From the NCBI GenBank assembly GCA_023229685.1, contig JALNYT010000008.1, forward strand, positions 51,817 through 115,816: a stretch of DNA of 64,000 nucleotides, written 5' to 3'. Positions 1 through 64,000 of this stretch are shown here, in pieces. Source of the DNA: Sulfuritalea sp. (GTDB lineage Bacteria; Pseudomonadota; Gammaproteobacteria; Burkholderiales; Rhodocyclaceae). The translations under genes were made by a program, and so were the position numbers. The notes under the pieces were generated by a model. It made no database searches, had not been told where the DNA came from, and worked only from the letters and a program-made list of their open reading frames with translations. How positions within the stretch are numbered: the stretch's first letter is position 1; every line of letters begins with the position of its first letter.

Positions 1-189
1 CTGGCGTGGTTCTGGCTGTTGACGCGTTTTCTTGCGGGCCGGCTGCTGGTGTTCTCGTTCCTGACGCCCCTGTTTGGCGTCCTGTTCGGCATGCTGCTGA
101 TGGGCGACCAGCCCAGCCTGCATTTCTTCGTCGCCGCCGCGATGGTGGTGGGCGGTATCTTCCTGGTCAATCTGCCGGCGAAAAAGTGA
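1..189 (+). CDS. DMT/EamA-family transporter, C-terminal fragment (5' end outside window)
   Basis: Frame 1 is open from the window edge to TGA at 187-189. Hydrophobic TM segments (FSFLTPLFGVLFGMLLMGDQP...AAAMVVGGIFLVN) look like the second EamA repeat. Confidence 0.5.
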   Translation: MAWFWLLTRFLAGRLLVFSFLTPLFGVLFGMLLMGDQPSLHFFVAAAMVVGGIFLVNLPAKK

Positions 190-195
190 ACGACT

Positions 196-230
196 TATCC
201 CCCACCCCCTTTTCCAGGAAAAGGGGTGAC
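196..230. repeat. Palindromic REP-like element, family A, copy 1 (TATCCCCCACCCCCTTTTCCAGGAAAAGGGGTGAC)
   Basis: Near-identical elements occur at 35677-35713 and 36457-36493. The CCCCTTT/AAAGGGG arms can form a hairpin, and all copies end in GGTGAC. Confidence 0.6.
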
Positions 231-292
231 TACGGCTCGCTGTGCTCGCAGGCTCCTGGAGCGGCTGCCTTGGGGCGGCCCAGCGGCAAGCC

Positions 293-988
293 ATGAACCG
301 GACGCAGGCGTTTTCCCTGGGCCTGAGATCGGTCATGCCGATGTTGCTTGGCGTCGCGCCGTTTGGCGTGATCTACGGCGTCGTGGCGCTGCAAAGCGGC
401 ATTCCCGCCCTGGCGGCGATGGCCATGTCATCGGTTGTTTTTGCCGGTTCCGCGCAGTTCCTGCTGGCGCAACTGGTCGGCGCCGGTGCACCGCTGCTGC
501 TCACCGCGGGCGCGGTCGGCCTGGTGAATCTGCGCCACGCGCTTTACAGTGCCTCCGTCGCGCCGATGCTGGCGCATCTGCCGCGGCGCTGGAAAATCCT
601 CCTGGCGTATCTGCTGACCGACGAAGCCTATGCGGCGGCGATTCCGCACCTGATGGCGGTGAAGCCGGATTCGCCGCAGTCGGCACAGGCGCACTGGATT
701 CTGTTCGGTTCCGGCTTCGGCCTGTGGGCGGGCTGGCAGTTGGCGACGCTGGCGGGTGTGCTGATCGGCGCGCAACTGCCGGCGAACCTCGGCTTGGAAT
801 TTGCGCTGCCGCTGACCTTCATCGCCATCGTGGTGCCGATGATCGACAGCCGCGCGCGCATTGCTGCGGCATTGGCAGCAGCAGCGGGGGCTGTTGCCCT
901 TGCCGGCATGCCCTACAAGGTCGGCTTGTTCATTGCTGCCATGGCCGGCCTCGTCGCGGGCATTGCGATGCCGCGGAGGGTCAAATGA
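293..988 (+). CDS. azlC: AzlC-family branched-chain amino acid exporter subunit
   Basis: Polytopic membrane protein (GVAPFGVIYGVVALQSG...VFAGSAQF). It is followed by a small AzlD-like gene with a 4-nt overlap. The ATG at 293 was chosen within ORF 242..988. Confidence 0.75.
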   Translation: MNRTQAFSLGLRSVMPMLLGVAPFGVIYGVVALQSGIPALAAMAMSSVVFAGSAQFLLAQLVGAGAPLLLTAGAVGLVNLRHALYSASVAPMLAHLPRRWKILLAYLLTDEAYAAAIPHLMAVKPDSPQSAQAHWILFGSGFGLWAGWQLATLAGVLIGAQLPANLGLEFALPLTFIAIVVPMIDSRARIAAALAAAAGAVALAGMPYKVGLFIAAMAGLVAGIAMPRRVK

Positions 989-1296
989 ACCTCTGGTGGC
1001 TGATGCTGGTCTGCGGCGTGATCACTTTCGCCATTCGATATTCCTTCATCGCCGCCGAGGGACACTATCAACCTCCGACCTGGTTTCGCCGGCTGCTGCC
1101 GTTCGTGCCGATCGCCGCACTGATGGCGCTCACCGCGCCGGAACTGTTGCTGGTGCATGGCGAGATTGTTCTCGGCGGCAGCAATCCGCGCCTGTGGGCC
1201 GGTCTGGTGGCGATCATCGTTGCCGCGCTGTGGCGCAACACCCTGCTGACCATCGGCTGCGGTTTTCTGGCCCTGTACCTGCTGCAACGATCCTGA
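985..1296 (+). CDS. azlD: AzlD-family small membrane protein
   Basis: 103-aa hydrophobic protein (MNLWWLMLVCGVITFAIRYSF...), start overlapping the azlC stop. It is the 3' part of track ORF 226..1296. Confidence 0.7.
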   Translation: MNLWWLMLVCGVITFAIRYSFIAAEGHYQPPTWFRRLLPFVPIAALMALTAPELLLVHGEIVLGGSNPRLWAGLVAIIVAALWRNTLLTIGCGFLALYLLQRS

Positions 1297-1299
1297 CGC

Positions 1300-2502
1300 T
1301 CAGTCGATCCGGCAGCTGCGAAAGCCGACAAAAATGTCGTCGCGCTGTGGTTCGTAGTAGTTGCGATAGCGCGGGTTGCGCATGCGCGCGCGAGTGGCGA
1401 AGGAGCCGCCGCGTACGCTGCGGTGGGTATAAAAAAACGGTGCGGCGTATTCGGCGTAGGGGTCGGGGCTGAAGCCCGGATAGGGCGCAAACGCGCTGGC
1501 GGTCCATTCCCAGACCTGGTTGCCCCAGTTGAAGTTGGCGGCCTGCAGGGCGGCGTATTCCCACTCCGCTTCGCTCGGCAGGCGGCGGCCGGCCCAGCGA
1601 CACCAGGCCTCGGCTTCATGCGCCGTCAGGTGAATCACCGGCTGGGCTGGCGCCAGATCGACCCATGTCGCAAAGCGTCGCTGCTGCCAGACTCCATCCT
1701 TGCTGCGCCAGCAGCGCGGCATCACCTGGCCGCTGGCGGCGAGCCATGCCCGGCCGTCTTGCGACCACCACTGCGGCTGCCGGTAGCCGCCTGCCGCGAC
1801 GAACTCCAGGTAGTCTGAATTTCTCACCGGCGTCGCCGAAATCGTGAAGCCGTCGACGCGCTGCGGATGCGCCCACTTCTCGTTGTCGAAGACGAAGCCC
1901 TTGCCTGTCGGCGAACTGCCCATCTGGAATTCGCCCCCGGCCAATTCGATGTCGCCCGCGGGCGGCAGTTCGCCCAGTCCATCGGGGGCCGGCCAGGCCA
2001 GCGTCTGCCCGGTGTAATGAAAGGCCTCGCCGTGCATGTCCTCGTGGAACAGGGCCAGCCGGTGAAAGTAGAGCGCGGGATCGGTGTCCGGCAAAGCCCG
2101 CAAGGCACCCAGTGCAGCATCGAGCGTGTCTTGCAGGTAATGCCGAGTGGCATTCCAGTCGGGCAGATCGAGCAGCCAGCGGCTGTCATGCGGCACATGA
2201 CGCGAGTCGTACCAGCGGTCGGCATCGGGCAGGCGGGAAGGGCGGGGCGCCGCCGCTGCGCCCCGATAGCGCTGGCACCAGTACTCCATGAACCAGGCGA
2301 CGTGGCCGAGTTCCCATAGGGGCGGGTTGATGATGTCAAGGCAGGGAACCTGCAATGGAGCGGGCGGCCGGATGCCTTCGATGCTCACGCTGTCCGTCCA
2401 GGCCGAAAACTGGTCAAGAAGGCTGATCGTATAATCGCGCGCATCCTCCATTGCCTCGGCGAGCAGCCTTTTGTCCGCAGTTCTGAGATCCGGCGTGTCC
2501 AT
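1300..2502 (-). CDS. senA: EgtB-like DinB/FGE-sulfatase-domain C-S/C-Se bond-forming enzyme; by context selenoneine synthase SenA
   Basis: N-terminal DinB-like part (WELGHVAWFMEYW) and C-terminal FGE/sulfatase-modifying-factor part (RGGSFATRARMRNPRYRNYY). It is divergent from the senB-selD pair. Start is ambiguous (ATG at 2502 or 2526). Confidence 0.7.
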   Translation of the reverse strand: MDTPDLRTADKRLLAEAMEDARDYTISLLDQFSAWTDSVSIEGIRPPAPLQVPCLDIINPPLWELGHVAWFMEYWCQRYRGAAAAPRPSRLPDADRWYDSRHVPHDSRWLLDLPDWNATRHYLQDTLDAALGALRALPDTDPALYFHRLALFHEDMHGEAFHYTGQTLAWPAPDGLGELPPAGDIELAGGEFQMGSSPTGKGFVFDNEKWAHPQRVDGFTISATPVRNSDYLEFVAAGGYRQPQWWSQDGRAWLAASGQVMPRCWRSKDGVWQQRRFATWVDLAPAQPVIHLTAHEAEAWCRWAGRRLPSEAEWEYAALQAANFNWGNQVWEWTASAFAPYPGFSPDPYAEYAAPFFYTHRSVRGGSFATRARMRNPRYRNYYEPQRDDIFVGFRSCRID

Positions 2503-3457
2503 TACATCTTCTCCTTCCGTCGTCATTATCAGCCCGGCGCTGGCCAGTGCCAACAACGGCAACTGGCATACGGCGAAGCGCTGGGCGCGCTGCCTCGCAG
2601 GCAAGGCACGGGTGCGCATCGAGCGCGACTGGAGCGGCGCCGACGACGACCTGATGATCGCCCTGCATGCGCGACGTTCGGCCGCTGCGATCGCGGCGTT
2701 TGCCGCACGGTATCCGCAACGGCCGTTGGCGCTGGTGCTGACCGGAACCGATCTCTACCGAGACATTCGCGTCGATGAGTCGGCACAGCGTTCGCTGCTG
2801 CTGTCTGGCCGCCTGGTATTGCTGCAGGCGGAGGGGATCCATGAATTGTCGCCCGGGCAGGCGGCCAAGGCCATGGTCATCTACCAGTCGGCGCGGCCAC
2901 TGACGCCGGGCCGGCGCAGCCGGCGTTACTTCGATCTGGCGCTGGTGGGACATCAGCGGCCGGAGAAGGATCCGCTAACCGCTGTCCGCGCCCTGTTGAG
3001 CCTGCCCTCCGACCTGCCGGTGCGCCTGTTTCATGTCGGCGGCGCGCTGGATGCTGAATTGGCGCGCCAGGTGGCCCAGCTGGGCGCGCAGGACGGCCGC
3101 TACCACTGGCTCGGCGCCTTGTCGCAGCCGGCGACACGCCAGCGCATCAAGCGTTGCCACCTGCTGCTGCTGCCCTCGCTGATGGAGGGTGGCGCCAACG
3201 TCCTGATCGAGGCCGTGACCAGCAGCGTGCCGGTCCTGGGCAGTGATATTCCCGGCAACCGGGGCATGCTCGGTGCCGACTATCCGGGCTGGTTTCCCGC
3301 CGGTGATGCGCAGCGACTGGCGCAACTGATCCTGGCGGCGGCGCGCGATCCGCAGTACTACGCGAACTTGTCCCGGCGCTGTGCCGAGCGGGTATCCTTG
3401 TTCACCCCGGCGCACGAATGCGCCGGAGTTTGCAGTCTTCTTGAAATGACACGGTAA
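2471..3457 (+). CDS. senB: SelD-associated glycosyltransferase (TIGR04348-type), selenosugar synthase SenB
   Basis: N-terminus VVIISPALASANNGNWHTAKRWARCL and GT-B C-terminal motif LLLPSLMEGGANVLIEA. It lies 8 nt upstream of selD. Start is TTG 2471 or GTG 2495. Confidence 0.7.
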   Translation: MSAVLRSGVSITSSPSVVIISPALASANNGNWHTAKRWARCLAGKARVRIERDWSGADDDLMIALHARRSAAAIAAFAARYPQRPLALVLTGTDLYRDIRVDESAQRSLLLSGRLVLLQAEGIHELSPGQAAKAMVIYQSARPLTPGRRSRRYFDLALVGHQRPEKDPLTAVRALLSLPSDLPVRLFHVGGALDAELARQVAQLGAQDGRYHWLGALSQPATRQRIKRCHLLLLPSLMEGGANVLIEAVTSSVPVLGSDIPGNRGMLGADYPGWFPAGDAQRLAQLILAAARDPQYYANLSRRCAERVSLFTPAHECAGVCSLLEMTR

Positions 3458-3465
3458 TCGACACA

Positions 3466-4530
3466 ATGAATTCCCCGAAACTTTCCTCTTCCCCGGTCCG
3501 GCTGACGAGTTTCAGCCATGGCGGCGGCTGCGGCTGCAAGGTTGCGCCCGGCGTCCTGTCGGAAATCTTGCGCGGTGCGCGCGGCTTTCCGGTGCCGAAA
3601 GAACTCATGGTCGGCATTGAAACCGCCGATGACGCCGCGGTGTATCGCCTCAACGACGAGCAGGCCCTGATCGCCACCACCGATTTTTTCATGCCCATCG
3701 TTGATGATCCCTACGACTTCGGCCGCATCGCCGCGACCAATGCGATCAGCGACGTGTATGCCATGGGCGGCACGCCGATCATGGCGCTGGCCCTGGTCGG
3801 CATGCCGCTCGACAAGTTGCCGCTAGAGGTCATCGGCAAGATTCTGGAGGGCGGCGAAAGCGTCTGCGCCGCCGCAGGCATTCCCATCGCCGGGGGCCAC
3901 ACCATCGATTCCGTGGAGCCGATCTATGGCCTGGTAGTGATGGGCCTGGTGCATCCCGACCGGGTGAAGACCAATGCCGGAGCGCGGCCCGGCGACGTGC
4001 TGATCCTGGGCAAGCCACTCGGCGTCGGCGTGCTGTCGGCGGCCCTGAAGAAGGGCGCGCTGGACGCCGCCGGCTATGACGCGATGATCGCCAGTACGAC
4101 CAAGCTGAACACGCCGGGCAGGCACCTCGCGCATTTGGCCGGCGTACATGCCCTGACCGATATCACGGGCTTCGGCCTCCTCGGCCATCTGCTCGAGGTC
4201 TGCCGCGGGGCCAAGCTGGCGGGATTTCTCGACATGGGGAGGATTCCCATGCTGGCCGAGGTCGAGCAACTGGCGACGGCAGGCTACATAACCGGAGCCT
4301 CGGCGCGCAACTGGATGGCCTATGGGGACGACGTCGCGCTGGATGCGGCGATCACGCTTACGCAGCGTGCGCTGCTGACCGATCCGCAGACCAGCGGCGG
4401 CCTGCTGGTGGCCTGTGAGTCGGCGGCAGTCGATGAGGTGCTGAACGTGTTTCGCACCGATGGCTTCGCCGCGGCAGCCGTGATCGGGCGTCTCGAGTCG
4501 GGGCCGGCCCGGGTGACAGTGGCCGCCTGA
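3466..4530 (+). CDS. selD: Selenide, water dikinase (selenophosphate synthetase) SelD/SenC, Cys-type
   Basis: N-terminal SFSHGGGCGCKV active-site loop and an AIR-synthase-like fold (DDAAVY...TTDFF...ISDVYAMGG). Confidence 0.9.
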   Translation: MNSPKLSSSPVRLTSFSHGGGCGCKVAPGVLSEILRGARGFPVPKELMVGIETADDAAVYRLNDEQALIATTDFFMPIVDDPYDFGRIAATNAISDVYAMGGTPIMALALVGMPLDKLPLEVIGKILEGGESVCAAAGIPIAGGHTIDSVEPIYGLVVMGLVHPDRVKTNAGARPGDVLILGKPLGVGVLSAALKKGALDAAGYDAMIASTTKLNTPGRHLAHLAGVHALTDITGFGLLGHLLEVCRGAKLAGFLDMGRIPMLAEVEQLATAGYITGASARNWMAYGDDVALDAAITLTQRALLTDPQTSGGLLVACESAAVDEVLNVFRTDGFAAAAVIGRLESGPARVTVAA

Positions 4531-4534
4531 ACCT

Positions 4535-5536
4535 TTATCCGGCCCGGCGGGCGAAAAACAGCGCAAACCAGGCGCGCGGGTCGGTCCATAGCTGAATGTC
4601 GGCAAACCCCGCCGATGCCAGCAGGGCCGTGAACCCTTGCGGCGAATACTTATACGAGTTCTCGGTGTGAATTCGCTCGCCGGCGGCGAAATGCCGGAGG
4701 CTGCGGCCGGCGGCATCCGGCCAGCTCGCGCTGAGTGCGCGACGGGCCTTCAGGTACATTTCGATGCGGGTCTCGACGGCGTTATAAAAAGCCACGTGCT
4801 GCCAGTCGCCGATGTCGAAATCGGCGTCGAGCCGGGCATTGACGTGCCGCAGCAGGTTGCGGTTGAAGGCGGCGGTGACGCCCAGTTGATCGTCGTAGGC
4901 TGCGTCCAGCAGCGCATGGTCCTTGATCAGATCGACGCCGATCAGCAAGCCGCCAGAGGAGTCCATCTGCGCGGCCAGCCGCTGCAGAAAGAGGCCGGCT
5001 TCGGGCGGGCTGAAGTTGCCGATGCTGGAGCCGGGATAGAAGAACATGCGCCGCTCCGGCGGCAACTCGTCGGGCAGCTGGAGTTCATGAGTGAAGTCGA
5101 GTCCGATGCCCATCATTTCGATCGCCGGCAGTTCGCGTTGCAGGTGCTGCAGCGAATCGCGCAGGAAATCGACCGAAATATCCACCGCGACATAGCGCGT
5201 GGGAAGCACTCCGGCGTGGAAAAGTTTGCCGGCCTTGACGCAGCTGCCGCAACCGAGGTCGATCAGCGTGAAGTCTTCGCCCAACGCCTGCCGGATGGCC
5301 GGCAGATGCTCGATGAAGATGGCGGCTTCGGTACGGGTCGGGTAGTACTCGGGCAGTTCGGTAATCGCCTCGAACAGACGTGAGCCGAGCGCGTCGTAGA
5401 AGAACTTCGGCGCAATGTACGCCTGCGGCTGCAGCAGTCCGGCGGCCAGTTCCCGGCGCAAACCGGCGTTCTGCTGCGGCGAATCCCAGTCGAGAATCTG
5501 ATGCAGTCTGACTTGGGGCGGCATTTTAGAGCCCAC
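4535..5536 (-). CDS. egtD: L-histidine N-alpha-methyltransferase EgtD (hercynine synthase)
   Basis: Motifs KFFYDALGSRLFEAITELPEYYPTRTE...LIDLGCGS...YNAVETRIEMYL...IHTENSYKY are typical of EgtD. Confidence 0.85.
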   Translation of the reverse strand: MGSKMPPQVRLHQILDWDSPQQNAGLRRELAAGLLQPQAYIAPKFFYDALGSRLFEAITELPEYYPTRTEAAIFIEHLPAIRQALGEDFTLIDLGCGSCVKAGKLFHAGVLPTRYVAVDISVDFLRDSLQHLQRELPAIEMMGIGLDFTHELQLPDELPPERRMFFYPGSSIGNFSPPEAGLFLQRLAAQMDSSGGLLIGVDLIKDHALLDAAYDDQLGVTAAFNRNLLRHVNARLDADFDIGDWQHVAFYNAVETRIEMYLKARRALSASWPDAAGRSLRHFAAGERIHTENSYKYSPQGFTALLASAGFADIQLWTDPRAWFALFFARRAG

Positions 5537-5537
5537 T

Positions 5538-6248
5538 TTAGTCGGCCAGTAGCAGAAACACGGTAGGGCGCTTTTCCAGGTCCGGCGGCGTGGCCGTTTT
5601 CCAGTCGGCGATGCGACGTGTGGCGATTTGCTCGCTGGCCAGCGTCAGGTCGGTCGCTAGGCAAAGCCGCGTTTTCGGCCGGCAGTTCAGCAGCAGTGCG
5701 GCAAACAGGGCGCGGTTCCGGTACGGGGTTTCGATGAATATCTGGGTTTGCTGCAGACGCGCCGATTCCTTTTCCAGTTCGGCGATGCGGCTGCCGCGCT
5801 CCGGTTCGCGCGCCGGCAGGTAGCCGTGAAAGGCGAAGCGCTGGCCGTCCAGGCCGGAGGCCATCAGGGCCAGCAGCAACGAGGAAGGGCCCACCAGCGG
5901 CCTGACGCTGAGCCCCAGTTCGTGGGCGCGGCGCACCAGCAAGGCGCCGGGATCGGCCACCGCGGGGCAGCCCGCTTCGGACATCAGACCGATGTCGTGG
6001 CCTGCGCGCAGCGGCGCCAGCAGGCGCTCGATGTCAGCCGGCGTGGGTGTCGCAGGCAACTGCTCGATCGCCAGTTCGCGCAAGGGCAGGGGATGGGCGA
6101 TGCGCTTGAGCTCGGCGCGCGCCGTCTTGGCGTTTTCGGCGACAAAACGGGTCAGCCGGCAGGCGGCCTCACGGGTGGTGGCCGGCAAATAATTTTGCCA
6201 AGGAGTGTCGCCGAGGGCGACGGGCAACAGCCAGAGCGTGCCGGACAT
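5538..6248 (-). CDS. SAM-dependent tetrapyrrole-methylase-fold methyltransferase (RsmI paralogue)
   Basis: LWLLPVALGD...GLMSEAGCPAVADPG...GPSSLLLALMASGL pattern of the RsmI/YraL family. Confidence 0.65.
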   Translation of the reverse strand: MSGTLWLLPVALGDTPWQNYLPATTREAACRLTRFVAENAKTARAELKRIAHPLPLRELAIEQLPATPTPADIERLLAPLRAGHDIGLMSEAGCPAVADPGALLVRRAHELGLSVRPLVGPSSLLLALMASGLDGQRFAFHGYLPAREPERGSRIAELEKESARLQQTQIFIETPYRNRALFAALLLNCRPKTRLCLATDLTLASEQIATRRIADWKTATPPDLEKRPTVFLLLAD

Positions 6249-6268
6249 CGGCTAGCGGTAGACGCCGG

Positions 6269-6850
6269 TCATGGCAGTGCGACACCTTCGGCGCGAAGCA
6301 TGTTGCACAGGGCAATCAGTGGCAGGCCCACCAATGCGTTGGGGTCGTCGCCGCGCAGGTAGGCGAGCAGGGAAATGCCCAAGCCCTCGGACTTGGCGCT
6401 GCCGGCACAGCTGAGGGCGTCTTCCCGGTCCAGATAGGACTCGATTTCGGCATCGGTCAGGTCGCGAAAGCCGACATGAGTGTCGACGCAACACAGTTGC
6501 ACCCGGTTGGCGGCACTGTTGAGCAGGCACAGCCCGGTATGGAAGACCACCTCTTTTCCACGCATCAGGCGCAACTGGGCGATGGCATTCTCGCGGCTCC
6601 CCGGTTTGCCGAAGCGTTCGCTGCCGTTGGCGGCGACCTGATCCGAGCCGATAATCAGTGCCTCGGGATAGTGCTGCGCCACGGCGCGGGCCTTGGCCTC
6701 GGCCAGGCGTTGTGCGGTGGCGGCGGGCGCTTCGCCCGGTAGGGCGGACTCGTCGGTTTCGGGCACGGCCGTCTCGAAGGGGATCTGCAGGCGGGCCAGA
6801 AGTTCGCGGCGGAAGGGGGAGGTCGAGGCAAGAACGACGAGGCGAGGCAT
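6269..6850 (-). CDS. Maf-like nucleoside triphosphate pyrophosphatase (YceF type)
   Basis: [21 protein letters not shown]...IIGSDQV...GKP motifs. It is divergent from yceD-rpmF, as in many proteobacteria. Confidence 0.85.
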
Positions 6851-6896
6851 GTTTCAGACTTGAAAAGACAGGGCCGGGCATGATAACATTCACGGT

Positions 6897-7415
6897 TTGT
6901 CGCGCGAGCACCTGTCCGTGTCTGATTCAATTGCCGGAACAGTTATAGACTGTCTTGAGTTCGCGCGCAGTGGTGGTGTGCTGGATCGTAGCGTCGGCTT
7001 GGGTGAATTGCCGCGTCTGGCAGACCTGCTGACCACAACGGCAGGCGTCTTGTCGGTTCGGCTGGAAGGATGGCGGGACGAGCAAGGCAAGTCGTGGTTG
7101 CAACTGGATATCGCCGGCGAGCCGGTACTGCGTTGCCAGCGTTGTCTTGGCGGCGTCAAGTTCCCGCTGAGTATCCGTAGTCGGCTGCAACTGATAGCGC
7201 CGGGCGAGGATTGGCCGGACGATGATCTGGTCGATGACGATGCAGATGCCATCGAAGCCGAAGCGGCGTTGGCCGTGCTGCCGTTGATTGAGGATGAAGT
7301 GTTGCTGGCGCTGCCTATCGCGCCGCGGCATGAGCAGTGCGAGGCGCCGTCGGCGAATGCAAGCGTACCTGGATCATCGCCGTTCGCGGCGCTGGTCGCT
7401 TTGAAGAAGCATTGA
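6897..7415 (+). CDS. yceD: YceD/DUF177 large-subunit rRNA accumulation protein
   Basis: Position directly upstream of rpmF. CQRCLG Cys pair and an acidic C-terminal half. Start is uncertain (TTG 6897). Confidence 0.75.
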
Positions 7416-7431
7416 AACAAGGAGTAGCGAA

Positions 7432-7611
7432 ATGGCTGTGCAACAAAACAAGAAATCCCCGTCGAAGCGCGGCATGCGCCGCGCACATGATTTTCTGACC
7501 AACCCGCCGCTGGCCGTCGAAGCGACCACGGGTGAAGTTCACCTGCGCCACCATATCTCGCCGTCCGGCGTGTATCGCGGCAAGAAGCTTCTAAAGGCCA
7601 AGGGCGAATAA
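7432..7611 (+). CDS. rpmF: 50S ribosomal protein L32
   Basis: 59-aa ORF missing from the track (below its length cut-off): [22 protein letters not shown]... Confidence 0.9.
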
Positions 7612-7627
7612 TTCACTTTGTTAAAAA

Positions 7628-7661
7628 CGGCCGGATGCGTGTTGCGCATCCGGCCGTTTTT
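7628..7661 (+). terminator. Rho-independent terminator after rpmF
   Basis: Perfect 12-bp stem CGGCCGGATGCG / CGCATCCGGCCG, 5-nt loop, followed by TTTTT. Confidence 0.75.
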
Positions 7662-7691
7662 ATATAAAGCGCCCCGGAAAATCTCTGAGCG

Positions 7692-8717
7692 ATGGCGATC
7701 ACCCTCGCGGTGGATTGTATGGGCGGCGACCACGGTCCGTCGGTGACGCTGCCCGCCGTCTTTGAATTCCTGCGTCATGACACCGACTGCACCGCCATTC
7801 TGGTCGGCCGCGAGGAGCTCTTGCGCCCGCAGGCGGAGCGCGCGACGGCCGAATTCGGCAGCCGGTTGTCGATCCGCCATGCCTCGGAAATGGTCGAAAT
7901 GGACGAGGCAGTGGCCAGTGCGCTGCGCGGCAAGAAGGATTCTTCGATGCGCGTGGCCGTGGATCTGGTCAAGGACGGTGCGGCCAATGCCGCGGTGTCC
8001 GCCGGCAACACCGGCGCCTTGATGGCCGTGTCGCGGTTTGTGCTGAAAACCCTGCCCGGAATTGACCGGCCGGCCATCTGTTCCGTCCTGCCGTCGCAGC
8101 GCGGGAATACCTATGTGCTGGACCTTGGCGCCAATGTCGATTGCAGTCCGGAGCACTTGCTGCAGTTCGGCATCATGGGCTCGCTGCTGGTGTCGGCGCT
8201 GGAGCACAAGGAGCGGCCGACAGTGGCCCTGCTGAATATCGGCGAAGAAGCGATCAAGGGCAATGAGGCGGTGAAGCGTGCGGGGGAGTTGCTGCGTGCC
8301 AGCGATCTCAATTTCATCGGCAACGTCGAGGGCAACGACATCTTCAAGGGCACCGCCGACGTGGTGGTGTGCGACGGCTTTGTCGGCAATGTGACGCTGA
8401 AGGCGGTCGAAGGCCTGGCGCATATGATCGGCGGCGCGATGAAGGAAGAATTTTCGCGCAACATTTTGACCAAACTGGCAGCCTTGATGGCCATGCCCAT
8501 TTTGAAATCCTTTCGCCAGCGGTTTGATCCCCGACGTTACAACGGCGCCAGCCTGCTGGGTCTCCGGGGCATCGTAGTCAAGAGCCACGGCTCGGCCGAC
8601 CAGCTGGCTTTCCGCTTCGCGCTGGAGCAGGCCGCCGAGGAAGCCCGGCAGCGCCTGCCGGAAGCCATTGCCGCACGCATGGCCGCCGCCCTGCCAGCGC
8701 CGACTCTTTGCGATTGA
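7692..8717 (+). CDS. plsX: Phosphate acyltransferase PlsX
   Basis: [11 protein letters not shown]...[10 protein letters not shown]...VKSHG motifs and rpmF-plsX-fabH synteny. Confidence 0.9.
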
Positions 8718-8727
8718 TGGAGGTCCG

Positions 8728-9699
8728 ATGACGATCCACACACGAATCAGCGGCACCGGCAGTTATCTGCCCGGCGAACCGATTGGCAACGCGGCCTTGA
8801 TCGCTGCACACGGACTCGAATCGTCCGACGAGTGGATTGTCGAGCGTACCGGCATCCGCAGTCGGCATCTCGCCGCGGCAGGTGTCGCCAGCAGCGATTT
8901 GGCGCTGGAAGCCAGCCGGCGCGCTCTGCAAGCCGCCGGGCGCAAGGCTGAGGAAGTTGATCTCATCATCCTCGCGACCTCGACGCCAGATTACGTTTTC
9001 CCCAGTTCGGCCGCCTTGCTGCAAAGCAAGCTCGGCATCACCAATGGCGCACCGGCCTTCGATGTACAGGCCGTATGCAGCGGCTTCGTCTATGCCATGA
9101 CGATTGCCGAGAAATTCATTCGCTCCGGTTCGCACAAGTGCGCGCTGGTAGTGGGCGCCGAGGTGTTCTCGCGCATCCTCGACTGGAAGGACCGCGGTAC
9201 CTGCGTCCTGTTTGGCGATGGCGCGGGCGCCGTGGTGCTGGAGGCGTCGGAGCAACCCGGTCTGCTGGCCAGCGCAATCCACGCCGACGGCAGCTATCAC
9301 GGCATTCTTTCGGTGCCGGGCCAGGTGTCAGGTGGGGTGGTCACCGGCGATCCCTTCCTGCGCATGGATGGGCCGGCCGTGTTCAAGTTCGCAGTCAAGG
9401 TGCTGGCCGACGTCGCGCATGAAGTGCTGGCGACGGCAGGCATGACGGTGGGGCAGGTGGACTGGCTGATTCCACATCAGGCCAACGTGCGCATCCTGCA
9501 GGCCACGGCGAAGAAACTCCACATACCACCCGAAAATTGCATTGTTACCGTGGCACAGCACGGCAACACGTCGTCCGCGTCGATTCCTCTGGCGCTCGAC
9601 GAATCGGTGCGCGCCGGTCGTATTCAGCGCGGCCAGCATCTGTTGCTGGAGGGCGTTGGCGGCGGCTTCACCTGGGGCGCGACCCTGCTCCGGTTCTGA
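8728..9699 (+). CDS. fabH: 3-oxoacyl-ACP synthase III FabH
   Basis: ISGTGSYLP...[14 protein letters not shown]...HQAN...GNTSSASIP catalytic motifs. The ATG at 8728 was chosen inside ORF 8668..9699. Confidence 0.9.
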
Positions 9700-9715
9700 A
9701 ATCGAGAGACTCGAC

Positions 9716-9818
9716 ATGAAATTTGCACTCGTTTTTAGTTCCAGCATAACGCCCGCTTCCGCGGGCATTAGCTTTCACTGAAGACTCGTGGAAGGAATCA
9801 AATGAAATTTGCACTCGT
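9716..9818 (+). repeat. 17-bp direct repeat (ATGAAATTTGCACTCGT) flanking a 69-bp insert at the fabD start
   Basis: Identical 17-mers lie at 9716-9732 and 9802-9818. The insert contains the hairpin GCCCGC-TTCC-GCGGGC. Confidence 0.7.
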
Positions 9819-10767
9819 CTTTCCCGGTCAGGGTTCCCAGTCGCTCGGCATGATGGCCGCTTACGGCGATGCGGCAGTGATCCGCGCCACCTTCGACGAG
9901 GCTTCGGCGGCATTGGGACGCGACTTGTGGCAACTGGTCACGGAAGGCCCGGCAGAGGCACTGAATCAGACGGTCAATACGCAGCCCCTGATGCTCACCG
10001 CCGGCATTGCCGCCTATCGCCTGTGGCTTGAAAAGGGCGGTCCGCAACCGGCTTTGGTGGCCGGGCACAGCCTTGGCGAGTATTCGGCGCTGGTGGCGGC
10101 CGGAGTGCTGCAATTGAAGGACGCGGTACCGCTGGTGGAACTGCGCGCCCAGGCGATGCAGGCCGCCGTGCCGGCCGGTGAAGGCGCCATGGCGGCGGTC
10201 ATGGGCCTTGATGCCGCGGCCGTGATTGAAGCCTGCGCCGAGGCGGCGCAAGGGCAGGTGGTGCAAGCCGTGAATTTCAACGAGCCGAAGCAGACCGTGA
10301 TTGCCGGCCACAAGGCGGCGGTCGAGCGTGCGGCTGAACTGGTCAAGGCGAAAGGGGCCAAGCGCGCGCTGATGCTGCCGGTATCGGCGCCTTTCCATTG
10401 CTCGCTGATGTTGCCGGCGGCGGAAAAACTGAAGCTGCGTCTGGCGCAACTGAGTTTTGCCACGCCGCAGATTCCCGTGCTCAACAACGTCGATGTGGCG
10501 CAGCTTGCGGATCCGGTCGCGATCAGGGATGCGCTGGTGCGTCAGGCGGCCTCGCCGGTGCGTTGGGTCGAGACCATGCAGGCGATGCAGGCGGCAGGGG
10601 TGACCCATGTCTTCGAGTGTGGTCCGGGCAAGGTGTTATCGGGACTGGTCAAGCGCTGCGTCGACAGCCTCAACGGCGGCGCCATGAATGACCTGGCTGC
10701 GATGGATGCAGTTCTGACAGTCGTATCCCACCAGGGGATACCGTCCCCGGCACGGCCGGGAACATAA
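9802..10767 (+). CDS. fabD: Malonyl-CoA-ACP transacylase FabD
   Basis: FPGQGSQSLGM...GHSLGEYSAL motifs. Confidence 0.9.
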   Translation: MKFALVFPGQGSQSLGMMAAYGDAAVIRATFDEASAALGRDLWQLVTEGPAEALNQTVNTQPLMLTAGIAAYRLWLEKGGPQPALVAGHSLGEYSALVAAGVLQLKDAVPLVELRAQAMQAAVPAGEGAMAAVMGLDAAAVIEACAEAAQGQVVQAVNFNEPKQTVIAGHKAAVERAAELVKAKGAKRALMLPVSAPFHCSLMLPAAEKLKLRLAQLSFATPQIPVLNNVDVAQLADPVAIRDALVRQAASPVRWVETMQAMQAAGVTHVFECGPGKVLSGLVKRCVDSLNGGAMNDLAAMDAVLTVVSHQGIPSPARPGT

Positions 10768-10779
10768 AAGGAAACTGAT

Positions 10780-11526
10780 ATGGCGGACTTGAAGGGACAG
10801 ATAGCGCTGGTGACGGGCGCATCACGCGGCCTGGGCCGCGCCATCGCACTCGAGCTGGGCGCCCAGGGTGCAACGGTGATCGGCACTGCGACCTCGGAAG
10901 CGGGGGCGGCCGAGATCCAGAAGACGCTGGACACGGCCGGCATCACCGGCTGGGGAGCGATGGTCAATGTCACCGAGGCGGCAGCCTGCGAAGCGCTGAT
11001 CGGCGAGATCGACAAGAAGTTCGGGGCGGTTTCCGTGCTGGTCAATAACGCCGGCATTACCCGCGACAACCTTGCGATGCGCATGAAGGACGACGAATGG
11101 GATCTGGTCATCGAGACCAATCTCAAGGCCGTGTTCCGCCTGTCCAAGCTGGTCATGCGCGGCATGATGAAGGCGCGCTTCGGACGCATCATCAATATCA
11201 CCTCGGTGGTCGGCGAGGCGGGCAACCCGGGCCAGGCCAACTACGCCGCCGCCAAGGCCGGGGTGGCCGGCATGAGCCGTGCCCTGGCACAGGAACTCGG
11301 CAGCCGCAACATTACGGTGAATTGCGTGGCGCCCGGTTTCATCGATACCGACATGACCAGGGCACTGCCGGATGCGCAACGCGACGCGTTGCTGGGGAGG
11401 ATTCCGTTGGGTCGCCTCGGACAGCCGGACGAGATCGCGGCGACCGTGGCATTTCTTGCATCGAAGCGCGCCGGATACATCACCGGCAGCACGCTGAATG
11501 TCAATGGCGGCATGTATATGAATTGA
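10780..11526 (+). CDS. fabG: 3-oxoacyl-ACP reductase FabG
   Basis: SDR motifs: TGASRGLG, NNAG, YAAAKAG. Confidence 0.9.
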   Translation: MADLKGQIALVTGASRGLGRAIALELGAQGATVIGTATSEAGAAEIQKTLDTAGITGWGAMVNVTEAAACEALIGEIDKKFGAVSVLVNNAGITRDNLAMRMKDDEWDLVIETNLKAVFRLSKLVMRGMMKARFGRIINITSVVGEAGNPGQANYAAAKAGVAGMSRALAQELGSRNITVNCVAPGFIDTDMTRALPDAQRDALLGRIPLGRLGQPDEIAATVAFLASKRAGYITGSTLNVNGGMYMN

Positions 11527-11615
11527 CCGGATATCAAACCCGCGAGGGTGTCCGGCGTTTTTGTTAAAATAGGCAGGTTTTTACCACCCGAACAATTCAG
11601 GGAAGGAGTTTCAAG

Positions 11616-11855
11616 ATGGAGAACATCGAACAACGCGTCAAGAAGATCGTCGCCGAGCAGTTGGGCGTCAATGAAGCCGACATCAAGAACGAATCCAACT
11701 TCGTGGACGATCTCGGTGCCGACTCGCTCGACACCGTGGAACTGGTGATGGCGCTGGAAGAGGAGTTCGAGTGCGAGATTCCTGACGAAGACGCGGAGAA
11801 GATCACCACCGTGCAGCAGGCGATTGACTACGTCAACGCCAACATCAAGAAGTAG
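11616..11855 (+). CDS. acpP: Acyl carrier protein
   Basis: [20 protein letters not shown] phosphopantetheine attachment motif. Confidence 0.95.
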
Positions 11856-11888
11856 TTCTCCTCCTCAATTCGATTTCCGGAGTTCATT

Positions 11889-13124
11889 GTGTCGCGACGC
11901 CGAGTGGTCGTTACCGGTCTGGGGCTTGTCTCCCCGGTTGGCAATAATGTCCCCGAAGCCTGGGGCAACCTGCTTGCCGGCAAGAGCGGTATCGGACCGA
12001 TTACCCGCTTCGATGCATCGGCTTTGTCGGTGCGCATCGCGGGGGAGGTGAAGGGCTTCGATGTCGCTGCCTACCTGTCGGCGAAGGAAGCGCGCCGGAT
12101 GGATACCTTCGTTCATTTCGGCATGGCGGCCGGGATCCAGGCCTTCCGCGATTCGGGGCTCCAGGTAAGCGCCGAAAACGCCGAGCGCATGGGGGTCAAC
12201 ATCGGATCGGGGATCGGCGGCCTGCCGATGATCGAGGATACGCACAACGACTATCTGGCCGGCGGTCCGCGCAAGATATCGCCTTTCTTCATTCCCGGCA
12301 CCATCATCAACATGATCTCGGGCAACCTGTCGATCATGCTGGGCTTGAAGGGACCGAACATTGCGGTGGTGACGGCCTGCACCACGGGCCTGCATGCAAT
12401 CGGAATCAGTGCGCGCATGATCGAGTACGGCGATGCCGACGTGATGGTGTGCGGCGGCGCTGAAGCCACCACCACGCCGCTGGCGGTCGGCGGCTTCGCT
12501 TCGGCCAGGGCCTTGTCTACCCGTAACGACGATCCCGCAACATCGAGCCGCCCCTGGGACCGGGATCGCGACGGCTTCGTCCTAGGTGAAGGTTCCGGCG
12601 TCATGGTGCTCGAGGAATACGAGCACGCCAAGGCGCGCGGGGCAAGGATCTACGCCGAACTTGCCGGTTTCGGCATGAGCGGCGACGCCTACCACATGAC
12701 CGCACCGGATACCGACGGTCCGCGACGCAGCATGGTCAACGCACTGAAGAATGCCGGTGTGAATCCGGACCAGGTGCAGTATGTCAATGCTCACGGCACC
12801 TCGACGCCGCTGGGTGACAAGAACGAGACCGAGGCCATCAAGCTGGCTTTCGGTGCTGACGTGGCGAAGACATTGGTGGTGAATTCGACCAAGTCGATGA
12901 CGGGTCATTTACTGGGCGGTGCGGGCGGTCTCGAGTCCGTGATCACGGTGCTCGCCGTGCATCATCAGGTATCGCCGCCGACCATCAACATCTTCAATCA
13001 GGATCCGGAGTGCGATCTGGATTACTGCGCCAATACGGCGCGGCCGATGAAGATCGATGTCGCTCTGAAGAACAACTTTGGCTTTGGCGGTACCAACGGC
13101 TCACTGGTTTTCCGTCGCATCTAG
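11889..13124 (+). CDS. fabF: 3-oxoacyl-ACP synthase II FabF
   Basis: VVTGLG...ACTTG...NAHGTSTPLGD...GHLLGGAG motifs. GTG start. Confidence 0.9.
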   Translation: MSRRRVVVTGLGLVSPVGNNVPEAWGNLLAGKSGIGPITRFDASALSVRIAGEVKGFDVAAYLSAKEARRMDTFVHFGMAAGIQAFRDSGLQVSAENAERMGVNIGSGIGGLPMIEDTHNDYLAGGPRKISPFFIPGTIINMISGNLSIMLGLKGPNIAVVTACTTGLHAIGISARMIEYGDADVMVCGGAEATTTPLAVGGFASARALSTRNDDPATSSRPWDRDRDGFVLGEGSGVMVLEEYEHAKARGARIYAELAGFGMSGDAYHMTAPDTDGPRRSMVNALKNAGVNPDQVQYVNAHGTSTPLGDKNETEAIKLAFGADVAKTLVVNSTKSMTGHLLGGAGGLESVITVLAVHHQVSPPTINIFNQDPECDLDYCANTARPMKIDVALKNNFGFGGTNGSLVFRRI

Positions 13125-13130
13125 GCAATC

Positions 13131-13559
13131 GTGGCGATCAAGCCGGTCGCCCCGCTCTCGATTGTCGTCAAGTCCTCGCGTCTATTGCTGCTGATCCAGT
13201 CGGCCGCTCATGCTGTGGCCGTTGGCGCGGTGTTGGCGAGCACCCTTCCGTCACGGCTGGCGACAATTCTCCTGATCCTGATCGGGGCTTCGCTGGCGCG
13301 CCAGCGCCGTACGCCGGCGGTCGCAGGTCTGCTGCTGAGCGGCGACGGCCGGCTGCAAACAGTCGGCGCTGACGGCACGGCGAACGAAGCGCTGGTGCAT
13401 CCGCATACTCTGGTTCTGTCGTTTCTGGCTGTGCTGCTGTATCGGCAGGAGGGCCGTTTGCGAGCGCTGACCCTGCTTGCCGACAGCTTTTCAGCGGAAG
13501 ATTTCCGCCAGTTGCGGCTCTGGCTGCGCTGGCGGTCGGCTGCGGCAGGCCCGGCCTGA
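13131..13559 (+). CDS. YgfX/CptA-like (DUF1434) small inner-membrane protein
   Basis: Two predicted TM helices, then GDGRL...LTLLADSFSAEDFRQLRLWLRW. This matches my recollection of E. coli YgfX (LWLAADSMDEAEWRDLRR). Confidence 0.5.
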   Translation: MAIKPVAPLSIVVKSSRLLLLIQSAAHAVAVGAVLASTLPSRLATILLILIGASLARQRRTPAVAGLLLSGDGRLQTVGADGTANEALVHPHTLVLSFLAVLLYRQEGRLRALTLLADSFSAEDFRQLRLWLRWRSAAAGPA

Positions 13560-13571
13560 TATCCCGCCGGA

Positions 13572-15164
13572 TCAGACCTGGCGCGGGTGCAGTACGGTCT
13601 CCAATGCGCGCGGCAGAGTTTCCGGATAGTCGCGGCTGAAGTGGAGGCCGCGACTTTCGTGGCGGCGCAGCGCGCTTCTCACGATCAGATGGGCGGTCAG
13701 TACCAGGTTGCGCAGTTCGATGAGGTCATTGCCGACCCGGTAGTTGGCGTAGTACTCGTCGATTTCCCTTTCCAGCAGGCGGATGCGATGCAGGGCGCGT
13801 TCCAGTCGCTTGTTGGTGCGCACGATGCCGACATAGTCCCACATGAAGCGGCGCAGTTCCGCCCAGTTGTGTGAAATGACGATCCCCTCGTCGGCGTCGC
13901 GCACCCGGCTTTCATCCCATTGCGGCAGGTGGGGCAGGGGCTCCACCGGAGCGGCGAGAATGTTCTGCGCCGCCGAGGCTGAAAACACCACGCATTCGAG
14001 GAGCGAATTCGAGGCCAGGCGATTGGCGCCGTGCAGGCCGGTGAAGGTGGTTTCACCGATCGCATAGAGTCCGGTCAAATCGGTACGCGCCGCCAGATCG
14101 GTGACCACCCCGCCGCAACTGTAGTGCGCCGCCGGCACCACCGGAATCGGTTCCCGGGTGATGTCGATGCCCAATTCCAGGCAACGGGCCAGGATGGTCG
14201 GAAAGTGTTCCTTGAGGAAGTCCGGCGACTTGTGCGTCATGTCGAGGAACACGCAGTCGATGCCGTGCCGCTTCATTTCGAAGTCGATGGCGCGGGCGAC
14301 GATGTCACGTGGTGCGAGTTCGGCACGGCTGTCGTGGCCGGGCATAAAACGTGTGCCGTCGGGCAGGCGCAACAGGCCGCCCTCGCCGCGCAGGGCTTCC
14401 GAAATCAGGAAGGACTTGGCGTGCGGGTGATACAGGCAGGTCGGATGGAACTGGATGAACTCCATGTTCGCCACCCGGCATCCGGCGCGCCAGGCCATCG
14501 CCACGCCGTCGCCGGTCGCGGTGTCGGGATTGGTGGTGTAGAGATAGACCTTGCCGGCGCCGCCCGTGGCCAAGGCCGTATGGCTGGCGCCAAGGGTCAG
14601 CACGCGATCGCGGTCGATGTCGAGCACATAGGCGCCGAGGCAGCGATTGCGCGGCAGGCCGAGCTTGGCTGCCGTGATCAGGTCGACCGCAATGTGACGT
14701 TCCAGAATCGTGATGTTGGGATGGTTTCTGACCTGTTCGGTCAGCGTCTGCTGCACGGCAGTACCCGTTGCATCGGCGGCATGGATGATACGTCGCTGGC
14801 CGTGGCCGCCTTCGCGCGTCAGATGAAAGCCCAGGGGCGTGTTGTCCGCGGTGAACGGAACGCCGCGCGCGATCAGCCACTCGATGGCCTCGCGGCCATG
14901 CTCGACGACGAAGCGGGTAGCGTCAGGGTCGCACAGACCGGCACCGGCGGTTAAGGTATCGCTGACGTGGGCCTCGACGCTGTCGGCGGGGTCGAGTACC
15001 GCGGCGATGCCGCCCTGCGCCCACGCCGAGGCGGAATCCGCCAGCATCTTTTTGGTGACCAGGGCCACCCGGCGGCTGTCCGCGAGCCTCAATGCCAGCG
15101 ACTGACCCGCCAGGCCGCTGCCGATGATGAGAACGTCGAAATGCTGAATAGCGGCCGGATTCAT
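13572..15164 (-). CDS. nadB: L-aspartate oxidase NadB
   Basis: [15 protein letters not shown] fold, [10 protein letters not shown], and [13 protein letters not shown]. It is divergent from rpoE, as in E. coli. Confidence 0.9.
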
Positions 15165-15194
15165 GGAGCCGAACTATATCACTGCCCGGAGTGT

Positions 15195-15222
15195 GGAACT
15201 ATTTTGATGGACCTGGGTCAGT
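15195..15222 (+). promoter_or_regulatory. Candidate sigma-E (AlgU/RpoE)-type autoregulated promoter
   Basis: GGAACTA-N16-TCAGT lies about 150 nt upstream of the rpoE start and resembles GGAACTT-N16-TCAAA/TCTGA. Pattern match only. Confidence 0.35.
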
Positions 15223-15369
15223 TGTCGGCAACGGCTGAGTGTTATTTGCTGCTGAGTGTGATCTCGGTCGGAGCAGTGAGGAATGTGGGCGGAGTGGCTT
15301 GTTATACTCGCTTGCGGTCAAATTTTTGCCGCGCATTTTTTCGTCTGGCGGGAACAAACAGCAAAGCCC

Positions 15370-15969
15370 ATGGGAGATCGCGAAGCAGACCGGGTACTGG
15401 TCGAGCGGGTGCAGGCGGGTGACAAGCAGGCTTTCGGCCTTCTGGTTGCCAAGTATCAGCGCAAGCTCGCGCGTCTGATTTCGCGCATGGTGCGTGATTC
15501 GGCCGAGGTGGAGGATATTGTTCAGGACAGTTTCATTCGGGCCTATCGTGCGTTGCCGGGTTTTCGCAACGACAGCGCCTTTTATACCTGGCTGTACCGG
15601 ATTGGCGTCAATACCGCGAAGAACTGGCTGGTCACCCATGGCCGGCGCGCTTCGGCCACTACCGGAGTGGATAGCGAGGAGGCGGAGGGCTATGACGAGG
15701 CCGAGTTGCTGCGCGACAACGATACCCCCGAGCGGCTGTTGATGACGAAGCAGATCGGCCAGGTGGTGAACGCGGCGATGGACGCGCTGCCCGAGGAATT
15801 GCGCACGGCAATCACCCTGCGCGAAATAGAAGGTTTGTCGTATGAGGAAATTGCGCAAGTGATGGATTGTCCGATTGGAACGGTGCGTTCGCGGATTTTC
15901 CGTGCGCGCGACGCGATTTCGGTGAAATTGAGGCCGCTGCTCGATGCGGCCCCGGATAAGAGATGGTGA
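15370..15969 (+). CDS. rpoE: RNA polymerase ECF sigma factor RpoE/AlgU
   Basis: DRVLVERVQAGDKQAFGLLVAKYQRKL...FYTWLYRI...REIEGLSYEEIAQVMDCPIGTVRSRIFRAR. Confidence 0.9.
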   Translation: MGDREADRVLVERVQAGDKQAFGLLVAKYQRKLARLISRMVRDSAEVEDIVQDSFIRAYRALPGFRNDSAFYTWLYRIGVNTAKNWLVTHGRRASATTGVDSEEAEGYDEAELLRDNDTPERLLMTKQIGQVVNAAMDALPEELRTAITLREIEGLSYEEIAQVMDCPIGTVRSRIFRARDAISVKLRPLLDAAPDKRW

Positions 15970-15973
15970 CGAC

Positions 15974-16480
15974 ATGAAGACACGGATTTCGGCACTGATG
16001 GATGGCGAACTCGAAGATCACGAGACTGCAGAGACAATGCGTGCGCTACGCCGCAGCCCGGAGTTGCGCAGCGAATGGTGTGATTGCCAGTTGATTGGCG
16101 CTACGTTGCGCGGCGAACGAGAACTCGACATCGATGTCGCCGCACGAGTGATGTCGGCGCTTGATCTGGAGCCCACGGTAATGGCTCCGGCGCCGCGGCG
16201 CATGCGCGAGTGGCAGCGACCGGCACTGGCCCTTGCGGCATCGGCCGCCGGCGTCGCCCTGGTGGCTTGGCTGGCACTGGCGTCCGGTACAGATGGCGGA
16301 ATGCCTGCAGGAACGGCGGGATTGGCCAGCGCCAAGCCGGCAGCGGTGTTGGCGCAAGCGCAATCGACACCGCGCCTGCAGGAGTACCTGGTCGCGCATC
16401 AGGCGTACGCGCCGGGCGGCGCCATGGTGGGTGGTGCGCGCAATATCCGTACCGTTGCCGCGTCGGGCGAGGGCCGTTGA
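15974..16480 (+). CDS. rseA: Anti-sigma-E factor RseA/MucA-like
   Basis: RseA_N motif ISALMDGEL...W..YQLIG-like (SEWCDCQLIGATLRGE). Position directly after rpoE. Confidence 0.7.
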   Translation: MKTRISALMDGELEDHETAETMRALRRSPELRSEWCDCQLIGATLRGERELDIDVAARVMSALDLEPTVMAPAPRRMREWQRPALALAASAAGVALVAWLALASGTDGGMPAGTAGLASAKPAAVLAQAQSTPRLQEYLVAHQAYAPGGAMVGGARNIRTVAASGEGR

Positions 16481-17439
16481 TGGCGGTGGTCCGCATTCCT
16501 CGGCTGGTGCTGCTTGCGGTCCTGCTGGCGCCCACTTTGGCAGTGGCCGAGGATGGATTGGCCTTGTTGCAGCGCATCGCACAAGGCTCGCGGCAACTGA
16601 CCTACAGCGGCACCTTCGTTTATCGCAGCGGCGGCAAGGTAGACACCTCACGCATTGCCCATTCACTGAGCGACGGCCTCGAAGTGGAGCGAATCGAGGC
16701 ACTCGACGGCAGTCCGCGCGAGGTGCTGCGCGCCGGTAGCGAAGTGAAATGTTTTTTTCCGGAAGAACAGCTCCTGATCATCGAGAACCGTTCAAGCCAG
16801 CGCGGATTTCCCGCCTTGCTGCCGGCCGGTCTGGGCAGCTTGCCGGAGTACTATGCAATCCGCAGCGGTGGGCAGGGTCGGGTCGCAGGCGTGAACAGCC
16901 GGGCTGTGCTGCTGGAGCCGCGGGACGATTTGCGCTATGGCCATGAGTTCTGGATGGACGATGCCAGCGGTCTGCTGCTGAAGGCAAACCTGATCGGCGA
17001 GCGTGGCGAGACACTCGAGTCCTTTACCTTCACCCAGGTCAAGATCGGCGGCCCGCTAGAACGCGAGGCGCTGAAACCCCATTTCGACAGCAAACGCGTG
17101 CGCGTGCAGCAGGTCAGGGCGATCGAGATGAAGAACGACGACATGGGTTGGAATTTCCGCACCCTGCTGCCGGGCTTTCGCAAGGTGGCGGCCATGAAGC
17201 GACAGACCGGCCCCGGAAACTCGGAGAGCCTGCACGTGGTGTTTTCCGACGGCCTGGCATCGATCTCGGTGTTCATTGAGCCCGGCGGGGCGGGCGCAGA
17301 AGCGGATGTGGCGTCCACGGTCGGCCCGCTCAACGTATATCGCCGTCAAATGGGCGAGTATCGACTGGTGGTCATGGGCGAGGTGCCGGCGCTTGCCGTC
17401 AAGCGTCTCGGCGATGGCGTCGAACGGAAGCGCAAATGA
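16480..17439 (+). CDS. rseB: Sigma-E regulatory protein RseB/MucB
   Basis: Signal peptide, then LLQRIAQGSRQLTYSGTFVY...SVFIEP. TGATG overlap with rseA. The N-terminal extension in the track ORF overlaps rseA and was rejected. Confidence 0.8.
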   Translation: MAVVRIPRLVLLAVLLAPTLAVAEDGLALLQRIAQGSRQLTYSGTFVYRSGGKVDTSRIAHSLSDGLEVERIEALDGSPREVLRAGSEVKCFFPEEQLLIIENRSSQRGFPALLPAGLGSLPEYYAIRSGGQGRVAGVNSRAVLLEPRDDLRYGHEFWMDDASGLLLKANLIGERGETLESFTFTQVKIGGPLEREALKPHFDSKRVRVQQVRAIEMKNDDMGWNFRTLLPGFRKVAAMKRQTGPGNSESLHVVFSDGLASISVFIEPGGAGAEADVASTVGPLNVYRRQMGEYRLVVMGEVPALAVKRLGDGVERKRK

Positions 17440-17882
17440 GCCAGTGTGATGCCGTGGTGGTGGAGACATCGGGTGGCGTGGTCTGGGTCGAAGTGCCCGC
17501 ACGAGCCTCCGCCTGTGGCAACTGCAAGACGCCGGACGTTTGTCAGAGCGGCTTGCTCGGCCTGAGCGCGGGACCGCGCCGCTACCGGCTGGATAATCTG
17601 ATCGGGGCGAGAGTGGGTGACCGTGTCAGCCTGACCGTAGCCGATGGCACGCTCTGGCGTGCTTCGGTCGCCTCCTATGTGCTGCCTCTGTTGTTGGCCA
17701 TCGGTGGGGCAGTCATCGGACAGTCGATCGGCGGCGATGTCTGGGCCGTGATGGGAACCATGATCGGCATCGGTGCTGGTCTTGCCTTGCTGCGCCGCAA
17801 AGAGATTCGCGCAAGGCATGACGCCAGTCTGTTTTCGTTGCAAGTCCAAACCAGGGAAGTACGTTTCAAGGAAAAATCATGA
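17436..17882 (+). CDS. rseC: RseC/SoxR-reducing-system family protein
   Basis: N-terminal ACGNCKTPDVCQSG cysteine motif and two C-terminal TM helices. Confidence 0.75.
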   Translation: MSQCDAVVVETSGGVVWVEVPARASACGNCKTPDVCQSGLLGLSAGPRRYRLDNLIGARVGDRVSLTVADGTLWRASVASYVLPLLLAIGGAVIGQSIGGDVWAVMGTMIGIGAGLALLRRKEIRARHDASLFSLQVQTREVRFKEKS

Positions 17883-19309
17883 AAAAACTTGTCATCTCTC
17901 TCGTACTGGCTTTTTCCGCGCTGCTTTCGATTCCGTCACTGGCTGGCGAATTGCCTGACTTTACCGAACTGGTCGAACGGCAGGGCGCCACCGTAGTCAA
18001 TATCAGCACCACGCAAATTATCAAGGGACGCCGTGGTCACCCGTTCCCGCTCGATGGCGATGACGCGACTCAGGAACTCCTCCGGCGCTTTTTCCCGGGG
18101 CAGATTCCGAATCTCCCGGGTATGCCGCAGGAATTCAAGAACCGCTCGCTGGGTTCGGGCTTCATCATCAGTGGCGACGGCCACATCCTGACCAATGCGC
18201 ATGTGGTCGATGGTGCGGACGAGGTACTGGTCAAACTCACCGACAAGCGGGAGTTCAAGGCCAAAGTGCTGGGTGCCGACAAGCGTACCGACGTGGCGCT
18301 GATCAAGATCGAGGCCAGCAGTTTGCCGGTGGCGAAGCTCGGTGACTCGGTCAAACTCAAGGTCGGCGAATGGGTGGTGGCGATCGGCTCGCCCTTCGGT
18401 TTCGAGAATTCCGTTACGGCCGGCATCGTCAGCGCCAAGGGGCGCTCCCTGGCGCACGAGAATTACGTGCCCTTCATCCAGACCGATGCGGCGATCAATC
18501 CGGGAAATTCCGGCGGCCCGCTGTTCAACATGAAAGGCGAAGTGGTTGGCATCAATTCGCAGATCTATTCGCGTTCCGGCGGCTCCATGGGGGTGTCCTT
18601 CGCGATCCCGATCGATCTGGCAATGGAGGTCCAGAGCCAGTTGAAGGCCAAAGGCAAGGTCAGCCGCGGCCGTCTCGGCATAGCCATCCAGGAAGTCAGC
18701 AAGGACCTGGCGGACTCCTTCAATCTCGGCAAGCCGCAGGGTGCGCTGGTGGCCTCGGTCGAGAAAGGCCTGGCGGCCGACAAGGCGGGCATCGAGATCG
18801 GCGACATCATTCTCAAGTTTGACGGCAAGGCGGTGGCCGAATCGAGCGACCTGCCGCGCATTGTCGGAGCAACCAGGCCCGGCAGCAAGGTCGTGGTTCA
18901 GATCTGGCGCAAGGGCGCCAGCCGCGACGTGACTGCGATCATCGGCGAGATACCGGATGAAGACGCTGGCACGCGCACTGCCAGCCGTGGCGGCAAGCCC
19001 GCCGAACCGGCGGCCGCCAATCGGCTCGGCCTGGTGCTGGCGGTACCGACGGCGGAGCAGAAGCGGACCCTCGGCATCCAGCACGGATTGATCGTCGAGG
19101 AAGTCAGGAACGGCGGAACGCGCACCGAACTGCGATCCGGCGACATCATCCTGTCGCTGATCAACAAGGGAAGCCATACCGACATCAAGTCGGTATCGCA
19201 GTTCAATGATCTGCTGCAGGGCGTCGACAAGGGCGCCACGATCACCCTGCTGGTGCGGCGCGGCGATTCGCAGACGTTCATCACCATCAAGGGCATATCC
19301 GATAAATAG
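17879..19309 (+). CDS. degP: Periplasmic serine endoprotease DegP/MucD (Do family), two PDZ domains
   Basis: Catalytic-triad motifs TNAHVV, DVALIK and GNSGGPL, followed by two PDZ-like regions. Confidence 0.85.
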   Translation: MKKLVISLVLAFSALLSIPSLAGELPDFTELVERQGATVVNISTTQIIKGRRGHPFPLDGDDATQELLRRFFPGQIPNLPGMPQEFKNRSLGSGFIISGDGHILTNAHVVDGADEVLVKLTDKREFKAKVLGADKRTDVALIKIEASSLPVAKLGDSVKLKVGEWVVAIGSPFGFENSVTAGIVSAKGRSLAHENYVPFIQTDAAINPGNSGGPLFNMKGEVVGINSQIYSRSGGSMGVSFAIPIDLAMEVQSQLKAKGKVSRGRLGIAIQEVSKDLADSFNLGKPQGALVASVEKGLAADKAGIEIGDIILKFDGKAVAESSDLPRIVGATRPGSKVVVQIWRKGASRDVTAIIGEIPDEDAGTRTASRGGKPAEPAAANRLGLVLAVPTAEQKRTLGIQHGLIVEEVRNGGTRTELRSGDIILSLINKGSHTDIKSVSQFNDLLQGVDKGATITLLVRRGDSQTFITIKGISDK

Positions 19310-19337
19310 GCCTCCGGAGGGACGGCCGGCGCCGCAG

Positions 19338-19583
19338 TTGCGGCTGTTCAGCCGCGACTACTGCCATCTCTGCCACGACATGCTCGCTGCGCTGGAAGCC
19401 CTGCGCAACGAGCCTGGCGTGCCGCATTTCGATATTTTGGTGACGGATGTCGACGCAGATCCGGTGCTTGAGGCGAAATACAACGAATTGGTTCCGGTGC
19501 TGACTGACGGCGAGGGCGGCGAACTCTGTCACTACTTCCTCGATGTGGCGAAAGTGCGTGAGTATTTGGGTGCTTTGGGCTAA
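19338..19583 (+). CDS. Glutaredoxin-like (DUF836) small thioredoxin-fold protein
   Basis: LFSRDYCHLCHDM...YNELVPVL pattern. Start guessed at in-frame TTG 19338; the rest of the track ORF overlaps degP. Confidence 0.5.
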   Translation: MRLFSRDYCHLCHDMLAALEALRNEPGVPHFDILVTDVDADPVLEAKYNELVPVLTDGEGGELCHYFLDVAKVREYLGALG

Positions 19584-19611
19584 AATCCGCCCCTTGCTTT
19601 TTAGTCTCCAA

Positions 19612-19643
19612 GGTGCTCAACAGCTTGAATGAGCGCCTTTTTT
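19612..19643 (+). terminator. Candidate rho-independent terminator upstream of lepA
   Basis: 8-bp stem GGTGCTCA / TGAGCGCC (one G-U pair), 10-nt loop, then TTTTTT. Confidence 0.45.
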
Positions 19644-19652
19644 GTTGACCCC

Positions 19653-21446
19653 ATGGATCACATCCGCAATTTCTCCATCATCGCCCATATCGATCACGGT
19701 AAATCCACCCTGGCCGATCGCATCATTCAGCGCTGCGGCGGTCTTTCCGACCGCGAGATGGAGGCGCAAGTGCTGGATTCGATGGATATCGAGCGCGAGC
19801 GCGGCATCACCATCAAGGCACAGACGGCGGCGCTCAGCTACAAGGCGCGCGACGGCCAGATCTACAACCTCAATCTGATCGATACCCCGGGCCATGTGGA
19901 CTTCTCGTATGAGGTGAGCCGTTCGCTTTCCGCCTGCGAAGGGGCGCTGCTGGTGGTTGACGTCTCGCAGGGAGTGGAGGCGCAGACCGTGGCGAATTGC
20001 TACACGGCGATCGAACTGGGCGTGGACGTGGTTCCGGTCCTGAACAAGATCGATCTGCCGGCGGCCGACCCGGACAATGCGCGCCAGGAAATCGAGGACG
20101 TGATCGGCATCGATGCCACCGAGGCGGTCCTATGCTCGGCGAAAACCGGCCTGGGCGTCGATGACGTCATCGAAGCCGTCATCACCCGCATCCCGCCGCC
20201 CAAAGGCGATCCCGCGGCACCGCTGAAGGCGCTGATCATCGACTCCTGGTTCGACAACTATGTCGGCGTGGTGATGCTGGTGCGCGTGATCGACGGCGTG
20301 GTACGCGCCAAGGACAGGCTGCTGCTCATGGCGGAAGGCTCGATTCATCTGTGCGAACAGGTCGGCGTGTTCACGCCGAAGTCGCTGACGCGCAGCGAAT
20401 TGCGCGCAGGCGAGGTCGGCTTCATCATCTCCGGCATCAAGGAACTGGACGCCGCCAAGGTGGGCGACACGGTGACCACGGCCGATCGTCGCGCCGCGGC
20501 GCCGCTGGAAGGCTTCAAGGAAATCAAGCCGCAGGTCTTTGCCGGCCTCTATCCGGTCGAATCCAATCAGTACGACGGATTGCGCGACTCGCTGGAAAAG
20601 CTGCATCTGAACGATGCGTCGCTGCACTACGAGCCCGAAGTTTCGCAGGCGCTCGGCTTCGGCTTTCGCTGCGGCTTCCTCGGCTTGCTGCACATGGAAA
20701 TCGTGCAGGAGCGGCTGGAACGGGAATTCGACCAGAACCTGATCACCACCGCACCGACCGTGGTGTATGAGGTGCTGATGCGTGACGGCACGCTGATCCA
20801 GGTGGAGAATCCGGCCAAGCTGCCCGAAACGCAGAAGGTGGAGGAGATTCGCGAGCCGATCATCACCGCCAAGATATTCGTGCCGCAGGAGTACCTCGGT
20901 GCGGTCATCACCCTGTGCGAGAGCAAGCGCGGCTCGCAGGTGAATCTTGCCTACCACGGCCGCCAGGTCCAGCTCACTTACGAGATGCCGATGGCGGAAG
21001 TGGTGATGGACTTCTTCGACAAGCTGAAATCGGTCTCGCGCGGTTATGCCTCGCTCGACTATGACTTCAAGGAGTATCGGGCGGCCGACGTGGTCAAGCT
21101 CGACATACTGATCAACGGCGAAAAGGTCGATGCCCTGTCGGTCATCGTGCATCGCGCCAATGCCGCGTATCGCGGACGTGAACTGGCTGCCAAGATGCGC
21201 GAGCTGATTCCGCGCCAGATGTATGATGTCGCCATCCAGGCGGCGATCGGCGCGACCATCATTTCGCGCGAGAATGTCAAGGCGATGCGCAAGGACGTGC
21301 TCGCCAAGTGCTATGGCGGTGACATCACGCGCAAGAAAAAGCTGCTGGAAAAGCAGAAGGCCGGCAAGAAGCGCATGAAGCAGGTCGGCCGTGTGGAAAT
21401 TCCGCAGGAAGCCTTCCTTGCGGTGCTGCGTGTGGGTGACAAATGA
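19653..21446 (+). CDS. lepA: Elongation factor 4 LepA
   Basis: [32 protein letters not shown]. Confidence 0.95.
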
Positions 21447-22231
21447 ACTTTGCTCTGATTCTTTTCATACTCGTTGTCGCCACCGGCATCGTCTGGTCGT
21501 TCGACTATTTCTGGGCAAGGAAGAGACGCCCCGCCAACGCCAAGGACCCGTGGTGGGTCGAATATGGCGGCAGCTTTTTCCCCGTGATCCTGGCGGTATT
21601 TCTGTTGCGCTCTTTTCTCGTCGAGCCGTTCAAGATTCCCTCCGGGTCGATGATCCCGACCCTGCTGGTGGGCGACTTCATTCTGGTCAACAAGTACACC
21701 TATGGCGTGCGACTGCCGGTGCTCAACAAGAAGATCATCGAACTCAATTCCCCGCAGCGCGGTGACGTGGTGGTGTTTCGTTACCCGCCGGATCCCTCGC
21801 TCGACTACATCAAGCGCGTGGTCGGCCTGCCGGGCGACAAAATCGTCTATCGCAACAAGCGGCTGACTATCAACGGCCAGGAGATCGCGCAACGGAAGAT
21901 CGAGGATTATCTAGACCGCGACCGGCTGTTCTATACCCCGCGTTTCATGGAAACCCTCGGTAGCGTCGAGCATCACATTCTGGTCGAACCCGAAGCGCCG
22001 CCTTTTGTTCAGCAAATTGTCCGCTTTCCGCATAGCGAGAATTGTCACTACAATAGCGAAGGCGTGAGTTGCGAGGTTCCGGCCGGACACTATTTCATGA
22101 TGGGCGACAACCGCGACAACTCGCAGGACAGTCGTTTCTGGGGCTTCGTCCCTGACGAAAACCTGGTCGGCAAGGCATTCTTTATCTGGTTCAATTTTGG
22201 CGATCTGAAACGGATCGGCTCATTTCACTAG
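21443..22231 (+). CDS. lepB: Signal peptidase I LepB
   Basis: [10 protein letters not shown] and [16 protein letters not shown] motifs. 4-nt overlap with lepA. Confidence 0.9.
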
Positions 22232-22239
22232 GGGATAAC

Positions 22240-22599
22240 ATGAAACTTCAGCGTGGGCTCAGTCTGAACGTACTCATGGCCGGCGGCGCGGTTCTGGCCC
22301 TGATAGCGCTTTTGGGGATGAAGGCGTTGCCGCCATGGATCGAGTACGGCAACCTCATGAAGGCGGTCAAGGGAACTGCCGCCGACAACAGTCTCAAGGA
22401 CGCCTCTGTGAAGGCGGTGCAGGCGGCGTTCGAAAAACGCGCCGACATGGACGACGTCAAGAGCGTCACCGCACAGGATCTGGAGATCACCAAGGAAGGC
22501 AACGAACTGGTGATTTCCTTTGCCTATGTGAAAAAGGTGCCGTTGTTTGCCAATGTCAGCCTGGTCTTCGACTTCGAGGGCAGCAGCGCCAAAAAATGA
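22240..22599 (+). CDS. DUF4845-like small membrane-anchored protein
   Basis: N-terminal TM helix. Its position between lepB and rnc is conserved in betaproteobacteria (recollection). Confidence 0.55.
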
Positions 22600-23264
22600 A
22601 GCCGCAGCGTCTGGAGGCCGCGCTCGGGCACGACTTCGGCCGACCGGAGTTGCTGCGTCAGGCGCTTACCCATCGCAGTTTCGGTTCTCCCCATAACGAA
22701 CGTCTCGAGTTTCTCGGCGACTCCGTGCTCAATTGTGCCGTCGCCGGTTACCTGTACCAGCGCTTCGCCGACCTGAAGGAAGGCGAGCTTTCGCGCTTGC
22801 GCGCCAGTCTGGTGCGGCAGGAAACACTGGTCGAAATCGCGCAGGGCCTGGAACTCGGTGGCTTGCTCAGCTTGGGCGAGGGCGAGTTGAAGAGCGGCGG
22901 TACCGGGCGTCCCTCGATTCTTGCCGATGCGCTGGAGGCAATTGTCGGTGCGATCTACGTCGACGCGGGCTTCGATGCGGCACGGCTCGTGATCGAGCGA
23001 TTATATAAGCCGGTCATAGCCCGCATCGATCCCAATGACACGGGCAAGGATCCCAAAACCGCCTTGCAGGAAATTCTGCAGGGGCGGCATCTGCCCCTGC
23101 CGCGCTATGCCTTGCTCGCTACTCGCGGCGAGGCCCATGCCCAGGAGTTCGAAATGGAATGCGTCATTCCGGACCTGGGCATCCGCAGCACCGGCACCGG
23201 CGGCAGTCGGCGCATTGCCGAGCAGCAGGCCGCGCAGCGGGCCATTTCAGAGATCAAGCCATGA
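22596..23264 (+). CDS. rnc: Ribonuclease III
   Basis: LTHRSF...[12 protein letters not shown] signature and a dsRBD C-terminus. ATGA overlap with the preceding gene. Confidence 0.9.
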
Positions 23265-23278
23265 ACCTTAAATCCTCA

Positions 23279-23404
23279 GTTAGCCACAGAGTACACAGAG
23301 TAAAAACAGCGGATTGCATGGAGTCCGCTGCTTACCCGAAGGGTGATGGGAAGAAACGACTCAAACCCGCTCTATCTCTGTGTCCTCTGTGTTCTCTGTG
23401 GCAG
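23279..23404. repeat. MITE/REP-like element, family B, copy 1 (inverted arms GCCACAGAGNACACAGAG)
   Basis: Left arm TAGCCACAGAGTACACAGAG (23281-23300). Right arm CTCTGTGTCCTCTGTGTTCTCTGTGGCA (23376-23403). Internal hairpin CAGCGGA...TCCGCTG. A second copy lies at 25865-25979. Confidence 0.6.
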
Positions 23405-23421
23405 GAAGTGCGGTTTATAGG

Positions 23422-24309
23422 ATGAATTCAACATTTCGTACCGGGTACCTGGCCATCATCGGCCGGCCCAACGTCGGCAAATCGACCTTGACCAATCGCC
23501 TGGTAGGCGCCAAGGTCAGCATTACCTCGAAGAAGGCACAGACCACGCGGCATCGCATTCACGGCGTGCTGACCACGGACGATGCCCAGTTCATCTTCGT
23601 CGATACCCCGGGTTTTCAGATGACGCACAAGAATGCGCTCAATCGTCTGATGAACCGCAGCGTGACCTCGACCTTTGCCGATGTCGACGTGATTCTGCTG
23701 GTGGTCGAAGCCGGCAACTGGGGCGCGGGCGAAAACGAGATACTGCGCATGCTGCCGGCCGGAACGCCGGTGGTGCTGGTGATCAACAAGATAGACCGGC
23801 TGGCCGACAAGGCTGAGTTGCTGCCCTTCATCGCCAAGGTTTCGGCGCTGCACGAGTTTGCCGAACTGGTTCCGGTGTCTGCCGAGAAAGGCCTCGGCGC
23901 CGCCGAATTGCTCGCCACCGTGGCCCGCTACCTGCCGGAAGGGCCGGCGGTGTTCGATGCGGACGACATTACGGATCGCTCCGAGCGATTCATGGCTTCC
24001 GAGATATTGCGTGAAAAGCTGTTCCGCAATCTGGGCGAAGAACTGCCCTACGGCATCGCGGTGGAAATCGAGAAGTTCGAGCAGGAAGGCGATTTGCGTC
24101 GCATTCATGCTGCCGTCATCGTCGACAAGGCGGGGCACAGATCCATCGTCATCGGCAAGGGCGGGGAGCGGATGAAGCGCATCTCGACCGATGCGCGCAA
24201 GGAAATGGAAACCCTGTTCGGCGGCAAGGTCTGGCTCGAGACCTGGGTCAAGGTCAAGGGCGGCTGGGCCGACGACGAGCGTGCCCTGAAAAGCCTGGGC
24301 TACGGTTAA
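23422..24309 (+). CDS. era: GTPase Era
   Basis: GYLAIIGRPNVGKSTL, DTPG, NKID and a KH C-terminus. Confidence 0.9.
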   Translation: MNSTFRTGYLAIIGRPNVGKSTLTNRLVGAKVSITSKKAQTTRHRIHGVLTTDDAQFIFVDTPGFQMTHKNALNRLMNRSVTSTFADVDVILLVVEAGNWGAGENEILRMLPAGTPVVLVINKIDRLADKAELLPFIAKVSALHEFAELVPVSAEKGLGAAELLATVARYLPEGPAVFDADDITDRSERFMASEILREKLFRNLGEELPYGIAVEIEKFEQEGDLRRIHAAVIVDKAGHRSIVIGKGGERMKRISTDARKEMETLFGGKVWLETWVKVKGGWADDERALKSLGYG

Positions 24310-24357
24310 CGTGTTGCGGCACGGCTTCAAACGGTTTACCCGGTCTGGCTTGGCATC

Positions 24358-25098
24358 GTGAGCAAGCGCGTCGACGGCCAGTCGGCCTACGTCCTGCATC
24401 TGCATCCCTACAGCGAGACCAGTCTCGTGGTCGATGTATTCACCCGCGATCACGGCCGCGTCCCGCTCCTGGCGCGCGGCGCCAGGCGGCCGCGTTCCGC
24501 CATGCGCGGCCTGCTGATGTCCTTTCAGCCGCTGGAACTGGGCTGGTTCGGCGGCGGCGAGGTCAAGACCCTGGCCAAGGCCGAATGGCTCGGCGGCATG
24601 CCATTGCTGGGCGGCCGCTGCCTTCTGCTCGGTTACTATCTCAACGAACTATTGCTGAAAATGCTGCCGCGCGAGGACGCCCACAGTGTGCTGTTCGACG
24701 CCTATGCGGCCGCTTTGCGGGCGCTGGCCGAAGGCGCGGCCGACGCACCGGAACTGCGCCGCTTCGAGAAAACGCTGCTGAAGGAAATCGGCTACGGACT
24801 GACGCTGGATGTGGAGATGGAGACCGGCCAGCCGGTGGTGGCGGAGGGCGAATACACTTACCTGATCGAACGCGGACCAGTGGCGCGGGCCGGCCTTGCT
24901 CAGCAGGGCTCGCAGCGGGATGCCAGCGATTCGCCGATCGTGCGCGGCAAGACCCTGATCGACATGGCGGCAGATGATTATTCCGATCCGCGCACGCGGG
25001 TTGAAAGCAGGCAGCTGATGCGCCAGTTGATCGCGCATCATATGGGAGGCAAACCCTTGCAATCGCGGCGGGTCTTCATGGAGTTACAGGAACTATGA
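24358..25098 (+). CDS. recO: DNA repair protein RecO
   Basis: [26 protein letters not shown]-terminal OB fold. Position after era. GTG start. Confidence 0.85.
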
Positions 25099-25844
25099 TC
25101 GAACTGGGCGTAAACATAGACCACGTTGCGACGGTGCGCGAGGCGAGAAGAACCCACGAGCCCGATCCGGTATGGGCCGCCGTCGAGGCGCATCTGGGCG
25201 GAGCCGACGGCATCACCGTGCATCTGCGCGAGGATCGCCGCCACATCCAGGACCGCGACGTGCGGCGGCTGCGCGAACTGACCCACATCAAGCTGAATCT
25301 CGAAATGGCGGCCACCGAGGAGATGGTCGGCATCGCCTGCCAGATCAAGCCCGAGATGGCCATGCTGGTGCCGGAAGGCCGGCACGAGGTCACCACCGAG
25401 GGCGGGCTGGATGTCGCCGGCCAGGAGGCGCGCCTGCGCGAGGTGGTGGCGCGACTGACCCACGCCGGCATCGTCACCAGCGCCTTCATCGACGCCGAAT
25501 TGCCGCAGGTGGAAGCCGCCGCGCGCATCGGCGTGCGCGTTTGCGAACTCCACACCGGGCCGTATGCCCATGCCTTTTACAGCCGCGGCCGCGATCCCGA
25601 AAGCCCGTCGGTGGTGGCCGAACTGGAGAAGATACGTATCGCCGGCGCGGCGATTCGCGCCGCCGGGATGCGCTTCAATGCCGGCCACGCGCTCAACTAT
25701 TTCAACGTGCAGCCGGTGGCGGCCTTGCCCGGCATCCGCGAACTGCACATCGGCCACGCCATCGTCAGCCGCGCGATTTTCGTCGGCATGCGCGAAGCCG
25801 TCGCCGAGATGAAGCGGCTGATGCGCGAGGCGCAATGCGGGTGA
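25095..25844 (+). CDS. pdxJ: Pyridoxine 5'-phosphate synthase PdxJ
   Basis: [15 protein letters not shown]...[12 protein letters not shown]...NLEMA. Confidence 0.9.
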
Positions 25845-25864
25845 TCATGGAAAACCGGAATTGA

Positions 25865-25979
25865 AGCCACAGAGGACACAGAGGGAAACGAAACACCTGC
25901 TGCGGTTGCCTTGGGGGCATCGATCCGGGCGACAATTCCTGCTGCTTGTCTTGGTTTTCTCTGTGATCTCTGTGGCTAA
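25865..25979. repeat. MITE/REP-like element, family B, copy 2
   Basis: Left arm AGCCACAGAGGACACAGAGG (25865-25884). Right arm TCTCTGTGATCTCTGTGGCTAA (25958-25979). Confidence 0.6.
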
Positions 25980-25985
25980 CCGGGT

Positions 25986-26369
25986 TTGTTCATGATCTTC
26001 GGCATCGGCACCGACATCGTTGCCGTAAAGCGCATGGCCGATTACTGGCAACGCCACGGCGAGCGCGGCCTGGAGAAGATGCTGGCACCGGACGAGCGCG
26101 AGGCCTGTCGCAGCAGCCATGACCCGGCGCGCTTCCTGGCCAAGCGCTTCGCCGCCAAGGAGGCGCTGGGCAAGGCGCTGGGCACCGGCGTGCGTGCCCC
26201 CGTGCTGCTGCCCGACATCGCCGTCAGCCATGATGAACTCGGCAAGCCGGCTTTCGCCTTCGCGCCGCAACTCGCCGCCTATCTTGCCGAACGCGGGCTG
26301 ACCGCCCACCTTTCCATCAGCGACGAGCAGGACTACGCCGTCGCCTTCGTCATTCTGGAAACACGATGA
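25986..26369 (+). CDS. acpS: Holo-ACP synthase AcpS
   Basis: IFGIGTDIV...RFAAKEALGKALGTG...SISDE. Confidence 0.85.
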   Translation: MFMIFGIGTDIVAVKRMADYWQRHGERGLEKMLAPDEREACRSSHDPARFLAKRFAAKEALGKALGTGVRAPVLLPDIAVSHDELGKPAFAFAPQLAAYLAERGLTAHLSISDEQDYAVAFVILETR

Positions 26370-27370
26370 ACACACTCCCCCTCGGTCCGCTGATGATCGA
26401 TATCGCCGGTCTGGAACTCTCCGCCCTCGACCGCGAACGCCTGGCGCATCCGCTGGTCGGCGGCGTGATCCTGTTCGCCCGCAACTACCGCGATCCGCAG
26501 CAACTCACGGCCCTGTGTGCGGCGATTCACACCCTGCGTGCGCCGGCGCTGCCGATCGCCATCGATCACGAAGGCGGCCGCGTGCAGCGCTGCCGCGAAG
26601 GCTTCACCCATGTCCCGCCGATGCGCCGCCTCGGCGAATTGTGGGATCGCGACGCCGCCGCCGCGCGAGCAGCGGCCGCCGATGTCGGCTACCTGCTGGC
26701 GGCGGAGCTGCGCGCCTGCGGCGTCGATTTTTCCTTCACCCCGGTGCTCGATCTCGATTGGGGCCCCAGCGGCGTCATCGGCGATCGCGCCTTCCACCGC
26801 GACCCGGTGGCCGTCGCCGAACTGGCCGGCGCCCTGATCGACGGCCTGCGCGCCGCCGGCATGGGCTGCTGCGGCAAGCATTTCCCGGGACACGGATGGG
26901 TGGCGGCCGATTCGCACCTCGCGATTCCGGTCGATGAGCGCAGCCTGGCCGAGATGGCGCCCGACCTGGAACCCTATCGCCGCGTCAGGCTCGACGGCGT
27001 GATGCCGGCGCACGTGATTTACCCGCAGGTCGACAGCCGGCCCGCCGGTTTCTCGCCGGTGTGGCTGGAAACGCTGCGCAAGGAGTTCGCCTTCGACGGC
27101 GTGATCTTCAGCGACGACCTGTCGATGGAAGGCGCCAGCTTCGCCGGCGACATGGTGCAGCGCGCGGACGCGGCCTGGGCCGCCGGCTGCGACATGCTAC
27201 TGATCTGCAATGCGCCGGATGCGGTGGCGCGGGTGCTGGACAACTGGAAGCCGGCCGCCGATCCCGTGCGAGCCGCGCGGCTGGCGCGTCTGTCGCCAAG
27301 CGGCCGCTGGCAGCAGGATGCCGCGCGCTACGCGGCGGGCAAGGCGGCGGTGGAGAGTCTCACCGCCTGA
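26366..27370 (+). CDS. nagZ: Beta-N-acetylhexosaminidase NagZ
   Basis: GGVILFARNY...IAIDHEGGRVQR...GKHFPGHG...FSDDLSM. Confidence 0.85.
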   Translation: MNTLPLGPLMIDIAGLELSALDRERLAHPLVGGVILFARNYRDPQQLTALCAAIHTLRAPALPIAIDHEGGRVQRCREGFTHVPPMRRLGELWDRDAAAARAAAADVGYLLAAELRACGVDFSFTPVLDLDWGPSGVIGDRAFHRDPVAVAELAGALIDGLRAAGMGCCGKHFPGHGWVAADSHLAIPVDERSLAEMAPDLEPYRRVRLDGVMPAHVIYPQVDSRPAGFSPVWLETLRKEFAFDGVIFSDDLSMEGASFAGDMVQRADAAWAAGCDMLLICNAPDAVARVLDNWKPAADPVRAARLARLSPSGRWQQDAARYAAGKAAVESLTA

Positions 27371-27446
27371 GACTCGGGTTGCAGGAGTCGGCGCTGGCGG
27401 GACGGCGGATGGCACGTAATTGATGCTGACCCATTTGGTTGTTGAA

Positions 27447-27504
27447 GCCCAACGTTCGAATTCGGCGGCCGCTCTGGGCGGCCCGCTGAAATGAGGGGTT
27501 GGGC
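27447..27504 (-). mobile_element. Integron attC recombination site (58 bp), 3' end of cassette B
   Basis: Minus strand reads GCCCAAC...GTTGGGC (RYYYAAC...GTTRRRY). The ends are perfectly complementary, and there is a central GGCCGC/GCGGCC stem with an unpaired base. It starts 1 nt after the stop codon. Confidence 0.7.
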
Positions 27505-27505
27505 G

Positions 27506-28384
27506 TCATGCAAGCTCACGGCCGAGAAGCTTCTCGAGAATGCGAAGCGGTGACCTTGACGGATCCAGCATGGAGTTGACGGGCAAATGATAGGTTTGTT
27601 CAAACGCGTACTGCCCACTCATTGCCGCATGCGACACGAGGTCAGTGAAGACCATCCACGTGCTTCCCGCTTGAAACTCGCAGGCGCGTTGAGCGACTTG
27701 CGACTGGTATGCCAGGTCCGCCTTCATCCGGTCATGCAGTTGCAGCATGTAGTGATCATAGGCAGTCCGTCGACGCCTCGTGATGCCAAGAAAATTGAGC
27801 ACATGGTCGGCGCCCCAGATTGGGCCGGGGAGAGAAGGCAGGTAGCGGCGCGCGACGCCTTCGAATGATTCGCCGAGCCTCCAGTTGCGGCTTTGTCCGT
27901 GCGGATTTACATTGGTGAAGACACGCAGTATTCGGTTTCCCTGCGTGGGTGAAGACGGAAAACTGTCCACGTGCAGACGCGTATCGTCCTTCCGCCATGA
28001 GGTTCGCCGCCCGGCGATCTCCGTGGGCCGAAAGCTGGTGCGAGCCTGTTCCAATCCTGTCTCATAGCGTGGCAGCAGGCTGCGTAGCAAGTGCCTGCTC
28101 GATGTGGCGAAGCGGTTCATCATGAACTGCAACCGTTGCAGCAGATCCGCGTCATTGACGCTGCTGCCGCGTAGCAATCCATTGGCTGGATCCAGACTGA
28201 CGTTTTTCCCCTCCCCGGCTACCGTCGGGGACAGGAATTGGCCTTCGCCATCTTGCAGCAAGAAGCTGAGGTGAGGGAACAGCAGGACGTTTCCCCGTTC
28301 CAGCGCATCTGCTGCGAGTTCCTGCTCCGCTGTTGTGACTTGCTGATCCCAATCTGGGTTTGACAGAGTGATGATGTCGGTCAC
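27506..28384 (-). CDS. Kdo hydroxylase-like (KdoO/DUF2843) Fe(II)/2-oxoglutarate dioxygenase, carried as an integron cassette
   Basis: TSWRKDDTRLHVDSFPSSPTQGNRILRVFTNVNPHG, YDHYMLQLHDRMKAD and SHAAMSGQYAFEQTY match my recollection of the Kdo hydroxylase family. GTG 28384 is preceded by GGAGGT; the track's TTG 28411 lies inside the attC core. Confidence 0.6.
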   Translation of the reverse strand: MTDIITLSNPDWDQQVTTAEQELAADALERGNVLLFPHLSFLLQDGEGQFLSPTVAGEGKNVSLDPANGLLRGSSVNDADLLQRLQFMMNRFATSSRHLLRSLLPRYETGLEQARTSFRPTEIAGRRTSWRKDDTRLHVDSFPSSPTQGNRILRVFTNVNPHGQSRNWRLGESFEGVARRYLPSLPGPIWGADHVLNFLGITRRRRTAYDHYMLQLHDRMKADLAYQSQVAQRACEFQAGSTWMVFTDLVSHAAMSGQYAFEQTYHLPVNSMLDPSRSPLRILEKLLGRELA

Positions 28385-28405
28385 GCTGATTACCTCCGGT
28401 GTGAC

Positions 28406-28475
28406 GCCCAACGTTCAAGGTCAGGGGCGCTGCGCGACTTTATCGCGCAGCGTCCCCTGCACCGCAGGGTTAGAC
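28406..28475 (-). mobile_element. Integron attC recombination site (70 bp), 3' end of cassette A
   Basis: Minus strand reads GTCTAAC...GTTGGGC with a 16-bp central stem (CAGGGGCGCTGCGCGA / TCGCGCAGCGTCCCCTG) and one extrahelical base. It starts 15 nt after the stop codon. Confidence 0.75.
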
Positions 28476-28490
28476 CTCAGACGCTGATGG

Positions 28491-29207
28491 TTATGGGTGC
28501 AGTGCGGCATTGGTCCACAACGCTTCATAGGTTGAAAGGACGGCAGGAAATGCATCAACGATTTGCGTCAGGGTTGTCGGTGCCTTCTTGGCACCGTCTT
28601 TGAATGAAGCACCAGAGTGATAACACGCAACGCGATCCACGATTACATAGCGATCATGGAAACCTGCGGCAGATCGGACTTCAATGGCCCCGCCATTTTG
28701 TTGACGTAGAAGCGCTACGGCCGAGAGAAGAGATGGCATGCGTTCCCTAGCCAATAGGCGAACTGCCACTCCTTGCCCAACGTGCGGGAGGTAGCGAGAG
28801 ACGAACTCGGCTTCGAGGTAAGGGTCTATGAAGAATAGATCTGCCTTTGCTGATTCAATCGCCTTGCGAACCTCGTCAAAGTAGTCGAAGACAGCGCCAT
28901 TCTCCAAACTCACGGACAGTGGCCCCACGGTTTGTAGCCGCAGATCATGACGCGCTTGATGCAGCATTGTTAGAACGCCTTTAACCCCAGCCTCTACATC
29001 TTGGGACATCCGTGAGTTCATTTTGGCAATATGTCCTTCAAACAGCACCGTTCCCTTGATGGGATTCCAAGAGTTCATGACAGCCAGTGCTCGACCAAGC
29101 CAAGCGAAATGATCTGGTGTGTCGTCGCCAAACGTATGCCCAGGAGGCATCGTGCGAAGGACATCTTCTATTTCTGCAAGGAGCTGCGCGGGAGGAATTT
29201 GGTTCAT
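28491..29207 (-). CDS. Hypothetical cassette protein with a C-terminal PLD/HKD-like motif
   Basis: 238-aa ORF bounded by attC-type sites. The C-terminus reads DLFFIDPYL...VRLLARE...GFHDRYVIVDRVACYHSGASFKDG, an HxK-like motif with Arg. No SD sequence is visible before ATG 29207. Confidence 0.55.
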   Translation of the reverse strand: MNQIPPAQLLAEIEDVLRTMPPGHTFGDDTPDHFAWLGRALAVMNSWNPIKGTVLFEGHIAKMNSRMSQDVEAGVKGVLTMLHQARHDLRLQTVGPLSVSLENGAVFDYFDEVRKAIESAKADLFFIDPYLEAEFVSRYLPHVGQGVAVRLLARERMPSLLSAVALLRQQNGGAIEVRSAAGFHDRYVIVDRVACYHSGASFKDGAKKAPTTLTQIVDAFPAVLSTYEALWTNAALHP

Positions 29208-29212
29208 ATGAG

Positions 29213-29226
29213 GTCTAACGTTAAGT
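29213..29226 (-). mobile_element. Cassette-boundary core site ACTTAAC|GTTAGAC (attI-like simple site or degenerate attC)
   Basis: An inverse-core motif and a core motif are directly abutted, 5 nt upstream of the cassette A start codon. Confidence 0.45.
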
Positions 29227-29507
29227 CGACCGCCTAAATGATGGTAAACAACCCATCAAAGAGGCCGTATAGAAAATCCGGAAAAGTGCAAAGCCGATAT
29301 TCATCAGTGGCTTGGTCATTTTTAGTGGGGCCTAAAAAATCAACTCCATACCGGCGCATTCCGAAAGTACATACGCCGATGGGATTAGACGATTTATCCG
29401 GCACCTTGGCAAGGGCGCACCAAACCCGGCCCATGCCATCGCATCGCCGTTACCTGCCCGCGAAGCGGAAGTCCAGGTACGCAGAGCGCACCAGCGCCGA
29501 CTCTTGC

Positions 29508-30434
29508 TCAGCCCTCGATGCGGTGGACCTTGGCGTACTGGTGGCGGTTGTTGGCGATCAGGGCGACCAGCACGATGGCGGCTCCCATCAGTTCGATGGC
29601 TGCCGGGCGCCGGCCCTGATAGATGGCGATCAGGTAGGTGATGACTGGGGTGAAGTTGGCGAACAGGCCCGCGTTCAAGGGGCCCAGCTTGGCCACGCCC
29701 ATGTTCCAGAACAGGATGCCGAACACCGAGGCGAAGAGGATGAGGAAGGCGAGTTGCGGCCAGACCTCCAGCATTTTCGTCGTGGTCGGCGGCTGGCTGT
29801 GCCCGGCCAGCGTGGCGATGGCGACCGCGACCAGGATGGCAAAGCAGCCCAGCGAGCAGGACAGCGTCGTGTAGCGCACCGGCGACCAGCCGGGGAATTG
29901 CTGCCCGCCCAGCGTGTAGGCGGTCCAGAACAGCGAGGCGAGGAACACCAGGCCGTTGCCCAGCGCGTCGCCGCCGGTCAGTCGCGTCACGTCGCCCGCC
30001 GTGATGACGAACAGTTCGCCGAAGAGCGCCAGGGCGATGGCGCCGAGCGTGAAGTTGTCGGGTCGGCGATGCGTGCGCCACCACTGGAACAGGGCGACCT
30101 GTATCGGCCCCAGCGCCAGGATCATGCCGCTGATCTCGGGGCGCGTCAGTTTCAGGCCCTCGAACAGGCAGACGCCGAAGCCGGCGAAGCCGAGGGTGCC
30201 GAACAGGACGATTTTCCAGAACTGCCCTTCGGTGCGCAGCGCCGCGCGTCCTTCCCGAACCCAGAGCAGGCCGATGAAGACGAGTGCTGCGGTACTGAAG
30301 CGCATCGCCGTCAGCCAGTAGGGATCGACCGCCTGCAGGGCGGATTTGCCGACCGGCAGGAAGCCGCCCCAGATGGCGATCACCAGCAGCATGTAGAGCG
30401 TGCCGCGGCGGTGATTCCGGTGCTCGGGCGTCAT
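29508..30434 (-). CDS. DMT/EamA-family transporter
   Basis: Ten-TM-like hydrophobic profile with two EamA repeats. ATG 30434 is preferred; the track start 30467 would overlap the upstream gene. Confidence 0.75.
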   Translation of the reverse strand: MTPEHRNHRRGTLYMLLVIAIWGGFLPVGKSALQAVDPYWLTAMRFSTAALVFIGLLWVREGRAALRTEGQFWKIVLFGTLGFAGFGVCLFEGLKLTRPEISGMILALGPIQVALFQWWRTHRRPDNFTLGAIALALFGELFVITAGDVTRLTGGDALGNGLVFLASLFWTAYTLGGQQFPGWSPVRYTTLSCSLGCFAILVAVAIATLAGHSQPPTTTKMLEVWPQLAFLILFASVFGILFWNMGVAKLGPLNAGLFANFTPVITYLIAIYQGRRPAAIELMGAAIVLVALIANNRHQYAKVHRIEG

Positions 30435-30441
30435 CGGGCGT

Positions 30442-31188
30442 TCACAACTTGAGCACGCCGCGGACAAGATGCCGCGATTGCGCGAGCCGGGTCAGCGCCG
30501 GCAGCAGATTGAGGCCGGTCTCCGCCTTCAGGTGCGCCGCGGCGGTCTTCAGTTCTTCAAGAGTCGGCGCTGGTGGCGCGCCGATCGCGCCCAGCGCAAT
30601 GGCATTGCCGCTCTCGCAGGCGGGAAAGGAGATGGCACGGCCTTCGAAGGCGTCTTGCAGGCGCGTCACGCTGTTGTGGAAATCCTTGCGGCGCGACAGC
30701 AGGTTCACGCACAGCAGCCCGTCGTCCGCCAGGCGGGCGCGGCAGTCGAGGTAGAAGGGCAGGGTATCGAGTCGCCCGGTGCGGGCGTCGGCATCGTAGC
30801 CGTCGACCAGGATCAGGTCGTAGTGCTGCCTGGTCTTGATGATGAAGTCGGCGCCGTCGTCATGGCGGATGTCGATCCGCGCCGGATCGTCGGGCAGCTT
30901 GAAAAACTGCCGGGCGGCGGCCGTCACGCGCGGGTCGATTTCGATCACGGTCAGCTTTGCCTGCGGCCGGTAGCGGTAGAGAAACTTGGTCAGCGAAGCG
31001 GCGCCCAGCCCGATCAGCAACACCTTGCGCGGCCAGTCGTCGGGGTGCAGCAGCAGCGGCACCATCATGCCGCGGGTGTAGTCCAGTTCCAGCGCAAAGG
31101 GCCGCGCGATGCGCATCGCGCCCTGCACCCAGTCCGATCCGAAATGCAGATAGCGGACGCCCGCCTCCTCGCTGATGTCTATGTTCAT
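30442..31188 (-). CDS. Spermidine-synthase-like SAM-fold protein
   Basis: VLLIGLGAASLTKFL...VIEIDPRV...DLILVDGYD Rossmann-type motifs. ATG 31188 was chosen (MNIDISEE). Confidence 0.6.
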   Translation of the reverse strand: MNIDISEEAGVRYLHFGSDWVQGAMRIARPFALELDYTRGMMVPLLLHPDDWPRKVLLIGLGAASLTKFLYRYRPQAKLTVIEIDPRVTAAARQFFKLPDDPARIDIRHDDGADFIIKTRQHYDLILVDGYDADARTGRLDTLPFYLDCRARLADDGLLCVNLLSRRKDFHNSVTRLQDAFEGRAISFPACESGNAIALGAIGAPPAPTLEELKTAAAHLKAETGLNLLPALTRLAQSRHLVRGVLKL

Positions 31189-31237
31189 TTCGGCAGGTCG
31201 GCAGCGGCACGGCGGAACTGGGGAGGGGCGGCTTCCT

Positions 31238-32098
31238 TCAATGCAGCAGCCGCCCGTCGGGCGGAAACAGCTCGTCGACGATTTCGGCGCCGAAGCGGTA
31301 TTCGTGGCCGCAGATCTCGTCTTCGATGGCAATCACCTCGGCATCGGCAAGCATGGCCTCGAGTTCTTCGCGGCCCAGCGAGAGCAGCATGTTGCGTACC
31401 TTCTCTTCGTCGCGCGGGCAGTGCCAGACGGCTTGGCGCGGCGCAAACAGGCGCACCTTTTCCTCGCCGAACAGCCGGGTCAGGAGGGTCTCCGGCGGCA
31501 GCGCCAGTTCCTCGGGATGCACGGTGGCGGCGAGTTGTTCGATGCGGTTCCAGCCATCCGGATCGCGCCGATCGGCATCCGGCAGCTTTTGCAGAAACAA
31601 TCCGCAGGCGGTGTCGGCCGTCGCCGCCAGCCACAGGCGGGCGGGCTGCTGTTCGGACTGTTCCAGGTAGTGTTCGAAGATGGCCGCCAGCGTGTTGCCT
31701 TCAATCGGCACCACGCTCTGGTAGGGAGTCTCCGCCGTCTTCGGCTGCAGCGTCAGCACCAGCCGGCCATCGCCGAGCAGGCCGCCGACGGTCAGCACAT
31801 TGGCTTCGGCGTCGGCGCTCAGTTCGCTCTTGGCCATGCCGCGCAGTTGCAGCTGTTCATTGCAGTCCATCACCAGCATCGACACCGGGCCGTGGCCCTG
31901 CAACTGGAAGCTCAGGCGCCCGGGCGTTTTCAGGTTGCTGCCCATCAGCGCGGTAACGGCCGCCAGTTCGCCCAGCAGGTCGCGCACCGGTACCGCGTAG
32001 TTGCGGCGACCGGTTATCGCCGCCCAGGACGGGCCGAGTTGCACCAGCACGCCGCGGATGTCGAGGTCTTCCAGCAGAAAGGGATGAACACTGTCCAT
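31238..32098 (-). CDS. hslO: Hsp33-family chaperone HslO (variant lacking two of the four zinc-binding Cys)
   Basis: FLLEDLDIRGVLVQL...MLVMDCN...LFGEEKVRLF. ATGA overlap with the upstream ArsC-family gene. Confidence 0.75.
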   Translation of the reverse strand: MDSVHPFLLEDLDIRGVLVQLGPSWAAITGRRNYAVPVRDLLGELAAVTALMGSNLKTPGRLSFQLQGHGPVSMLVMDCNEQLQLRGMAKSELSADAEANVLTVGGLLGDGRLVLTLQPKTAETPYQSVVPIEGNTLAAIFEHYLEQSEQQPARLWLAATADTACGLFLQKLPDADRRDPDGWNRIEQLAATVHPEELALPPETLLTRLFGEEKVRLFAPRQAVWHCPRDEEKVRNMLLSLGREELEAMLADAEVIAIEDEICGHEYRFGAEIVDELFPPDGRLLH

Positions 32099-32445
32099 CA
32101 GCGCACGAAGCTGTCGAATATGGTCGGATCGAACCCCACCAGAATCTGTCCGGCGTCGTTTTCGACCACCGGGCGGCGGATCACGCTGGAGTGCTCCAGC
32201 ATCAGCTCCACGGCCTGGCCCTGGGTGGTGATGGCCTGCTGTTCGGGCGTCAGCTTGCGCCAGGTGGGGCCCTTGGTATTCATCAGGGTCTGCCAGCCCA
32301 GCGTGCGGCACCAGTGCACCAGCCGCTCGCGCGGCACGCCCTGTTTCTTGTAGTCGTGGAATTCGTAGCTGATGCCGTGGGAGTCGCACCAGGCGAAGGC
32401 CTTCTTCATGGTGTCGCAATTCTTGATGCCGTAGATTTTGATCAT
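32098..32445 (-). CDS. ArsC/Spx-family reductase-like protein (YffB type)
   Basis: MIKIYGIKNCDTMKKA...RRPV pattern. Confidence 0.75.
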   Translation of the reverse strand: MIKIYGIKNCDTMKKAFAWCDSHGISYEFHDYKKQGVPRERLVHWCRTLGWQTLMNTKGPTWRKLTPEQQAITTQGQAVELMLEHSSVIRRPVVENDAGQILVGFDPTIFDSFVR

Positions 32446-32513
32446 TGCGGTGCGCGGAGCGGAATCAGGGGGTGGGATGGCGAATCATAACAAACGCGGC
32501 ATAATCGACCGCC

Positions 32514-33602
32514 ATGGAGACCCCTATTCGCAGTGAGGCGCAGCGGCGCGCCGACGAGATCGCAATCTTCCAGGCGGAGCTGGCCCGCCTCGAAGCCGAA
32601 GGTGTACTGCGGCTCGATCCGGCGCAGCAGCAGGCTGTGCGCGAACACCATGCCGCATTGCTCGCAGGATTCGCCGGTCGCTTCGATATCGACCGCGACG
32701 CCCAGGCCAGGCAGCTTTCGCTCGGCATGCGGGTGGCGTCCTTCCTCGGCGCGCTGGCGCTGGCGGCCAGCGTCTTCTTTCTTTTCTACCAGTTCTGGGG
32801 ACACTTCGACGAGACGGCCCAGGTCGCGATCCTGCTCGGCGCCGCGCTCGGCAGCATGGCGCTGACGGTCTGGATTCAGACGCGCGACGCGTCAGGCTAC
32901 TTCACCAAGCTGGCGGCGCTGGTGGCCTTCGCCTGCTTCGTGCTCAATCTGTCCATGCTCGGCCAGATCTTCAACATCACGCCCACCGACCGCGCCCTGC
33001 TGCCGTGGGCGGCGCTGGCTTTCCTGCTCGCCTATGCCTGCGACCTGCGCCTGTTGCTGGCGGCGGGCATCTGCTGCGTGATCGCCTTCGTCGCCGCCCG
33101 CGTCGGCACATGGAGCGGCGTCTACTGGCTGCATACCGGCGAGCGGCCGGAGAATTTCTTTCCCGTCGCGGCGCTGCTGTTCGCGGTCCCGGCACTGGTC
33201 GCGCATCGCCGGCTGTCGGGGTTCGCACCCATTTATCGCATCTTCGGCCTGCTCTGCCTGCTGCTGCCCATGCTGGTGCTCGGCCACTGGGGCTGGGGCA
33301 GCTATCTGGCCGGCTATGAAGGTTTCGAAACACGTACCATCGAAGGCGGCTACGAGCTTGCCGGCTTTGTCGCCAGCGCCCTGGCGATCTGGGTCGGCGC
33401 GCGCCGGCAGTGGTCCGACACGGTCAACACCGGCATCACCTTCTTCGTCATCTTTCTCTACACCAAGTTTTTCGACTGGTGGTGGGATGTGATGCCGAAG
33501 TACCTGTTTTTCCTGGTGCTCGGGCTCGCCGCGATCCTGATTCTGCTGGTGCTGAAACGCCTGCGCCGGCTGGGTCGCAACGCCGGGGAGGGCGCGCCAT
33601 GA
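32514..33602 (+). CDS. DUF2157-like polytopic membrane protein
   Basis: Soluble helical N-terminus, then about ten hydrophobic helices. Family name is from recollection only. Confidence 0.5.
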   Translation: METPIRSEAQRRADEIAIFQAELARLEAEGVLRLDPAQQQAVREHHAALLAGFAGRFDIDRDAQARQLSLGMRVASFLGALALAASVFFLFYQFWGHFDETAQVAILLGAALGSMALTVWIQTRDASGYFTKLAALVAFACFVLNLSMLGQIFNITPTDRALLPWAALAFLLAYACDLRLLLAAGICCVIAFVAARVGTWSGVYWLHTGERPENFFPVAALLFAVPALVAHRRLSGFAPIYRIFGLLCLLLPMLVLGHWGWGSYLAGYEGFETRTIEGGYELAGFVASALAIWVGARRQWSDTVNTGITFFVIFLYTKFFDWWWDVMPKYLFFLVLGLAAILILLVLKRLRRLGRNAGEGAP

Positions 33603-34462
33603 AGCTCACACCCTGGAAGACCCTGGCCGCCGGTGCGCTGCTGATCCTGCTGGCCAACGCCGTGGCTCTGACCGGCGTCTATCTCAATCGCAGCGGCGAG
33701 GCGGACAGCCGCCTCACGCTCTCGCAGCGCGAACTGACCATGCCCTGGGGCTGGGGCATGACCGGGGAGAACAGCGGGATGGCACTGGCGCTGAATTGGC
33801 GGGTGGCCGATGCGAGTGCCGGGGAGTATTACGGCGGCGGCTTTGGCCGCGGCGGCGGCACGCCGGACTGGCTGGATACCGAGCGCATGGCAGCGCTCGG
33901 TTTCGACACCGCCGAGCTGTCCGCCGGGACTGCGGGGCGTCGCCGTATCGAGCGCGCTTTGCCGCGCGAAGTGCTGCTGGTGCTGGAGTTGGCCGGCCCG
34001 GCCTGGCAACAGGCGCAGGAACGGGCGCGGCAGAACGCGGCCCGCCACGAAGCGGCGCGACTGGCGAATGCCGACAGCAAGGAGTTCGCCGAAAAGGCCA
34101 AGCGCGCGCAAGAGCAACTGCAGCGCGAGGAGAACCTGAACAGCCGCCTGTTCGCCATCGATGCCGGACTCGACCGCGCCGCCCTGCGCGCCAAATACCC
34201 GGGCCGCAGCCGCTACCTGATCCTCAAGGGGACGGTGCGGCCGCGAGTGGCGACTTACGAGAAGAAGACGCGGGTCACCGGTTATGTCAGCGCGCTGGCC
34301 GTGGCGCAGATCAACGTCCCGCATGCCCTGCGCCCGCTGCTGGAGCCGGTGCTACGGACACCCAGACGCATGGCGGATGGTTCCGGCGCGCACTTCGAGG
34401 CTGTGCTTGCGGTGGGTCAGCGCCTGGAACCGTGGCTGGAGTCGGTGCTGGTGACACGGTGA
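33599..34462 (+). CDS. Exported/membrane-anchored hypothetical protein (DUF4824-like)
   Basis: ATGA overlap with the previous gene. N-terminal anchor LLILLANAVALTGVYLNRSGE. Family name is tentative. Confidence 0.4.
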   Translation: MKLTPWKTLAAGALLILLANAVALTGVYLNRSGEADSRLTLSQRELTMPWGWGMTGENSGMALALNWRVADASAGEYYGGGFGRGGGTPDWLDTERMAALGFDTAELSAGTAGRRRIERALPREVLLVLELAGPAWQQAQERARQNAARHEAARLANADSKEFAEKAKRAQEQLQREENLNSRLFAIDAGLDRAALRAKYPGRSRYLILKGTVRPRVATYEKKTRVTGYVSALAVAQINVPHALRPLLEPVLRTPRRMADGSGAHFEAVLAVGQRLEPWLESVLVTR

Positions 34463-34515
34463 GCGGGCCTATGAGTCGAGCCGTGGAAGGCGCAAACACG
34501 GCATAATCACCCGCC

Positions 34516-35673
34516 ATGAATACATCTACTTTTCTGCGTCGCGTGCTGCCGGCCTTGCTTCTTGTCGCCGTCGTGGTCGGTGCCTTTTTCTGGACCACGC
34601 GCGCCAAGCCGGTCAGCGTGGTGCTGAAGACCGTTGATCGCGGCAATGTCGAATCCACCGTGGTCAACACCCGCGCCGGCACGGTGGAAGCCTGCCTGCG
34701 CACCAAGCTGTCCACCATCATGGGCGGCCGCATCGAGTTCCTCGGCGTCAAGGAAGGCGACAAGGTGAAGAAGGGCCAGCTCCTGATGAAGCTGTGGAAC
34801 GACGACCAGAAAGCGCAGCAGACGCTGGCCGAAGCCCAGCGCGCCTCGGCGACGCAGCGCGTGAAGGAGGTGTGCACCACGGCCGCCAGTTCGCTGCGCG
34901 AGGCCGAGCGTCAGACCTCCTTGCGCGGTCGCGGCTTTGTTTCCGAGGCCAAGGAGGATGCGGCGCGCAGCGAGGCCGATGCCCGTCGCGCCGCCTGCGA
35001 TACGGCGCGGGCCGACATCGTGCAGGCCGAAGCACGGATCAACGTGACGAAGGTCGAGCAGGGCCGCATGGTGCTTTATGCGCCCTTCGACGGCACGGTG
35101 GCGAAGATCGTCGGCGAACTCGGCGAGTATTCGACGCCGTCGCCGCCGGGCGTGCCGACGCCGCCGGCGATCGACCTGATCGATGACTCCTGCCTCTACA
35201 TCAACGCGCCGATGGATGAAGTCGATGCGCCCAAGATCAAGGCCGGCCTGCCGGTGCGCGTCTCGCTCGATGCGATGCCCAAGCAGCCGCTGAAGGGCAA
35301 GGTGCGGCGCGTGGCGCCCTACGTCCTGGCGGTGGAGAAGCAGGCGCGCACGGTCGATGTCGAGGTCGATTTCGAGAGACCGGCGACGGGGAACCTCCTG
35401 GTGGGCTACAGCGCTGACGTGGAGATCGTGCTCGATACGCGCCCCAATGTGCTGCGGGTGCCGACGGCGGCGCTGATCGAGGGCGGCCGGGTGATGGTGC
35501 TGAACGCGGATACCGGCAAGCTCGAAGAGCGCAAGGTCAAGGCCGGGGTCGCCAACTGGGAGTTCACGGAAATCGTCGAAGGGCTGGTCGAAGGCGAGCG
35601 CATCGTCATCTCGCTGGAACGCGATGGCGTGAAAGTCGGCGCTCGCGCCACGGCGGACGATAAATCGAAATGA
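34516..35673 (+). CDS. HlyD/MacA-family periplasmic adaptor subunit
   Basis: N-terminal TM helix, lipoyl/barrel motifs (IMGGRIEFLGVKEGDKVKKGQLLMKL) and a coiled-coil middle. Confidence 0.85.
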   Translation: MNTSTFLRRVLPALLLVAVVVGAFFWTTRAKPVSVVLKTVDRGNVESTVVNTRAGTVEACLRTKLSTIMGGRIEFLGVKEGDKVKKGQLLMKLWNDDQKAQQTLAEAQRASATQRVKEVCTTAASSLREAERQTSLRGRGFVSEAKEDAARSEADARRAACDTARADIVQAEARINVTKVEQGRMVLYAPFDGTVAKIVGELGEYSTPSPPGVPTPPAIDLIDDSCLYINAPMDEVDAPKIKAGLPVRVSLDAMPKQPLKGKVRRVAPYVLAVEKQARTVDVEVDFERPATGNLLVGYSADVEIVLDTRPNVLRVPTAALIEGGRVMVLNADTGKLEERKVKAGVANWEFTEIVEGLVEGERIVISLERDGVKVGARATADDKSK

Positions 35674-35676
35674 CGG

Positions 35677-35713
35677 CATATCCCCCGCCCCCTTTGCCGG
35701 GCAAAGGGGTGAC
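35677..35713. repeat. Palindromic REP-like element, family A, copy 2
   Basis: CATATCCCCCGCCCCCTTTGCCGGGCAAAGGGGTGAC, located between the adaptor and ATPase genes. Confidence 0.6.
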
Positions 35714-35755
35714 AGCAGTTCAGCCGCTACGCGGCTTCCGCACAGGACATTGAGC

Positions 35756-36553
35756 ATGGCCGTAATCGAACTCGCCGGGATCGAGCGCATCTTCCACCTC
35801 GGCGACAGCGTGGTGCATGCGCTGACCCATCTCGATGTCGGCATCGAGGCCGGTGAATATGTGGCGATCATGGGGCCGTCGGGTTCCGGCAAGTCCACGC
35901 TGCTCAACCTGCTGGGTCTGCTCGACCGGCCCGATGCCGGCTCCTACCGTCTCGAAGGCCGCGATGTGACGACGCTGTCGCCGGACGAACAGGCCGCCGT
36001 GCGCAGCCAGCGGATCGGTTTCGTGTTCCAGAGTTTTCATCTGGTGCCACGCCTCACGGCGGCAGAGAACATCGGCCTGCCGATGATGCTGGCCGGCATC
36101 CCGGCCGCGGAACGGGCACGGCGCGTTACGCAGGCGCTCAAGGATTTCGGTCTCGACCAGCGCGCCGATCATCGTCCCGACCAGCTTTCCGGCGGCCAGC
36201 GGCAACGCGTCGCGATTGCGCGCGCCACCATCATGCAGCCCGCCGTGCTGCTGGCCGACGAGCCGACCGGCAATCTCGATCGTGCCACCGGTGAAGACGT
36301 GATCCACCTGCTGGAAGTCCTCAACCAGCGCGGCATGACCCTGATCGTCGTCACCCACGACCCGAAAATCGGTACCCGGGCGCGTCGCCAGTTGCTGATG
36401 GAAGACGGTGAACTGCGGCATGACAGCGCCGCAGTTCACCTTCGGTCCGTGGACGACAATCCCCCCGGCCCCCTTTCCGGGAAAGGGGGTGACGATGTTT
36501 CGCCGGCGGCGCCGGCTCTGGGCGAAAGAAGCGCGCCCTCGAGCACCGCCTGA
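35756..36553 (+). CDS. ABC transporter ATP-binding protein (MacB/LolD-type) with an atypical ~45-aa C-terminal tail
   Basis: Walker A GPSGSGKST, signature LSGGQRQR, Walker B LLADEPTGNLD. The reading frame continues through REP copy 3 to 36553. Confidence 0.85.
   Translation: MAVIELAGIERIFHLGDSVVHALTHLDVGIEAGEYVAIMGPSGSGKSTLLNLLGLLDRPDAGSYRLEGRDVTTLSPDEQAAVRSQRIGFVFQSFHLVPRLTAAENIGLPMMLAGIPAAERARRVTQALKDFGLDQRADHRPDQLSGGQRQRVAIARATIMQPAVLLADEPTGNLDRATGEDVIHLLEVLNQRGMTLIVVTHDPKIGTRARRQLLMEDGELRHDSAAVHLRSVDDNPPGPLSGKGGDDVSPAAPALGERSAPSSTA
36457..36493. repeat. Palindromic REP-like element, family A, copy 3 (inside the 3' end of the ATPase ORF)
   Basis: CAATCCCCCCGGCCCCCTTTCCGGGAAAGGGGGTGAC. 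Confidence 0.6.
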
Positions 36554-36562
36554 GGCGACACC

Positions 36563-37771
36563 ATGCGCACCGCCGACGTCCTGCGTTTCGCCCGCGATGC
36601 GGCGGCCGGCTACCCGCTGCGCACCGCGCTCTCGGTACTGGCCATGGCGATCGGCGTCGCTGCCGTAGTGGTGCTCACCTCGCTCGGTGACGGCGCGCGG
36701 CGTTATGTGGTCGAGCAGTTTTCCGCGCTCGGCAGCAACCTGGTCATTGTCCTGCCGGGGCGCTCGGCCACCGGCGGCTTCAGCCCGGCCAATGCGGTCA
36801 CCACCACGCCGCGCGACCTGACCGTGGATGATGCCGCGGCACTGATCCGCCTGCCCGCGGTGCGGCGCGTGGCGCCAGTGGTGGCCGGCAACTCGGAGAT
36901 CAACGCCAATGGACGGCTGCGCGAAACCGTGGTGGCCGGTACCGTCGCCAGCTATCGTGATATTCGCAGCTTCAAGATGGCGCAGGGGACCTTCCTGCCG
37001 GAAGCGGACTGGAATCGCGGGGCGCTGGTGGCCGTGATCGGCGCCAAGATTCAGGAGGAAATTTTTGCCGGCCGTCCGGCGGTAGGGGAACTGATTCGGC
37101 TCGGCGACCGGCGCCTGCGCATCGTCGGCGTGCTCAAGTCGGTCGGGCAGGGGCTGGGCATGAACACCGACGAGTTGGTATTCGTCCCCGTCAGCGTCGC
37201 CCAGAGCCTGTTCAACACCCATACCCTGTTTCGCGTCCTGGTCGAGGCCAGGAGCCGCGACGACCTGGAGGCGGTCAAGCGCGAGGTGACGGCTTTGCTC
37301 AAGGCTCGCCATGGCGGCGAGGAGGATGTCACGGTGATTACCCAGGACGCCGTGCTCGCCACCTTCGACAAGCTGCTGCGCGCGCTGACCGCTGCGGTGG
37401 CGGGCATCGCAGCGATCAGCCTGGCCGTGGCCGGCATTCTGGTAATGAACGTGATGCTGGTGGCGGTGACCCAGCGCACGGCGGAGATTGGCCTGCTCAA
37501 GGCGCTCGGCGCACGCGGCGCCACGATCCGCGACGCCTTCCTGGCCGAAGCGGCGATGATTTCCCTGGCTGGCGCGCTGACCGGATACGGTCTCGGCCTT
37601 TTCGGCGCCTTCGTCCTGCGCCAGATGTACCCGGTGTTTCCCGCCTATCCGCCGGACTGGGCCGTGATCGCGGCACTCGCCACGGCACTCGGCACCGGCC
37701 TCCTGTTCGGCATCATGCCGGCGCGGCGCGCGGCGCGGCTGGACCCCGTGCAGGCCCTCATGAAGCACTGA
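36563..37771 (+). CDS. ABC transporter permease, FtsX/MacB-type
   Basis: N-terminal TM helix, a large periplasmic domain, and a C-terminal FtsX 3-TM bundle (MPARRAARLDPVQAL). Confidence 0.85.
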   Translation: MRTADVLRFARDAAAGYPLRTALSVLAMAIGVAAVVVLTSLGDGARRYVVEQFSALGSNLVIVLPGRSATGGFSPANAVTTTPRDLTVDDAAALIRLPAVRRVAPVVAGNSEINANGRLRETVVAGTVASYRDIRSFKMAQGTFLPEADWNRGALVAVIGAKIQEEIFAGRPAVGELIRLGDRRLRIVGVLKSVGQGLGMNTDELVFVPVSVAQSLFNTHTLFRVLVEARSRDDLEAVKREVTALLKARHGGEEDVTVITQDAVLATFDKLLRALTAAVAGIAAISLAVAGILVMNVMLVAVTQRTAEIGLLKALGARGATIRDAFLAEAAMISLAGALTGYGLGLFGAFVLRQMYPVFPAYPPDWAVIAALATALGTGLLFGIMPARRAARLDPVQALMKH

Positions 37772-37773
37772 CC

Positions 37774-38973
37774 ATGCTTTTGACCGACTCCCTCACCCTG
37801 GCAATTCGCGCCATCAGTTCCCAGCGCCTGCGCAGCTTCCTGACGCTGCTCGGGATTGCCGTCGGCATCGCCGCGGTGATCCTGCTGACCTCGATCGGCG
37901 AGGGCATCCACCGCTATGTGCTGTCCGAATTCACCCAGTTCGGCACCAATGTCGTCGGCGTTCATCCGGGACGGACCAAGACCGGCGGCATGACCACCGG
38001 CCTGCCCAGCAGCGCCAGGCCGCTTTCGCTGGAGGACGCCGAGGCGCTGATGCGGATGCCCAATGTGGTGGCCGGCACGCCCAGTGTCTTCGGCAATGCG
38101 GAGGTCGGCGGCAACGGCCGCCTGCGGCGCGTCGTGGTCTATGGCGTTGGCCCCGGCCTGCTCACCGTGTTCCGGGCCAAGGTGCGCAGCGGCCAGTTCC
38201 TGCCGCCGGACGAGGCCGGCAGCGCCCGCGCCCAGGTGGTGCTCGGTCCCAAGCTGAAGAACGAACTGTTCGGCGCCGAGAATGCCCTCGGCGCGCGGGT
38301 TCGCATCGGTGGCCTGCAATTCCGCGTGATCGGCATCATGGAAGCCAAGGGCCAGTTTCTCGGCATCGATCTCGACGACACGGCCTACATCCCGGCGGCG
38401 CGCGCCCTCGAACTGTTCAATCGGGAGGGCCTCAACGAAATCAATATCTCCGTGGCCGAGGGAGTGCCTGCCGCGAGCGTGGTGGCGGCGGCCAAGCAGG
38501 TGATCAAGGCCCGCCACGGCAGTGAGGATGTGACCATCATCAGCCAGGAGGAAATGATGAGCACGATGTCGAACATCCTCGACGTGCTGACCATGGCCGT
38601 CGGCGCGCTGGGCGGCATCTCGCTGCTGGTCGGCGGCGTCGGCATCGTCACCATCATGACCATCGCCGTCACCGAGCGGACCAACGAGATCGGCCTGCTG
38701 GTGGCGCTCGGCGCGCGGCGGCAGACCATTCTTGGCCTGTTCCTCGGCGAAGCCGTGGCGCTCGCCGCGCTCGGCGGGGTGGTCGGCCTGCTGCTGGGCA
38801 TGGGCCTGGCGCAGTTGATCAGCTTCTTCGTCCCCGCCCTGCCGGTGCATACTCCCCTGTCGTTCGTGCTGCTGGCCGAAGTCCTGGCAGCATCCATCGG
38901 CCTCGCCGCCGGCGTGCTGCCGGCGCGGCGCGCGGCGCTGCTGGATCCGGTGGAGGCGCTAAGGACGGAGTGA
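37774..38973 (+). CDS. ABC transporter permease, FtsX/MacB-type (paralogue)
   Basis: Same architecture as the previous gene (LPARRAALLDPVEALR). Confidence 0.85.
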   Translation: MLLTDSLTLAIRAISSQRLRSFLTLLGIAVGIAAVILLTSIGEGIHRYVLSEFTQFGTNVVGVHPGRTKTGGMTTGLPSSARPLSLEDAEALMRMPNVVAGTPSVFGNAEVGGNGRLRRVVVYGVGPGLLTVFRAKVRSGQFLPPDEAGSARAQVVLGPKLKNELFGAENALGARVRIGGLQFRVIGIMEAKGQFLGIDLDDTAYIPAARALELFNREGLNEINISVAEGVPAASVVAAAKQVIKARHGSEDVTIISQEEMMSTMSNILDVLTMAVGALGGISLLVGGVGIVTIMTIAVTERTNEIGLLVALGARRQTILGLFLGEAVALAALGGVVGLLLGMGLAQLISFFVPALPVHTPLSFVLLAEVLAASIGLAAGVLPARRAALLDPVEALRTE

Positions 38974-39545
38974 GGCCGAGGCGTCGCGCGTGACTCTTGA
39001 TCCGCGCTATTGCTTTAGAAAATCAATGACCTAGATGCGTGTCGTAGAAGTTTTTGAAATAACTTGAAGGCCGCCTGCGCAGCGGAAGCGGTCGTTGGAC
39101 TATGGTTGTTCGAATAGCCACTCAGGGTACTGAATGCAGACTCCGATGGGGCAATGCTGCGCCGCAGCTTGAAGGCTGCTCGCGACCTGTGCTAACGTGC
39201 AAATTGCATAAGCAAAAGCCAACTACCTAGCTTGGCTTTGGTTCAAGTTTTGGGTGAACGGACCCATTCTTCTCGGCACATATGTGCCTCCCGTAAGAAA
39301 GACGAAGCACCGCCTCTTAAGGGCGGCCTCAGCTTTTCAACTTTCGGGGAGATGTCATGAAACCATTTATCGCTTTGCATTCGGTCGAAAACATCGGCAC
39401 CACCGATTGTCAGCTCATGACTGTCGAGAACACGTAGTCCCGCAATCCGGATGATCCTGGAGGCGTGAATGCGATACACGCCCTTCATCAGGTTGGCGGG
39501 ATCTTGGTGCCGGATGGCACCGTCACAACAATGAGAGGAACCATC

Positions 39546-39845
39546 ATGATCCGATTTGTCCGCACGGCCGCGATCGCGCCTGGAAAGCTTGGGAGTGCCC
39601 TCGCATTTGCGAAACAGATTTCCGCGTATCTAGAAAAGCAGCATGAACTGAAGCTGGAGGTAATGACGCCCATAGGCGGCAATCCCCACCGCGTTGCGTG
39701 GAGAGCAGAGTACGCGAACCTCGCCGTCATGGAGCAAACCCAGGCCAAACTAATGGCAGATTCGAAGTACCTTGAGCTCCTCGCCTCTGGTGGGGACAAC
39801 TTCATTGCAGGATCGTTGAACGACTCGATCTGGCGAACCATGTAA
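39546..39845 (+). CDS. Hypothetical small protein (about 99 aa)
   Basis: ATG preceded by AGAGGA. No recognisable motifs. Lies in the AT-richer island. Confidence 0.4.
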   Translation: MIRFVRTAAIAPGKLGSALAFAKQISAYLEKQHELKLEVMTPIGGNPHRVAWRAEYANLAVMEQTQAKLMADSKYLELLASGGDNFIAGSLNDSIWRTM

Positions 39846-39981
39846 GTCATCTCCAGGGCGGCGAGTCGGGCACGAAGGTTCGCACAGCCACGGCCAATAG
39901 CCGGAATCGCTGCGAACCTGACGGAGGAGGAGCGGGCCATTACTGATCGGTTAAGTCTGTGTCGTCGAAGGAGGTGCCGAA

Positions 39982-40173
39982 ATGATTGTGACTACGAAAC
40001 TGGCAGACGTCGAATTAGTAAAATGCGAGGCTTGCCTTAAGGAAGTACCGAAGTCCGGGGCGCAAAACGCGGAAGCGTGGGACTACGTAGCCTATTTTTG
40101 CGGCCAGGAATGCTACGAGGAGTGGGAAGCAGAACAGATGAAGGAAAGGACGCAGGAGGCCGGGGAGCCATAG
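39982..40173 (+). CDS. DUF3330-like small Cys-rich protein
   Basis: Strong SD GAAGGAGG 7 nt upstream. CxxC...FCGxxC pattern (VKCEACLKEVP...AYFCGQECYEEW) as I recall for DUF3330. Confidence 0.5.
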   Translation: MIVTTKLADVELVKCEACLKEVPKSGAQNAEAWDYVAYFCGQECYEEWEAEQMKERTQEAGEP

Positions 40174-40583
40174 TCGCTGATCAGTCGGCGCTGTATGAGC
40201 GACCGCTTCGGCCACGCAAGAGTCGTTGAGTCTTTTTGGAAGCAGCCGCTCAAGAACGAAACCTTGCTCGCGCCAGGCGACAATGAGACCGCCCAGAAGT
40301 CATCAGGAATGGGTGCTAAGTCTCCGGCGACTTGTCCAGACATGATCTCCGCTGTAACAAAGCCTTCCCCGTCCTCATAGGCCATGCGCGCCAATAGTTG
40401 TCCGTGACCGTCGGTGATTTGAGTTTCTCCGAGACAACGCGAAGCGTAGGGCTTCACCTCGTTGCCGGGTGTCATACCTTGAAAGTCACCGGCGTACGAT
40501 GCATGTACGACCGGCAATCCCAGCCTTCGTGCCAATTGGGCGGGCGCGTCTCTGAGCATTTTGGTGAAAATGGCAGGGGTCCT
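40113..40583 (-). pseudogene. C-terminal remnant of a carbon-nitrogen hydrolase (nitrilase superfamily) gene
   Basis: LGLPVVHASYAG...GETQITDGHGQLLARMAYEDGEGFVTAEI resembles a C-N hydrolase C-terminus. The frame is closed by a stop 8 codons upstream of the first Met, and no N-terminal catalytic part is present. Confidence 0.4.
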
Positions 40584-40817
40584 TCACCCCTCACCCGATC
40601 GACGATCGTCGATTCTGGATCGATCTATGAGATCAAGTTTTTCTAAGCCGACGTTGCGATACACGCCAGCAGAGTTTTTCAACAGAATCGGCCGACAACC
40701 GAAATTGATCTCTTCAAGTTTATTGCCAGAAAGCGGCCATCGAAATTCTGGTGCTCCGAAGGTAAAGGCGACAGTCAGGATCTATAGTCGCAGTTTTTCA
40801 AATTTCAGGCGCCGGCC

Positions 40818-40955
40818 ATGCAGGACATTATGGGCTCCTACGTCGAGCAGAGTCAGAAGCTGTTTCAGCAAATGCAGGAGATCAGGCAGGAACAAACACA
40901 CCAGATGCTCTCCGGCAGCTTCGTCAATCCCGATGAACGGGCAGGGAAGAAGTAA
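40818..40955 (+). CDS. Possible 45-aa ORF (MQDIMGSYVEQSQKLFQQMQEIRQEQ...)
   Basis: ATG-to-TAA ORF with a helical Gln-rich composition. No RBS or homology support. Confidence 0.2.
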   Translation: MQDIMGSYVEQSQKLFQQMQEIRQEQTHQMLSGSFVNPDERAGKK

Positions 40956-41285
40956 CGCGACGCAAAATCTAGCCATCGGTATTAAAAGGTCGCCTGCCAC
41001 CCATCTTGGACTTCAAAAACCGATCGAGCCCTGGTATTCCACGAACGCTGTGATGCGACAGCGTGTGCGGCGGCATCTTCTTGGCACGGTTCGATCCGGT
41101 TCTGCCTATTCAGGAGATTGGCATTGCGAATTTCTTGTCATGTACTACCCTAAAAACAGTATGGGGATATTCCCATATTGAATTGCAGGCGGGACTGGGT
41201 ATCCGCTGCGAAGGTCTGTTGCCGATGCGTTCTGCGAAGTGGCGCGTTTCCAGTTTGTCTAGCTTGCACTGGAAGGAGGCGTGCG

Positions 41286-42359
41286 ATGAAAAATCTGGTG
41301 AATGTCAATAGCTCTTCGCTCTCGCGTATGTCGAAGGGGTTGCCAGCAGGAGTTGCGCTTGCCGCCGCGCTGCTCGTTCCCGAAATGGCGGTTGCCCAAG
41401 GTCCGGGGTTGAGTGGTAAGCAGGTGGTAGACGCGGTTTGTTCCAATTGTCACGCCAAGGGCACCGAAGGCGCGCCGAGAATTGGCGATGCGGCGGCTTG
41501 GAAACCGAGGGCCGCGCAGGGTCTGACGAGTCTCAGTCTGCACGCGCTCCAGGGCCTGCGGAAAATGCCGCCACACGGAGGTAATCCGGGTCTGTCGGAC
41601 GGGGATATCAAGCGAGCCATCACCTACATGGTTAATCAATCCGGGGGCCACTGGACTGAACCGGTAGAAGTCGCGACAGCGTTTCGTGATCGCTCCGGCG
41701 AACAAATCGTTAAAGCGCAGTGTATCAAGTGCCACGAGAGTGGCGTTGAAGGAGCCCCGAGAATCGGCGACTTGGCTGCCTGGGGACCGCGATTTTCACA
41801 CGGTACGGACTTTCTGGTTCGTTCCGCGATCAAAGGGCATGGAGCGATGCCTCCCCGTGGCGGCATGGCCGATTTGACCGATTCCGAAATACGCCTTGCG
41901 GCACTCTACATGTTCAACAGAGGCGTCGTGCCGAACGGCGGGCCTCCTGTGGCGAAGGCCAACAGCGAAGACCGCAACCACAAGGTAGTCGAAGGAATGG
42001 ATGTCTATCTCGGCATCGTATCGGCGGAGTCAATCCGGGTCAGGCATCTGACCGAGGACAAACAGGGGGCGATGAGCGGAGAGATTCCCCGCGGCAAAGG
42101 TTATTACCATGTCAATATTTCGCTGCTCGACAGACAGACCGGTGCCGAGATCAAGGACGCAAAGATTGAGCTGAGCGTCGAAGATCCGGTAATGGGCGAA
42201 CAGACGAAGAAGCTCAATTCAATCTCGTTCAATAGTGCGGCGAGCTACGGCAATTACTTCAGCATGCCGGAAAGTTACACGTACAAGATCACGGCCGTAA
42301 TCCACAGGGCCGGCCAGTCCAACGGAACGAAGGCGAAGTTCGACTTCCGGCCAAATTAG
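41286..42359 (+). CDS. Exported dihaem cytochrome c5-type protein fused to a C-terminal beta-sandwich-like domain
   Basis: SD GGAGG, signal peptide, and two c5 modules (CSNCHAKGTEGAPRIGD...MPPHGG and CIKCHESGVEGAPRIGD...MPPRGG). The 150-aa C-terminal part reads GYYHVNISLLD...SYGNYF. Confidence 0.75.
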   Translation: MKNLVNVNSSSLSRMSKGLPAGVALAAALLVPEMAVAQGPGLSGKQVVDAVCSNCHAKGTEGAPRIGDAAAWKPRAAQGLTSLSLHALQGLRKMPPHGGNPGLSDGDIKRAITYMVNQSGGHWTEPVEVATAFRDRSGEQIVKAQCIKCHESGVEGAPRIGDLAAWGPRFSHGTDFLVRSAIKGHGAMPPRGGMADLTDSEIRLAALYMFNRGVVPNGGPPVAKANSEDRNHKVVEGMDVYLGIVSAESIRVRHLTEDKQGAMSGEIPRGKGYYHVNISLLDRQTGAEIKDAKIELSVEDPVMGEQTKKLNSISFNSAASYGNYFSMPESYTYKITAVIHRAGQSNGTKAKFDFRPN

Positions 42360-42668
42360 CCTCAAGAATTCCTGGCCCGCTTGGCCTGGGCCATCGTCTG
42401 CGGTGGCCTAGTAGAGCAGTTGTCATGCAGAGGTATGCCAGAATTTTCCATTCTATGCCTGCTCCCGCCCCCATCCATCGACCGTCCGGCTAACGCTACG
42501 TTTCGGCGGTTCAGGCTGCTGTAAGATCCTTGCTGAACACCGAACTGACTTTGTCACTTCACCTCAACAAGCCACGCCCAATTCGAGCCCAAGCGTAACC
42601 GCGTGGATTTGTTCCAGAGGAAATCGCATTGGATTATTCTGCCTATGTTTTTAGCGGGGTCAATTGAA

Positions 42669-43034
42669 ATGAAAACGCTGTTATCCACCGGTGTCCTGCT
42701 TCTCTCAATCGCTGCCAGCAACACGGCTTTGGCCCAGAAAGCATTACTCGCGCAAGGACCCCCAACTATTTCCTGCGGCTCATACGCTGAGGCAAGAATA
42801 GACGAGGGTACTCTGGGACCGAACTCAATCCGAATTGTCTCCTGGGTTCAGGGATACCTGAGCGGATACAACAGCTACGCAAAACAACCGGTTGTCGCCG
42901 TTCCTACAATTGCGGGCATTGCCACATTTCTTGACAAGTACTGTGCCGACAATCCAATGCACCGTGTGTCCAACGGGATCGACTCGCTTCTTGCAGAACT
43001 AGGTGGCTACAAGCAGCCCTACCTGAGCAAGTAA
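42669..43034 (+). CDS. Small exported protein (HdeA/Rap1a-like Cys pair)
   Basis: Signal peptide MKTLLSTGVLLLSIAASNTALA, then C...WVQGYLSGYN...YCADNP. Confidence 0.45.
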   Translation: MKTLLSTGVLLLSIAASNTALAQKALLAQGPPTISCGSYAEARIDEGTLGPNSIRIVSWVQGYLSGYNSYAKQPVVAVPTIAGIATFLDKYCADNPMHRVSNGIDSLLAELGGYKQPYLSK

Positions 43035-43085
43035 GCTGCACACTGCCTTTTGCCGGCCCCACCCCTCATTCGCCAGGCTGCTCGC

Positions 43086-43577
43086 TTAATGACCAGGCAG
43101 GCCTCCATGAACCGAGCTGCCTGTCAGGGCTTGGCCAGAGCCAAATAGCGGGGTTTCCGGCAAAGGTATGAATGGAATGTAGCGAACATAGATGTTGGAG
43201 TCCTCGCCCATATCGAGTGGAAGCGATCCCCAGATCAGCACTTCGAGCAAGAATCCACCAATGACAACAGCCAAGACTATGGCAACGGAGAAAGGATAAC
43301 GACGGCTATATATTCCTTCATCGTCCTTGCCGAAAAACGTCGGAATGACAGCAACAAGAAACGGAAGAAGTATCGCAAGGGCTGACGCAAGAAAGTAAAT
43401 ATATGTGGCGGGAGAGAGTGCCACACGAAGACTATTCGACCAGCTGAGGCGATGCATGAACAGGGCAAGGTTGAGGTAGCTGCTCAGCAGGTTGTCAAAG
43501 GCGATAACTATTGCTACAAGTACCAACGGGATAAACCAAATCAGGTTTGCCCGCATTGTCTTAACTATACCGGTCAT
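43086..43577 (-). CDS. Hypothetical 4-TM membrane protein
   Basis: Hydrophobic helices in an AT-rich context. No recognisable motifs. Confidence 0.4.
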   Translation of the reverse strand: MTGIVKTMRANLIWFIPLVLVAIVIAFDNLLSSYLNLALFMHRLSWSNSLRVALSPATYIYFLASALAILLPFLVAVIPTFFGKDDEGIYSRRYPFSVAIVLAVVIGGFLLEVLIWGSLPLDMGEDSNIYVRYIPFIPLPETPLFGSGQALTGSSVHGGLPGH

Positions 43578-43778
43578 CGTTTGCTTCCTTTGATTGCGCC
43601 CAGAGCAGCCTGCGAGAGTGCATGATGTTGCTGCGAAGCTTAGAGCGTAGCGCCTGCACATGGTTCCAGCTCAGCGAAGATAGTCTTTCATCCGCGTACT
43701 GTATATTATTCCAGTTACCCATGAAAGCCACTATTCAACTCCTCGGCAGGTGTGGCCTTTCCATGATTGGCGCAACCC

Positions 43779-44213
43779 TCAGGCAGGATTGCACTTTCCG
43801 ATGGCGAGAGCTGGCGTATTTTCTCCCTCTTTCAGGACGCCGCTGCTGTTATCGTCGCTCCAATAGCCGAGGGGATAGACGTACAGGAACCTGAGCTTCT
43901 TGCTGTTGAAACGGAAATCGAAAACTCCGGAGCAAAAGAGATTGCCGGCATCGTTGAAGTCGCTCTTGCACGTGGCTCCGGGAAAGCGATCCCCGGCCTC
44001 CTTGACTTCCCAAGCGTAGGACTTGTGCTTTACGCGCGTGATGAAGAGTTTTTTCTCGGAGCGGAAATCAACGCTCTTCCATTTCTTCGCGCTCTTGTCG
44101 TAAGACAGACCGGTGGTTATATCGGCGACACACAGGTAGGAGTCCGCCGCGAAAGAGTTCAGGGACATGAGTGCGCCGACAACAGCCGGTAACAAATTTC
44201 GCGTCATTTTCAT
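43779..44213 (-). CDS. Hypothetical exported protein
   Basis: Signal peptide MKMTRNLLPAVVGALMSLNSFA and four Cys residues. No recognisable motifs. Confidence 0.45.
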   Translation of the reverse strand: MKMTRNLLPAVVGALMSLNSFAADSYLCVADITTGLSYDKSAKKWKSVDFRSEKKLFITRVKHKSYAWEVKEAGDRFPGATCKSDFNDAGNLFCSGVFDFRFNSKKLRFLYVYPLGYWSDDNSSGVLKEGENTPALAIGKCNPA

Positions 44214-44415
44214 TATCTCCAGAGCATGTTGATTTGAATAGCGGGGGGCAGACTATCTGTTGTGAGTCCTGTCAAAAACGATCTTGAAGAACCAAGGCAG
44301 TCCGCCGGCATGTATCTGCCAACAAGGGTATGTCAAGGATGTCGCGACGCACAATTATGCCCGGCATGCATAGAATGAATGGGTTCGGGATTCTCATTTG
44401 GTAAGCTCGTGCATC

Positions 44416-45372
44416 ATGCTGAACGGCGGCAATACACTTCAGGAGAGCGTTGCTTTGCAGCGCGCGGCGCTGAAGAAAATCATCGAGGAACCGCTGCGTT
44501 GCGCGGCGCAGGCCAGTGCGGCCGCCTGGGGCAACCGCGCCGGCCTCAATGCCGAGTTGGCCCGCCTGTTCCCGAGCGTGCCCCACTGCCGCTACCTGTA
44601 CGCCATGAATATCGATGGCGTGCAGATTTCCGACAATGTCAGCGCATCCGGGGTCAACGAGGCCGATTTCGGCCGCGACCGCTCGCATCGGCCCTATATG
44701 CGCGAATCCCAGCCGGCTGCGGGCTTCCTGCTTTCGCGCTCCTACATCACCCTGCGTGAACGGCGGCCTGGGCTTACCGCCATCCAGCTGGTGCGCAGCG
44801 CTGCCGGTGCGGCCATCGGTTTTCTCGGCGCCGATTTCTACCTTCACGACCTGCCGCTTACGCGCGAGCGCTTCGAGGAGAAGAGCCAGTGGCGGCAACT
44901 GCGCGGCGATCCGTCGATCCGCAGCCAGGTCTTCCACCAGACCCGCAGCGAGAGCGAGATGGATCGCCAGCTGAAAACCGTGCTCGGCGTGGTCGAGGAA
45001 CTGATGCTCGATCATGGCATGTACCACATCATGCTGCATTTCTCCAGCAGCCGCGCGGTGTATTGGACGCTCGACGATCCCTACCGCTACCGTCTGTTCG
45101 ACATCCAGGCCCTGGTCGATGCGGATACCTGCCTCGCCTATCCGAAACATCCCTATCCGGCCGATGCCCTGGTGCCGAAGGAGCGCATTCGCGCCATCCT
45201 CGACACGCTGAGTTCGCTGCGTTTCATTGACGAAATGTTCTACCTTCGCACCGGCACGCTCAATCTCTTCAACGGCATGGTCGGCCTTACCTTCTCCTGC
45301 GACGGTTCCCACTACATGCCCTGGGACGAGTTCCTCAAGATGGATGTGGCGTTCTGGCTGGGGACGGCCTGA
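44416..45372 (+). CDS. Cytoplasmic PDC/Cache-like sensor-domain protein with an uncharacterised C-terminal domain
   Basis: LYAMNIDGVQISDNV...RPYM...LSRSYITL...GFLGADFYLHDL resembles a PDC fold. No TM helix or output domain is recognisable. Confidence 0.55.
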   Translation: MLNGGNTLQESVALQRAALKKIIEEPLRCAAQASAAAWGNRAGLNAELARLFPSVPHCRYLYAMNIDGVQISDNVSASGVNEADFGRDRSHRPYMRESQPAAGFLLSRSYITLRERRPGLTAIQLVRSAAGAAIGFLGADFYLHDLPLTRERFEEKSQWRQLRGDPSIRSQVFHQTRSESEMDRQLKTVLGVVEELMLDHGMYHIMLHFSSSRAVYWTLDDPYRYRLFDIQALVDADTCLAYPKHPYPADALVPKERIRAILDTLSSLRFIDEMFYLRTGTLNLFNGMVGLTFSCDGSHYMPWDEFLKMDVAFWLGTA

Positions 45373-45452
45373 ACCGCGCCACGTGCGGCGCCCCATTGCC
45401 GGATCATGGGCGCCGACTCGCGCTCAGGGACAAGAACGGGATGCCGTGGCAG

Positions 45453-47705
45453 TCATCTGGCGGCAGCAAGCGAACCATTGACGGCCTGTTCTTTCATTGA
45501 ATCGAGCGGCAGAGTCACCACCACCACCGTGCCGTGCCCCGGCTGGCTGTCGATCTGCATCTCCCCGCCGATCGAACTGAGGCGCTCGCGGATGCTGAAC
45601 AGTCCGTAGCCGCCGTCCGCGGTGGGCGTCAGGCTGTGCTTCATGTTGAAGCCAACCCCGGCATCGACGACGGTGATCACCAGCTTGTCGTCATCGGTAA
45701 AGACGGACACCTCCGCCGTGTCTACCTCGGCGTGCTTCGACACATTGATCAGCAGTTCGCGCACGGTACGGAACAGCGAATTGCTTAGCGTTCCGTCCAG
45801 CAGCATGGGTTTGCCTTCGTCATAAATGTGCACGTTCAGGCTGTTACCGCGCAGCATTTCCTCGGCCAGCCACTCCAGCGCGGAAACCAACCCAAACTCC
45901 GACAGCACGGGCGGACTCAACTGCATGGAAAACGAGCGTACCGCGCGATTCGCCTGGTCGACCATGGCCCCGATGTCCTTGAACTGCTGCTTCAGCTCGG
46001 CGTCCCATTGGTATTTGTCCTGTAGCTGCAGCGACGTGAGTTTGATCTTGATGGCGGCGATGATCTGGCCCAGATCGTCGTGCAGGTCTTGTGCGATCCC
46101 GCGCCGTTCCCGCTCCTCCACCTTCGCCAGTTCGTTGGCCAGTGCGCGCAACTGGGCAGTGCGCTCGACCACCATCTCTTCGAGGTGCAGACGGTGGCGC
46201 CGGAGTTCCGCTTCCACCTGCTTGCGTTCGGTAATGTCGCGCACATTGGCCATCACCAGCAGCTGTCCTCCCGTTTCGACAAGGGAGGCGTGGACTTCAA
46301 GGTCAAGCGGCGTTCCGTCCCTCTTGCGATAGCTGCGTTCGCCGACCCGGTGAATCTTGGATTGCACGACGTGGTCGACGTTTTCCCGCACCTGTTCCGG
46401 GCTTGCCTGCACCAGATCGCCAAGTTTCATGGCGAGCAATTCGTCGCGTTCGTATCCCAGCAGTTGGCACAGGCTGGGGTTGACCTCGCGGATGCCCAGG
46501 TCGTCCGGGTTGAACAGGAGGACGCCGTCGGACGACTGCTGCAGCAGGGCGCTGAAGAAATCGCGCTCGATATGGAGTTGCGCCTCGCGCTGTCCGAGAG
46601 TCTCCAGCAGCCCGTTGAAGCCACCGATCAGCTGGCCGATTTCATCATGTCTCGCGACCGGCAAGGGGTTCAACGGCTTGCCTGCGCCGGTCATTTCGTT
46701 CAGTTGTCGCGCGGCATTTACCAAGGGTGATAACTGGCTTTGCAGCAGCCACCACGAAAGAATACCGGCAACAAGCGTCAACAAAGTCGCCGCGGACGCG
46801 ATGTGTATTTGCATGTCGTGAATCGGCGCAAAGGCCTCTGCGGTCGGCAGCAAGGCGATCACGAACCAACCCGCTGCGGGAATGCGGGCGGCCGAGGAAA
46901 GGATTTCCACGCCAAGCGAGTTGACGGCAATCCCCGGTCCATCGAAGCCCTGCATGCGTTGATCAAGAATTGGGTTGACGCCGGGAAGGGGCAGCGCCTG
47001 CATTACGCGGTTCTTGTCGGTGGCGGTCACCACCAGGTTGTACTGCGGGGCGACGACCATGTAACCGCCGCTCTTGCCATAGCCCAGTTCCCCGATGCGG
47101 TCGAGGAAATTCGGTTTGGCGAGATTGATCACGCCGAACAGGGCGCCGATCACCTTGCCGCCGGCATCGCGGATCGGCGTGTTGATGTTGAACAGGGCTT
47201 GATGCAGGACTCTTCCCACCACCGGGCGGCCGATGACGGTTCTTCCTTCTGTCAGGGCGATATGGGTGGCTTCGTTGCTGGCATAGTTCGTTCCCCGGCG
47301 GCCTGCGACGACAGGCGCATCGGCCAGCGCGATGCCGTCGAGATTCACGGCAACGACGCCGGAATTGAACAAATCCTGAAAAACAGTAATCTTGGCCAGT
47401 GTTTGCTGAAGCGCGGCCGGATTGTCCAGTATGGGCCGATCAATCGAACGGGCAACCTTTTCGAGGGCTTGGGTCCGGTCTACCAGCGCCTGGTTAAGCT
47501 CGGCGGCGACATACGACACCGTCGAGGCCTGCTGGCTGGCGAGCAGGCTTTGCAGGTCGTTGCGCAACATGTAAGTGAGGAAAAACGACAGAGCCCAGAT
47601 GCCAACGACGAAAATCGCCAGGATGCCCAGCGTGATTTTCTGTTTCAGCGAGAGTCGCCACCGGTGCTTTTCAGTCATTTGCAGGGGGGCACCAAGGGTG
47701 GGCAC
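45453..47705 (-). CDS. Sensor histidine kinase (dCache-HAMP-PAS-HisKA_3-HATPase)
   Basis: Two TM helices flank a periplasmic Cache-like region. PAS domain, H-box IAQDLHDDLGQ, and N/G boxes (NVSKHA...DAGVGF...GYGL). Confidence 0.85.
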   Translation of the reverse strand: MPTLGAPLQMTEKHRWRLSLKQKITLGILAIFVVGIWALSFFLTYMLRNDLQSLLASQQASTVSYVAAELNQALVDRTQALEKVARSIDRPILDNPAALQQTLAKITVFQDLFNSGVVAVNLDGIALADAPVVAGRRGTNYASNEATHIALTEGRTVIGRPVVGRVLHQALFNINTPIRDAGGKVIGALFGVINLAKPNFLDRIGELGYGKSGGYMVVAPQYNLVVTATDKNRVMQALPLPGVNPILDQRMQGFDGPGIAVNSLGVEILSSAARIPAAGWFVIALLPTAEAFAPIHDMQIHIASAATLLTLVAGILSWWLLQSQLSPLVNAARQLNEMTGAGKPLNPLPVARHDEIGQLIGGFNGLLETLGQREAQLHIERDFFSALLQQSSDGVLLFNPDDLGIREVNPSLCQLLGYERDELLAMKLGDLVQASPEQVRENVDHVVQSKIHRVGERSYRKRDGTPLDLEVHASLVETGGQLLVMANVRDITERKQVEAELRRHRLHLEEMVVERTAQLRALANELAKVEERERRGIAQDLHDDLGQIIAAIKIKLTSLQLQDKYQWDAELKQQFKDIGAMVDQANRAVRSFSMQLSPPVLSEFGLVSALEWLAEEMLRGNSLNVHIYDEGKPMLLDGTLSNSLFRTVRELLINVSKHAEVDTAEVSVFTDDDKLVITVVDAGVGFNMKHSLTPTADGGYGLFSIRERLSSIGGEMQIDSQPGHGTVVVVTLPLDSMKEQAVNGSLAAAR

Positions 47706-47766
47706 GACGGTGACTATATACCTGTCTGCGCCGGTGCGGACAGGCGCGGAACATCAGGCGCGAGTG

Positions 47767-48900
47767 CTAGACGATGTCCATGTCGGTCTTGTCGCCCAAG
47801 TCCTTGGGCTGCCGGCCGCCGGGATTGAGCTTGATGCGCAGACGCACGTCATTGTGCGAATCGGCGAAGCGCAGCGCGTCCTCGTAGCTGACGACGTTGG
47901 CCTGGTAGAGGTCGAACAGCGCCTTGTCGAAGGTCTGCATGCCGAGCTCGACCGACCGCGCCATCAGCTCCTTGATTTCATGTACCTCGCCCTTGAAGAT
48001 ATGGTCCTTGATCAGCGGCGAGTCGAGCATGATCTCGAACGCGGCGACGCGTCCCCTGCCATCCTCGCGCGGCACCAGACGCTGCGACAGGAAGGCGCGC
48101 ACGTTGAGCGAGAGGTCCATCAGCAGCTGCTGGCGGCGCTCGTCGGGAAACAGATTGATGATGCGGTCGAGCGCCTGGTTGGTGCTGTTCGCATGCAGCG
48201 TGGCAAGACACAGGTGGCCGGTCTCGGCGAACGCGATGGCGTGCTCCATGGTCTCGCGGTCGCGGATCTCGCCGATCAGGATCACGTCGGGCGCCTGCCG
48301 CAGCGTGTTCTTGAGCGCCACCTCCCATGACTCGGTGGTGACGCCCACCTCGCGCTGGGTGACGATGCAGTTGCGGTGCTCATGCACGAATTCCACCGGA
48401 TCTTCGATGGTGATGATGTGGCCATGGCTGTTTTCATTGCGGTAGCCGATCATGGCCGCGAGGCTGGTCGATTTGCCGGAGCCGGTGCCGCCCACCACCA
48501 TGACGAGGCCGCGCTCGGACATCGCCACATCGCGCAGGATGGGTGGCAGACCCAGCTCCTCCATGGTCGGTATCTTCGTGTTGATGGTTCGCATGACCAG
48601 TCCGACGCCGTTCTGGTCGACGTAGACACTGGCCCGGAAGCGGCCGATGCCGGCCGGCGCGATCGCGAAGTTGCACTCCTTGGTTGCTTCGAACGCCGCG
48701 ATTTGCTTGTCGTTCATCACCGCCCGGGCAAATGTCCTGGTGTGCATCTCGGTGAGTACCTGGTCGGAGATGGGCGTCAACTTGCCGTCGATCTTCAGCG
48801 CGGGTGGAAAGCCAACGCTGATGAACAGATCAGAGGCCTTGCGGCTGACCATCGTCTGCAGCATGTGGTGAATCACTTCGATCGGGTTGTCGTTGGACAT
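47767..48900 (-). CDS. pilU: Type IV pilus retraction ATPase, PilU-like
   Basis: ASDLFISVGFPP, Walker A GGTGSGKST, IITIEDPVE and LIGEIRD. Confidence 0.7.
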   Translation of the reverse strand: MSNDNPIEVIHHMLQTMVSRKASDLFISVGFPPALKIDGKLTPISDQVLTEMHTRTFARAVMNDKQIAAFEATKECNFAIAPAGIGRFRASVYVDQNGVGLVMRTINTKIPTMEELGLPPILRDVAMSERGLVMVVGGTGSGKSTSLAAMIGYRNENSHGHIITIEDPVEFVHEHRNCIVTQREVGVTTESWEVALKNTLRQAPDVILIGEIRDRETMEHAIAFAETGHLCLATLHANSTNQALDRIINLFPDERRQQLLMDLSLNVRAFLSQRLVPREDGRGRVAAFEIMLDSPLIKDHIFKGEVHEIKELMARSVELGMQTFDKALFDLYQANVVSYEDALRFADSHNDVRLRIKLNPGGRQPKDLGDKTDMDIV

Positions 48901-48937
48901 GGGCTTGGTCCTCGATTTAGTGAAGCTCGGCCAGTAT

Positions 48938-50221
48938 TTATACCAGCCCGCTCATCAACTGCACATTCACCGTATCGCCAGCGCCGACTTTCTCGCGCTC
49001 GTGTTCGAGCACGATGAAGCAGTCGGCCTCCGACATCGAGCGCAGCACGCCGGAACCTTGAGCGCCGGTGGGGCGCACGCACCACTCGCCGTCTTCCTGG
49101 AACAGGATGCCGCGCTGGAATTCGGTGCGGCCGCGGCCCTTCTTCATGGCTTCCACGCAGCGTGCGGGAAAGGCGGGGAAGGGTATTACCGGATCGACGC
49201 CGGCCAGCTTCAGAATGGCCGGCCGTACGAACTGGTAGAAGGTGACCATCACCGCCACCGGGTTGCCCGGCAGGCCGAACAGCCAGGCCCCGGGACTGTC
49301 TGCGCCGTCAGGCTGGATGCGGCCGAAGGCCATGGGGCGGCCGGGCTTCATGGCGATTTTCCAGAAGGCCACTTCGCCGAGTTGGGCCATCAGCTGCTTG
49401 ATGAAGTCGGCCTCGCCGACCGAGACGCCGCCGCTGGTGATGATCGCGTCGGCGCAGCCGGCGGCTTCGCGGAAGGCCGCTTCGAGCGCGGCCGGATCGT
49501 CCCTCACCACACCCATGTCGATCACGTCGCAGCCAAGCCGGGTGAGCATGCCCCACAGCGTGTAGCGGTTGCTGTCATACACCGCGCCGGGCGCCAGCGG
49601 CGTGCCGATCGAGCACAGCTCGTCGCCGGTGGAAAACAGCGCAACGCGCACGCGGCGGCGTACCGAGAGTTCGGCGACGCCGAGCGAGGCGATGATGCCG
49701 ATCTCGGCCGGGCGCAGCTTCTTGCCGGCGGCAATTGCCGGGCGCCCGGCCTGCAGGTCCTCGCCGGCGCGACGGGTGTTCTGGTCACGGCGCTGGCCGG
49801 GCGGGATGATCACCGCATCGCCTTCGACGCGCGCGACTTCCTGGATCACCACGCAGTCGACGTCCTGCGGGAGGATCGCGCCGGTCATGATTCGTACCGT
49901 CTCGCCAGCGTCGACTCTTCCTTCGAAGGCGCGGCCGGCGAGGGCGGTGCCGATATTCTTCAGGCGCGTCTCGCCGCTCGCCGCGAGATCGGAGTAGCGC
50001 ACGGCCCAGCCGTCCATGGCCGAATTGTCGTGGCTCGGCACGTCGATCGGCGAGATGACGTCCTCGGCCAGCACGCGATCCAGTGCCTGGCGCACGAAAA
50101 CCCGCTCATGGACGCCGACCGGGCTCAGCAGGTCGAGGATCAGCTCGCGGGCACGATCGACGTGCAGCGAATTCGGGTCGTAATTGTCGGCGCAGGACAG
50201 GGTCTGGAGGATGGAGGTCAT
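48938..50221 (-). CDS. moeA: Molybdopterin molybdenum/tungsten transferase MoeA
   Basis: SAMDGWAV...TGDEL...GGVSVGEADF...KPGRPMAFG. Confidence 0.85.
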   Translation of the reverse strand: MTSILQTLSCADNYDPNSLHVDRARELILDLLSPVGVHERVFVRQALDRVLAEDVISPIDVPSHDNSAMDGWAVRYSDLAASGETRLKNIGTALAGRAFEGRVDAGETVRIMTGAILPQDVDCVVIQEVARVEGDAVIIPPGQRRDQNTRRAGEDLQAGRPAIAAGKKLRPAEIGIIASLGVAELSVRRRVRVALFSTGDELCSIGTPLAPGAVYDSNRYTLWGMLTRLGCDVIDMGVVRDDPAALEAAFREAAGCADAIITSGGVSVGEADFIKQLMAQLGEVAFWKIAMKPGRPMAFGRIQPDGADSPGAWLFGLPGNPVAVMVTFYQFVRPAILKLAGVDPVIPFPAFPARCVEAMKKGRGRTEFQRGILFQEDGEWCVRPTGAQGSGVLRSMSEADCFIVLEHEREKVGAGDTVNVQLMSGLV

Positions 50222-50264
50222 GGCGTGAAGCGATTTGGCGGACGGCGCTGATTCTGCGTTGAGT

Positions 50265-51347
50265 CTAGCCGCCAATGTAAGACATTTCAATTTTTCCGGG
50301 CAGGGCGGTGGCGGCGGTGCGGATTTCCGAATAACGGTCATCGCGTCCGCGCCAGACGGCCGCGATCACGCGCTGCAGTTGGTCGTCGTCCGCACCCTGG
50401 CGCAGCAGCGCGCGCAGGTCGTGGCCGCTGCGGGCGAACAGGCAGGTGTAGAGCTGGCCTTCGGTGGATAGCCGGATGCGGGTGCAGGTGGCGCAGAAGG
50501 CCTGCGTGACCGAGGAGATGACGCCGATCTCGCCGGCGCCGTCGCGGTAACGCCAGCGCTCGGCGACTTCGCCGTGGTAGTTGGCATCGATCGCCTGCAG
50601 CGGAAATTCGGCGTTGATGCGGGCGATCACGTCGGCGGAGGGCAGCACCTCGTCCATGCGCCAGCCGTTGGAGCTGCCGACATCCATGAACTCGATGAAG
50701 CGCAGGATGTGGCCGCTGTTGCGGAAGTGGCGCGCCAGCGGCAGGATCTGGTCGTCGTTGGTGCCGCGCTTGACCACGCAATTCACCTTGATCGGCGCGA
50801 GGCCCGCGGCTGCGGCGGCGGCGATGCCGTCGAGCACGTCGCTGACCGGATAATCGACATCGTTCATGCGCTTGAATACGGCGTCGTCGAGGCCGTCGAG
50901 ACTGACCGTGACGCGCGTCAGACCGGCGTCCCTCAGCGCCCGCGCCTTCTTCGTCAGCAGCGAGCCATTGGTGGTCAGCGTCAGTTCCACCGGCAGCTTC
51001 GCCAGTTGCTCGATCAGGTTTTCGATATGCCGGCGCAACAGCGGCTCGCCGCCGGTGATGCGGATTTTCTCGACGCCCTGATCGACGAAGATGCGCGCGA
51101 TGCGGACGATCTCCTCGAAAGACAGTAGCTCGGCGCGCGGCAGAAATGCGTGGTCGTGGTCGAACACGGCTTTCGGCATGCAATACACGCAGCGGAAATT
51201 GCAGCGGTCGGTGACCGAGATGCGCAAGTCGCGCACTCGCCGGTTGCGCCGGTCGACCAGGCTGCCGTCAAGCGGCGCGGCAAGCGCGTCGCTGCCTGCT
51301 GGCAGGGGCTTGGGCGCACTGGCGATAGGGATAATGCGGGCTTTCAT
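50265..51347 (-). CDS. moaA: GTP 3',8-cyclase MoaA (radical SAM)
   Basis: [18 protein letters not shown] radical-SAM motif and the C-terminal [20 protein letters not shown] cluster motif. Confidence 0.9.
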
Positions 51348-51435
51348 CTCGTTGCGGACTATAAGCCGGCCGGGCCGTCGAGACAACACCCGCCACCGGC
51401 CGGGGTCCCTATCTACGAAGTGCGTCCTGCCGTCA

Positions 51436-52011
51436 TCAGGGCTTTGCTGCAGGGCGCCTGAGCAGCAGGGAAGGGTTCTCCGTGACCTTGTCCGTCAAGC
51501 CGCCGACGCTGGTAACGACTTTCTTGACCTGGTCCTCGATGGCCGAGAATTTCTTGACCAGCTTCGGCAGATCGTCGAGCATCGCATTGAGTCCGGTTTT
51601 TTCCGAAGGAATCTCGGGGATCTGATTTTCGGGCGTGACCGCAAGCAGGGTTTGTGCTGCCGGGTCTCCGCCGTTCAGTTCGATAAAGACGACGCCGGTG
51701 ATGCCCTTCAACGTCAGGCTGGCCTTGGTGTCGGTCTTGACCGGCGTTTCCTTGCGCAACCTGATATCCACACGCACCAGGCGCGAATTGTCCGGATCGA
51801 TGCGCATCGACTTGACCGTGCCGACATCGACGCCACGGAATTTCACCGTATCGCCTGCCGTGAGCCCGCTCACCGAGTCCGGAAAATGGATGCGGTAGAT
51901 TACATCGTCATGGCGCCCGGCACTTCCCAGCCACACGGCGAAAATCGCTGCGGCAACCGAGAACACGATGATGAACAGCCCCTCGAAGAAGTAGTGCTTG
52001 TCAGTTTCCAT
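51436..52011 (-). CDS. MlaD/MCE-domain substrate-binding protein
   Basis: N-terminal TM helix and an MCE domain ([21 protein letters not shown]). Confidence 0.8.
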
Positions 52012-52792
52012 GGCTTGTTTTCCTTGCTTTCATTGCGCCTTCCGCGCGCGGTCCGTGGAAGAATTCGTGAATCCACGGATGGGTGGACTTCAGCAGCTTG
52101 TCGGCCGTGTCGACCGTAATCGTCTTGTCGACCAGCACGGCAATGCGGCCGCAGACGGTGAACAGCGTGGTGAGATCGTGGGTGACGATGACGACGGTAA
52201 TGCCGAGGATCTGGTTGAGCTGCAGGATCAGAGCATCGATGCCGCTCGCGGCGATCGGGTCGAGATCCGAGGTGGGTTCGTCGAGAAACAGAATCCTCGG
52301 GTCGAGCGCGAGCGCCCGCGCCAAGGCGGCGCGTTTCACCATGCCGCCGGACAGCGCGGAGGGAAACTTGATGCCGCTGTCCGCCGGCAATCCGGAGAGC
52401 GCCAGCTTCATCGCTGCGATGTGTTCCTGCTCTTTGGCCGGCAGTGTCGTATGTTCGCGCATCGGCAGCATGATGTTCTGTGCCACCGAAAGCGAAGAAA
52501 ACAATGCACCTTGCTGAAACAGCACGCCGATGAGAGAGGCTCTTTCCGCCGCACCGATGGATTGAACCGGCTTGCCATTGAGCAGCACTTCGCCGGCATC
52601 CGGCTGGTGCAGACCGGTGAGGGTCTTGAGCAGCACCGACTTGCCCGAGCCCGATCCGCCTGCGATGCCGATTATTTCGCCGGGCACGATGTCGAGGCTG
52701 AGCTTGTCGTGTACCACCTGTTTGCCAAATCGATTGACGATACCGCGCGCCGACAGGATCGGTTCGGCATGGGCCCTGGTCCGGGTATTCAT
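52001..52792 (-). CDS. ABC transporter ATP-binding protein (MlaF-like)
   Basis: GGSGSGKS, LSGGMVKR and LFLDEPTSDLD. Confidence 0.85.
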   Translation of the reverse strand: MNTRTRAHAEPILSARGIVNRFGKQVVHDKLSLDIVPGEIIGIAGGSGSGKSVLLKTLTGLHQPDAGEVLLNGKPVQSIGAAERASLIGVLFQQGALFSSLSVAQNIMLPMREHTTLPAKEQEHIAAMKLALSGLPADSGIKFPSALSGGMVKRAALARALALDPRILFLDEPTSDLDPIAASGIDALILQLNQILGITVVIVTHDLTTLFTVCGRIAVLVDKTITVDTADKLLKSTHPWIHEFFHGPRAEGAMKARKTSHGN

Positions 52793-53931
52793 AGGCCGAG
52801 CCTTTCGAACAGGATGGAGAAAAATGCGTCGAGCACGATCACCAGAAAGATCGATTTCACTACGGCGCGGGTGGTCTCCCGGCCGACACTTGCCGCCGAG
52901 CCCGTCACCCGGAGCCCGTGCATGCAGCCGATGACGGCAATGAAGAAGGCAAACACCGGCGCCTTGAACAGGCCGACGAAGAGATCGTGGCCGTCGACCA
53001 CCTGCGGCAGGCGTGTCAGGTATTGGGTCGGCGATACATCAAGCAGAAACTGTGCGATCGCGGCGCCGCCGATCAGGCCCATGATGTCGGCAAAGAACGT
53101 CAGCAGCGGCAGGGTGATGACCAGGGCGATCACGCGCGGCACCACCAGTACCTGCATGGGTTTGATCCCCATCACCTTGAGCGCGTCGACTTCCTCCCGT
53201 GTCTCCATGACGCCGATTTCGGCGGTGAAGGCGGAGCCCGAGCGGCCGGCCACCATGATGGCCGTGATCAGCACGGCCATTTCGCGCAATACCGACACCG
53301 CTACCAGGTTGATGGTGTAGTCCTCGCCGCCAAAGGGGCGCAACTGGGCCACGCCCTGATAGCCGATGACGATCGCGATCATGATGGCCATCAGGCCAAT
53401 GATGGGCAGCGCCTGAATGCCGGTTTCCGTTATATGCCGGGAGATCGAAGCCGGACGCAGGCAATGCGGATGAAGCAGGGCGTTGGCGGTCCAACTCGCG
53501 GCGCGACCGACAAAGGTGATCAGGTCGAGTGCTTCGTGCCGGGCATCGTGCGCGCCTTTGCCGAGCTGGATGATGAGCTGGCGCCAGCGGGAAACGGTTT
53601 TGACTTTCGGTATCGGCTTGAGATCGAGCCCGTAGATGAGATCGAGCAGCGCCCGTTGTTCGGCGCGGACCCCGGTAAGTTCCACGCCCTTGTCGCGCAG
53701 GCCGCAGAGGAACAACGCGCCCGGCGTGTCGAGGCTGTCGAGCATGGCAACGTCGAGGTGGCGCGATGCCCCCTGCTTCGACCATCTTGCCAGGGACTTT
53801 CCTGCTTCGACCAGCGTCGATATTTCAAGAACACCCGCCAGTGCGAGGCGATCACCATCGCCGCTGACGACCAGCGTCGGCTGGGGCGGGTTGGCGGAAG
53901 CTTGCTGCGCGTTTGCAGGCACACGGATCAC
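52789..53931 (-). CDS. MlaE-family ABC permease with an N-terminal STAS-like domain
   Basis: The C-terminal 260 aa are MlaE-like (GEDYTINLVAVSVLREM...). The N-terminal ~110 aa are soluble and anti-sigma-antagonist-like. Confidence 0.8.
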   Translation of the reverse strand: MIRVPANAQQASANPPQPTLVVSGDGDRLALAGVLEISTLVEAGKSLARWSKQGASRHLDVAMLDSLDTPGALFLCGLRDKGVELTGVRAEQRALLDLIYGLDLKPIPKVKTVSRWRQLIIQLGKGAHDARHEALDLITFVGRAASWTANALLHPHCLRPASISRHITETGIQALPIIGLMAIMIAIVIGYQGVAQLRPFGGEDYTINLVAVSVLREMAVLITAIMVAGRSGSAFTAEIGVMETREEVDALKVMGIKPMQVLVVPRVIALVITLPLLTFFADIMGLIGGAAIAQFLLDVSPTQYLTRLPQVVDGHDLFVGLFKAPVFAFFIAVIGCMHGLRVTGSAASVGRETTRAVVKSIFLVIVLDAFFSILFERLGL

Positions 53932-54154
53932 GGTTTGTACGAGGCTCCACGAACTGAGAATTGGCCGAATGATTCAGACTTGATATTTCTTCGCGCCGGC
54001 ACGGACGCGTCGTAAGCGTATGCAGGCTATTCGAGGCGCCGGGCAAACTCGGTGCGCTAGCGAACATGCCGTTTCGCAACCCGCTCGAACACGACTACCC
54101 CCTGACTGCAACTGCAAGAGACAGGAACCAGTCACCCTGGTGGTGCCGCCAGGG

Positions 54155-54544
54155 TCACGCCTTGAGGCTTGCGCAGACCCGTTGCAGAAGCATCCGTACT
54201 TCCTTGCCGAGGGCATGTACTTCCGGTTTGTCGACCAACTGCAACACGACCTCGGGATCCATGAATGCGACCGTTATGGTGCCATCGGCTTCTTCGCGCA
54301 CGACCACGTTGCACGGCAGTAGCAAGCCGATGTCGGGATCAGCCTCGATGGCGCGGTGTGCGAGCGGGGGGTTGCATGCGCCGAGTATGCGATATGGCCG
54401 GTGTTCGATATTGAGCTTGGCCTTCAGCGTCGCCTTGACATCGATATCGGTGAGGACACCGAATCCTTCCTTTTTCAGGGCTTCGGTGACCATTGCGACG
54501 GCGGTATCGAACGGTACTTTCAGCTGGGTGTTGAATCCGTACAT
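54155..54544 (-). CDS. DUF302-domain protein
   Basis: [23 protein letters not shown]...YRILGACNP pattern. Confidence 0.75.
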
Positions 54545-54602
54545 GAGTTGTTTCCTTTCAAGTGGCTATGCTGCTTGGTCAAATGCGGGATCAATGTTGG
54601 TA

Positions 54603-55025
54603 CTACCTGGCTAGCATCGACTCCATGGCCTGCTGGTGCTGCATCAGCTGCTCCATCATCGTCTGCATCATGTCTAGGCGCTTTTCCGTCATGGCGTGGT
54701 GCTGCATCATCGCGCTGCCGGCCATTCCGTGCTTCTTGTCACCCTTCATCATGGCGCCGTCCATGCCATGCATCGTTTGCATGTTTTCCTGCATGGTCTG
54801 CATGTGTGCCTGCATCAGCTTTTGGCGTTCCGCAGGGTCGGTTGTCGCCCGGAATTGTTCCATCTGCTGCTGCATTTTCTTCATGTTCTCCTGCATCTGC
54901 AGCGTCTGCTTATCCGTGGCCATGCTCATCGCCGGCTTGCCGGGTGCGACTTTTTCCTGCGCCGACAGGGCCGGCACCGACAGGGCGCAGCCAACGACTG
55001 CGGCGAGGAGTATTGGAGTTTTCAT
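54603..55025 (-). CDS. Exported Met/Gln/His-rich protein (candidate periplasmic Cu(I)/metal-binding protein)
   Basis: Signal peptide MKTPILLAAVVGCALSVPALSA. Roughly one mature residue in five is Met, in repeated MQxxMQ / HxxM patterns. Confidence 0.6.
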   Translation of the reverse strand: MKTPILLAAVVGCALSVPALSAQEKVAPGKPAMSMATDKQTLQMQENMKKMQQQMEQFRATTDPAERQKLMQAHMQTMQENMQTMHGMDGAMMKGDKKHGMAGSAMMQHHAMTEKRLDMMQTMMEQLMQHQQAMESMLAR

Positions 55026-55359
55026 TGGGGTTGCACCTTTTGGGGTTGAGTTGCCTGAGTTGTTCACTGCGTCCGCTGGCGGAATCCGCATGAGCAAGTG
55101 CCGGAACGTTCTTTATAGCTGCAGGCGCCGGCACCGTCCGTACGTTGCCGCACAAATTGCCTTTGGTGACTGATACGGGCAGGCACTGGATGCCTTTGGT
55201 TCCAGAAGGAAAAGCGCTGTCAGGCCACGCCCGGGGGGCGCGCGAAGGTCAAGAAGAAGATCGACGATCGCGGCGAGCGGCGGCAGGAAAAGTGCCTGGC
55301 GCTGAAGGAACAGCGCCAGAAGGTTCAGGAACGGACGCGGAATGCAGCGCGCTTACCTG

Positions 55360-56574
55360 TCAAGCAAGCAGCGAACCCAGATCGAAGGCCGTGTCGGCCG
55401 CTTGCGCGGGCGTGGGCGAGATGCCCTTCTCGAACAGCTTGCGGCCGTTCATGTGCTCGGGCGGCTGGTTCAGCGAGTCGATCGCAATCAGTTTGCCGGC
55501 CTGGTAGTAGTAGGCGGAGAACTTCTGCGTTGTTGGGTCGCCGCGCGTGACCACCTGGTCGAAGCCGGCGGTCAGCCCGAGCATCTGCAGTTTGACGTCG
55601 TATTGATCGGACCAGAACCACGGTGCCGCATGGAAGGGCCGGTCGCGGCCGAGCAGCGCAGCGGCGGCCGACCGGCCCTGCTCGAGCGCGTTCTGCACGG
55701 ATTCGAGGCGGCGCAGGCTGCCGTCGTCCAGGCGCCGCGCGGTACAGTCGCCGGCGGCGACGATGGTCGGGTCGGAGCAGCGGCCGCAGGCATCGACTAC
55801 AATGCCGCCATTGACTTCGAGGCCCGCCGCCTGGGCCAGTTCAACATTGGGGATGATGCCGATGCCGACCAGCACCAGGTCGGCGGGAAACTCGCGACCG
55901 TCCCTGGTTCTTACCGCTGTGATTCGGCCGCCACTGCCGACCAGTTCCGAGACCATGGCGCCGAGCACCACTTCGGCGCCATGGCGGGTGTGCAGGTCGA
56001 GGTAGAACTGCGAAATCAGCGGCGCGACGACGCGCGCCATGAGGCGGTCGGCGGCTTCCAGCACGGTGACGCGCTTCTCCTTCCTGCGCGCGACGGAGGC
56101 GACTTCGAGGCCGATGAAACCGCCGCCGATGATCACTACGTTATGTGCGGCCTCCAGCGCCGCCGCAATCGCCTTCGCCTCGTCCAGCGTACGCAGGCCG
56201 TAGACGCCGTGCCAGTCAGCCCCGGCCAGCGGCAGCGGGCGCAGGCGCGAGCCGGGGCACAGTGCCAGACCGTCGTAGCCCAGCGTCGAGCCGTCGCCGA
56301 GTGCGACCCGCTTTGTGCTGCGATCGATCGCCGTGGCGCCGGCGCCGACTCTCAGGTCGATGTCTTTCTTCACCAGCAGTTCCGGGGGACGCATCATCAG
56401 CTGTGCTTCAGCGGTCTGACCCAGCAGAAAGCCCTTGGACAGCGGCGGACGCTGGTAGGGGGCGTGCGCTTCGTCGCCGATCAGCGTGATGGGTCCCGCA
56501 TAGCCTTCGCTGCGCAGCGTCTCGGCGACAGTGAGTCCGGCCAGGCCGGCCCCGATGATCAGCATCCCGCTCAT
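55360..56574 (-). CDS. FAD/NAD(P)-dependent ferredoxin/rubredoxin reductase-like oxidoreductase
   Basis: Two Rossmann motifs (LIIGAGLAG, VIIGGGFIGLE), APYQRPPLSK, and a C-terminal reductase dimerisation domain. Confidence 0.8.
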   Translation of the reverse strand: MSGMLIIGAGLAGLTVAETLRSEGYAGPITLIGDEAHAPYQRPPLSKGFLLGQTAEAQLMMRPPELLVKKDIDLRVGAGATAIDRSTKRVALGDGSTLGYDGLALCPGSRLRPLPLAGADWHGVYGLRTLDEAKAIAAALEAAHNVVIIGGGFIGLEVASVARRKEKRVTVLEAADRLMARVVAPLISQFYLDLHTRHGAEVVLGAMVSELVGSGGRITAVRTRDGREFPADLVLVGIGIIPNVELAQAAGLEVNGGIVVDACGRCSDPTIVAAGDCTARRLDDGSLRRLESVQNALEQGRSAAAALLGRDRPFHAAPWFWSDQYDVKLQMLGLTAGFDQVVTRGDPTTQKFSAYYYQAGKLIAIDSLNQPPEHMNGRKLFEKGISPTPAQAADTAFDLGSLLA

Positions 56575-56915
56575 GTGTGTGTCTCCAGAAAATGGTTATT
56601 CGCTTTGCGGATGATATTGCATCAGCGTTGCCGAACCACGCTCAGTTGGCAGACGCATAACTTTGCGTTGTCACGACCGTTCCGCGAAAGGACGCCGTCG
56701 ATATCACCGCACGCTGGCAGAAACGCAACGGGACCACGGCTTGCGGCCAAGGCGCCATGAGCGGGGATCATCTGGCCACCCTCGATGCGCTGCCGCCGCC
56801 CGAGGAGGGCTGCCGGCATGCCTCGGCACCGGTCAGGCTGCTCGAGCGGGTGCCTCGGCCCGACTTGGCGTAAGCGCTGTCCGGCAACTTCCGAGGTTGA
56901 CCTACATCAAATCAG

Positions 56916-56929
56916 CGAACGCTCGTTCG
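56916..56929. promoter_or_regulatory. Perfect 6-2-6 palindrome CGAACG-CT-CGTTCG (candidate operator)
   Basis: Located in the 574-bp intergenic region upstream of the TetR-bam genes. Pattern only. Confidence 0.2.
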
Positions 56930-57148
56930 GGTAGCATCACCGTCAGTAGGGTAATAGGAAAAACGTTGCATAGGTTGCAGACTGTTAACCGGAACAGCCC
57001 GTGAGAAGCGGGCTGGAGGTCAAATGGCTTACGCGTTGCGCTCGACTTCACCGCACGTCAACATCGCCTGGCGCCAGGGCGACTCACTGCTTGCCGGGCA
57101 GGGCCTGCGGCCGGTCCATGAGCGGCACCGGCCGATCCGGGAGCCGCA

Positions 57149-57973
57149 ATGGTGAGCCACGTCTCCGCCGAGTCCTCCACCAGGCTGCTCCGGCATGAGG
57201 CACAACGCCTCGAGATTCTCAAGGCGGCGGCTGCGGCCATTGCCGAACACGGCTTCCACGGCATGACCATGCGGGGTCTTGCCCGGGCGACGGGACGCGG
57301 CCTGGCCACCTTCTACGACTACTTTTCCTCCAAGGAAGACCTGCTCTTCTCGCTGCAGACCGACGCCTTCGGCACCATGGCCAGTTCGGCGAACGCGGCG
57401 CTCGAGGGGGTCGATGACCACGTCGATCGGCTGTATGTCTTCATCTTGAATCACCTCCGCTATGCAGCCGAGAATCGGTCGGTGATGCGGGTGTTGGTTC
57501 ATGAAGCCTCTGCCCTGCCTGCGGGCAGACGCAAGACGGTGCGCCTGCTCAAGGAAGCCTATTTCAATATCTGCCGGGATATCGTGGCATCGATTCTTGC
57601 CGCGGGTTGCAGCTCAGCCGGTGCCGGCGGCGTCGACAGGTTGGACTCCGCCGAGGTCGAGCGGGTGACTTACAGCGTCTTCGGCATGCTCAACTGGAGT
57701 TACGGTTGGTACGACCCCCGCCTTCATGGGACGCCTCAGGATGTCGCCAGGACCATCCATACCCTGGCCGTCTGCGGCCTGGTGGCCCGCGGTCCCGAGC
57801 GCTTCGCCCCGTCCAGCCTGGAGCACCACCTTGACGCAATGGCCCTGCTGCCGCTTATCGGCAGTTCCGGTCGAAAAGTGGCAACTGTCGGCTCCCGGCT
57901 GTCGCCAGCGGCAAAGAAAACAACGAGCGGCGCGGAAATGCGCGCAAGGCTCATGGATAGAAACTCAGTCTGA
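57149..57973 (+). CDS. TetR/AcrR-family transcriptional regulator
   Basis: N-terminal HTH ILKAAAAAIAEHGFHGMTMRGLARATGRGLATFYDYFSSKEDLL. Confidence 0.85.
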   Translation: MVSHVSAESSTRLLRHEAQRLEILKAAAAAIAEHGFHGMTMRGLARATGRGLATFYDYFSSKEDLLFSLQTDAFGTMASSANAALEGVDDHVDRLYVFILNHLRYAAENRSVMRVLVHEASALPAGRRKTVRLLKEAYFNICRDIVASILAAGCSSAGAGGVDRLDSAEVERVTYSVFGMLNWSYGWYDPRLHGTPQDVARTIHTLAVCGLVARGPERFAPSSLEHHLDAMALLPLIGSSGRKVATVGSRLSPAAKKTTSGAEMRARLMDRNSV

Positions 57974-57988
57974 GAGGGGACCAGAGAA

Positions 57989-59950
57989 ATGCGTTATGGA
58001 GAAATAGGTTTCGATTTGGAAGTGAACCTCTCGCGAGGCAGCATCGACCGGGTGGAGACCGACCCGAACGACACCAAGCTGTACCTTGGGGGCCTCGGCA
58101 CCAATGCCAAGATCATGTGGGACCGGGTGCCGGCCGAGACCGATGCCTTTTCCGAGGACAACCTGCTGATCTTCAGCAGCGGCCTGCTTTGCGGCACCGC
58201 GGCGCCGGGCAGCAATCGCACCATCGTGTCGACCATATCGCCGCAGACGAAGCTGATGGCCTATTCGATGATGGGCGGCTTCTTTGCGCCCGAGCTCAAG
58301 TATGCCGGTTACGACAAGGTCATCATCAGCGGCAAGTCGGAAGAACTGGTCTATCTGTGGATCCACAATGACAAGGTCGAGATTCGGGACGCCTCGCATC
58401 TGAAGGGCATGGGCGCCACCGCGACCTCGGAGGCGATCCGCACGGAATTGAAGGATCCGGACATCCAGGTGGCGGCTATCGGCCTGGCCGGAGAGAACCG
58501 GGTCTTTTACGCCTCGATCGAGCAGGGCCGCTCTTCGGCGTCGCGCGGCGGCATCGGCGCCGTGATGGGCGACAAGGGCCTCAAGGCGATCGCCGTGCGC
58601 GGCACCAAGGACATCAACGTTGCCGACCCGGCCAAGTACATGGAACTGTGCGACGACGTGCTGAAGTACATCAAGTTCCGCGGCGAGAATCCGATCAAGG
58701 GTGTGCCGCCGATTCTGCAGGGTCTCGGCTCGCCGCAGGAAATGGCCATCGTCGATGAGGAGTGGCACACCACCAACTTCACCTGGGGCAACTCGCGCAC
58801 CCGGCGCAAGGACTTCTGGACTCATGAGATCGAACAGAAGTGGAAGCAAACCCAGGAAAACGTACGCACGCGGCTGATCAGTTGCCACAACTGCCCGATG
58901 AAGTGCGGCGCCACCATCTCCGTGCCGGGTCTGCCCACCTACATGATGAAGTGCTACTCGAAGCTGACTTACACCATGGCGGCTTTTTCGGACCTGGACT
59001 TCGGCTTCAGGATCGCGCAGAAGGCTACCGAGTACGGCGTCGACGGCTTTTCCGCACCGCAGGCGATGGCTTTCGGCCTCGAACTGCTGGAAGCCGGCAT
59101 CCTTACCCTGGAAGACTTTCCCGGCATGCCGGAAGACACCGAGGGCCGCTTCTTCTACCTGCTGGACAAGATCGTTCGCCGCGAAGGCATCGGCGACTAT
59201 CTGGCCGACGGCACCTACTGGGCAGCGCGGCGCATCGGCAAGGGCGCGGAGAAGTTCGACCACAATACCATCAAGAAGCACGAGCAGCTGCCGCTCAAGC
59301 TGGGCATGCTGAATCCGGTGTATTACCTGATGTACTCGACCGGCGAGAAGATCAACATCACCCAGATCGAAGGCCAGTTCCCGCAGGAGCCCTTCGCCAC
59401 CCGCGAGTTGCGCGAGGAGTTCGTCAAGGACTGGTTCCAGGTGCCCGACGAGAAGTTCAAGAAGTACTACGCCGACTGGGAGCCGCGCGGCGAGATGTCG
59501 AACCCCTACTACCCCACGCCGCAGATGGCCAGCGAGATCGTCGACTGGATGGAGAAGATGCACTACATCGACGATGCCCTCGGCATGTGCGCCGGCCTGT
59601 CGTCCTTCCCGCTCAAGCCGCCGTATCACATCCACAACTATCCCGAGTTCGTCACCGCCGCGACCGGCATCAAGATGACCAAGGACGATGTCTGGAAGTC
59701 GGCGACCCGCACCCGCACCCTGATGCGCGCCCTCAACGTGCGCCGCGGCATGCGCCGCACCGACGACAAGCCGCCGGAGGACCACTGGAGGAAGCGCTTC
59801 CCCGATCTGGAAAAGGAACTGCTGGACAACTACTACAAGCTGAAGGGTTTCAACGATCAGGGCATACCCACCAAGGAATCCCTGGAGGATCTGGAAATGG
59901 GTTTCGTGGCCGAGGAATTCGAGCAGAAAGGAATCTACAGCAATGGCTAA
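57989..59950 (+). CDS. bamB: Aldehyde:ferredoxin-oxidoreductase-family tungsten enzyme, BamB-like (class II benzoyl-CoA reductase active-site subunit)
   Basis: 653 aa. LYLGGLGTNAKIMWDRVP, ISCHNCPMKCGATIS, MMKCYSKLTYTMAAFSDLDFG, INITQIEGQFPQ and GLSSFPLKPPYHIHNYPEF closely match my recollection of Geobacter BamB. Confidence 0.8.
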   Translation: MRYGEIGFDLEVNLSRGSIDRVETDPNDTKLYLGGLGTNAKIMWDRVPAETDAFSEDNLLIFSSGLLCGTAAPGSNRTIVSTISPQTKLMAYSMMGGFFAPELKYAGYDKVIISGKSEELVYLWIHNDKVEIRDASHLKGMGATATSEAIRTELKDPDIQVAAIGLAGENRVFYASIEQGRSSASRGGIGAVMGDKGLKAIAVRGTKDINVADPAKYMELCDDVLKYIKFRGENPIKGVPPILQGLGSPQEMAIVDEEWHTTNFTWGNSRTRRKDFWTHEIEQKWKQTQENVRTRLISCHNCPMKCGATISVPGLPTYMMKCYSKLTYTMAAFSDLDFGFRIAQKATEYGVDGFSAPQAMAFGLELLEAGILTLEDFPGMPEDTEGRFFYLLDKIVRREGIGDYLADGTYWAARRIGKGAEKFDHNTIKKHEQLPLKLGMLNPVYYLMYSTGEKINITQIEGQFPQEPFATRELREEFVKDWFQVPDEKFKKYYADWEPRGEMSNPYYPTPQMASEIVDWMEKMHYIDDALGMCAGLSSFPLKPPYHIHNYPEFVTAATGIKMTKDDVWKSATRTRTLMRALNVRRGMRRTDDKPPEDHWRKRFPDLEKELLDNYYKLKGFNDQGIPTKESLEDLEMGFVAEEFEQKGIYSNG

Positions 59951-60485
59951 GGTCAAGAAAATCGTCAAGTCCATCACCATTGACGCCGACAAGTGCAACG
60001 GCTGCAAGGCCTGCGAGGTGATCTGCTCTTCCTGGCACGCGACCCCGCGCTACAGCAGCAACAATCCGGCGCGCTCGCGCATCCGCATAGTGCGCCTGCC
60101 GCTGCGGGACATCTACCTGCCGGTCTACGCCGGCGAGTACACCGAGTCGGAGTGCACCGGCCGCGACAAGTACATCATCGACGGCAAGGAATACAACGAG
60201 TGCGACTTCTGCCGCGCTTCCTGCCCCTCGCGCGACCTGTTCAAGGAGCCCGACTCCGGGCTGCCGCTGAAGTGCGACATGTGCGAGGAAACACCGGCGC
60301 TGGCGCAGCCCAAGTGCGTCGAGTGGTGCCACGCCGAGGCGCTGATCTACGTCGAGCGCGAAGAGGAAGTCGAGGAAGACGAGCAGCCCAAGCTGGGTGA
60401 CATCGAGATCGGCCTGGGATCGATGATCGACAAGTACGGCCTGCAGCAGGTGCTGGATACGGTCGCCAGAATGGCGAAGCCGTAA
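59943..60485 (+). CDS. bamC: Fe-S cluster subunit, BamC-like
   Basis: CNGCKACEVIC, CDFCRASCP and CDMCEE...CVEWC motifs. 8-nt overlap with bamB. Confidence 0.75.
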   Translation: MAKVKKIVKSITIDADKCNGCKACEVICSSWHATPRYSSNNPARSRIRIVRLPLRDIYLPVYAGEYTESECTGRDKYIIDGKEYNECDFCRASCPSRDLFKEPDSGLPLKCDMCEETPALAQPKCVEWCHAEALIYVEREEEVEEDEQPKLGDIEIGLGSMIDKYGLQQVLDTVARMAKP

Positions 60486-60517
60486 TGCGTCCGACCAACC
60501 AACAGGGTCAGTAAAGC

Positions 60518-61672
60518 ATGGAAACCGTAGCCCCCCAAAAAGAGATCATCGACGCGATCAAGGCAAGCGGCGGCGATGCTTTCAAATCCTGTTACCAGTG
60601 CGGCATGTGCGACACCGTCTGCCCGTGGAACCGGGTCAGCAAGTTCAGCATGCGCAAGATCGTGCGCGAGGCCACTTTCGGCCTGACCGAGATCGACAGC
60701 GAGGAAATCTGGCGCTGCACGACCTGCGGCAAATGCCCGCAGGTCTGTCCGCGGGACGTCAAGCAGATCGAGTCGGGCATCGCACTGCGCCGCATCGCCA
60801 CCGAATACGACGTCTTTCCCGGCGGCGCGGCGCCGATTCCGGGCGTCTCCGCCGGACTCCGGGCGGAGGGCAATCCCTTCGGCGAGCAGCGTTCGAAGCG
60901 TGCCGACTGGGCCAAGGACCTGGGCGTCAAGCGTTTCGAGGAGGGCATGGAGATCCTGTATTCCCCTGGTTGCTACCTGTCCTATGACCCGCGCGGCAAG
61001 AAGATCGCCAAGGCCACGGTGGAAATTTTGCAGAAGGCCGGTGTCGACTTCGGCATTCTCGGCACCGACGAGAGCTGTTGCGGCGAGAGCATCCGCAAGA
61101 CCGGCGACGAGAAGCTGTTCAAGACCCTGGCACGGCAGAACATCCGCAACTTCGTCGACAACGGCGTCACCAAGATCCTCGTGTCGTCACCGCACTGCTA
61201 TCACAGCTTCAAGAACGAATACCGCGAGTTCAAGGTGAATTTCGAGGTGATCCATATCACCGAATTCCTGCACCAGCTGATCAGTGAAGGCCGGCTGAAG
61301 CTGACCAAGGAAGTTGCCAAGAACGTCACCTACCACGATCCCTGCTATCTCGGACGCCACAACGGCGTCTACGACGAGCCGCGCGAAGCGTTGAAGAGCG
61401 TGCCCGGCCTGCAGTTGACCGAGATGGCCGAGTCGCGCAAGAACAGCTTCTGCTGCGGCGGCGGCGGCGGTCGCATCTGGATGGAAACGCCCAAGGGCGA
61501 ACGCTTCTCCGACCTGCGCCTGGAGCAGGCCGTGGGCACAGGGGCGCAGATCATGGTGACGGCCTGCCCGTATTGCACCACCAATTTCGAGGACAGCCGC
61601 CTGAGCCGGCCCGACGGGGGTGCCTCGATCGAGATCAAGGACATCACCGAAATCATTCGCGAAGCGATCTAG
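60518..61672 (+). CDS. bamD: HdrD-like heterodisulfide-reductase-type subunit, BamD-like
   Basis: Two ferredoxin motifs (CYQCGMCDTVCP, CTTCGKCPQVCP) and two CCG domains (ESCCGES, FCCGGGGG...CPYC). Confidence 0.75.
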   Translation: METVAPQKEIIDAIKASGGDAFKSCYQCGMCDTVCPWNRVSKFSMRKIVREATFGLTEIDSEEIWRCTTCGKCPQVCPRDVKQIESGIALRRIATEYDVFPGGAAPIPGVSAGLRAEGNPFGEQRSKRADWAKDLGVKRFEEGMEILYSPGCYLSYDPRGKKIAKATVEILQKAGVDFGILGTDESCCGESIRKTGDEKLFKTLARQNIRNFVDNGVTKILVSSPHCYHSFKNEYREFKVNFEVIHITEFLHQLISEGRLKLTKEVAKNVTYHDPCYLGRHNGVYDEPREALKSVPGLQLTEMAESRKNSFCCGGGGGRIWMETPKGERFSDLRLEQAVGTGAQIMVTACPYCTTNFEDSRLSRPDGGASIEIKDITEIIREAI

Positions 61673-61686
61673 GCGAGGACATCAAA

Positions 61687-64000
61687 GTGGAATTCGGACT
61701 CTTACAGCAGCAATGGAACACGCAGAATGTCCTGCGTCCGGCCGACGACAACATGGGCGACGTGATGGTCGTCGGCGGCGGCATCAGCGGCATCCAGGCA
61801 GCGCTCGACCTGTCGGCAGAGGGTTACAAGGTCTACCTGGTGGAGAAGTCGCCGACCGTTGGCGGCAAGATGTCGCAACTGGACAAGACCTTCCCCACCA
61901 ATGACTGCTCGATGTGCATCGAGTCGCCGAAGTTCATCGAAACCGACCGGCAGCCGAACATCCAGCTGATGACCTACACCGACGTCGACAGCGTCGAGGG
62001 CGAGCCCGGAGACTTCACCGTCACCCTGCTGAAGAAGCCGCGCTACGTCATCGAGGACAAGTGCACCGGGTGCACGGTTTGCGTCGAGTACTGCCCGGTC
62101 AAGATCCCTGATCCGTTCAACCAGGACCTGTCGCTGAACAAGGCGGTGCACATCTACTTTTCGCAGGCCGTGCCGCTGGTCACCTACATCGACGAAAGCT
62201 GCCTGTTCCTCAAGGACAAGACCTGCTCGATCTGCCAGACCGTCTGCGAGAACGATGCCATCGACTTTGGCCAGAAGGCAGAGAAGGTCAAGATCAAGGT
62301 CGGCGCCATCATCCTGTCGCCCGGCTACGAAACCTTCGACCCCTTGCCGCGCAACGATTACGGCTACGGCCAGTTCGCCAACGTGGTCACCAGCATGGAC
62401 TTCGAGCGCCTGCTGTGCTCTACCGGTCCGCACGAGGGCCAGATCCTGCGTCCCTCGGACAAGAAGCATCCGAAAAAGATCGCCTGGATCCACTGCGTCG
62501 GTTCGCGCCAGGTGAATCCGACCGGCGCCAACAGCTATTGCTCGGCGGTGTGCTGCTCCTACACGCAGAAGCAGGTGATCCTGGCCAAGGACCACCTGCC
62601 CGATCTCCATGCCAAGATTTTCCACAATGACATCCGCTCCTACGGCAAGGACTTCGAGCGTTTCTACCAGCGTGCGCAGAAACTGCCCGACGTGCATTTC
62701 ATCCGCAGCTACGTGTCGGTCGGCAGCGAAGACCCCGTCACCGGAGACGTGTCCATTCGCTACACGACACCGGACGGAGTGGTCGAGGAGTTCTTCGAAC
62801 TGGTGGTGCTCTCGGTGGGCCTGGCCCCGCCCAAGGATGCCCAGCGCTTCTCCAAGGTTTTCGACATCGAGCTCAACCGCCACGGCTTCTGCAAGGTCGA
62901 TCCCTTCAATCCGCTGCAGACCAGCCGTCCCGGCATATTCACCAGCGGCGCCTTCCAGGGCCCGATGGACATTCCCGAAGCGGTGATGGGCGCCAGCGGC
63001 GCCAGTGCCCTGGCCTCCAACCTCCTCATGTCGCGGCGCGGACAGTTGAACGAGGAGCGGGTGTATCCGGAAGAGAAGGACGTCTCCGAAGAGGAAGCCA
63101 GGGTCGGCGTCTTCGTCTGTCGCTGCGGCGCCAACATCGGCCGCGTGGTGGACGTGCCGGGCATCGCCGAGTACGCCAAGGGACTGCCCAACGTGGTGCA
63201 CGTCGAGGAAAGCCTGTTCGCCTGCGCTACCAATACCGCCAAGGCGATCTCGGACACCATCCGCGACAAGGGACTGAACCGGGTGGTGGTGGCCGCCTGC
63301 ACGCCGCGCACGCACGAGCCGCTGTTCCGCGACACCCTGCGCGAGGCCGGCGTCAACCAGTATTTCTTCGACATGGCCAACATCCGCGAGCACTGCACCT
63401 GGGTGCACTCCAAGGAGCAGGAAGCCGCGACGGAGAAGGCCAAGGACATCGTGCGCATGTCGGTGGCGCGGGCCGGCAAGCTGGAGCCGCTGGACGAGTT
63501 CTCGCTGCCGGTGGACAAGACCGCGCTGGTGGTCGGCGGCGGCGTCGCCGGCATGACCAGCGCCCATACCCTGGCTGAGCAGGGCTACGAGACCTACCTG
63601 ATCGAGAAGGCCTCTGATCTGGGCGGTGTCGCCAACCGCATGCACTACACGCTCGAGGGCATGGACGTGCAGGCCTTCGTCAAGGACCTCAAGAAGAAGG
63701 TCTACCGGCACCCGCGGATTCACGCCATTACCGATGCCGCCGTCGTGCATGTCGACGGCTACGTCGGCAATTTCAGCACCACGGTCAAATCCAAGGGCCG
63801 GGTGCGGACCATCAAGCACGGCGCGGCCATCATCGCCACCGGCGCCGCCGAGTACAAGCCGACCGAGTATTTGTACGGCGAGAACGACAAGGTGATGACC
63901 CTGCTGGAGATGGAAGGCAAGCTCGCCAAGCAGGACGAAAAGCTGATGGCGGCGGACAGCATGGTGATGATCCAGTGCGTCGGCTGCCGCAACGAGGATC
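61687..64000 (+). CDS. bamE: HdrA-like FAD/Fe-S flavoprotein, BamE-like (3' end outside window)
   Basis: Not in the track because no stop occurs before the window edge. My hand translation of frame 1 from GTG 61687 is open throughout. Motifs: VVGGGISGIQAALDL, CTGCTVCVEYCP, CSICQTVCEN, and a second Rossmann LVVGGGVAGMTSAH. Confidence 0.8.
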   Translation, partial: MEFGLLQQQWNTQNVLRPADDNMGDVMVVGGGISGIQAALDLSAEGYKVYLVEKSPTVGGKMSQLDKTFPTNDCSMCIESPKFIETDRQPNIQLMTYTDVDSVEGEPGDFTVTLLKKPRYVIEDKCTGCTVCVEYCPVKIPDPFNQDLSLNKAVHIYFSQAVPLVTYIDESCLFLKDKTCSICQTVCENDAIDFGQKAEKVKIKVGAIILSPGYETFDPLPRNDYGYGQFANVVTSMDFERLLCSTGPHEGQILRPSDKKHPKKIAWIHCVGSRQVNPTGANSYCSAVCCSYTQKQVILAKDHLPDLHAKIFHNDIRSYGKDFERFYQRAQKLPDVHFIRSYVSVGSEDPVTGDVSIRYTTPDGVVEEFFELVVLSVGLAPPKDAQRFSKVFDIELNRHGFCKVDPFNPLQTSRPGIFTSGAFQGPMDIPEAVMGASGASALASNLLMSRRGQLNEERVYPEEKDVSEEEARVGVFVCRCGANIGRVVDVPGIAEYAKGLPNVVHVEESLFACATNTAKAISDTIRDKGLNRVVVAACTPRTHEPLFRDTLREAGVNQYFFDMANIREHCTWVHSKEQEAATEKAKDIVRMSVARAGKLEPLDEFSLPVDKTALVVGGGVAGMTSAHTLAEQGYETYLIEKASDLGGVANRMHYTLEGMDVQAFVKDLKKKVYRHPRIHAITDAAVVHVDGYVGNFSTTVKSKGRVRTIKHGAAIIATGAAEYKPTEYLYGENDKVMTLLEMEGKLAKQDEKLMAADSMVMIQCVGCRNED

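Follow-up and report, generated by a model that had tools for sequence, protein, structure and literature searches.

A probable selenoneine biosynthetic locus adjoined by egtD in a Sulfuritalea genome

Does a cluster of four genes from Sulfuritalea sp., a freshwater betaproteobacterium of the Rhodocyclales known here from a metagenome-assembled genome (MAG), encode the biosynthesis of selenoneine, and does the step that forms its precursor hercynine belong to it? The original prediction, made on a 64-kb stretch of DNA that we refer to as the window, was that an EgtB-like gene, a glycosyltransferase gene, a selenophosphate synthetase gene and egtD together follow the senA/senB/senC logic described in 2022. 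In our open reading frame (ORF) check all four genes were present and intact, in the order and orientation proposed: senA, senB, selD (senC) and egtD, spanning 1300-5524. Each of the four proteins passes the curated NCBIfam equivalog cut-off of its own family, and the family E-values range from 1e-110 to 1e-160. Because of these values, and because the synteny is kept in more than 30 species-level genomes, the locus lies far beyond chance.

We consider it very probable, judging from the sequence, that the window contains an authentic selenoneine biosynthetic locus of the sen type, adjoined by a hercynine-forming egtD; the family scores, together with the clade and motif of SenA, support the assignment to the 2022 pathway. 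The locus is a clear but ordinary case of that pathway and leaves knowledge of it unchanged. A literature search returned no papers on Sulfuritalea and selenoneine.

SenA and its sulfur- and selenium-handling relatives

The product predicted for senA (1300..2502, minus strand; 400 aa) is selenoneine synthase, a selenoxide synthase that uses non-heme iron and combines a DinB with an FGE-like domain. Its maximal ORF (1300..2619, minus strand) contains the Pfam domains DinB_2 and FGE-sulfatase, the architecture that had been claimed for it. The start first proposed, ATG 2502, stands: the ATG and a ribosome-binding site (RBS; AAGGAG/GGAGG) 8 nt upstream of it are conserved in relatives, and the product is the same 400-aa protein as NCBI entry MCK9382401.1. 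ATG 2526 (M32) was rejected as a start: it matches no public protein exactly, and the Ile codons of senB account for its 'CAT'. The protein is named 'SUMF1/EgtB/PvdO family nonheme iron enzyme' at NCBI and 'ergothioneine biosynthesis protein EgtB' at JGI/IMG.

With 522.4 bits the protein exceeds the cut-off of the SenA model NF041186 (420), whereas it falls short of that of the EgtB model TIGR03440 (235.6 versus 360) and thus lies outside the EgtB equivalog family; the OvoA model gives 102 bits (cut-off 400). In the reciprocal control, a true EgtB encoded beside the sen cluster of locus L049, the scores were 581 bits for EgtB and 373 for SenA (cut-off 420). The best matches in the PDB are SenA of Variovorax paradoxus (VpSenA; 8RYZ/8K5I, 340 bits), followed by OvsA (215) and MthEgtB (150). 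The phylogeny agrees with the expected grouping with V. paradoxus SenA and not with EgtB: in a neighbour-joining tree of 14 sequences (BLOSUM62 distances, no bootstrap, PDB fragments taken from alignments) the protein groups with VpSenA within the SenA clade, OvsA forms the sister group, and EgtB-I and EgtB-II lie outside.

The active site leads to the same assignment. The composite motif, NEH-HR-HMH-Y-YNYYR, is made up of N59, E64, H67, H105, R108, H153, M156, H157, Y349, Y352, N381, Y382, Y383 and R387, and it agrees with the rule published for SenA, xNEH--HRHxHYYN(F/Y)(F/Y)R (Kayrouz et al., 2024; PMC11030361), at the mapped positions, which are all but the first 'x' and the two gaps. It does not fit the motifs of OvsA (..MQAYR), EgtB-I (SDH..RR..YNWDR) or EgtB-II (SHH..YNFF). 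VpSenA, OvsA, MthEgtB and the EgtB-II proteins of loci L049 and L050, included as controls, give their own published motifs in the same alignment. At the positions where EgtB proteins bind the thiol (S, D, R87, W415 and D416 in EgtB-I; S, H, H, Y, Y..F and F in EgtB-II), the window SenA reads N, E, H105, Y382 and Y383. It carries His and Tyr in place of MthEgtB Arg87 and Asp416, a replacement reported in all SenA proteins. From these likenesses, the enzyme would catalyse the O2- and Fe(II)-dependent formation of a C-Se bond between 1-seleno-beta-GlcNAc (SeGlcNAc) and hercynine.

An alternative assignment would make the EgtB-like protein a sulfur enzyme and the product ergothioneine, leaving selD to selenocysteine or selenouridine metabolism. 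The DinB plus FGE-sulfatase fold and architecture is indeed common to EgtB, and both database names carry EgtB. We regard this assignment as very unlikely in view of the two model scores, the replacement of both sets of thiol-binding residues, EgtB-I (Ser, Asp, Arg87, Trp-Asp416) and EgtB-II, by the SenA set, and the divergent pairing with a SenB-family gene that is itself followed by selD after 8 nt. VpSenA accepts thioglucose only as a very poor substrate, and no ergothioneine is formed (bioRxiv 10.1101/2022.04.13.486033). Also against this assignment, neither selA, selB nor selU appeared in NCBIfam and Pfam scans of ~55 ORFs across the window, and tRNA-Sec, like any other tRNA, was not found in it. 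The ORF scans showed no recognisable selenate transporter gene either, and no Rfam family, hence no riboswitch, was detected in the window.

The missing egtC and egtE had been offered as an argument that the EgtB-like gene works on selenium. Their absence holds, since egtA, egtC, egtE and a second egtB-like gene were all lacking among the scanned ORFs of the 64-kb window, and the SenA motif and clade favour selenium; the argument from absence is weak by itself, as egtA and egtC are likewise missing from EgtB-II pathways. The window resembles the ergothioneine clusters known from mycobacteria (egtABCDE; EgtB-I) and from proteobacteria and Chloracidobacterium (egtB-egtD; EgtB-II) in its EgtD, which is of the same family with the same histidine-binding residues, and in its SenA, which has the fold, iron triad and catalytic Tyr of EgtB. 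Those clusters use cysteine or gamma-Glu-Cys, whereas the donor in the window would be a selenosugar from SenB and SelD, and the locus differs further in its thiol-binding residues, in its lack of egtA, egtC and egtE, and in the sub-threshold EgtB score.

A different selenometabolite, either an ovoselenol-type 5-selenohistidine derivative made by an OvsA-like enzyme acting on histidine or the selenosugar alone, also has to be weighed. The ovs cluster (ovsA, ovsS, ovsP, ovsM) produces ovoselenol by the same logic of selenophosphate, selenosugar and non-heme-iron selenoxide synthase (PMC11030361). OvsA is the second-best structural relative of the window protein and is likewise paired with selenosugar genes, and one related locus (L004) keeps senB-selD without senA, so that selenosugar-only loci may exist. 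We consider such a product highly improbable. The hercynine-binding triad, Y352, N381 and Y382, is of the SenA type, Y-N-(F/Y), and not the M-Q-A of OvsA; read more widely, Y-Y-N-Y-Y-R replaces ..Y-M-Q-A-Y-R, which places the protein outside OvsA, and changing the three M-Q-A residues switches OvsA to SenA chemistry (PMC11030361). Moreover, the window has the hercynine-forming egtD where the ovs cluster has the N-pi methyltransferase gene ovsM, and the locus shows no methyltransferase recognisable as ovsM-like. Clusters of the ovs type occur almost exclusively in aquatic gammaproteobacteria (Kayrouz et al., 2024; PMC11030361).

Selenosugar genes and the shared control region

The glycosyltransferase gene, divergent from the EgtB-like ORF as predicted, is senB (2495..3457, plus strand; 320 aa, GTG start). 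It contains ANNGNWHTAKRW and encodes a putative Se-glycosyltransferase of the GT-B type, which belongs to family TIGR04348 and would act as selenosugar synthase. Scored against that model, now itself named SenB, it reaches 391.2 bits (cut-off 300), in line with the family assignment first suggested. The start originally placed at TTG 2471 had to be moved to GTG 2495, as the TTG is not conserved in relatives and is missing from public gene calls; the product from the GTG is identical to MCK9382402.1. The public name of the protein is 'TIGR04348 family glycosyltransferase'.

The best PDB match of SenB is its V. paradoxus counterpart (VpSenB; 8FBX, 251 bits), and the alignment covers almost the whole protein. 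The N-terminal ANNGNW(R/H)T motif, the EGG motif and the VpSenB contacts G19, N20, T23, H58, T83, G84, Q131, R155, K158, L209 and T214 are kept, so that score, motif and the contacts to selenophosphate and UDP-sugar all agree with the SenB family. Three positions differ, R22 being replaced by His, H211 by Gln and H235 by Asn; Arg22 and His211 of VpSenB contact UDP-ribose or uracil, and the changes at these two positions count against the proposed reading.

Eight nucleotides beyond senB (TAA 3455-3457), selD starts with ATG 3466, as had been proposed. The gene (3466..4530, plus strand; 354 aa) encodes a predicted selenophosphate synthetase with AIRS and AIRS_C domains (Pfam) that scores 533 bits with NF002098 (cut-off 299) and 431 with TIGR00476. 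It is of the Cys type, as residues 19-26 read GGGCGCKV; we take C22 and K25 to correspond to Cys17 and Lys20 of the E. coli enzyme. The two genes are probably co-transcribed and translationally coupled. All Sulfuritalea-clade loci spanning the junction keep the senB-selD pair, and Paraburkholderia loci lack a nearby selD.

Upstream, senA and senB appear to share a divergent control region (2425..2560), which we delineated by a promoter scan and an alignment with 26 relatives. The senA ATG (2502..2500, minus strand) and the senB GTG (2495) lie on opposite strands, and the starts overlap by 8 nt. The RBS of senA, AAGGAG, is the reverse complement of 2511-2516 and lies inside the senB coding sequence. 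A predicted sigma-70-like senA promoter (-35 TTGGCA 2553..2548, -10 GATAAT 2530..2525) falls within senB codons, and a TATAAT on the plus strand (2430-2435), predicted to serve senB, falls within senA codons. The minus-strand site is a 10/12 match, and the scan found 3 sites in the region against 0.8 expected. The RBS, the senA ATG and the TATAAT (24/26) are conserved in the alignment; both promoter-like sites may act as promoters. Among related loci that span both genes, nearly all show the senA/senB pairing itself.

The closest characterised system is the sen cluster of V. paradoxus DSM 30034, whose senA, senB and senC belong to the same three families as their counterparts in the window, all above the cut-offs. 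That pathway was reconstituted in vitro (Kayrouz et al., 2022; bioRxiv 10.1101/2022.04.13.486033), and structures are available for its SenA (8K5I, 8RYZ) and SenB (8FBX, 8RZ3). Over 338 aligned residues the two SenA proteins share 53% identity. Conservation includes the His triad that binds Fe, the catalytic Tyr, and the hercynine-binding and selenosugar-pocket residues, and both systems have a Cys-type SelD. Apart from the three SenB substitutions, the window differs in having Y382-Y383 for F396-F397 of VpSenA, within the published F/Y rule, in the overlapping start codons of senA and senB, and in its host, a Sulfuritalea MAG of the Rhodocyclales.

EgtD and the proposed route to selenoneine

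A further difference is that egtD directly adjoins the cluster. The gene (4535..5524, minus strand; 329 aa, ATG start) encodes a predicted hercynine-forming L-histidine N-alpha-methyltransferase. It converges on selD as stated, the stop codons being 4 nt apart; its start, originally given as GTG 5536, is not the public call and was corrected to the annotated ATG 5524, from which the product is identical to MCK9382404.1. The protein scores 367.4 bits with the EgtD model TIGR03438 (cut-off 290.9) and matches Pfam Methyltransf_33 at 3.6e-101. Its best PDB match is Mycobacterium smegmatis EgtD (MsEgtD; 4PIM, 215 bits), and in that alignment Y39, F47, Y56, N166, Y206, M252, E282 and S284 of MsEgtD are all kept; these are the histidine-binding residues reportedly described by Vit et al. 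(2015).

By homology to V. paradoxus, SelD/SenC would convert selenide and ATP to selenophosphate, and SenB would combine this with GlcNAc from UDP-GlcNAc to give SeGlcNAc. EgtD, by homology, would trimethylate histidine with SAM, yielding hercynine. SenA, with Fe(II) and O2, would then attach the selenosugar at C2 of the imidazole ring of hercynine, forming a selenoxide, again as in V. paradoxus, and this selenoxide may eliminate spontaneously and be reduced to selenoneine. With a spontaneous elimination and a reduction, an EgtC- or EgtE-like step would not be needed. Transcription of senA and of senB-selD would diverge from their overlapping control region. The egtD gene lies on the strand opposite to senB-selD and likely belongs to a different transcription unit, a point against the proposed reading. 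An RsmI-like methyltransferase gene precedes it by 13 nt on its own strand, so that egtD would be transcribed towards selD and would probably close a maf/rsmI-like unit.

Thus the hercynine-forming step does lie in the same locus, as originally emphasised, but the linkage itself had already been reported: a small fraction of the sen clusters has a co-localised egtD, and most rely on the canonical pathway for hercynine (Kayrouz et al., 2022; bioRxiv 10.1101/2022.04.13.486033).

Retention and loss of egtD among related loci

Of the 33 informative related loci, viewed with flanks of 10 kb, 25 preserve the order azlCD / senA / senB-selD / egtD / rsmI-like / maf. In the other eight egtD is cleanly missing, in at least four separate places on the SelD tree, and six of these (L011, L035, L022, L024, L032 and L033) keep senA, senB and selD intact. 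The sen genes can therefore occur unlinked to egtD, and the source of hercynine may lie elsewhere. Two loci have lost more: L051 has no senA, a truncated senB, a 29-codon remnant of egtD and an intact selD, and L004 lacks both senA and egtD while keeping senB-selD. The joint loss of senA and egtD in L051 and L004 is consistent with a shared function.

These patterns bear on whether egtD is a mere neighbour that belongs to the maf/rsmI-like unit and mainly feeds a conventional ergothioneine pathway elsewhere, its adjacency reflecting inherited synteny rather than selection for linkage. Its convergence on selD, its position 13 nt behind the rsmI-like gene, its clean loss from loci that keep the sen genes, and the canonical source of hercynine in most sen clusters all speak for such a role. 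We nevertheless consider it unlikely, given that linkage of egtD and sen genes recurs in unrelated arrangements (about 6 kb away in L037, and beside egtB in L049 and L050), that both senA-less loci also lost egtD, and that no EgtB is seen within the 64-kb window. The substrate of SenA would be supplied wherever egtD sits, so this alternative concerns regulation and evolution and not the chemistry of the proposed selenoneine pathway.

More far-reaching is the idea that in the Sulfuritalea clade egtD is an ancestral, dedicated fourth sen gene, with hercynine made solely for selenoneine and no ergothioneine pathway; we put it forward tentatively, as a doubtful possibility. If it is true, the locus would decay as a unit, with senA, senB and egtD lost or truncated in L051 and senA and egtD absent in L004; selD is retained in the two loci, presumably because selenium has further uses there.

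Two flanking genes were considered as pathway members and rejected. The RsmI-like methyltransferase gene (5538..6248) stays beside maf in relatives that lack egtD, as well as in L004 and L051, and is therefore housekeeping context. The AzlCD family is reported to export histidine in Bacillus subtilis, and the adjacent AzlCD-type exporter could, speculatively, export hercynine or selenoneine. Its adjacency is limited to the Sulfuritalea clade, as inherited synteny; because azlCD is missing from all the unrelated sen loci (L037-L050), such a role has no independent support.

Sulfuritalea is an abundant freshwater and groundwater lineage of sulfur- and hydrogen-oxidising denitrifiers, and the window adds to it a well-supported, self-contained four-gene locus for the probable synthesis of selenoneine. 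The public annotation of the SenA and SenB proteins in this record is out of date. Being compact, the four-gene set would lend itself to use as a cassette for the heterologous production of selenoneine, and the presence, loss and co-decay of egtD among relatives provide a small natural experiment on how tightly hercynine supply and the sen genes are coupled.

The four-gene locus and its family assignment

ORFs listed in all six frames and filtered by GC at the codon positions (GC3 about 0.8) resolve into four real genes in the interval 1300-5524, and an exact-sequence look-up matched their products to the NCBI proteins MCK9382401.1 to MCK9382404.1. The EgtB-like gene senA (1300..2502, minus strand, 400 aa, MCK9382401.1) is divergent from the glycosyltransferase gene senB (2495..3457, plus strand, 320 aa, GTG start, MCK9382402.1). 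The selD gene (3466..4530, plus strand, 354 aa, also a public gene call) follows 8 nt downstream of senB, and egtD (4535..5524, minus strand, 329 aa, MCK9382404.1) is convergent with selD. The public start positions are backed by comparison with 26 relatives: aligned across the divergent region, these keep the senA ATG at 2502 together with its ribosome-binding site, GGAGG/AAGGAG, located 8 nt upstream. TTG 2471 was rejected as the senB start, being unconserved in this alignment. Both sequence strings quoted in the original prediction are present: the glycosyltransferase contains ANNGNWHTAKRW and SelD contains GGGCGCKV. The public record still lists the SenA and SenB proteins under pre-2022 names: SenA is a ‘SUMF1/EgtB/PvdO family nonheme iron enzyme’ at NCBI and ‘ergothioneine biosynthesis protein EgtB’ in JGI/IMG, and SenB a ‘TIGR04348 family glycosyltransferase’.

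All four proteins score above the curated NCBIfam equivalog cut-off set for their expected family: SenA with 522 bits on NF041186 (cut-off 420), SelD with 533 bits on NF002098 (cut-off 299), EgtD with 367 bits on TIGR03438 (cut-off 291), and SenB with 391 bits on TIGR04348 (cut-off 300), the family proposed for the glycosyltransferase from sequence alone. The SenA protein falls below the cut-off of the EgtB model (236 vs 360 bits). As a reciprocal control, the second non-heme-iron sulfoxide/selenoxide synthase (NHISS) gene beside the sen cluster of a related locus, L049, reaches 581 bits on the EgtB model but stays under the SenA cut-off with 373, so that the models tell the two families apart in either direction. 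Searches of PDB sequences ranked SenA of Variovorax paradoxus (340 bits) above the ovoselenol selenoxide synthase OvsA (215) and EgtB of M. thermoresistibile (150) for the SenA protein, and gave V. paradoxus SenB (251 bits) as the best match of SenB. The best match of EgtD is M. smegmatis EgtD (215 bits), whose histidine-binding residues, which we take to be those listed by Vit et al. 2015, are all kept.

Active-site signatures and proposed pathway

Composite motifs separate the NHISS subfamilies (PMC11030361). The window protein was aligned to V. paradoxus SenA, OvsA and M. thermoresistibile EgtB, each as a PDB fragment, and to SenA-like and EgtB-like products of related loci. The published motifs were recovered for the controls (V. 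paradoxus SenA ending in ..YNFFR, OvsA in ..MQAYR, M. thermoresistibile EgtB with SDH-RR-HQH-Y-YNWDR, and the EgtB proteins of L049 and L050 with SHH..YNFF, which is EgtB-II). The window residues N59 E64 H67 / H105 R108 / H153 M156 H157 / Y349 / Y352 N381 Y382 Y383 R387 agree with the SenA rule, xNEH--HRHxHYYN(F/Y)(F/Y)R (PMC11030361), and include the triad selecting hercynine over histidine, Y-N-(F/Y) (PMC11030361). The thiol-binding pair of EgtB, Arg87/Asp416, is replaced by His/Tyr, as reported for all SenA proteins (10.1101/2022.04.13.486033). In a neighbour-joining tree the window protein lies within the SenA clade with V. paradoxus SenA, with OvsA as sister and both EgtB types, the ergothioneine sulfoxide synthases, outside. 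The phylogeny of the EgtB-like protein thus bears out the original prediction of a selenoneine-type cluster, together with the family cut-offs and the SenA motif. The selenophosphate- and UDP-GlcNAc-binding residues of SenB listed in its crystal-structure paper are kept except for R22 (His), H211 (Gln) and H235 (Asn); H235 makes its contact through the main chain.

By homology to the V. paradoxus pathway, which was reconstituted in vitro (10.1101/2022.04.13.486033), SelD would supply selenophosphate, SenB would convert selenophosphate and UDP-GlcNAc to SeGlcNAc, EgtD would form hercynine, and SenA would couple SeGlcNAc and hercynine oxidatively. The selenoxide product would yield selenoneine by spontaneous elimination, so that EgtC and EgtE would not be needed. 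Neither egtC nor egtE was found among the ORFs scanned in the window, but their absence, which had been taken to argue for selenium rather than sulfur, is by itself not diagnostic.

Genomic neighbourhood and related loci

Outside the sen locus, the window carries ordinary housekeeping DNA of a betaproteobacterial type, and no further selenium or ergothioneine genes, tRNAs or Rfam matches were found within its 64 kb. On one side, azlC and azlD (242-1296; branched-chain amino acid/azaleucine exporter family) are convergent with senA across a 3-nt gap. This arrangement is kept across the Sulfuritalea clade and was not found beside the sen clusters of other lineages, so nothing backs a role of azlCD in the pathway. 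On the far side lie an RsmI-like methyltransferase gene, maf and yceD, then plsX, presumably fabH, fabD, fabG and fabF; further along are nadB, degP, lepA, era, recO, pdxJ, acpS and nagZ, followed by ABC transporters, moaA and moeA. The segment 39000-44400 (52-58% GC, background about 65%) has few recognisable ORFs, all without family apart from a dihaem cytochrome c gene (41178..42359), and may be horizontally acquired. At 57149-63999, a group unrelated to the sen locus comprises genes for a TetR-family regulator, aldehyde:ferredoxin-oxidoreductase-like, 4Fe-4S and TfrB/HdrD-like proteins, and a large HdrA-like flavoprotein cut by the window end.

A SenB protein scan with one genome per species gave 51 loci, most of them from Sulfuritalea or Rhodocyclales MAGs (73-89% SenB identity), with Paraburkholderia, Polaromonas and other Burkholderiales at 45-53%. 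The order azlCD, senA, senB-selD, egtD, rsmI-like, maf was found by tblastn in 25 of the 33 Sulfuritalea-clade loci covering the junction. In the other eight (L004, L011, L022, L024, L032, L033, L035 and L051) egtD is cleanly absent, the gap from selD to the rsmI-like gene being just 37-130 nt, with the junction at about 12000-12070 in most. On a SelD tree these loci fall at four or more separate places within the egtD-positive clade, which indicates an ancestral egtD that was repeatedly lost.

L051 retains an egtD remnant of 29 codons (11432-11518) and a decayed sen cluster (7790-10348), in which about 2 kb of lower-GC DNA (51-54%) without recognisable ORFs stands in place of senA and of roughly the first 190 codons (5' two-thirds) of senB. 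Its selD is intact beside the decayed genes, which suggests another role for selD in that lineage. L004 (7998-10936) has senB-selD but neither senA nor egtD; in place of senA, immediately upstream of senB and on its strand, stand genes for PHO4-family (phosphate) and EamA-family transporters, and the locus may be selenosugar-only or carry a selenium oxyanion importer. Loss of egtD affects both senA-less loci vs 6 of 31 others (small raw counts, kinship ignored), suggestive of functional coupling.

Outside the clade, egtD lies about 6 kb from the sen genes in L037. In L049 (8788-14470) and L050 (8509-14471), senA, senB and selD are followed by an EgtB-II gene, called true in L049 by its TIGR03440 score of 581 bits, and then egtD; with these genes side by side, a single egtD serves both the selenoneine and the ergothioneine route. 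Six Paraburkholderia loci (L038-L043, about 8770-10960) have a divergent senA/senB pair with metE and a MetR-like regulator gene after senB. No selD was found within 10 kb of this pair, so a selD further away must supply the selenophosphate.

Candidate control signals and relation to known sen clusters

As inferred from sequence, senB and selD almost certainly form one transcript, since the 8-nt spacer holds no ribosome-binding site for selD, and egtD is probably transcribed with maf and the rsmI-like gene. Read from opposite strands, senA and senB overlap at their start codons by 8 nt (2495-2502 region), an overlap that in some relatives consists of the palindrome CATG. A candidate sigma-70-like promoter of senA (10/12 match; -35 at 2553..2548, -10 at 2530..2525) lies, with the ribosome-binding site, within the N-terminal senB codons that are best conserved. 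On the senB strand, a perfect TATAAT (2430-2435) within senA codons (D-Y-T) recurs in 24 of 26 relatives, although these codons end in T and GC3 of the genome is 80%. This hexamer is a possible -10 element of a senB promoter, with no recognisable -35.

By every membership criterion applied, the proteins of the locus class as SenA, SenB, SelD and EgtD and not as EgtB or OvsA, which places it in the known sen kind. Judged from sequence, it is a further, uncharacterised locus of the three-gene type published in 2022 (10.1101/2022.04.13.486033). The linkage of egtD to the sen genes, rightly predicted, is not novel; our literature search found no paper connecting Sulfuritalea with selenoneine. The finding is real, was rightly interpreted and is explained by the existing literature. 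Only two features are mildly unusual: the overlapping divergent starts, in which candidate control signals are embedded, and the recurrent loss or co-decay of egtD among relatives.

Follow-up and report, generated by a model that had tools for sequence, protein, structure and literature searches.

Chromosomal integrons that are sedentary and whose integrase genes have decayed are known, for example in Xanthomonas. The attI sequences of integrons are integrase-specific and need the cognate IntI for recognition. Integron cassette arrays without an integrase (CALINs) are common and well described; under the published definition, two or more attC sites share a strand with less than 4 kb between them and no intI is close by (Cury et al. 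2016, PMC4889954), and in the CALIN survey the screen for intI pseudogenes used a C-terminal IntI profile (PMC4889954). Two cassettes is the commonest size, accounting for 1362 of 2961 CALINs, and many small CALINs have been argued to arise by genomic insertion (Loot et al., bioRxiv 10.1101/2022.09.11.507474).

The array described here lies between nagZ and eamA on the chromosome of a betaproteobacterium resembling Sulfuritalea, within a window of 64 kb, the whole stretch of DNA that was analysed. A literature search returned nothing specific on Sulfuritalea integrons. As in other CALINs, the two attC sites share a strand, here with 0.9 kb between them, each follows an ORF of the same orientation, and intI is missing from the surrounding 4–10 kb; the array differs from them in nothing essential, except that a short N-terminal intI-like relic may adjoin it. 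Such a relic would have escaped the published screen because of the C-terminal profile used there. The array is thus one further, well-documented case of a CALIN, and what is new is the probable relic of the intI N-terminus, about 20 codons long, on the opposite strand between cassette 1 and eamA. With sedentary chromosomal integrons the locus shares a fixed place between housekeeping genes with a cassette content that varies among related species, the probable decay of intI, degenerate attC sites in relatives, and a cargo of unknown or cell-envelope function rather than antibiotic resistance. It differs from them in that just two cassettes are left, almost nothing of the integrase survives, the two attC sites are not homogeneous and no ancestral complete integron was observed in this clade.

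Results

Layout of the array and structure of its attC sites

The features of the locus are collected in Table 1. On the minus strand, the order is eamA, a spacer of about 290 nt, the junction ACTTAAC-G|TTAGAC, cassette 1, cassette 2, about 75 nt and nagZ, and the spacer holds the intI-like stretch on the opposite strand. The nagZ product shares 82–94% amino acid identity with its counterparts in Sulfuritalea/Rhodocyclaceae MAGs. The segment is AT-richer than its surroundings, as the earlier note had remarked, with a GC content of 0.48–0.60 against 0.65–0.72 in the flanks. GC3 is 0.49 in orf238 and 0.66 in kdoO compared with 0.78–0.90 in host genes, a contrast by which the composition of the cassettes is foreign.

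Table 1. Features of the nagZ–eamA locus in window coordinates
Feature	Position	Strand	Description and evidence
nagZ	26366..27370	+	GH3 beta-N-acetylhexosaminidase, host flank; convergent with cassettes; Pfam PF00933 at 5e-68
attC2	27447..27504	-	kdoO cassette site; R1 53.1 bits, E=6.5e-12, full length
cassette 2	27453..28411 (28411..27453)	-	959 bp; kdoO + attC2
kdoO	28384..27506	-	GTG start, 292 aa; RBS GGAGG at 28397..28393
attC1	28406..28475	-	orf238 cassette site; R1 57.0 bits, E=5.9e-13; folding z=-6.6
cassette 1	28412..29218 (29218..28412)	-	807 bp; orf238 + attC1
orf238	29207..28491	-	238 aa; N-terminal helical domain and putative C-terminal PLD-fold domain
left junction	29213..29226	-	ACTTAAC|GTTAGAC; read from sequence
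AT-rich spacer	29227..29335	.	from array to intI-like relic; presumed former attI/promoter region (function inferred only)
probable intI 5'-part relic	29336..29500	+	core 29369..29422
eamA	29508..30467	-	DMT-superfamily transporter, host flank; same strand as cassettes, upstream; Pfam PF00892 at 4e-35

Both minus-strand attC sites were read at exactly the positions that the earlier note had given for them. attC1 reads GTCTAAC CCTGC GGT G CAGGGG A CGCTGCGCGAT-AAA-GTCGCGCAGCG CCCCTG ACC TTGAAC GTTGGGC, and attC2 reads GCCCAAC CCCTC ATT T CAGCGG G CCGC-CCAGA-GCGG CCGCCG AAT TCGAAC GTTGGGC. The RYYYAAC and GTTRRRY ends are present in each (R'' GTCTAAC in attC1 and GCCCAAC in attC2; R' GTTGGGC in both), and the layout of both is canonical, running R''(7), 5 nt, 3 bp, bulge, 6 bp, bulge, variable stem, 6 bp, 3 bp, 6 nt and R'(7). 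The same geometry (7-5-3-1-6-1 in the left arm and 6-3-6-7 in the right arm) is found unchanged in 28 attC sites of other contigs. Only one extrahelical base per site had been proposed; there are in fact two in each, on the R''/L'' arm, namely 28460 (G) and 28453 (A) in attC1 and 27489 (T) and 27482 (G) in attC2, the latter site also containing one A.C mismatch.

The two sites are 901 nt apart, end to start. attC1 begins 15 nt after the orf238 stop codon (28493..28491) and attC2 begins 1 nt after that of kdoO (27508..27506), in agreement with the 1–15 nt of the earlier reading, and the cassette lengths in Table 1 match its estimates of about 0.8 and 0.96 kb. The crossover at the cassette boundaries is G|TT, and the first 6 nt of each cassette complement its own R'' (TTAGAC/GTCTAA in cassette 1 and TTGGGC/GCCCAA in cassette 2). 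The R' of attC1 is a hybrid, with the G from cassette 1 and TTGGGC from cassette 2. The final 6 nt of attC2 (27452..27447) fall past the cassette end, and its closing GTTGGGC is, as previously described, perfectly complementary to its own R''.

For scoring, we used R1, a proxy attC covariance model made from 21 seed attC sites of other metagenome contigs and containing no window sequence; the seed sites are 87% paired, with compensatory changes in 10 of the 12 L-helix pairs. In two class 1 integrons with 13 expected attC sites, R1 recovers 12 on the correct strand, the validation set including the sites of aadA1/2, dfrA12, cmlA1, blaOXA-1, catB3 and others. In the window, it scores both sites highly (Table 1), the next best match reaching 12.9 bits, and the plus strand of attC2 gives only 8.8 bits, which fixes the orientation as minus. 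The aadA1 attC obtains a comparable 57.1 bits. Class 1 resistance-cassette sites (aadA1, aadA2, catB3, aac(6')-Ib) share the architecture of the window sites and score 48–57 bits, against 53–57 here. They differ in that their bottom-strand extrahelical bases are usually G and T, whereas those here are C and T in attC1 and A and C in attC2, and the cargo here includes no antibiotic-resistance gene.

DNA folding z-scores are -6.6 for attC1 and -3.2 for attC2. By comparison, RYYYAAC...GTTRRRY pairs number 3 in 64 kb, with about 1.2 per strand expected from site counts; the motif pair alone is within chance, whereas the structure, as measured by folding z and covariance E-values, is beyond it. Two further candidates, a long third attC between GTCTAAT (29390) and GTTAGAC (29213) and a regex pair at 10479–10568, were rejected, as R1 gives no match at either place. 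The region is almost certainly a genuine integron array of two cassettes that lacks a functional integrase, that is, a CALIN.

Cargo of the two cassettes

orf238 is annotated as M0P95_15390 in an NCBI Sulfuritalea sp. genome. A search with orf238 gave 1805 homologues, and orf238 together with an attC site recurs in at least 28 distinct sequence contexts on unrelated contigs, including arrays of 4–6 attC sites. Homology among these cassettes begins at GTTAGAC, and the 5' end of cassette 1 from GTTAGACCTC to the ATG is conserved in many contigs with unrelated upstream DNA. Pfam and PDB sequence searches with orf238 gave no match. Its AlphaFold2 model (pLDDT 90) retrieved NucT (6ehi), Nuc (1byr) and Zucchini in Foldseek at E=1e-5 to 1e-4, and its C-terminal motif H184-D-R186-x4-D191 (H-x-R-x4-D) compares with the PLD motif HxK(x)4D, the lysine position being invariably R. 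Residues 85–216 match only the C-terminal third of two PADLOC PDC-S05 models (E about 1e-15); one PDC-S05 representative, which carries a different (RhuM) domain, has been reported to protect E. coli. Taken together, orf238 stands for a large family of cassette proteins, at least 1800 in number and with no assigned function, that have a putative PLD-fold C-terminus and are tied at domain level to a candidate for phage defence; functional screens of cassette genes could reasonably include the family. A 327-aa recombinase beside orf238 arrays in six contigs (L085–L090) was considered as an integron integrase and set aside, its TIGR02249 score being 47 bits against a cutoff of 265.

The product of the cassette 2 ORF scores 389.1 bits against the NCBIfam equivalog NF053719 (cutoff 300) over residues 4–291 of 292, and 354.8 bits (3.7e-106) against Pfam PF11004, and is by sequence assigned as the LPS Kdo hydroxylase KdoO. 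A second kdoO cassette with its attC site occurs in contig L180, with 89.4% DNA identity over window positions 28465..27451 and 88% amino acid identity, where it follows a different cassette within a three-attC array. In L180, the attC2 orthologue keeps the layout of the window site and carries the canonical extrahelical bases (G and T). An enzyme predicted to modify the LPS inner core is thus seen travelling as an integron cassette.

Variation of the locus among relatives

In related species, the nagZ–eamA interval measures about 15 nt, 0.34, 1.6, 3.3 and 3.9 kb, eamA orthologues being found in L004, L006, L009, L010 and L016, and orf238 and kdoO are absent from the interval in all related species compared. 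The segment therefore varies among relatives, and this lack of synteny, together with the covariance-model scores, upholds the proposal of a CALIN between nagZ and a DMT transporter. The closest cassette-free relative, L004, retains both flanks, and alignments reveal a block CCGGATTT..CCTCTTTGAYGGGTTGTTT in the spacer that is common to it and the window. It gives no exact empty site, a diverged 114-nt stretch with a hairpin, unscored by R1, standing at the insertion point.

Downstream of nagZ in the sister species L005, L007 and L008, R1 detects degenerate attC sites whose sequences belong to the family of the window sites, those of L007 being oppositely oriented. A strict RYYYAAC...GTTRRRY regex with a folding filter returned nothing on the nagZ relatives, the degenerate sites being invisible to it. 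In Gallionellaceae-like genomes, a complete integron (cassettes-attI-intI) is located directly upstream of nagZ. Integron parts thus recur with nagZ in two betaproteobacterial families.

Left junction and an intI-like stretch

The boundary reported earlier as ACTTAAC|GTTAGAC, 5 nt before the first ATG, is found at 29226..29213 with the ATG at 29207. The crossover G|TT falls between 29219 and 29218, where cassette 1 begins and is joined to a half-site that is attI-like or genomic, and the R1 scan detected no full attC upstream of it. No sigma-70 consensus promoter was found in 27300–29600; the sole terminator-like site of the scan over that range lies inside kdoO, with none in the spacer 29227..29335, and Rfam gave nothing relevant in 26500–30500. 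No Phage_integrase gene is present in the gene calls within ±10 kb of the array, and tblastn with a bona fide IntI (a query validated by TIGR02249 at 487 bits) gave nothing at E<=1e-3 over the whole window, consistent with the earlier statement that no tyrosine recombinase, at least no intact one, lies nearby.

In place of the intact divergent intI of a complete integron, some 20 IntI-like codons are all that the locus holds, at 29369–29422 (+); they translate to TYADGIRRFIRHLGKGAP and have stop codons on both sides. The block points away from the cassettes, the arrangement of a normal integron, and is kept in L004 and partly in L016. The L004 peptide TDKSYIDWIRRFIRHLGKG has a single Pfam match, PF13495 (integrase N-terminal SAM-like domain), whose E=0.005 misses the cutoff. 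When 22,242 six-frame segments (914 kb) were searched with two IntI N-terminal HMMs, L004 and the window supplied the two best matches outside the training set, with E-values of 0.02–0.04 for L004 and 1.1–1.3 for the window. The NCBIfam integron integrase model gave the stretch no score, and a protein database search with the L004 peptide returned no candidates. On this evidence, which is moderate, the stretch is probably a relic of the intI N-terminus.

Discussion

We lean towards reading the two-cassette CALIN as the remnant of a resident chromosomal integron whose intI has been destroyed. The IntI-like relic and the decayed attC sites in three related species argue that the array is probably the stump of a resident integron and not a fresh insertion. 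The IntI-like peptide lies where an integron would carry intI, oriented accordingly, and L004 and, in part, L016 have kept it. Against this reading, the relic spans only some 20 codons and its matches are statistically marginal (E about 1 in the window). The reversed orientation of the L007 attC sites counts against it too, as does the finding of neither a promoter nor a verifiable attI at the array. The earlier note had described the array as inserted; the array itself stands, and the picture of an insertion may be wrong, given the adjoining relic and the decayed attC sites of the sister species at this locus.

The cassettes would have been captured through IntI-catalysed recombination of the folded bottom-strand attC at G|TT, and would now be mobile only if a compatible IntI came in trans. 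kdoO, between two intact attC sites, should be excisable, and on one side of orf238 the junction is not an attC. Expression would have to stem from read-through or an unrecognised upstream promoter. Since the relic is common to species that lack these cassettes, and since the cassettes look compositionally unameliorated, they may postdate the loss of intI, and arrival after that loss would need an integrase in trans. A broader proposal, which we regard as improbable, is that the nagZ neighbourhood is an old, lineage-spanning anchor of chromosomal integrons in betaproteobacteria, where an orphan attI/attC platform kept exchanging cassettes through a trans integrase after intI had died; such exchange would explain fresh-looking foreign cassettes beside an intI stump older than the species splits. 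Should the stump prove genuine, the locus would offer a small natural case of a chromosomal integron decaying into a CALIN, and it raises the question of whether orphan arrays are still active via integrases in trans.

The main competing explanation, possible but in our view the less likely one, is that the cassettes are genuine but were never part of a local integron: an integrase from elsewhere inserted them into a genomic G|TT 'attG' or secondary site, either as one two-cassette circle or sequentially, with orf238 entering at attG and kdoO then entering attC1, and the intI-like similarity is fortuitous. Efficient IntI-mediated insertion at genomic 5'-GWT-3' sites has been demonstrated (Loot et al., bioRxiv 10.1101/2022.09.11.507474), and the array resembles these attG insertions and SALINs from the same work in being intergenic, with G|TT at both junctions and no upstream attC, and in being immobilised on that side. 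The homology of both flanks to the cassette-free L004, the strongly foreign GC3 of the cassettes and the weak statistics of the window's own relic fit such an insertion as well. The array departs from the attG cases in having two cassettes rather than one, a perfect core site restored at the downstream junction, an IntI-like relic beside it, and attC remnants that recur in sister species at this locus. By chance, a full GTTGGGC perfectly matching the R'' of attC2 would be met at about 1 in 256 random GWT sites, and the decayed same-family attC sites of the three sister species would require repeated independent insertions into one intergenic region. Furthermore, a fortuitous similarity sits poorly with the top two non-training IntI N-terminal HMM matches of 914 kb of six-frame sequence lying at the position and in the orientation expected of intI, and with an L004 peptide whose sole Pfam match is an integrase SAM-like domain. 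A clean empty site reading ...ACTTAACG|TTGGGC... in a close strain would favour attG insertion.

An assembly chimera, in which metagenome assembly wrongly placed integron cassettes from a different organism in a Sulfuritalea contig, is very improbable. The source is metagenomic, the GC content of the segment is unlike that of its flanks, and attC repeats can confuse assemblers; the same junctions, however, recur in a second public record, a 75-kb ENA contig with 1 mismatch in 20.7 kb (99.995% identity), past whose end the window extends, and the orf238 protein is also encoded on a 139-kb NCBI MAG contig. In addition, attC1 and attC2 differ, leaving no long repeat to collapse, and both flanks run on into syntenic host genes. 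The reading of the palindromes as intrinsic terminators or REP-like repeats with chance RYYYAAC/GTTRRRY ends, beside ordinary accessory genes, may appeal to a motif pair no rarer than chance and to the dispersed repeat AGTCGGCGCTGG on both sides of the locus, but is effectively refuted already by R1 scores equal to those of textbook attC sites with nothing comparable elsewhere in the window, by the absence of a T-tract terminator at either site, by homologous ORF+attC units in many arrays with compensatory stem changes, and by the dispersed repeat being a different sequence that lies outside the cassettes.

As a separate observation, the inverted repeat AGTCGGCGCTGG, at one point considered as a pair of mobile-element ends, proved to be a repeat dispersed through the genome, of which the window contains 13 copies.

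Structure and attC identity of the array

The segment between nagZ and eamA carries two minus-strand ORFs, each directly followed by an imperfect palindrome (Table). The earlier note had located these elements by reading the minus strand, and all of its coordinates are correct. Its remark that the segment is AT-richer than its flanks also holds: GC is 0.48–0.60 inside versus 0.65–0.72 on either side, and GC3 is 0.49 for orf238 and 0.66 for kdoO versus 0.78–0.90 in ten surrounding host genes. No consensus promoter or terminator was found between eamA and the cassettes, so read-through transcription is the simplest guess. The window also contains a dispersed repeat, (A/C)AGAGTCGGCGCTGG(C/T)G..ACGGCG, with 13 copies at ≤1 mismatch versus 0.7 expected (8694, 27386–27397 (+), 29491–29502 (–), 30562, 48978 and eight more). 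Several copies lie just past stop codons, including those of nagZ and eamA, and the repeat is possibly a REP-like element of the host genome or one that resembles an uptake sequence.

Table. Coordinates of the array, its flanks and integron parts at related loci (window positions unless a locus is named)
Feature	Position	Strand	Remarks
eamA	29508-30467	-	one flank of the segment
nagZ	26366-27370	+	other flank of the segment
Left junction ACTTAAC|GTTAGAC	29226..29213	-	read from sequence
orf238	29207..28491	-	238 codons; ATG 5 nt past junction
attC1	28475..28406	-	70-nt imperfect palindrome, 15 nt past orf238 stop codon
RBS GGAGG	28397..28393	-	
kdoO	28384..27506	-	292 codons; GTG start
attC2	27504..27447	-	58-nt imperfect palindrome, 1 nt past kdoO stop codon
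L005 attC	4706-4776	-	downstream of nagZ; R1 29 bits
L007 attC, two sites	9538-9606, 10192-10254	+	downstream of nagZ; opposite orientation; R1 25 bits; small ORF beside each
L008 attC	6597-6666	-	downstream of nagZ; R1 20 bits
Integron integrase directly upstream of nagZ, Gallionellaceae/Nitrosomonadales-like	L071:814-1869, L051:741-1793, L057:212-1213	+ (L071)	TIGR02249, 487 bits (L071)
Remnants, Gallionellaceae/Nitrosomonadales-like	L050:5591-5851, L038:1-153, L048:3561-3783		

RYYYAAC and GTTRRRY sites occur 27–28 times each per strand in the window, and three RYYYAAC...GTTRRRY pairs are spaced by 50–150 nt, against about one per strand expected by chance. The motif pair alone is not significant; the structure is the significant part. 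Both palindromes share the layout R''(7), 5 nt, 3 bp, one bulged base, 6 bp, one bulged base, a terminal stem-loop, 6 bp, 3 bp, 6 nt and R'(7). Because the extra bases lie on the R''/L'' arm, the top strand must be the minus strand, on which both ORFs also lie. Folded as single-stranded DNA, attC1 and attC2 have z-scores of –6.6 and –3.2, respectively.

An attC covariance model (R1) was built from 80 metagenome loci encoding orf238 homologues and a few loci obtained by exact look-up. In 28 distinct sequence contexts, a site of attC geometry lies within about 50 nt past the stop codon of the homologue, and the stem sequences and lengths (58–132 nt) of these sites vary widely. The seed alignment comprises 21 attC sites from the homologue loci and none from the window. 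Its proposed pairs are 87% paired, as compared with 27–45% when the partner is slid by 1–3 columns, and 10 of the 12 L-helix pairs show compensatory changes. With filters off, R1 scored attC1 at 57.0 bits (E=5.9e-13) and attC2 at 53.1 bits (E=6.5e-12), both full-length on the minus strand, whereas attC2 reached only 8.8 bits on the plus strand. The next-best match in the 64 kb (12.9 bits, E=0.38; 55642–55692 (–)) is a GC-rich hairpin without R boxes and is probably noise. To see whether R1 covers textbook attC sites beyond a single family, it was applied to two class 1 integrons from plasmids, where it recovered the attC of 12 of 13 cassettes with scores of 29–57 bits and the right strand in every case (aadA1, aadA2 twice, aac(6')-Ib-cr, catB3, gcuF, qacL, blaOXA-1, dfrA12, cmlA1, psp and estX); only the arr-3 site scored weakly. 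The score of the aadA1 site resembles those of attC1 and attC2. The two minus-strand attC sites proposed earlier are thus borne out by this proxy covariance model.

Recurrence of the two units as cassettes

The first six bases of each unit complement its own R'' (TTAGAC/GTCTAA for orf238, TTGGGC/GCCCAA for kdoO), as expected of a circular cassette opened at G|TT. The orf238 cassettes elsewhere start identically, with GTTAGACCTC..ATG, while the DNA upstream of the GTT is unrelated between contigs, and many of these contigs are arrays with 4–6 attC sites. Contig L180 encodes an 88%-identical kdoO product between two attC sites, behind a different cassette of 358 codons. Window positions 28465..27451 match L180 with 89.4% DNA identity, including the shared start TTGGGCGTCACACCGGAGGTAATCAGCGTGAC and an orthologous attC. 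In the L180 attC, the 6-bp helix pairs perfectly and the extrahelical bases are the usual ones: C and A when read on the top strand, hence G and T on the bottom strand. By comparison, attC2 has T and G at these positions and an A.C mismatch, and is thus slightly drifted. In four more contigs, a 78%-identical KdoO is followed by a weaker attC-like site directly past its stop codon.

Further homologues occur in other settings. On a JGI 3300067032 contig, an 89%-identical KdoO (P0123) is followed by same-strand HTH_3, methyltransferase, CN_hydrolase and NMO genes; from its gene layout, this contig looks like a cassette array. At L083:6001–6799, an isolated orf238 cassette of the same family (75% amino acid identity, 69-nt attC at 59 bits) resembles a SALIN. 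Its neighbours are a TctC-family gene on one side and a tRNA U5-methyltransferase gene on the other, and its left junction, ...ACATTAC|GTTAGACC, is not an attC. Loci L085–L090 (e.g., L086:2102–4791, 5112–6095) carry an array of small co-oriented ORFs, including an orf238 homologue with an 87-nt attC. Samples differ in the content of this array, which is bounded at its end by a convergent tyrosine recombinase of 327 aa; with 47 bits against a cutoff of 265, the latter is not an integron integrase.

Integrase absence and a candidate intI relic

As previously noted, no tyrosine recombinase lies within several kb; the gene calls contain none within 10 kb on either side. A tblastn search with the bona fide integron integrase of L071 (487 bits to TIGR02249, cutoff 265) had no hit at E≤1e-3, either across the window or among the Sulfuritalea-clade loci. 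The published definition of a CALIN asks for two or more attC sites on a single strand, spaced by <4 kb, and no neighbouring intI (PMC4889954); the pair attC1 and attC2 falls under it. Together with the R1 scores and the cassette recurrence, this upholds the proposed integrase-less array between nagZ and the DMT transporter gene, and the element is almost certainly a genuine CALIN.

A relaxed tblastn search of the variable intervals with IntI gave its best match in the sister-species locus L004 and a corresponding match in the window. Both cover IntI residues 55–80 on the plus strand, in a conserved block just downstream of eamA. The translations are TDKSYIDWIRRFIRHLGKG (L004) and STYADGIRRFIRHLGKG (window), and the integrase counterparts are TEQTYVDWIKRYIYFHGKR (L071) and TEQAYVHWVRAFIRFHGVR (IntI1). 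The sole Pfam match of the L004 peptide is the integrase N-terminal SAM-like domain PF13495 (E=0.005, below the gathering score). IntI N-terminus HMMs from three or four integrases were run on the full six-frame translation of the window and of 80 nagZ loci (22,242 segments); past the training sequences, they ranked the L004 segment first (E=0.02–0.04) and the window segment second (E=1.1–1.3). The window stump lies 120–150 nt beyond the first cassette and is divergent from it, the place and orientation expected of an integron intI. The stretch is short, stop codons interrupt it upstream, and the NCBIfam integron integrase model gave it no score.

Conservation of the block, GCCCTTGCCAAGNTGCCGGATAANTCGTNTAAT (window 29354–29420 (–), L004:7187–7260, L016:~10700–10760), extends to three species but not to the intergenic DNA around it. 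We read it as the other strand of the intI relic, but it may instead be a regulatory element or small RNA; Rfam returned nothing for it. On these sequence comparisons, we consider the stump probably a real intI relic.

The nagZ–eamA interval in relatives

The window NagZ shares 82–94% amino acid identity with those of Sulfuritalea/Rhodocyclaceae MAGs, which places the window among them; in NCBI, orf238 is listed as the protein of a Sulfuritalea sp. MAG. The assembly is backed by another public record, an ENA contig of 75 kb, which agrees with the window at 99.995% across 20.7 kb that take in both junctions. Because the window reaches past the end of this contig, the two records are separate. 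Comparison of the nagZ–DMT transporter junction, as suggested earlier, revealed a hypervariable interval of ~15 nt (L009), 0.34 kb (L004), 1.6 kb (L010), 3.3 kb (L006), 3.9 kb (L016) or, in other relatives, >6 kb, and neither orf238 nor kdoO is present in any relative compared. Homology to L004 reaches 27436, 10 nt short of attC2, and restarts by blastn at 29354; L004 shares an additional conserved block, CCGGATTT..CCTCTTTGAYGGGTTGTTT, nearer the junction. The array flanks are therefore native DNA, and the array is missing from the sister species.

Where the cassettes would sit, L004, the nearest relative lacking them, contains a 37-nt hairpin (7080–7150), GGTCGGAGT-N19-ACTCCGACC, followed by TTTGGCT; R1 gives it no score, and it may be what is left of a cassette or attC after deletion. 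In two sister species, directly past nagZ in this variable interval, translations read by eye indicate a YefM/YoeB-like toxin–antitoxin pair in L007 (7150–7663) and a nucleotidyltransferase-type toxin–antitoxin module in L016 (7070–7480).

Origin and behaviour of the array

In three sister-species loci, attC sites lie downstream of nagZ (Table). They have the terminal stem GGACGCTGCGCGATAAAGCCGCGCAGCG in common with attC1, and their R boxes are broken (GCGCACAC, GGAGGGC, GTCGGGC); this stem family is also present in unrelated metagenome arrays. Together with the intI relic, these remnants suggest an ancestral integron, since decaying. We thus favor, with some reserve, the view that the ancestor of these species carried an integron here, of which the window keeps the best-preserved piece. 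Alternatively, the two cassettes may have been delivered in trans into a genomic G|TT (attG) site, a route that has been demonstrated in experiments and put forward for many CALINs of two cassettes (bioRxiv 10.1101/2022.09.11.507474). It is plausible, if less likely, and would fit cassettes of unameliorated composition lying beside an intI stump that seems to predate the separation of the species. CALINs are a known kind of element; this copy adds a likely integrase stump.

The cassettes would have entered when IntI recombined their attC sites, folded from the bottom strand, at G|TT. As no integrase is encoded in cis, they would now stay in place unless an IntI acts in trans. The kdoO cassette, between two intact attC sites, should be excisable; orf238 has a non-attC junction on one side.

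In the Gallionellaceae/Nitrosomonadales-like genomes, attC sites occur between acpS and intI; L041 and L072 lack intI there but carry attC sites in the stretch from acpS to nagZ. Two separate betaproteobacterial families thus have integron parts next to nagZ, upstream of the gene in one and downstream in the other.

Cassette products

The orf238 product has 1805 homologues, and no Pfam or PDB sequence match was found for it. Its AlphaFold2 model (112 homologues, pLDDT 90) predicts a helical domain at the N-terminus followed by a C-terminal PLD-fold domain that, by structure comparison of the model, resembles NucT, Nuc, Zucchini and FAM83. An HKD-like motif, H184-D-R186-x4-D191, is present, with the R invariant across the family. 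Over residues 85–216, the protein matches the C-terminal portions of two PDC-S05 models, a candidate defence system in PADLOC (E ~1e-15). For one PDC-S05 representative, protection of E. coli from T4, T5 and T7 has been reported, but the domain make-up of that protein differs from that of orf238. A nuclease-type or defence role is a lead, not a finding.

KdoO is an Fe(II)/2-oxoglutarate dioxygenase that acts on the LPS inner core, where it turns the outer Kdo into Ko, a function established for Burkholderia and Yersinia. The second ORF belongs to the Kdo hydroxylase family (NCBIfam equivalog NF053719, 389 bits versus a cutoff of 300; Pfam PF11004), and its product is predicted to be KdoO from this family membership only.

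What the first reader, a model, noticed from the sequence alone, without database searches (positions are those of the whole stretch)
55360..64000. Class II (tungsten, ATP-independent) benzoyl-CoA reductase-type module with TetR and a divergent FAD reductase in a betaproteobacterial-looking chromosome
The module contains a 653-aa AOR-family protein with many strings I recall from Geobacter BamB, a small 3-cluster Fe-S protein overlapping it by 8 nt, an HdrD-like protein with two CCG domains, and a large HdrA-like flavoprotein. This reproduces the bamBCDE order. Such dearomatising systems are classically assigned to obligate anaerobes (Geobacter, Syntrophus, sulfate reducers). Facultative betaproteobacteria (Thauera, Azoarcus/Aromatoleum) use the ATP-dependent class I enzyme. 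The housekeeping synteny in this window looks betaproteobacterial. Either the host is an unusual strict anaerobe of that class, or the module was acquired or serves another aromatic or enoyl substrate. The expected bamFGHI-like electron-input genes would lie beyond the window edge.
Basis: partly seen in the sequence, partly recalled or inferred. Interest (0 to 1): 0.65.

Follow-up and report, generated by a model that had tools for sequence, protein, structure and literature searches.

The report
Tungsten benzoyl-CoA reductase operon in a betaproteobacterium
The end of this window carries a genuine ATP-independent (class II, tungsten) benzoyl-CoA reductase operon, the enzyme that breaks aromatic rings without oxygen, in a groundwater betaproteobacterium, a group that textbooks say uses only the ATP-dependent enzyme.

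Summary
Window 57149-64000 encodes, on one strand, tetR-bamB-bamC-bamD-bamE; bamE is cut by the window end. BamB aligns end to end, without gaps, with crystallised G. metallireducens BamB (72.6% identity) and keeps the tungsten ligand Cys322, His260, Glu251 and the cluster cysteines.

The host is betaproteobacterial (Rhodocyclaceae-like LepA, 91%). About 40 betaproteobacterial genomes carry a related cluster. Among them is the isolate Ramlibacter lithotrophicus, which came from a Mn(II)-oxidising co-culture. Every locus long enough holds bamBCDEFGHI in the same order, so bamFGHI almost certainly lie just beyond the edge. In Comamonadaceae-type relatives, had-oah-dch directly precede bamB, which argues for benzoyl-CoA as substrate.

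- The TetR gene belongs to the operon. A palindrome (56916-56929) co-occurs strictly with it.
- The FAD reductase is present but is not beside bam in any of 80 related loci.
- The betaproteobacterial form has Cys where most deltaproteobacterial-type loci have selenocysteine codons, in BamE and BamF.

Verdict: an ordinary enzyme in an unexpected host group. It is a new member of a known kind, of moderate interest because it contradicts the "class II = strict anaerobes" rule.

The parts
56916..56929 (.). Palindrome CGAACGCTCGTTCG, the candidate TetR operator. It lies about 220 nt upstream of tetR, next to a conserved TTGACC (56897-56902).
   Evidence: Invariant block in the alignment of window, L001, L002 and L004. 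The pattern CGAACGNNCGTTCG occurs once in the window. Among 160 fetched loci it occurs only in the 9 that have the tetR gene upstream of bamB, always upstream of tetR.
57024..57155 (+). Possible 43-codon leader ORF. GGAGG lies 7 nt upstream, and its TGA overlaps the tetR ATG (ATGGTGA). Whether it is real is uncertain.
   Evidence: The start region (GGAGGTCAAATGGCTTACGC) is conserved in L001, L002 and L004; the rest is only loosely conserved.
57149..57973 (+). TetR-family regulator, first gene of the operon. Its stop is 15 nt before the bamB start.
   Evidence: TetR_N 3.5e-13 and TetR_C_24 5.1e-16. It has weak likeness to acyl-CoA-responsive FadR-type TetRs. It is conserved directly upstream of bamB in 9 Rhodocyclales-type loci at 68-93% identity.
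57989..59950 (+). bamB: catalytic tungsten-bis-metallopterin / [4Fe-4S] subunit of class II benzoyl-CoA reductase.
   Evidence: 1125 bits, residues 1-653 against 1-653 of 4z3w_A. 474/653 residues identical. Cys322, Glu251, Glu257, His260 and Cys299/302/306 are kept; His255 is replaced by Val. It lies inside the BamB clade in the NJ tree.
59943..60485 (+). bamC: electron-transfer subunit with three [4Fe-4S] clusters.
   Evidence: 263.6 bits to BamC 4z3w_E. It has 12 Cys. The overlap with bamB is 8 nt.
60518..61672 (+). bamD: HdrBC/HdrD-like subunit, the high-potential output branch.
   Evidence: Two CCG domains (3.4e-38) plus Fer4_8. HdrC and HdrB chains are matched in the PDB. It is 76-96% identical in all betaproteobacterial bam loci.
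61687..64000 (+). bamE, the first 771 of about 1032 codons: a fused double HdrA-like flavoprotein (the bifurcating module). It is cut by the window end. Cys77 (61915-61917) stands where 25 other loci have an in-frame TGA.
   Evidence: (HdrA2, 727 bits, 2 stretches).
48938..51389 (-). moeA (48938-50341) and moaA (50265-51389): pterin-cofactor synthesis and metal-insertion genes. They may be associated with the tungsten enzyme.
   Evidence: MoeA 562.8 bits. MoaA has Radical_SAM + Mob_synth_C. Homologues at 65-71% identity lie immediately upstream of tetR-bam in L016, L017 and L018.

Best explanation
Window 57149-64000 is the 5' three-quarters of a tetR-bamBCDEFGHI operon. It encodes an ATP-independent, tungsten-dependent class II benzoyl-CoA reductase in a groundwater betaproteobacterium of the Rhodocyclaceae/Sterolibacteriaceae group.

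How it works, by homology with the G. metallireducens complex (inferred):
- BamGH takes electrons from NADH and reduced ferredoxin.
- BamI and BamF pass them to the HdrA-like flavin of BamE, which bifurcates them.
- The low-potential electron goes through the three clusters of BamC to the W-pterin of BamB. There benzoyl-CoA is reduced to cyclohexa-1,5-diene-1-carbonyl-CoA, with His260 and Glu251 as the proton route.
- The high-potential electron leaves through BamD to an electron-transferring flavoprotein and then the quinone pool.

The TetR protein probably represses the operon at the palindrome 56916-56929 and is released by an acyl-CoA, most likely benzoyl-CoA (inferred).

The cluster belongs to a betaproteobacterial lineage of bam operons that uses Cys instead of selenocysteine in BamE and BamF. 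This lineage has spread laterally among Rhodocyclales-like and Comamonadaceae genomes. The FAD reductase at 55360-56574 is an unrelated neighbour.
For: Shown:
- Identity and diagnostic residues of BamB.
- BamC against the solved structure.
- Domain make-up of BamD and BamE.
- The same gene order bamBCDEFGHI in every betaproteobacterial locus that is long enough, including L001 (92.7% nt identity, same tetR).
- BamF, G, H and I identified as FlpD/MvhD-like, NuoE-like, NuoF-like and 2Fe-2S + 4Fe-4S proteins.
- had, oah and dch score above NCBIfam equivalog cut-offs directly upstream of bamB, and a 2-oxoacid:acceptor oxidoreductase alpha subunit scores above its subfamily cut-off (beta barely above its own) divergently, in relatives whose BamB is 92-93% identical.
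- Differences from relatives are concentrated at third codon positions (123 of 154 for bamB against L001), which indicates purifying selection.
- Metatranscriptome contigs 88-99% identical cover bamB-bamE.
- Even read depth in two groundwater metagenomes.
- The palindrome and tetR co-occur in 9 of 9 loci and in 0 of the other 151.
- The Cys for Sec replacement.

The mechanism is taken from PMC12096430 and preprint 10.64898/2026.04.10.717634.
Against: - bamFGHI are not in the window; they are inferred from synteny only.
- No dch, had, oah or benzoate-CoA ligase gene lies in the 64 kb, so the pathway context is borrowed from relatives.
- His255, called invariant in the Zn site of resting BamB, is Val here.
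- No activity, metal content or expression data exist for this organism itself.
- The RNA evidence comes from contigs of relatives and could contain DNA carry-over.
- The TetR effector and operator are inferred.
- The tree is a neighbour-joining tree of only the 80 closest of 502 relatives.
Confidence: 0.85

Rival explanations
1. The complex is a BamB-type reductase for a different aromatic or enoyl thioester, for example a hydroxy-, methyl- or halo-benzoyl-CoA, rather than benzoyl-CoA itself.
For: - No benzoyl-CoA lower-pathway genes lie in the window.
- His255 is Val.
- Many organisms hold several BamB paralogues, and Ramlibacter-type loci have a second, 55% identical BamB/C pair next to the main one, so the family does diversify.
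Against: - Identity to the characterised enzyme is 72.6%, without a single gap, and the catalytic residues are kept.
- The 92-93% identical BamBs sit directly behind had-oah-dch equivalogs, which process the product of benzoyl-CoA reduction.
- Val, Ile, Phe or Ala at position 255 also occurs in deltaproteobacterial-type BamBs.
Confidence: 0.08
2. The cluster is a silent or decaying acquisition that the host, an oxygen-exposed betaproteobacterium, does not use.
For: - Class II BCR is reported as extremely oxygen-sensitive and absent from aerobes (PMC12521323).
- The window carries a selenoneine synthase SenA, which by my own knowledge needs O2.
- One carrier, R. lithotrophicus, was isolated from a Mn(II)-oxidising co-culture, which is aerobic by my own knowledge.
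Against: - All reading frames are intact, with GC3 of 0.85-0.91, similar to or slightly above the rest of the window (about 0.73-0.91).
- Substitutions relative to relatives are mainly synonymous-site.
- The cluster is kept complete in dozens of genomes.
- Near-identical transcripts appear in metatranscriptomes.
Confidence: 0.05
3. Assembly or binning artefact: a bam cluster from an anaerobe wrongly joined to betaproteobacterial DNA.
For: Most related records are metagenome-assembled genomes.
Against: - The window is one contiguous sequence with lepA, fab genes, era and others that are betaproteobacterial.
- Composition is uniform across the junction.
- Contigs of two independent metagenomes tile 54000-64000 at even depth with no differences.
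- A related cluster sits in an isolate genome (L038) and in contigs of 0.7-2.9 Mb (L003, L022).
Confidence: 0.02

Closest known systems
Class II benzoyl-CoA reductase Bam[(BC)2DEFGHI]2 of Geobacter metallireducens (PDB 4Z3W-4Z40 for BamBC; cryo-EM preprint 10.64898/2026.04.10.717634)
   Same: - Same gene order and subunit set.
- BamB has the same length, no gaps and 72.6% identity.
- The W ligand Cys322, His260/Glu251 and the [4Fe-4S] cysteines are kept.
- BamC has 12 Cys.
- BamD has two CCG domains.
- BamE is a fused double HdrA.
   Different: - The host is a betaproteobacterium from groundwater, not a strict anaerobe of the Desulfuromonadia.
- BamF of the relatives has Cys19 where G. metallireducens has Sec19.
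- His255 of the resting-state Zn site is Val.
- A TetR gene heads the operon.
- No bamA or other pathway genes are nearby in this genome.
- The quinone behind the high-potential branch is presumably ubiquinone rather than menaquinone (inference from host taxonomy, not tested).
Deltaproteobacterial / Chloroflexi / Acidobacteria-type bam clusters (loci L043-L080)
   Same: Same bamBCDEF(GHI) order; BamB is 73-77% identical.
   Different: About 25 of these loci have in-frame TGA (selenocysteine) codons in BamE, at the position of window Cys77, and about 24 have one in BamF at position 19. All betaproteobacterial loci have Cys at these positions.
Class I (ATP-dependent) benzoyl-CoA reductase BcrABCD/BzdNOPQ of Thauera, Aromatoleum and Georgfuchsia
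   Same: Same reaction and the same host class. Georgfuchsia, a relative within Rhodocyclales, uses class I (PMC9290046).
   Different: It is an unrelated protein family (Fe-S/ATPase). Nothing of that kind lies in the finding's region. Whether this genome also has a class I enzyme could not be tested.
Tungsten aldehyde:ferredoxin oxidoreductases (AOR, FOR, WOR5; AOR of Aromatoleum)
   Same: Same superfamily fold and pterin/[4Fe-4S] binding.
   Different: Scores are only 125-217 bits against 1125 for BamB. AORs lack the Cys322 metal ligand, which is present here.

Membership tests
Class II benzoyl-CoA reductase (Bam complex) | BamB: an AOR-superfamily subunit closest to characterised BamB rather than to aldehyde oxidoreductases. 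| tested here: met
   1125 bits full length to 4z3w_A against 217 bits to 1aor. 72.6% identity. Inside the BamB clade in the NJ tree.
Class II benzoyl-CoA reductase (Bam complex) | Cys322 as protein ligand of tungsten. It is conserved in BamB (and YdhV) and absent from other AOR/WOR members (PMC12096430). | tested here: met
   Cys at position 322 (MMKC).
Class II benzoyl-CoA reductase (Bam complex) | Proton-donating His260 and Glu251 above the W cofactor; [4Fe-4S] cysteines. | tested here: met
   E251, E257, H260 and C299/C302/C306 are present. H255, a resting-state Zn ligand that is not catalytic, is Val.
Class II benzoyl-CoA reductase (Bam complex) | BamC polyferredoxin with three [4Fe-4S] clusters, encoded next to bamB. 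| tested here: met
   263.6 bits to 4z3w_E, 12 Cys, 8-nt overlap with bamB.
Class II benzoyl-CoA reductase (Bam complex) | HdrBC/HdrD-like BamD and a fused double-HdrA BamE. | tested here: met
   BamD has two CCG domains plus a ferredoxin domain. BamE has two HdrA-like stretches, but only 771 of about 1032 residues lie in the window.
Class II benzoyl-CoA reductase (Bam complex) | BamFGHI electron-input module (MvhD-like, NuoE-, NuoF- and NuoG-like proteins) in the same operon. | tested here: inconclusive
   These genes lie beyond the window end. They are present in the same order in every related betaproteobacterial locus that is long enough, including the nearest, L001.
Class II benzoyl-CoA reductase (Bam complex) | Tungsten-dependent, ATP-independent reduction of benzoyl-CoA to 1,5-dienoyl-CoA. 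| not testable with these tools
   This needs enzyme assays. The indirect support is had-oah-dch adjacent to bamB in relatives.
W/Se subtype of class II BCR (G. metallireducens / deltaproteobacterial type) | Selenocysteine in BamF (Sec19) and, in many lineages, in BamE. | tested here: not met
   Window BamE has Cys77 where 25 loci have TGA. All betaproteobacterial BamF have Cys19. This places the operon in a Cys-type (selenium-free) subtype. It does not exclude it from class II BCR.

The most novel reading that the evidence does not exclude
Class II, electron-bifurcating benzoyl-CoA reductase is not confined to strict anaerobes. A selenium-free lineage of the enzyme is common and transcribed in facultatively aerobic or denitrifying Betaproteobacteria of groundwater, lakes and wetlands: Sulfuritalea/Sterolibacterium-like organisms, Rhodoferax, other Comamonadaceae, and Ramlibacter, including a cultured strain from an aerobic co-culture. 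There it would dearomatise benzoyl-CoA without ATP, passing its high-potential electrons to a ubiquinone-based respiratory chain. If so, bamB is not a valid marker for obligate anaerobes, and the energetic argument for the class I / class II split needs revision.
Probability: 0.45. Interest if true: 0.7.

Novelty: new member of a known kind. Interest (0 to 1): 0.5.

Why it matters
Reviews and primary papers up to 2025-2026 still state that class II BCR belongs to strict anaerobes and class I to facultative ones. bamB is also used in the field as a marker gene in surveys of anaerobic aromatic degraders.

Here a canonical bam operon sits in a betaproteobacterial chromosome. The same lineage occurs in about 40 betaproteobacterial genomes, including a cultured Ramlibacter. 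That opens three things:
- It makes the rule directly testable in a culturable organism.
- It suggests that freshwater and groundwater Betaproteobacteria contribute to ATP-cheap anaerobic aromatic degradation.
- It offers a selenium-free version of the 1-MDa complex for biochemistry.

The enzyme chemistry itself is not new.

Tried and rejected
- Exact-protein look-up of BamD to extend the contig found nothing on record. The missing bamFGHI therefore had to be inferred from related loci.
- The FAD reductase as a module component was rejected: tblastn found no copy in any of the 80 bam loci. It scores below the equivalog cut-offs for HcaD/AndAa-type ferredoxin reductases.
- The σ70 promoter and terminator scan around tetR found nothing. 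The generic inverted-repeat search did not report the operator. It emerged only from the alignment of upstream regions.
- Georgfuchsia toluolica as a known betaproteobacterial carrier (my recollection) was wrong: it uses class I BCR.
- Nine full-text literature searches found no paper describing bam clusters in Betaproteobacteria. The R. ferrireducens paper found only scattered, moderately similar genes. Subscription-only papers (Löffler 2011, Anselmann 2019) could not be read, so prior mention cannot be excluded.
- The rest of the window was searched for oxygen-respiration markers, without a decisive result.
- I did not run structure prediction or the large protein-database searches. A 72.6%-identical crystal structure made them unnecessary.
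Full report
**1. What is in the sequence**

- On the minus strand, 55360-56574 encodes a 404-aa flavoprotein with Pyr_redox_2 and Reductase_C domains.
- On the plus strand, five genes follow each other closely:
  - a 274-aa TetR-family protein (57149-57973);
  - a 653-aa AFOR_N/AFOR_C protein (57989-59950);
  - a 180-aa protein with 12 cysteines (59943-60485), which overlaps the previous gene by 8 nt;
  - a 384-aa protein with a ferredoxin domain and two CCG domains (60518-61672);
  - a reading frame open from 61687 to the last base of the window, 771 codons, with two HdrA-like stretches.
- The tetR stop is 15 nt before the next start, so the five genes look like one transcription unit.
- GC and GC3 do not set the region apart from the rest of the window.
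- Contigs of two independent groundwater metagenomes tile 54000-64000 without differences and at even depth. The junction between housekeeping DNA and the module is therefore real.

**2. Is the AOR-family protein a BamB?**

- Against all PDB chains, the 653-aa protein matches BamB of Geobacter metallireducens (4z3w_A) over 1-653 of both proteins, without a gap, at 1125 bits. The best aldehyde oxidoreductase reaches 217 bits.
- Identity is 474/653, or 72.6%.
- A 2025 review names Cys322 as the protein ligand of tungsten that separates BamB (and YdhV) from all other AOR/WOR members. It names His260 and Glu251 as the only polar, proton-donating residues above the cofactor (PMC12096430). All three are present, as are Cys299, Cys302 and Cys306.
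- One of the four residues of the resting-state Zn site, His255, is Val. The same holds for most betaproteobacterial sequences, and Val, Ile, Phe or Ala also occur in several deltaproteobacterial-type sequences. I treat this as a minor variation.
- In a neighbour-joining tree of the window protein, the crystallised BamB and 92 sequences from related loci, the window groups with Rhodocyclaceae and Sulfuritalea MAGs. These sit inside a single betaproteobacterial clade, which lies within the canonical BamB clade. The divergent paralogues fall outside.
- The small Fe-S protein is BamC (263.6 bits to 4z3w_E).

**3. What lies beyond the window edge**

- A scan of one genome per species found 502 relatives of BamB. 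The best 42 are nearly all labelled Betaproteobacteria, at 78-96% identity.
- I mapped all Bam subunits onto the 80 fetched loci. Every betaproteobacterial locus with enough sequence has bamBCDEFGHI in the same order.
- In L003 the downstream genes are:
  - a FlpD/MvhD-like protein with a C-terminal winged helix (BamF);
  - a NuoE-like 2Fe-2S protein (BamG);
  - a NuoF-like flavoprotein (BamH);
  - a 2Fe-2S plus 4Fe-4S protein like the N-terminus of NuoG/HoxU (BamI).
- The nearest locus, L001, is 92.7% identical in DNA over 7.1 kb and shares the same tetR. It continues with bamFGHI directly after bamE.

I therefore infer, but have not seen, that bamFGHI follow in this genome.

**4. Substrate**

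- The window has no dienoyl-CoA hydratase, hydroxyacyl-CoA dehydrogenase or ring hydrolase gene.
- In the Comamonadaceae/Rhodoferax-type loci, BamB is 92-93% identical to the window's. There, bamB is directly preceded, on the same strand, by genes that pass the NCBIfam equivalog cut-offs:
  - 6-hydroxycyclohex-1-ene-1-carbonyl-CoA dehydrogenase (574.6 bits, cut-off 338.65);
  - cyclohexa-1,5-dienecarbonyl-CoA hydratase (386.3, cut-off 292.5).
- A 2-oxoacid:acceptor oxidoreductase pair is encoded divergently.

These enzymes consume the product of benzoyl-CoA reduction and can supply reduced ferredoxin. This is the strongest available argument that the betaproteobacterial complex acts on benzoyl-CoA.

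**5. Regulation and neighbours**

- The tetR gene is conserved directly upstream of bamB in nine Rhodocyclales-type loci.
- Aligning the upstream regions exposed an invariant block with the palindrome CGAACG-NN-CGTTCG (window 56916-56929).
- The pattern occurs once in the window. Among 160 loci, it occurs only in those nine, each time upstream of tetR. I take it as the operator.
- The C-terminal domain type and weak likeness to FadR-type TetR proteins suggest an acyl-CoA effector. This is inference.
- A 43-codon ORF with a good ribosome-binding site ends on the tetR start codon. Whether it is real is open.
- The FAD reductase has no counterpart next to bam in any of the 80 loci. I do not count it as part of the module.
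- moeA and moaA lie 6.6 kb upstream. Homologues lie immediately upstream of tetR-bam in L016-L018. A link to tungsten-cofactor supply is plausible but not shown.

**6. How it most likely works**

The cryo-EM preprint on the G. metallireducens complex (10.64898/2026.04.10.717634) describes the following route.
- BamGH is a confurcating input for NADH and reduced ferredoxin.
- BamI and BamF act as a relay.
- BamE is an HdrA-type bifurcating flavoprotein.
- The low-potential branch runs through BamC to the W cofactor of BamB.
- The high-potential branch runs through BamD to an electron-transferring flavoprotein and on to menaquinone.

All subunits are conserved here, so I adopt this mechanism by homology. 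In a betaproteobacterium the final acceptor would presumably be ubiquinone. That is inference.

**7. In what it differs**

- G. metallireducens BamF has Sec19.
- In about 24 deltaproteobacterial, Chloroflexi and Acidobacteria-type loci, BamF has an in-frame TGA at that position. In 25 of these loci, BamE has one at the position of the window's Cys77.
- All betaproteobacterial loci, and the window's BamE, have Cys at these positions.
- The betaproteobacterial enzyme is thus a selenium-free subtype. This holds even though the window encodes SelD within a selenoneine gene cluster.

**8. Host and history**

- LepA of the window is 91% identical to a Rhodocyclaceae MAG, 85-86% to Sterolibacteriaceae and Azonexus, and 74-75% to Comamonadaceae.
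- BamB, in contrast, is 92-93% identical to that of Comamonadaceae and Rhodoferax MAGs.
- At third codon positions, bamB differs from the Rhodoferax-type loci at 24-26% of codons. lepA differs from Rhodoferax genomes at 50-54%.
- The caveat is that different Rhodoferax genomes were compared, and that bamB has slightly stronger codon bias. Even so, this points to lateral spread of the cluster among Betaproteobacteria.
- Substitutions are mostly at third positions, so the genes are under purifying selection.
- The window sequence occurs in groundwater metagenomes.
- Metatranscriptome contigs from sediment, groundwater and wetland are 88-99% identical to bamB-bamE. One example is a 1059-nt contig over 57978-59029 with 95 differences. 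This identity is too high for deltaproteobacterial genes, so the betaproteobacterial lineage appears to be transcribed in nature. Contigs are weak expression evidence.

**9. Strict anaerobe or not?**

I could not read the whole genome. The indications of contact with oxygen are these.
- The window has a selenoneine synthase SenA (522 bits, cut-off 420). By my own knowledge this enzyme type needs O2.
- The labelled carriers belong to genera known as facultative: Sulfuritalea, Sterolibacterium, Rhodoferax and Ramlibacter.
- Ramlibacter lithotrophicus RBP-1 was isolated on succinate or hydrogen from a Mn(II)-oxidising co-culture, which is aerobic by my own knowledge. It has a complete cluster with 63-79% identical subunits.

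None of this proves that the enzyme works in such hosts.

**10. Comparison with the literature**

- Papers from 2016 to 2026 repeat that class II BCR is the enzyme of strict anaerobes. One 2025 review says both classes are absent from aerobic organisms.
- Georgfuchsia toluolica, the strictly anaerobic betaproteobacterium I first thought of, uses class I.
- The Rhodoferax ferrireducens study found only scattered, moderately similar genes.
- Nine full-text searches found no description of bam operons in Betaproteobacteria. Subscription-only papers were out of reach.

**11. Verdict**

- The enzyme is an orthologue of a well-understood complex, so it is a new member of a known kind.
- The interest lies in its host range, its selenium-free make-up and its TetR control.
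- I set interest at 0.5. The most novel reading, a working class II BCR in facultatively aerobic Betaproteobacteria, gets a probability of 0.45.

Noticed in passing
window 1300-5536: Complete selenoneine gene set: senA (1300-2619, -), senB (2471-3457, +), selD/senC (3466-4530, +) and an EgtD-type histidine methyltransferase (4535-5536, -). All except the SelD/SenC role pass NCBIfam cut-offs as named. The host activates selenium, yet its Bam subunits use Cys instead of Sec.
   Followed up: partly
window about 39000-44400: A stretch of lower G+C (0.53-0.56 against 0.60-0.68 elsewhere). Its ORFs have no Pfam match, apart from one multi-haem c-type cytochrome (41178-42359). It may be foreign DNA.
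   Followed up: partly
L029-L039 (e.g. L038 6908-9340, minus strand): Ramlibacter/Burkholderiales-type loci carry a second BamB/BamC-like pair, about 55% identical, transcribed divergently from the main bam operon. It keeps Cys322 and His260 but has Trp in place of Glu251. It may be a reductase for another substrate.
   Followed up: partly
L001 11723-12622 (minus strand) and 13 other betaproteobacterial loci: An HD-domain protein of about 299 aa is conserved just downstream of bamI on the opposite strand. A double-GNAT protein takes that place in 7 other loci (e.g. L003 20635-21597). Their functions are unknown.
   Followed up: no
window 57024-57155: A 43-codon ORF with a GGAGG ribosome-binding site. 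Its stop codon overlaps the tetR start (ATGGTGA). The start region is conserved in L001, L002 and L004.
   Followed up: partly
window 54155-55097: A DUF302 protein (54155-54544, -) and a 164-aa Met/His/Gln-rich, probably exported protein without any Pfam match (54603-55097, -). They lie between a Mla-like ABC transporter (51436-53931) and the FAD reductase.
   Followed up: no
window 58751-58753 (BamB residue 255): His255, described as an invariant Zn ligand of resting BamB, is Val here and in 39 of 95 BamB-like sequences compared. Ile, Phe and Ala also occur at this position.
   Followed up: yes
L043-L080: In-frame TGA codons at one fixed position of BamE (25 loci) and one of BamF (about 24 loci) in deltaproteobacterial, Chloroflexi and Acidobacteria-type clusters. 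Clostridia and Bacteroidota-type loci (L062, L066, L071, L075) and L065 have Cys, like the Betaproteobacteria.
   Followed up: yes
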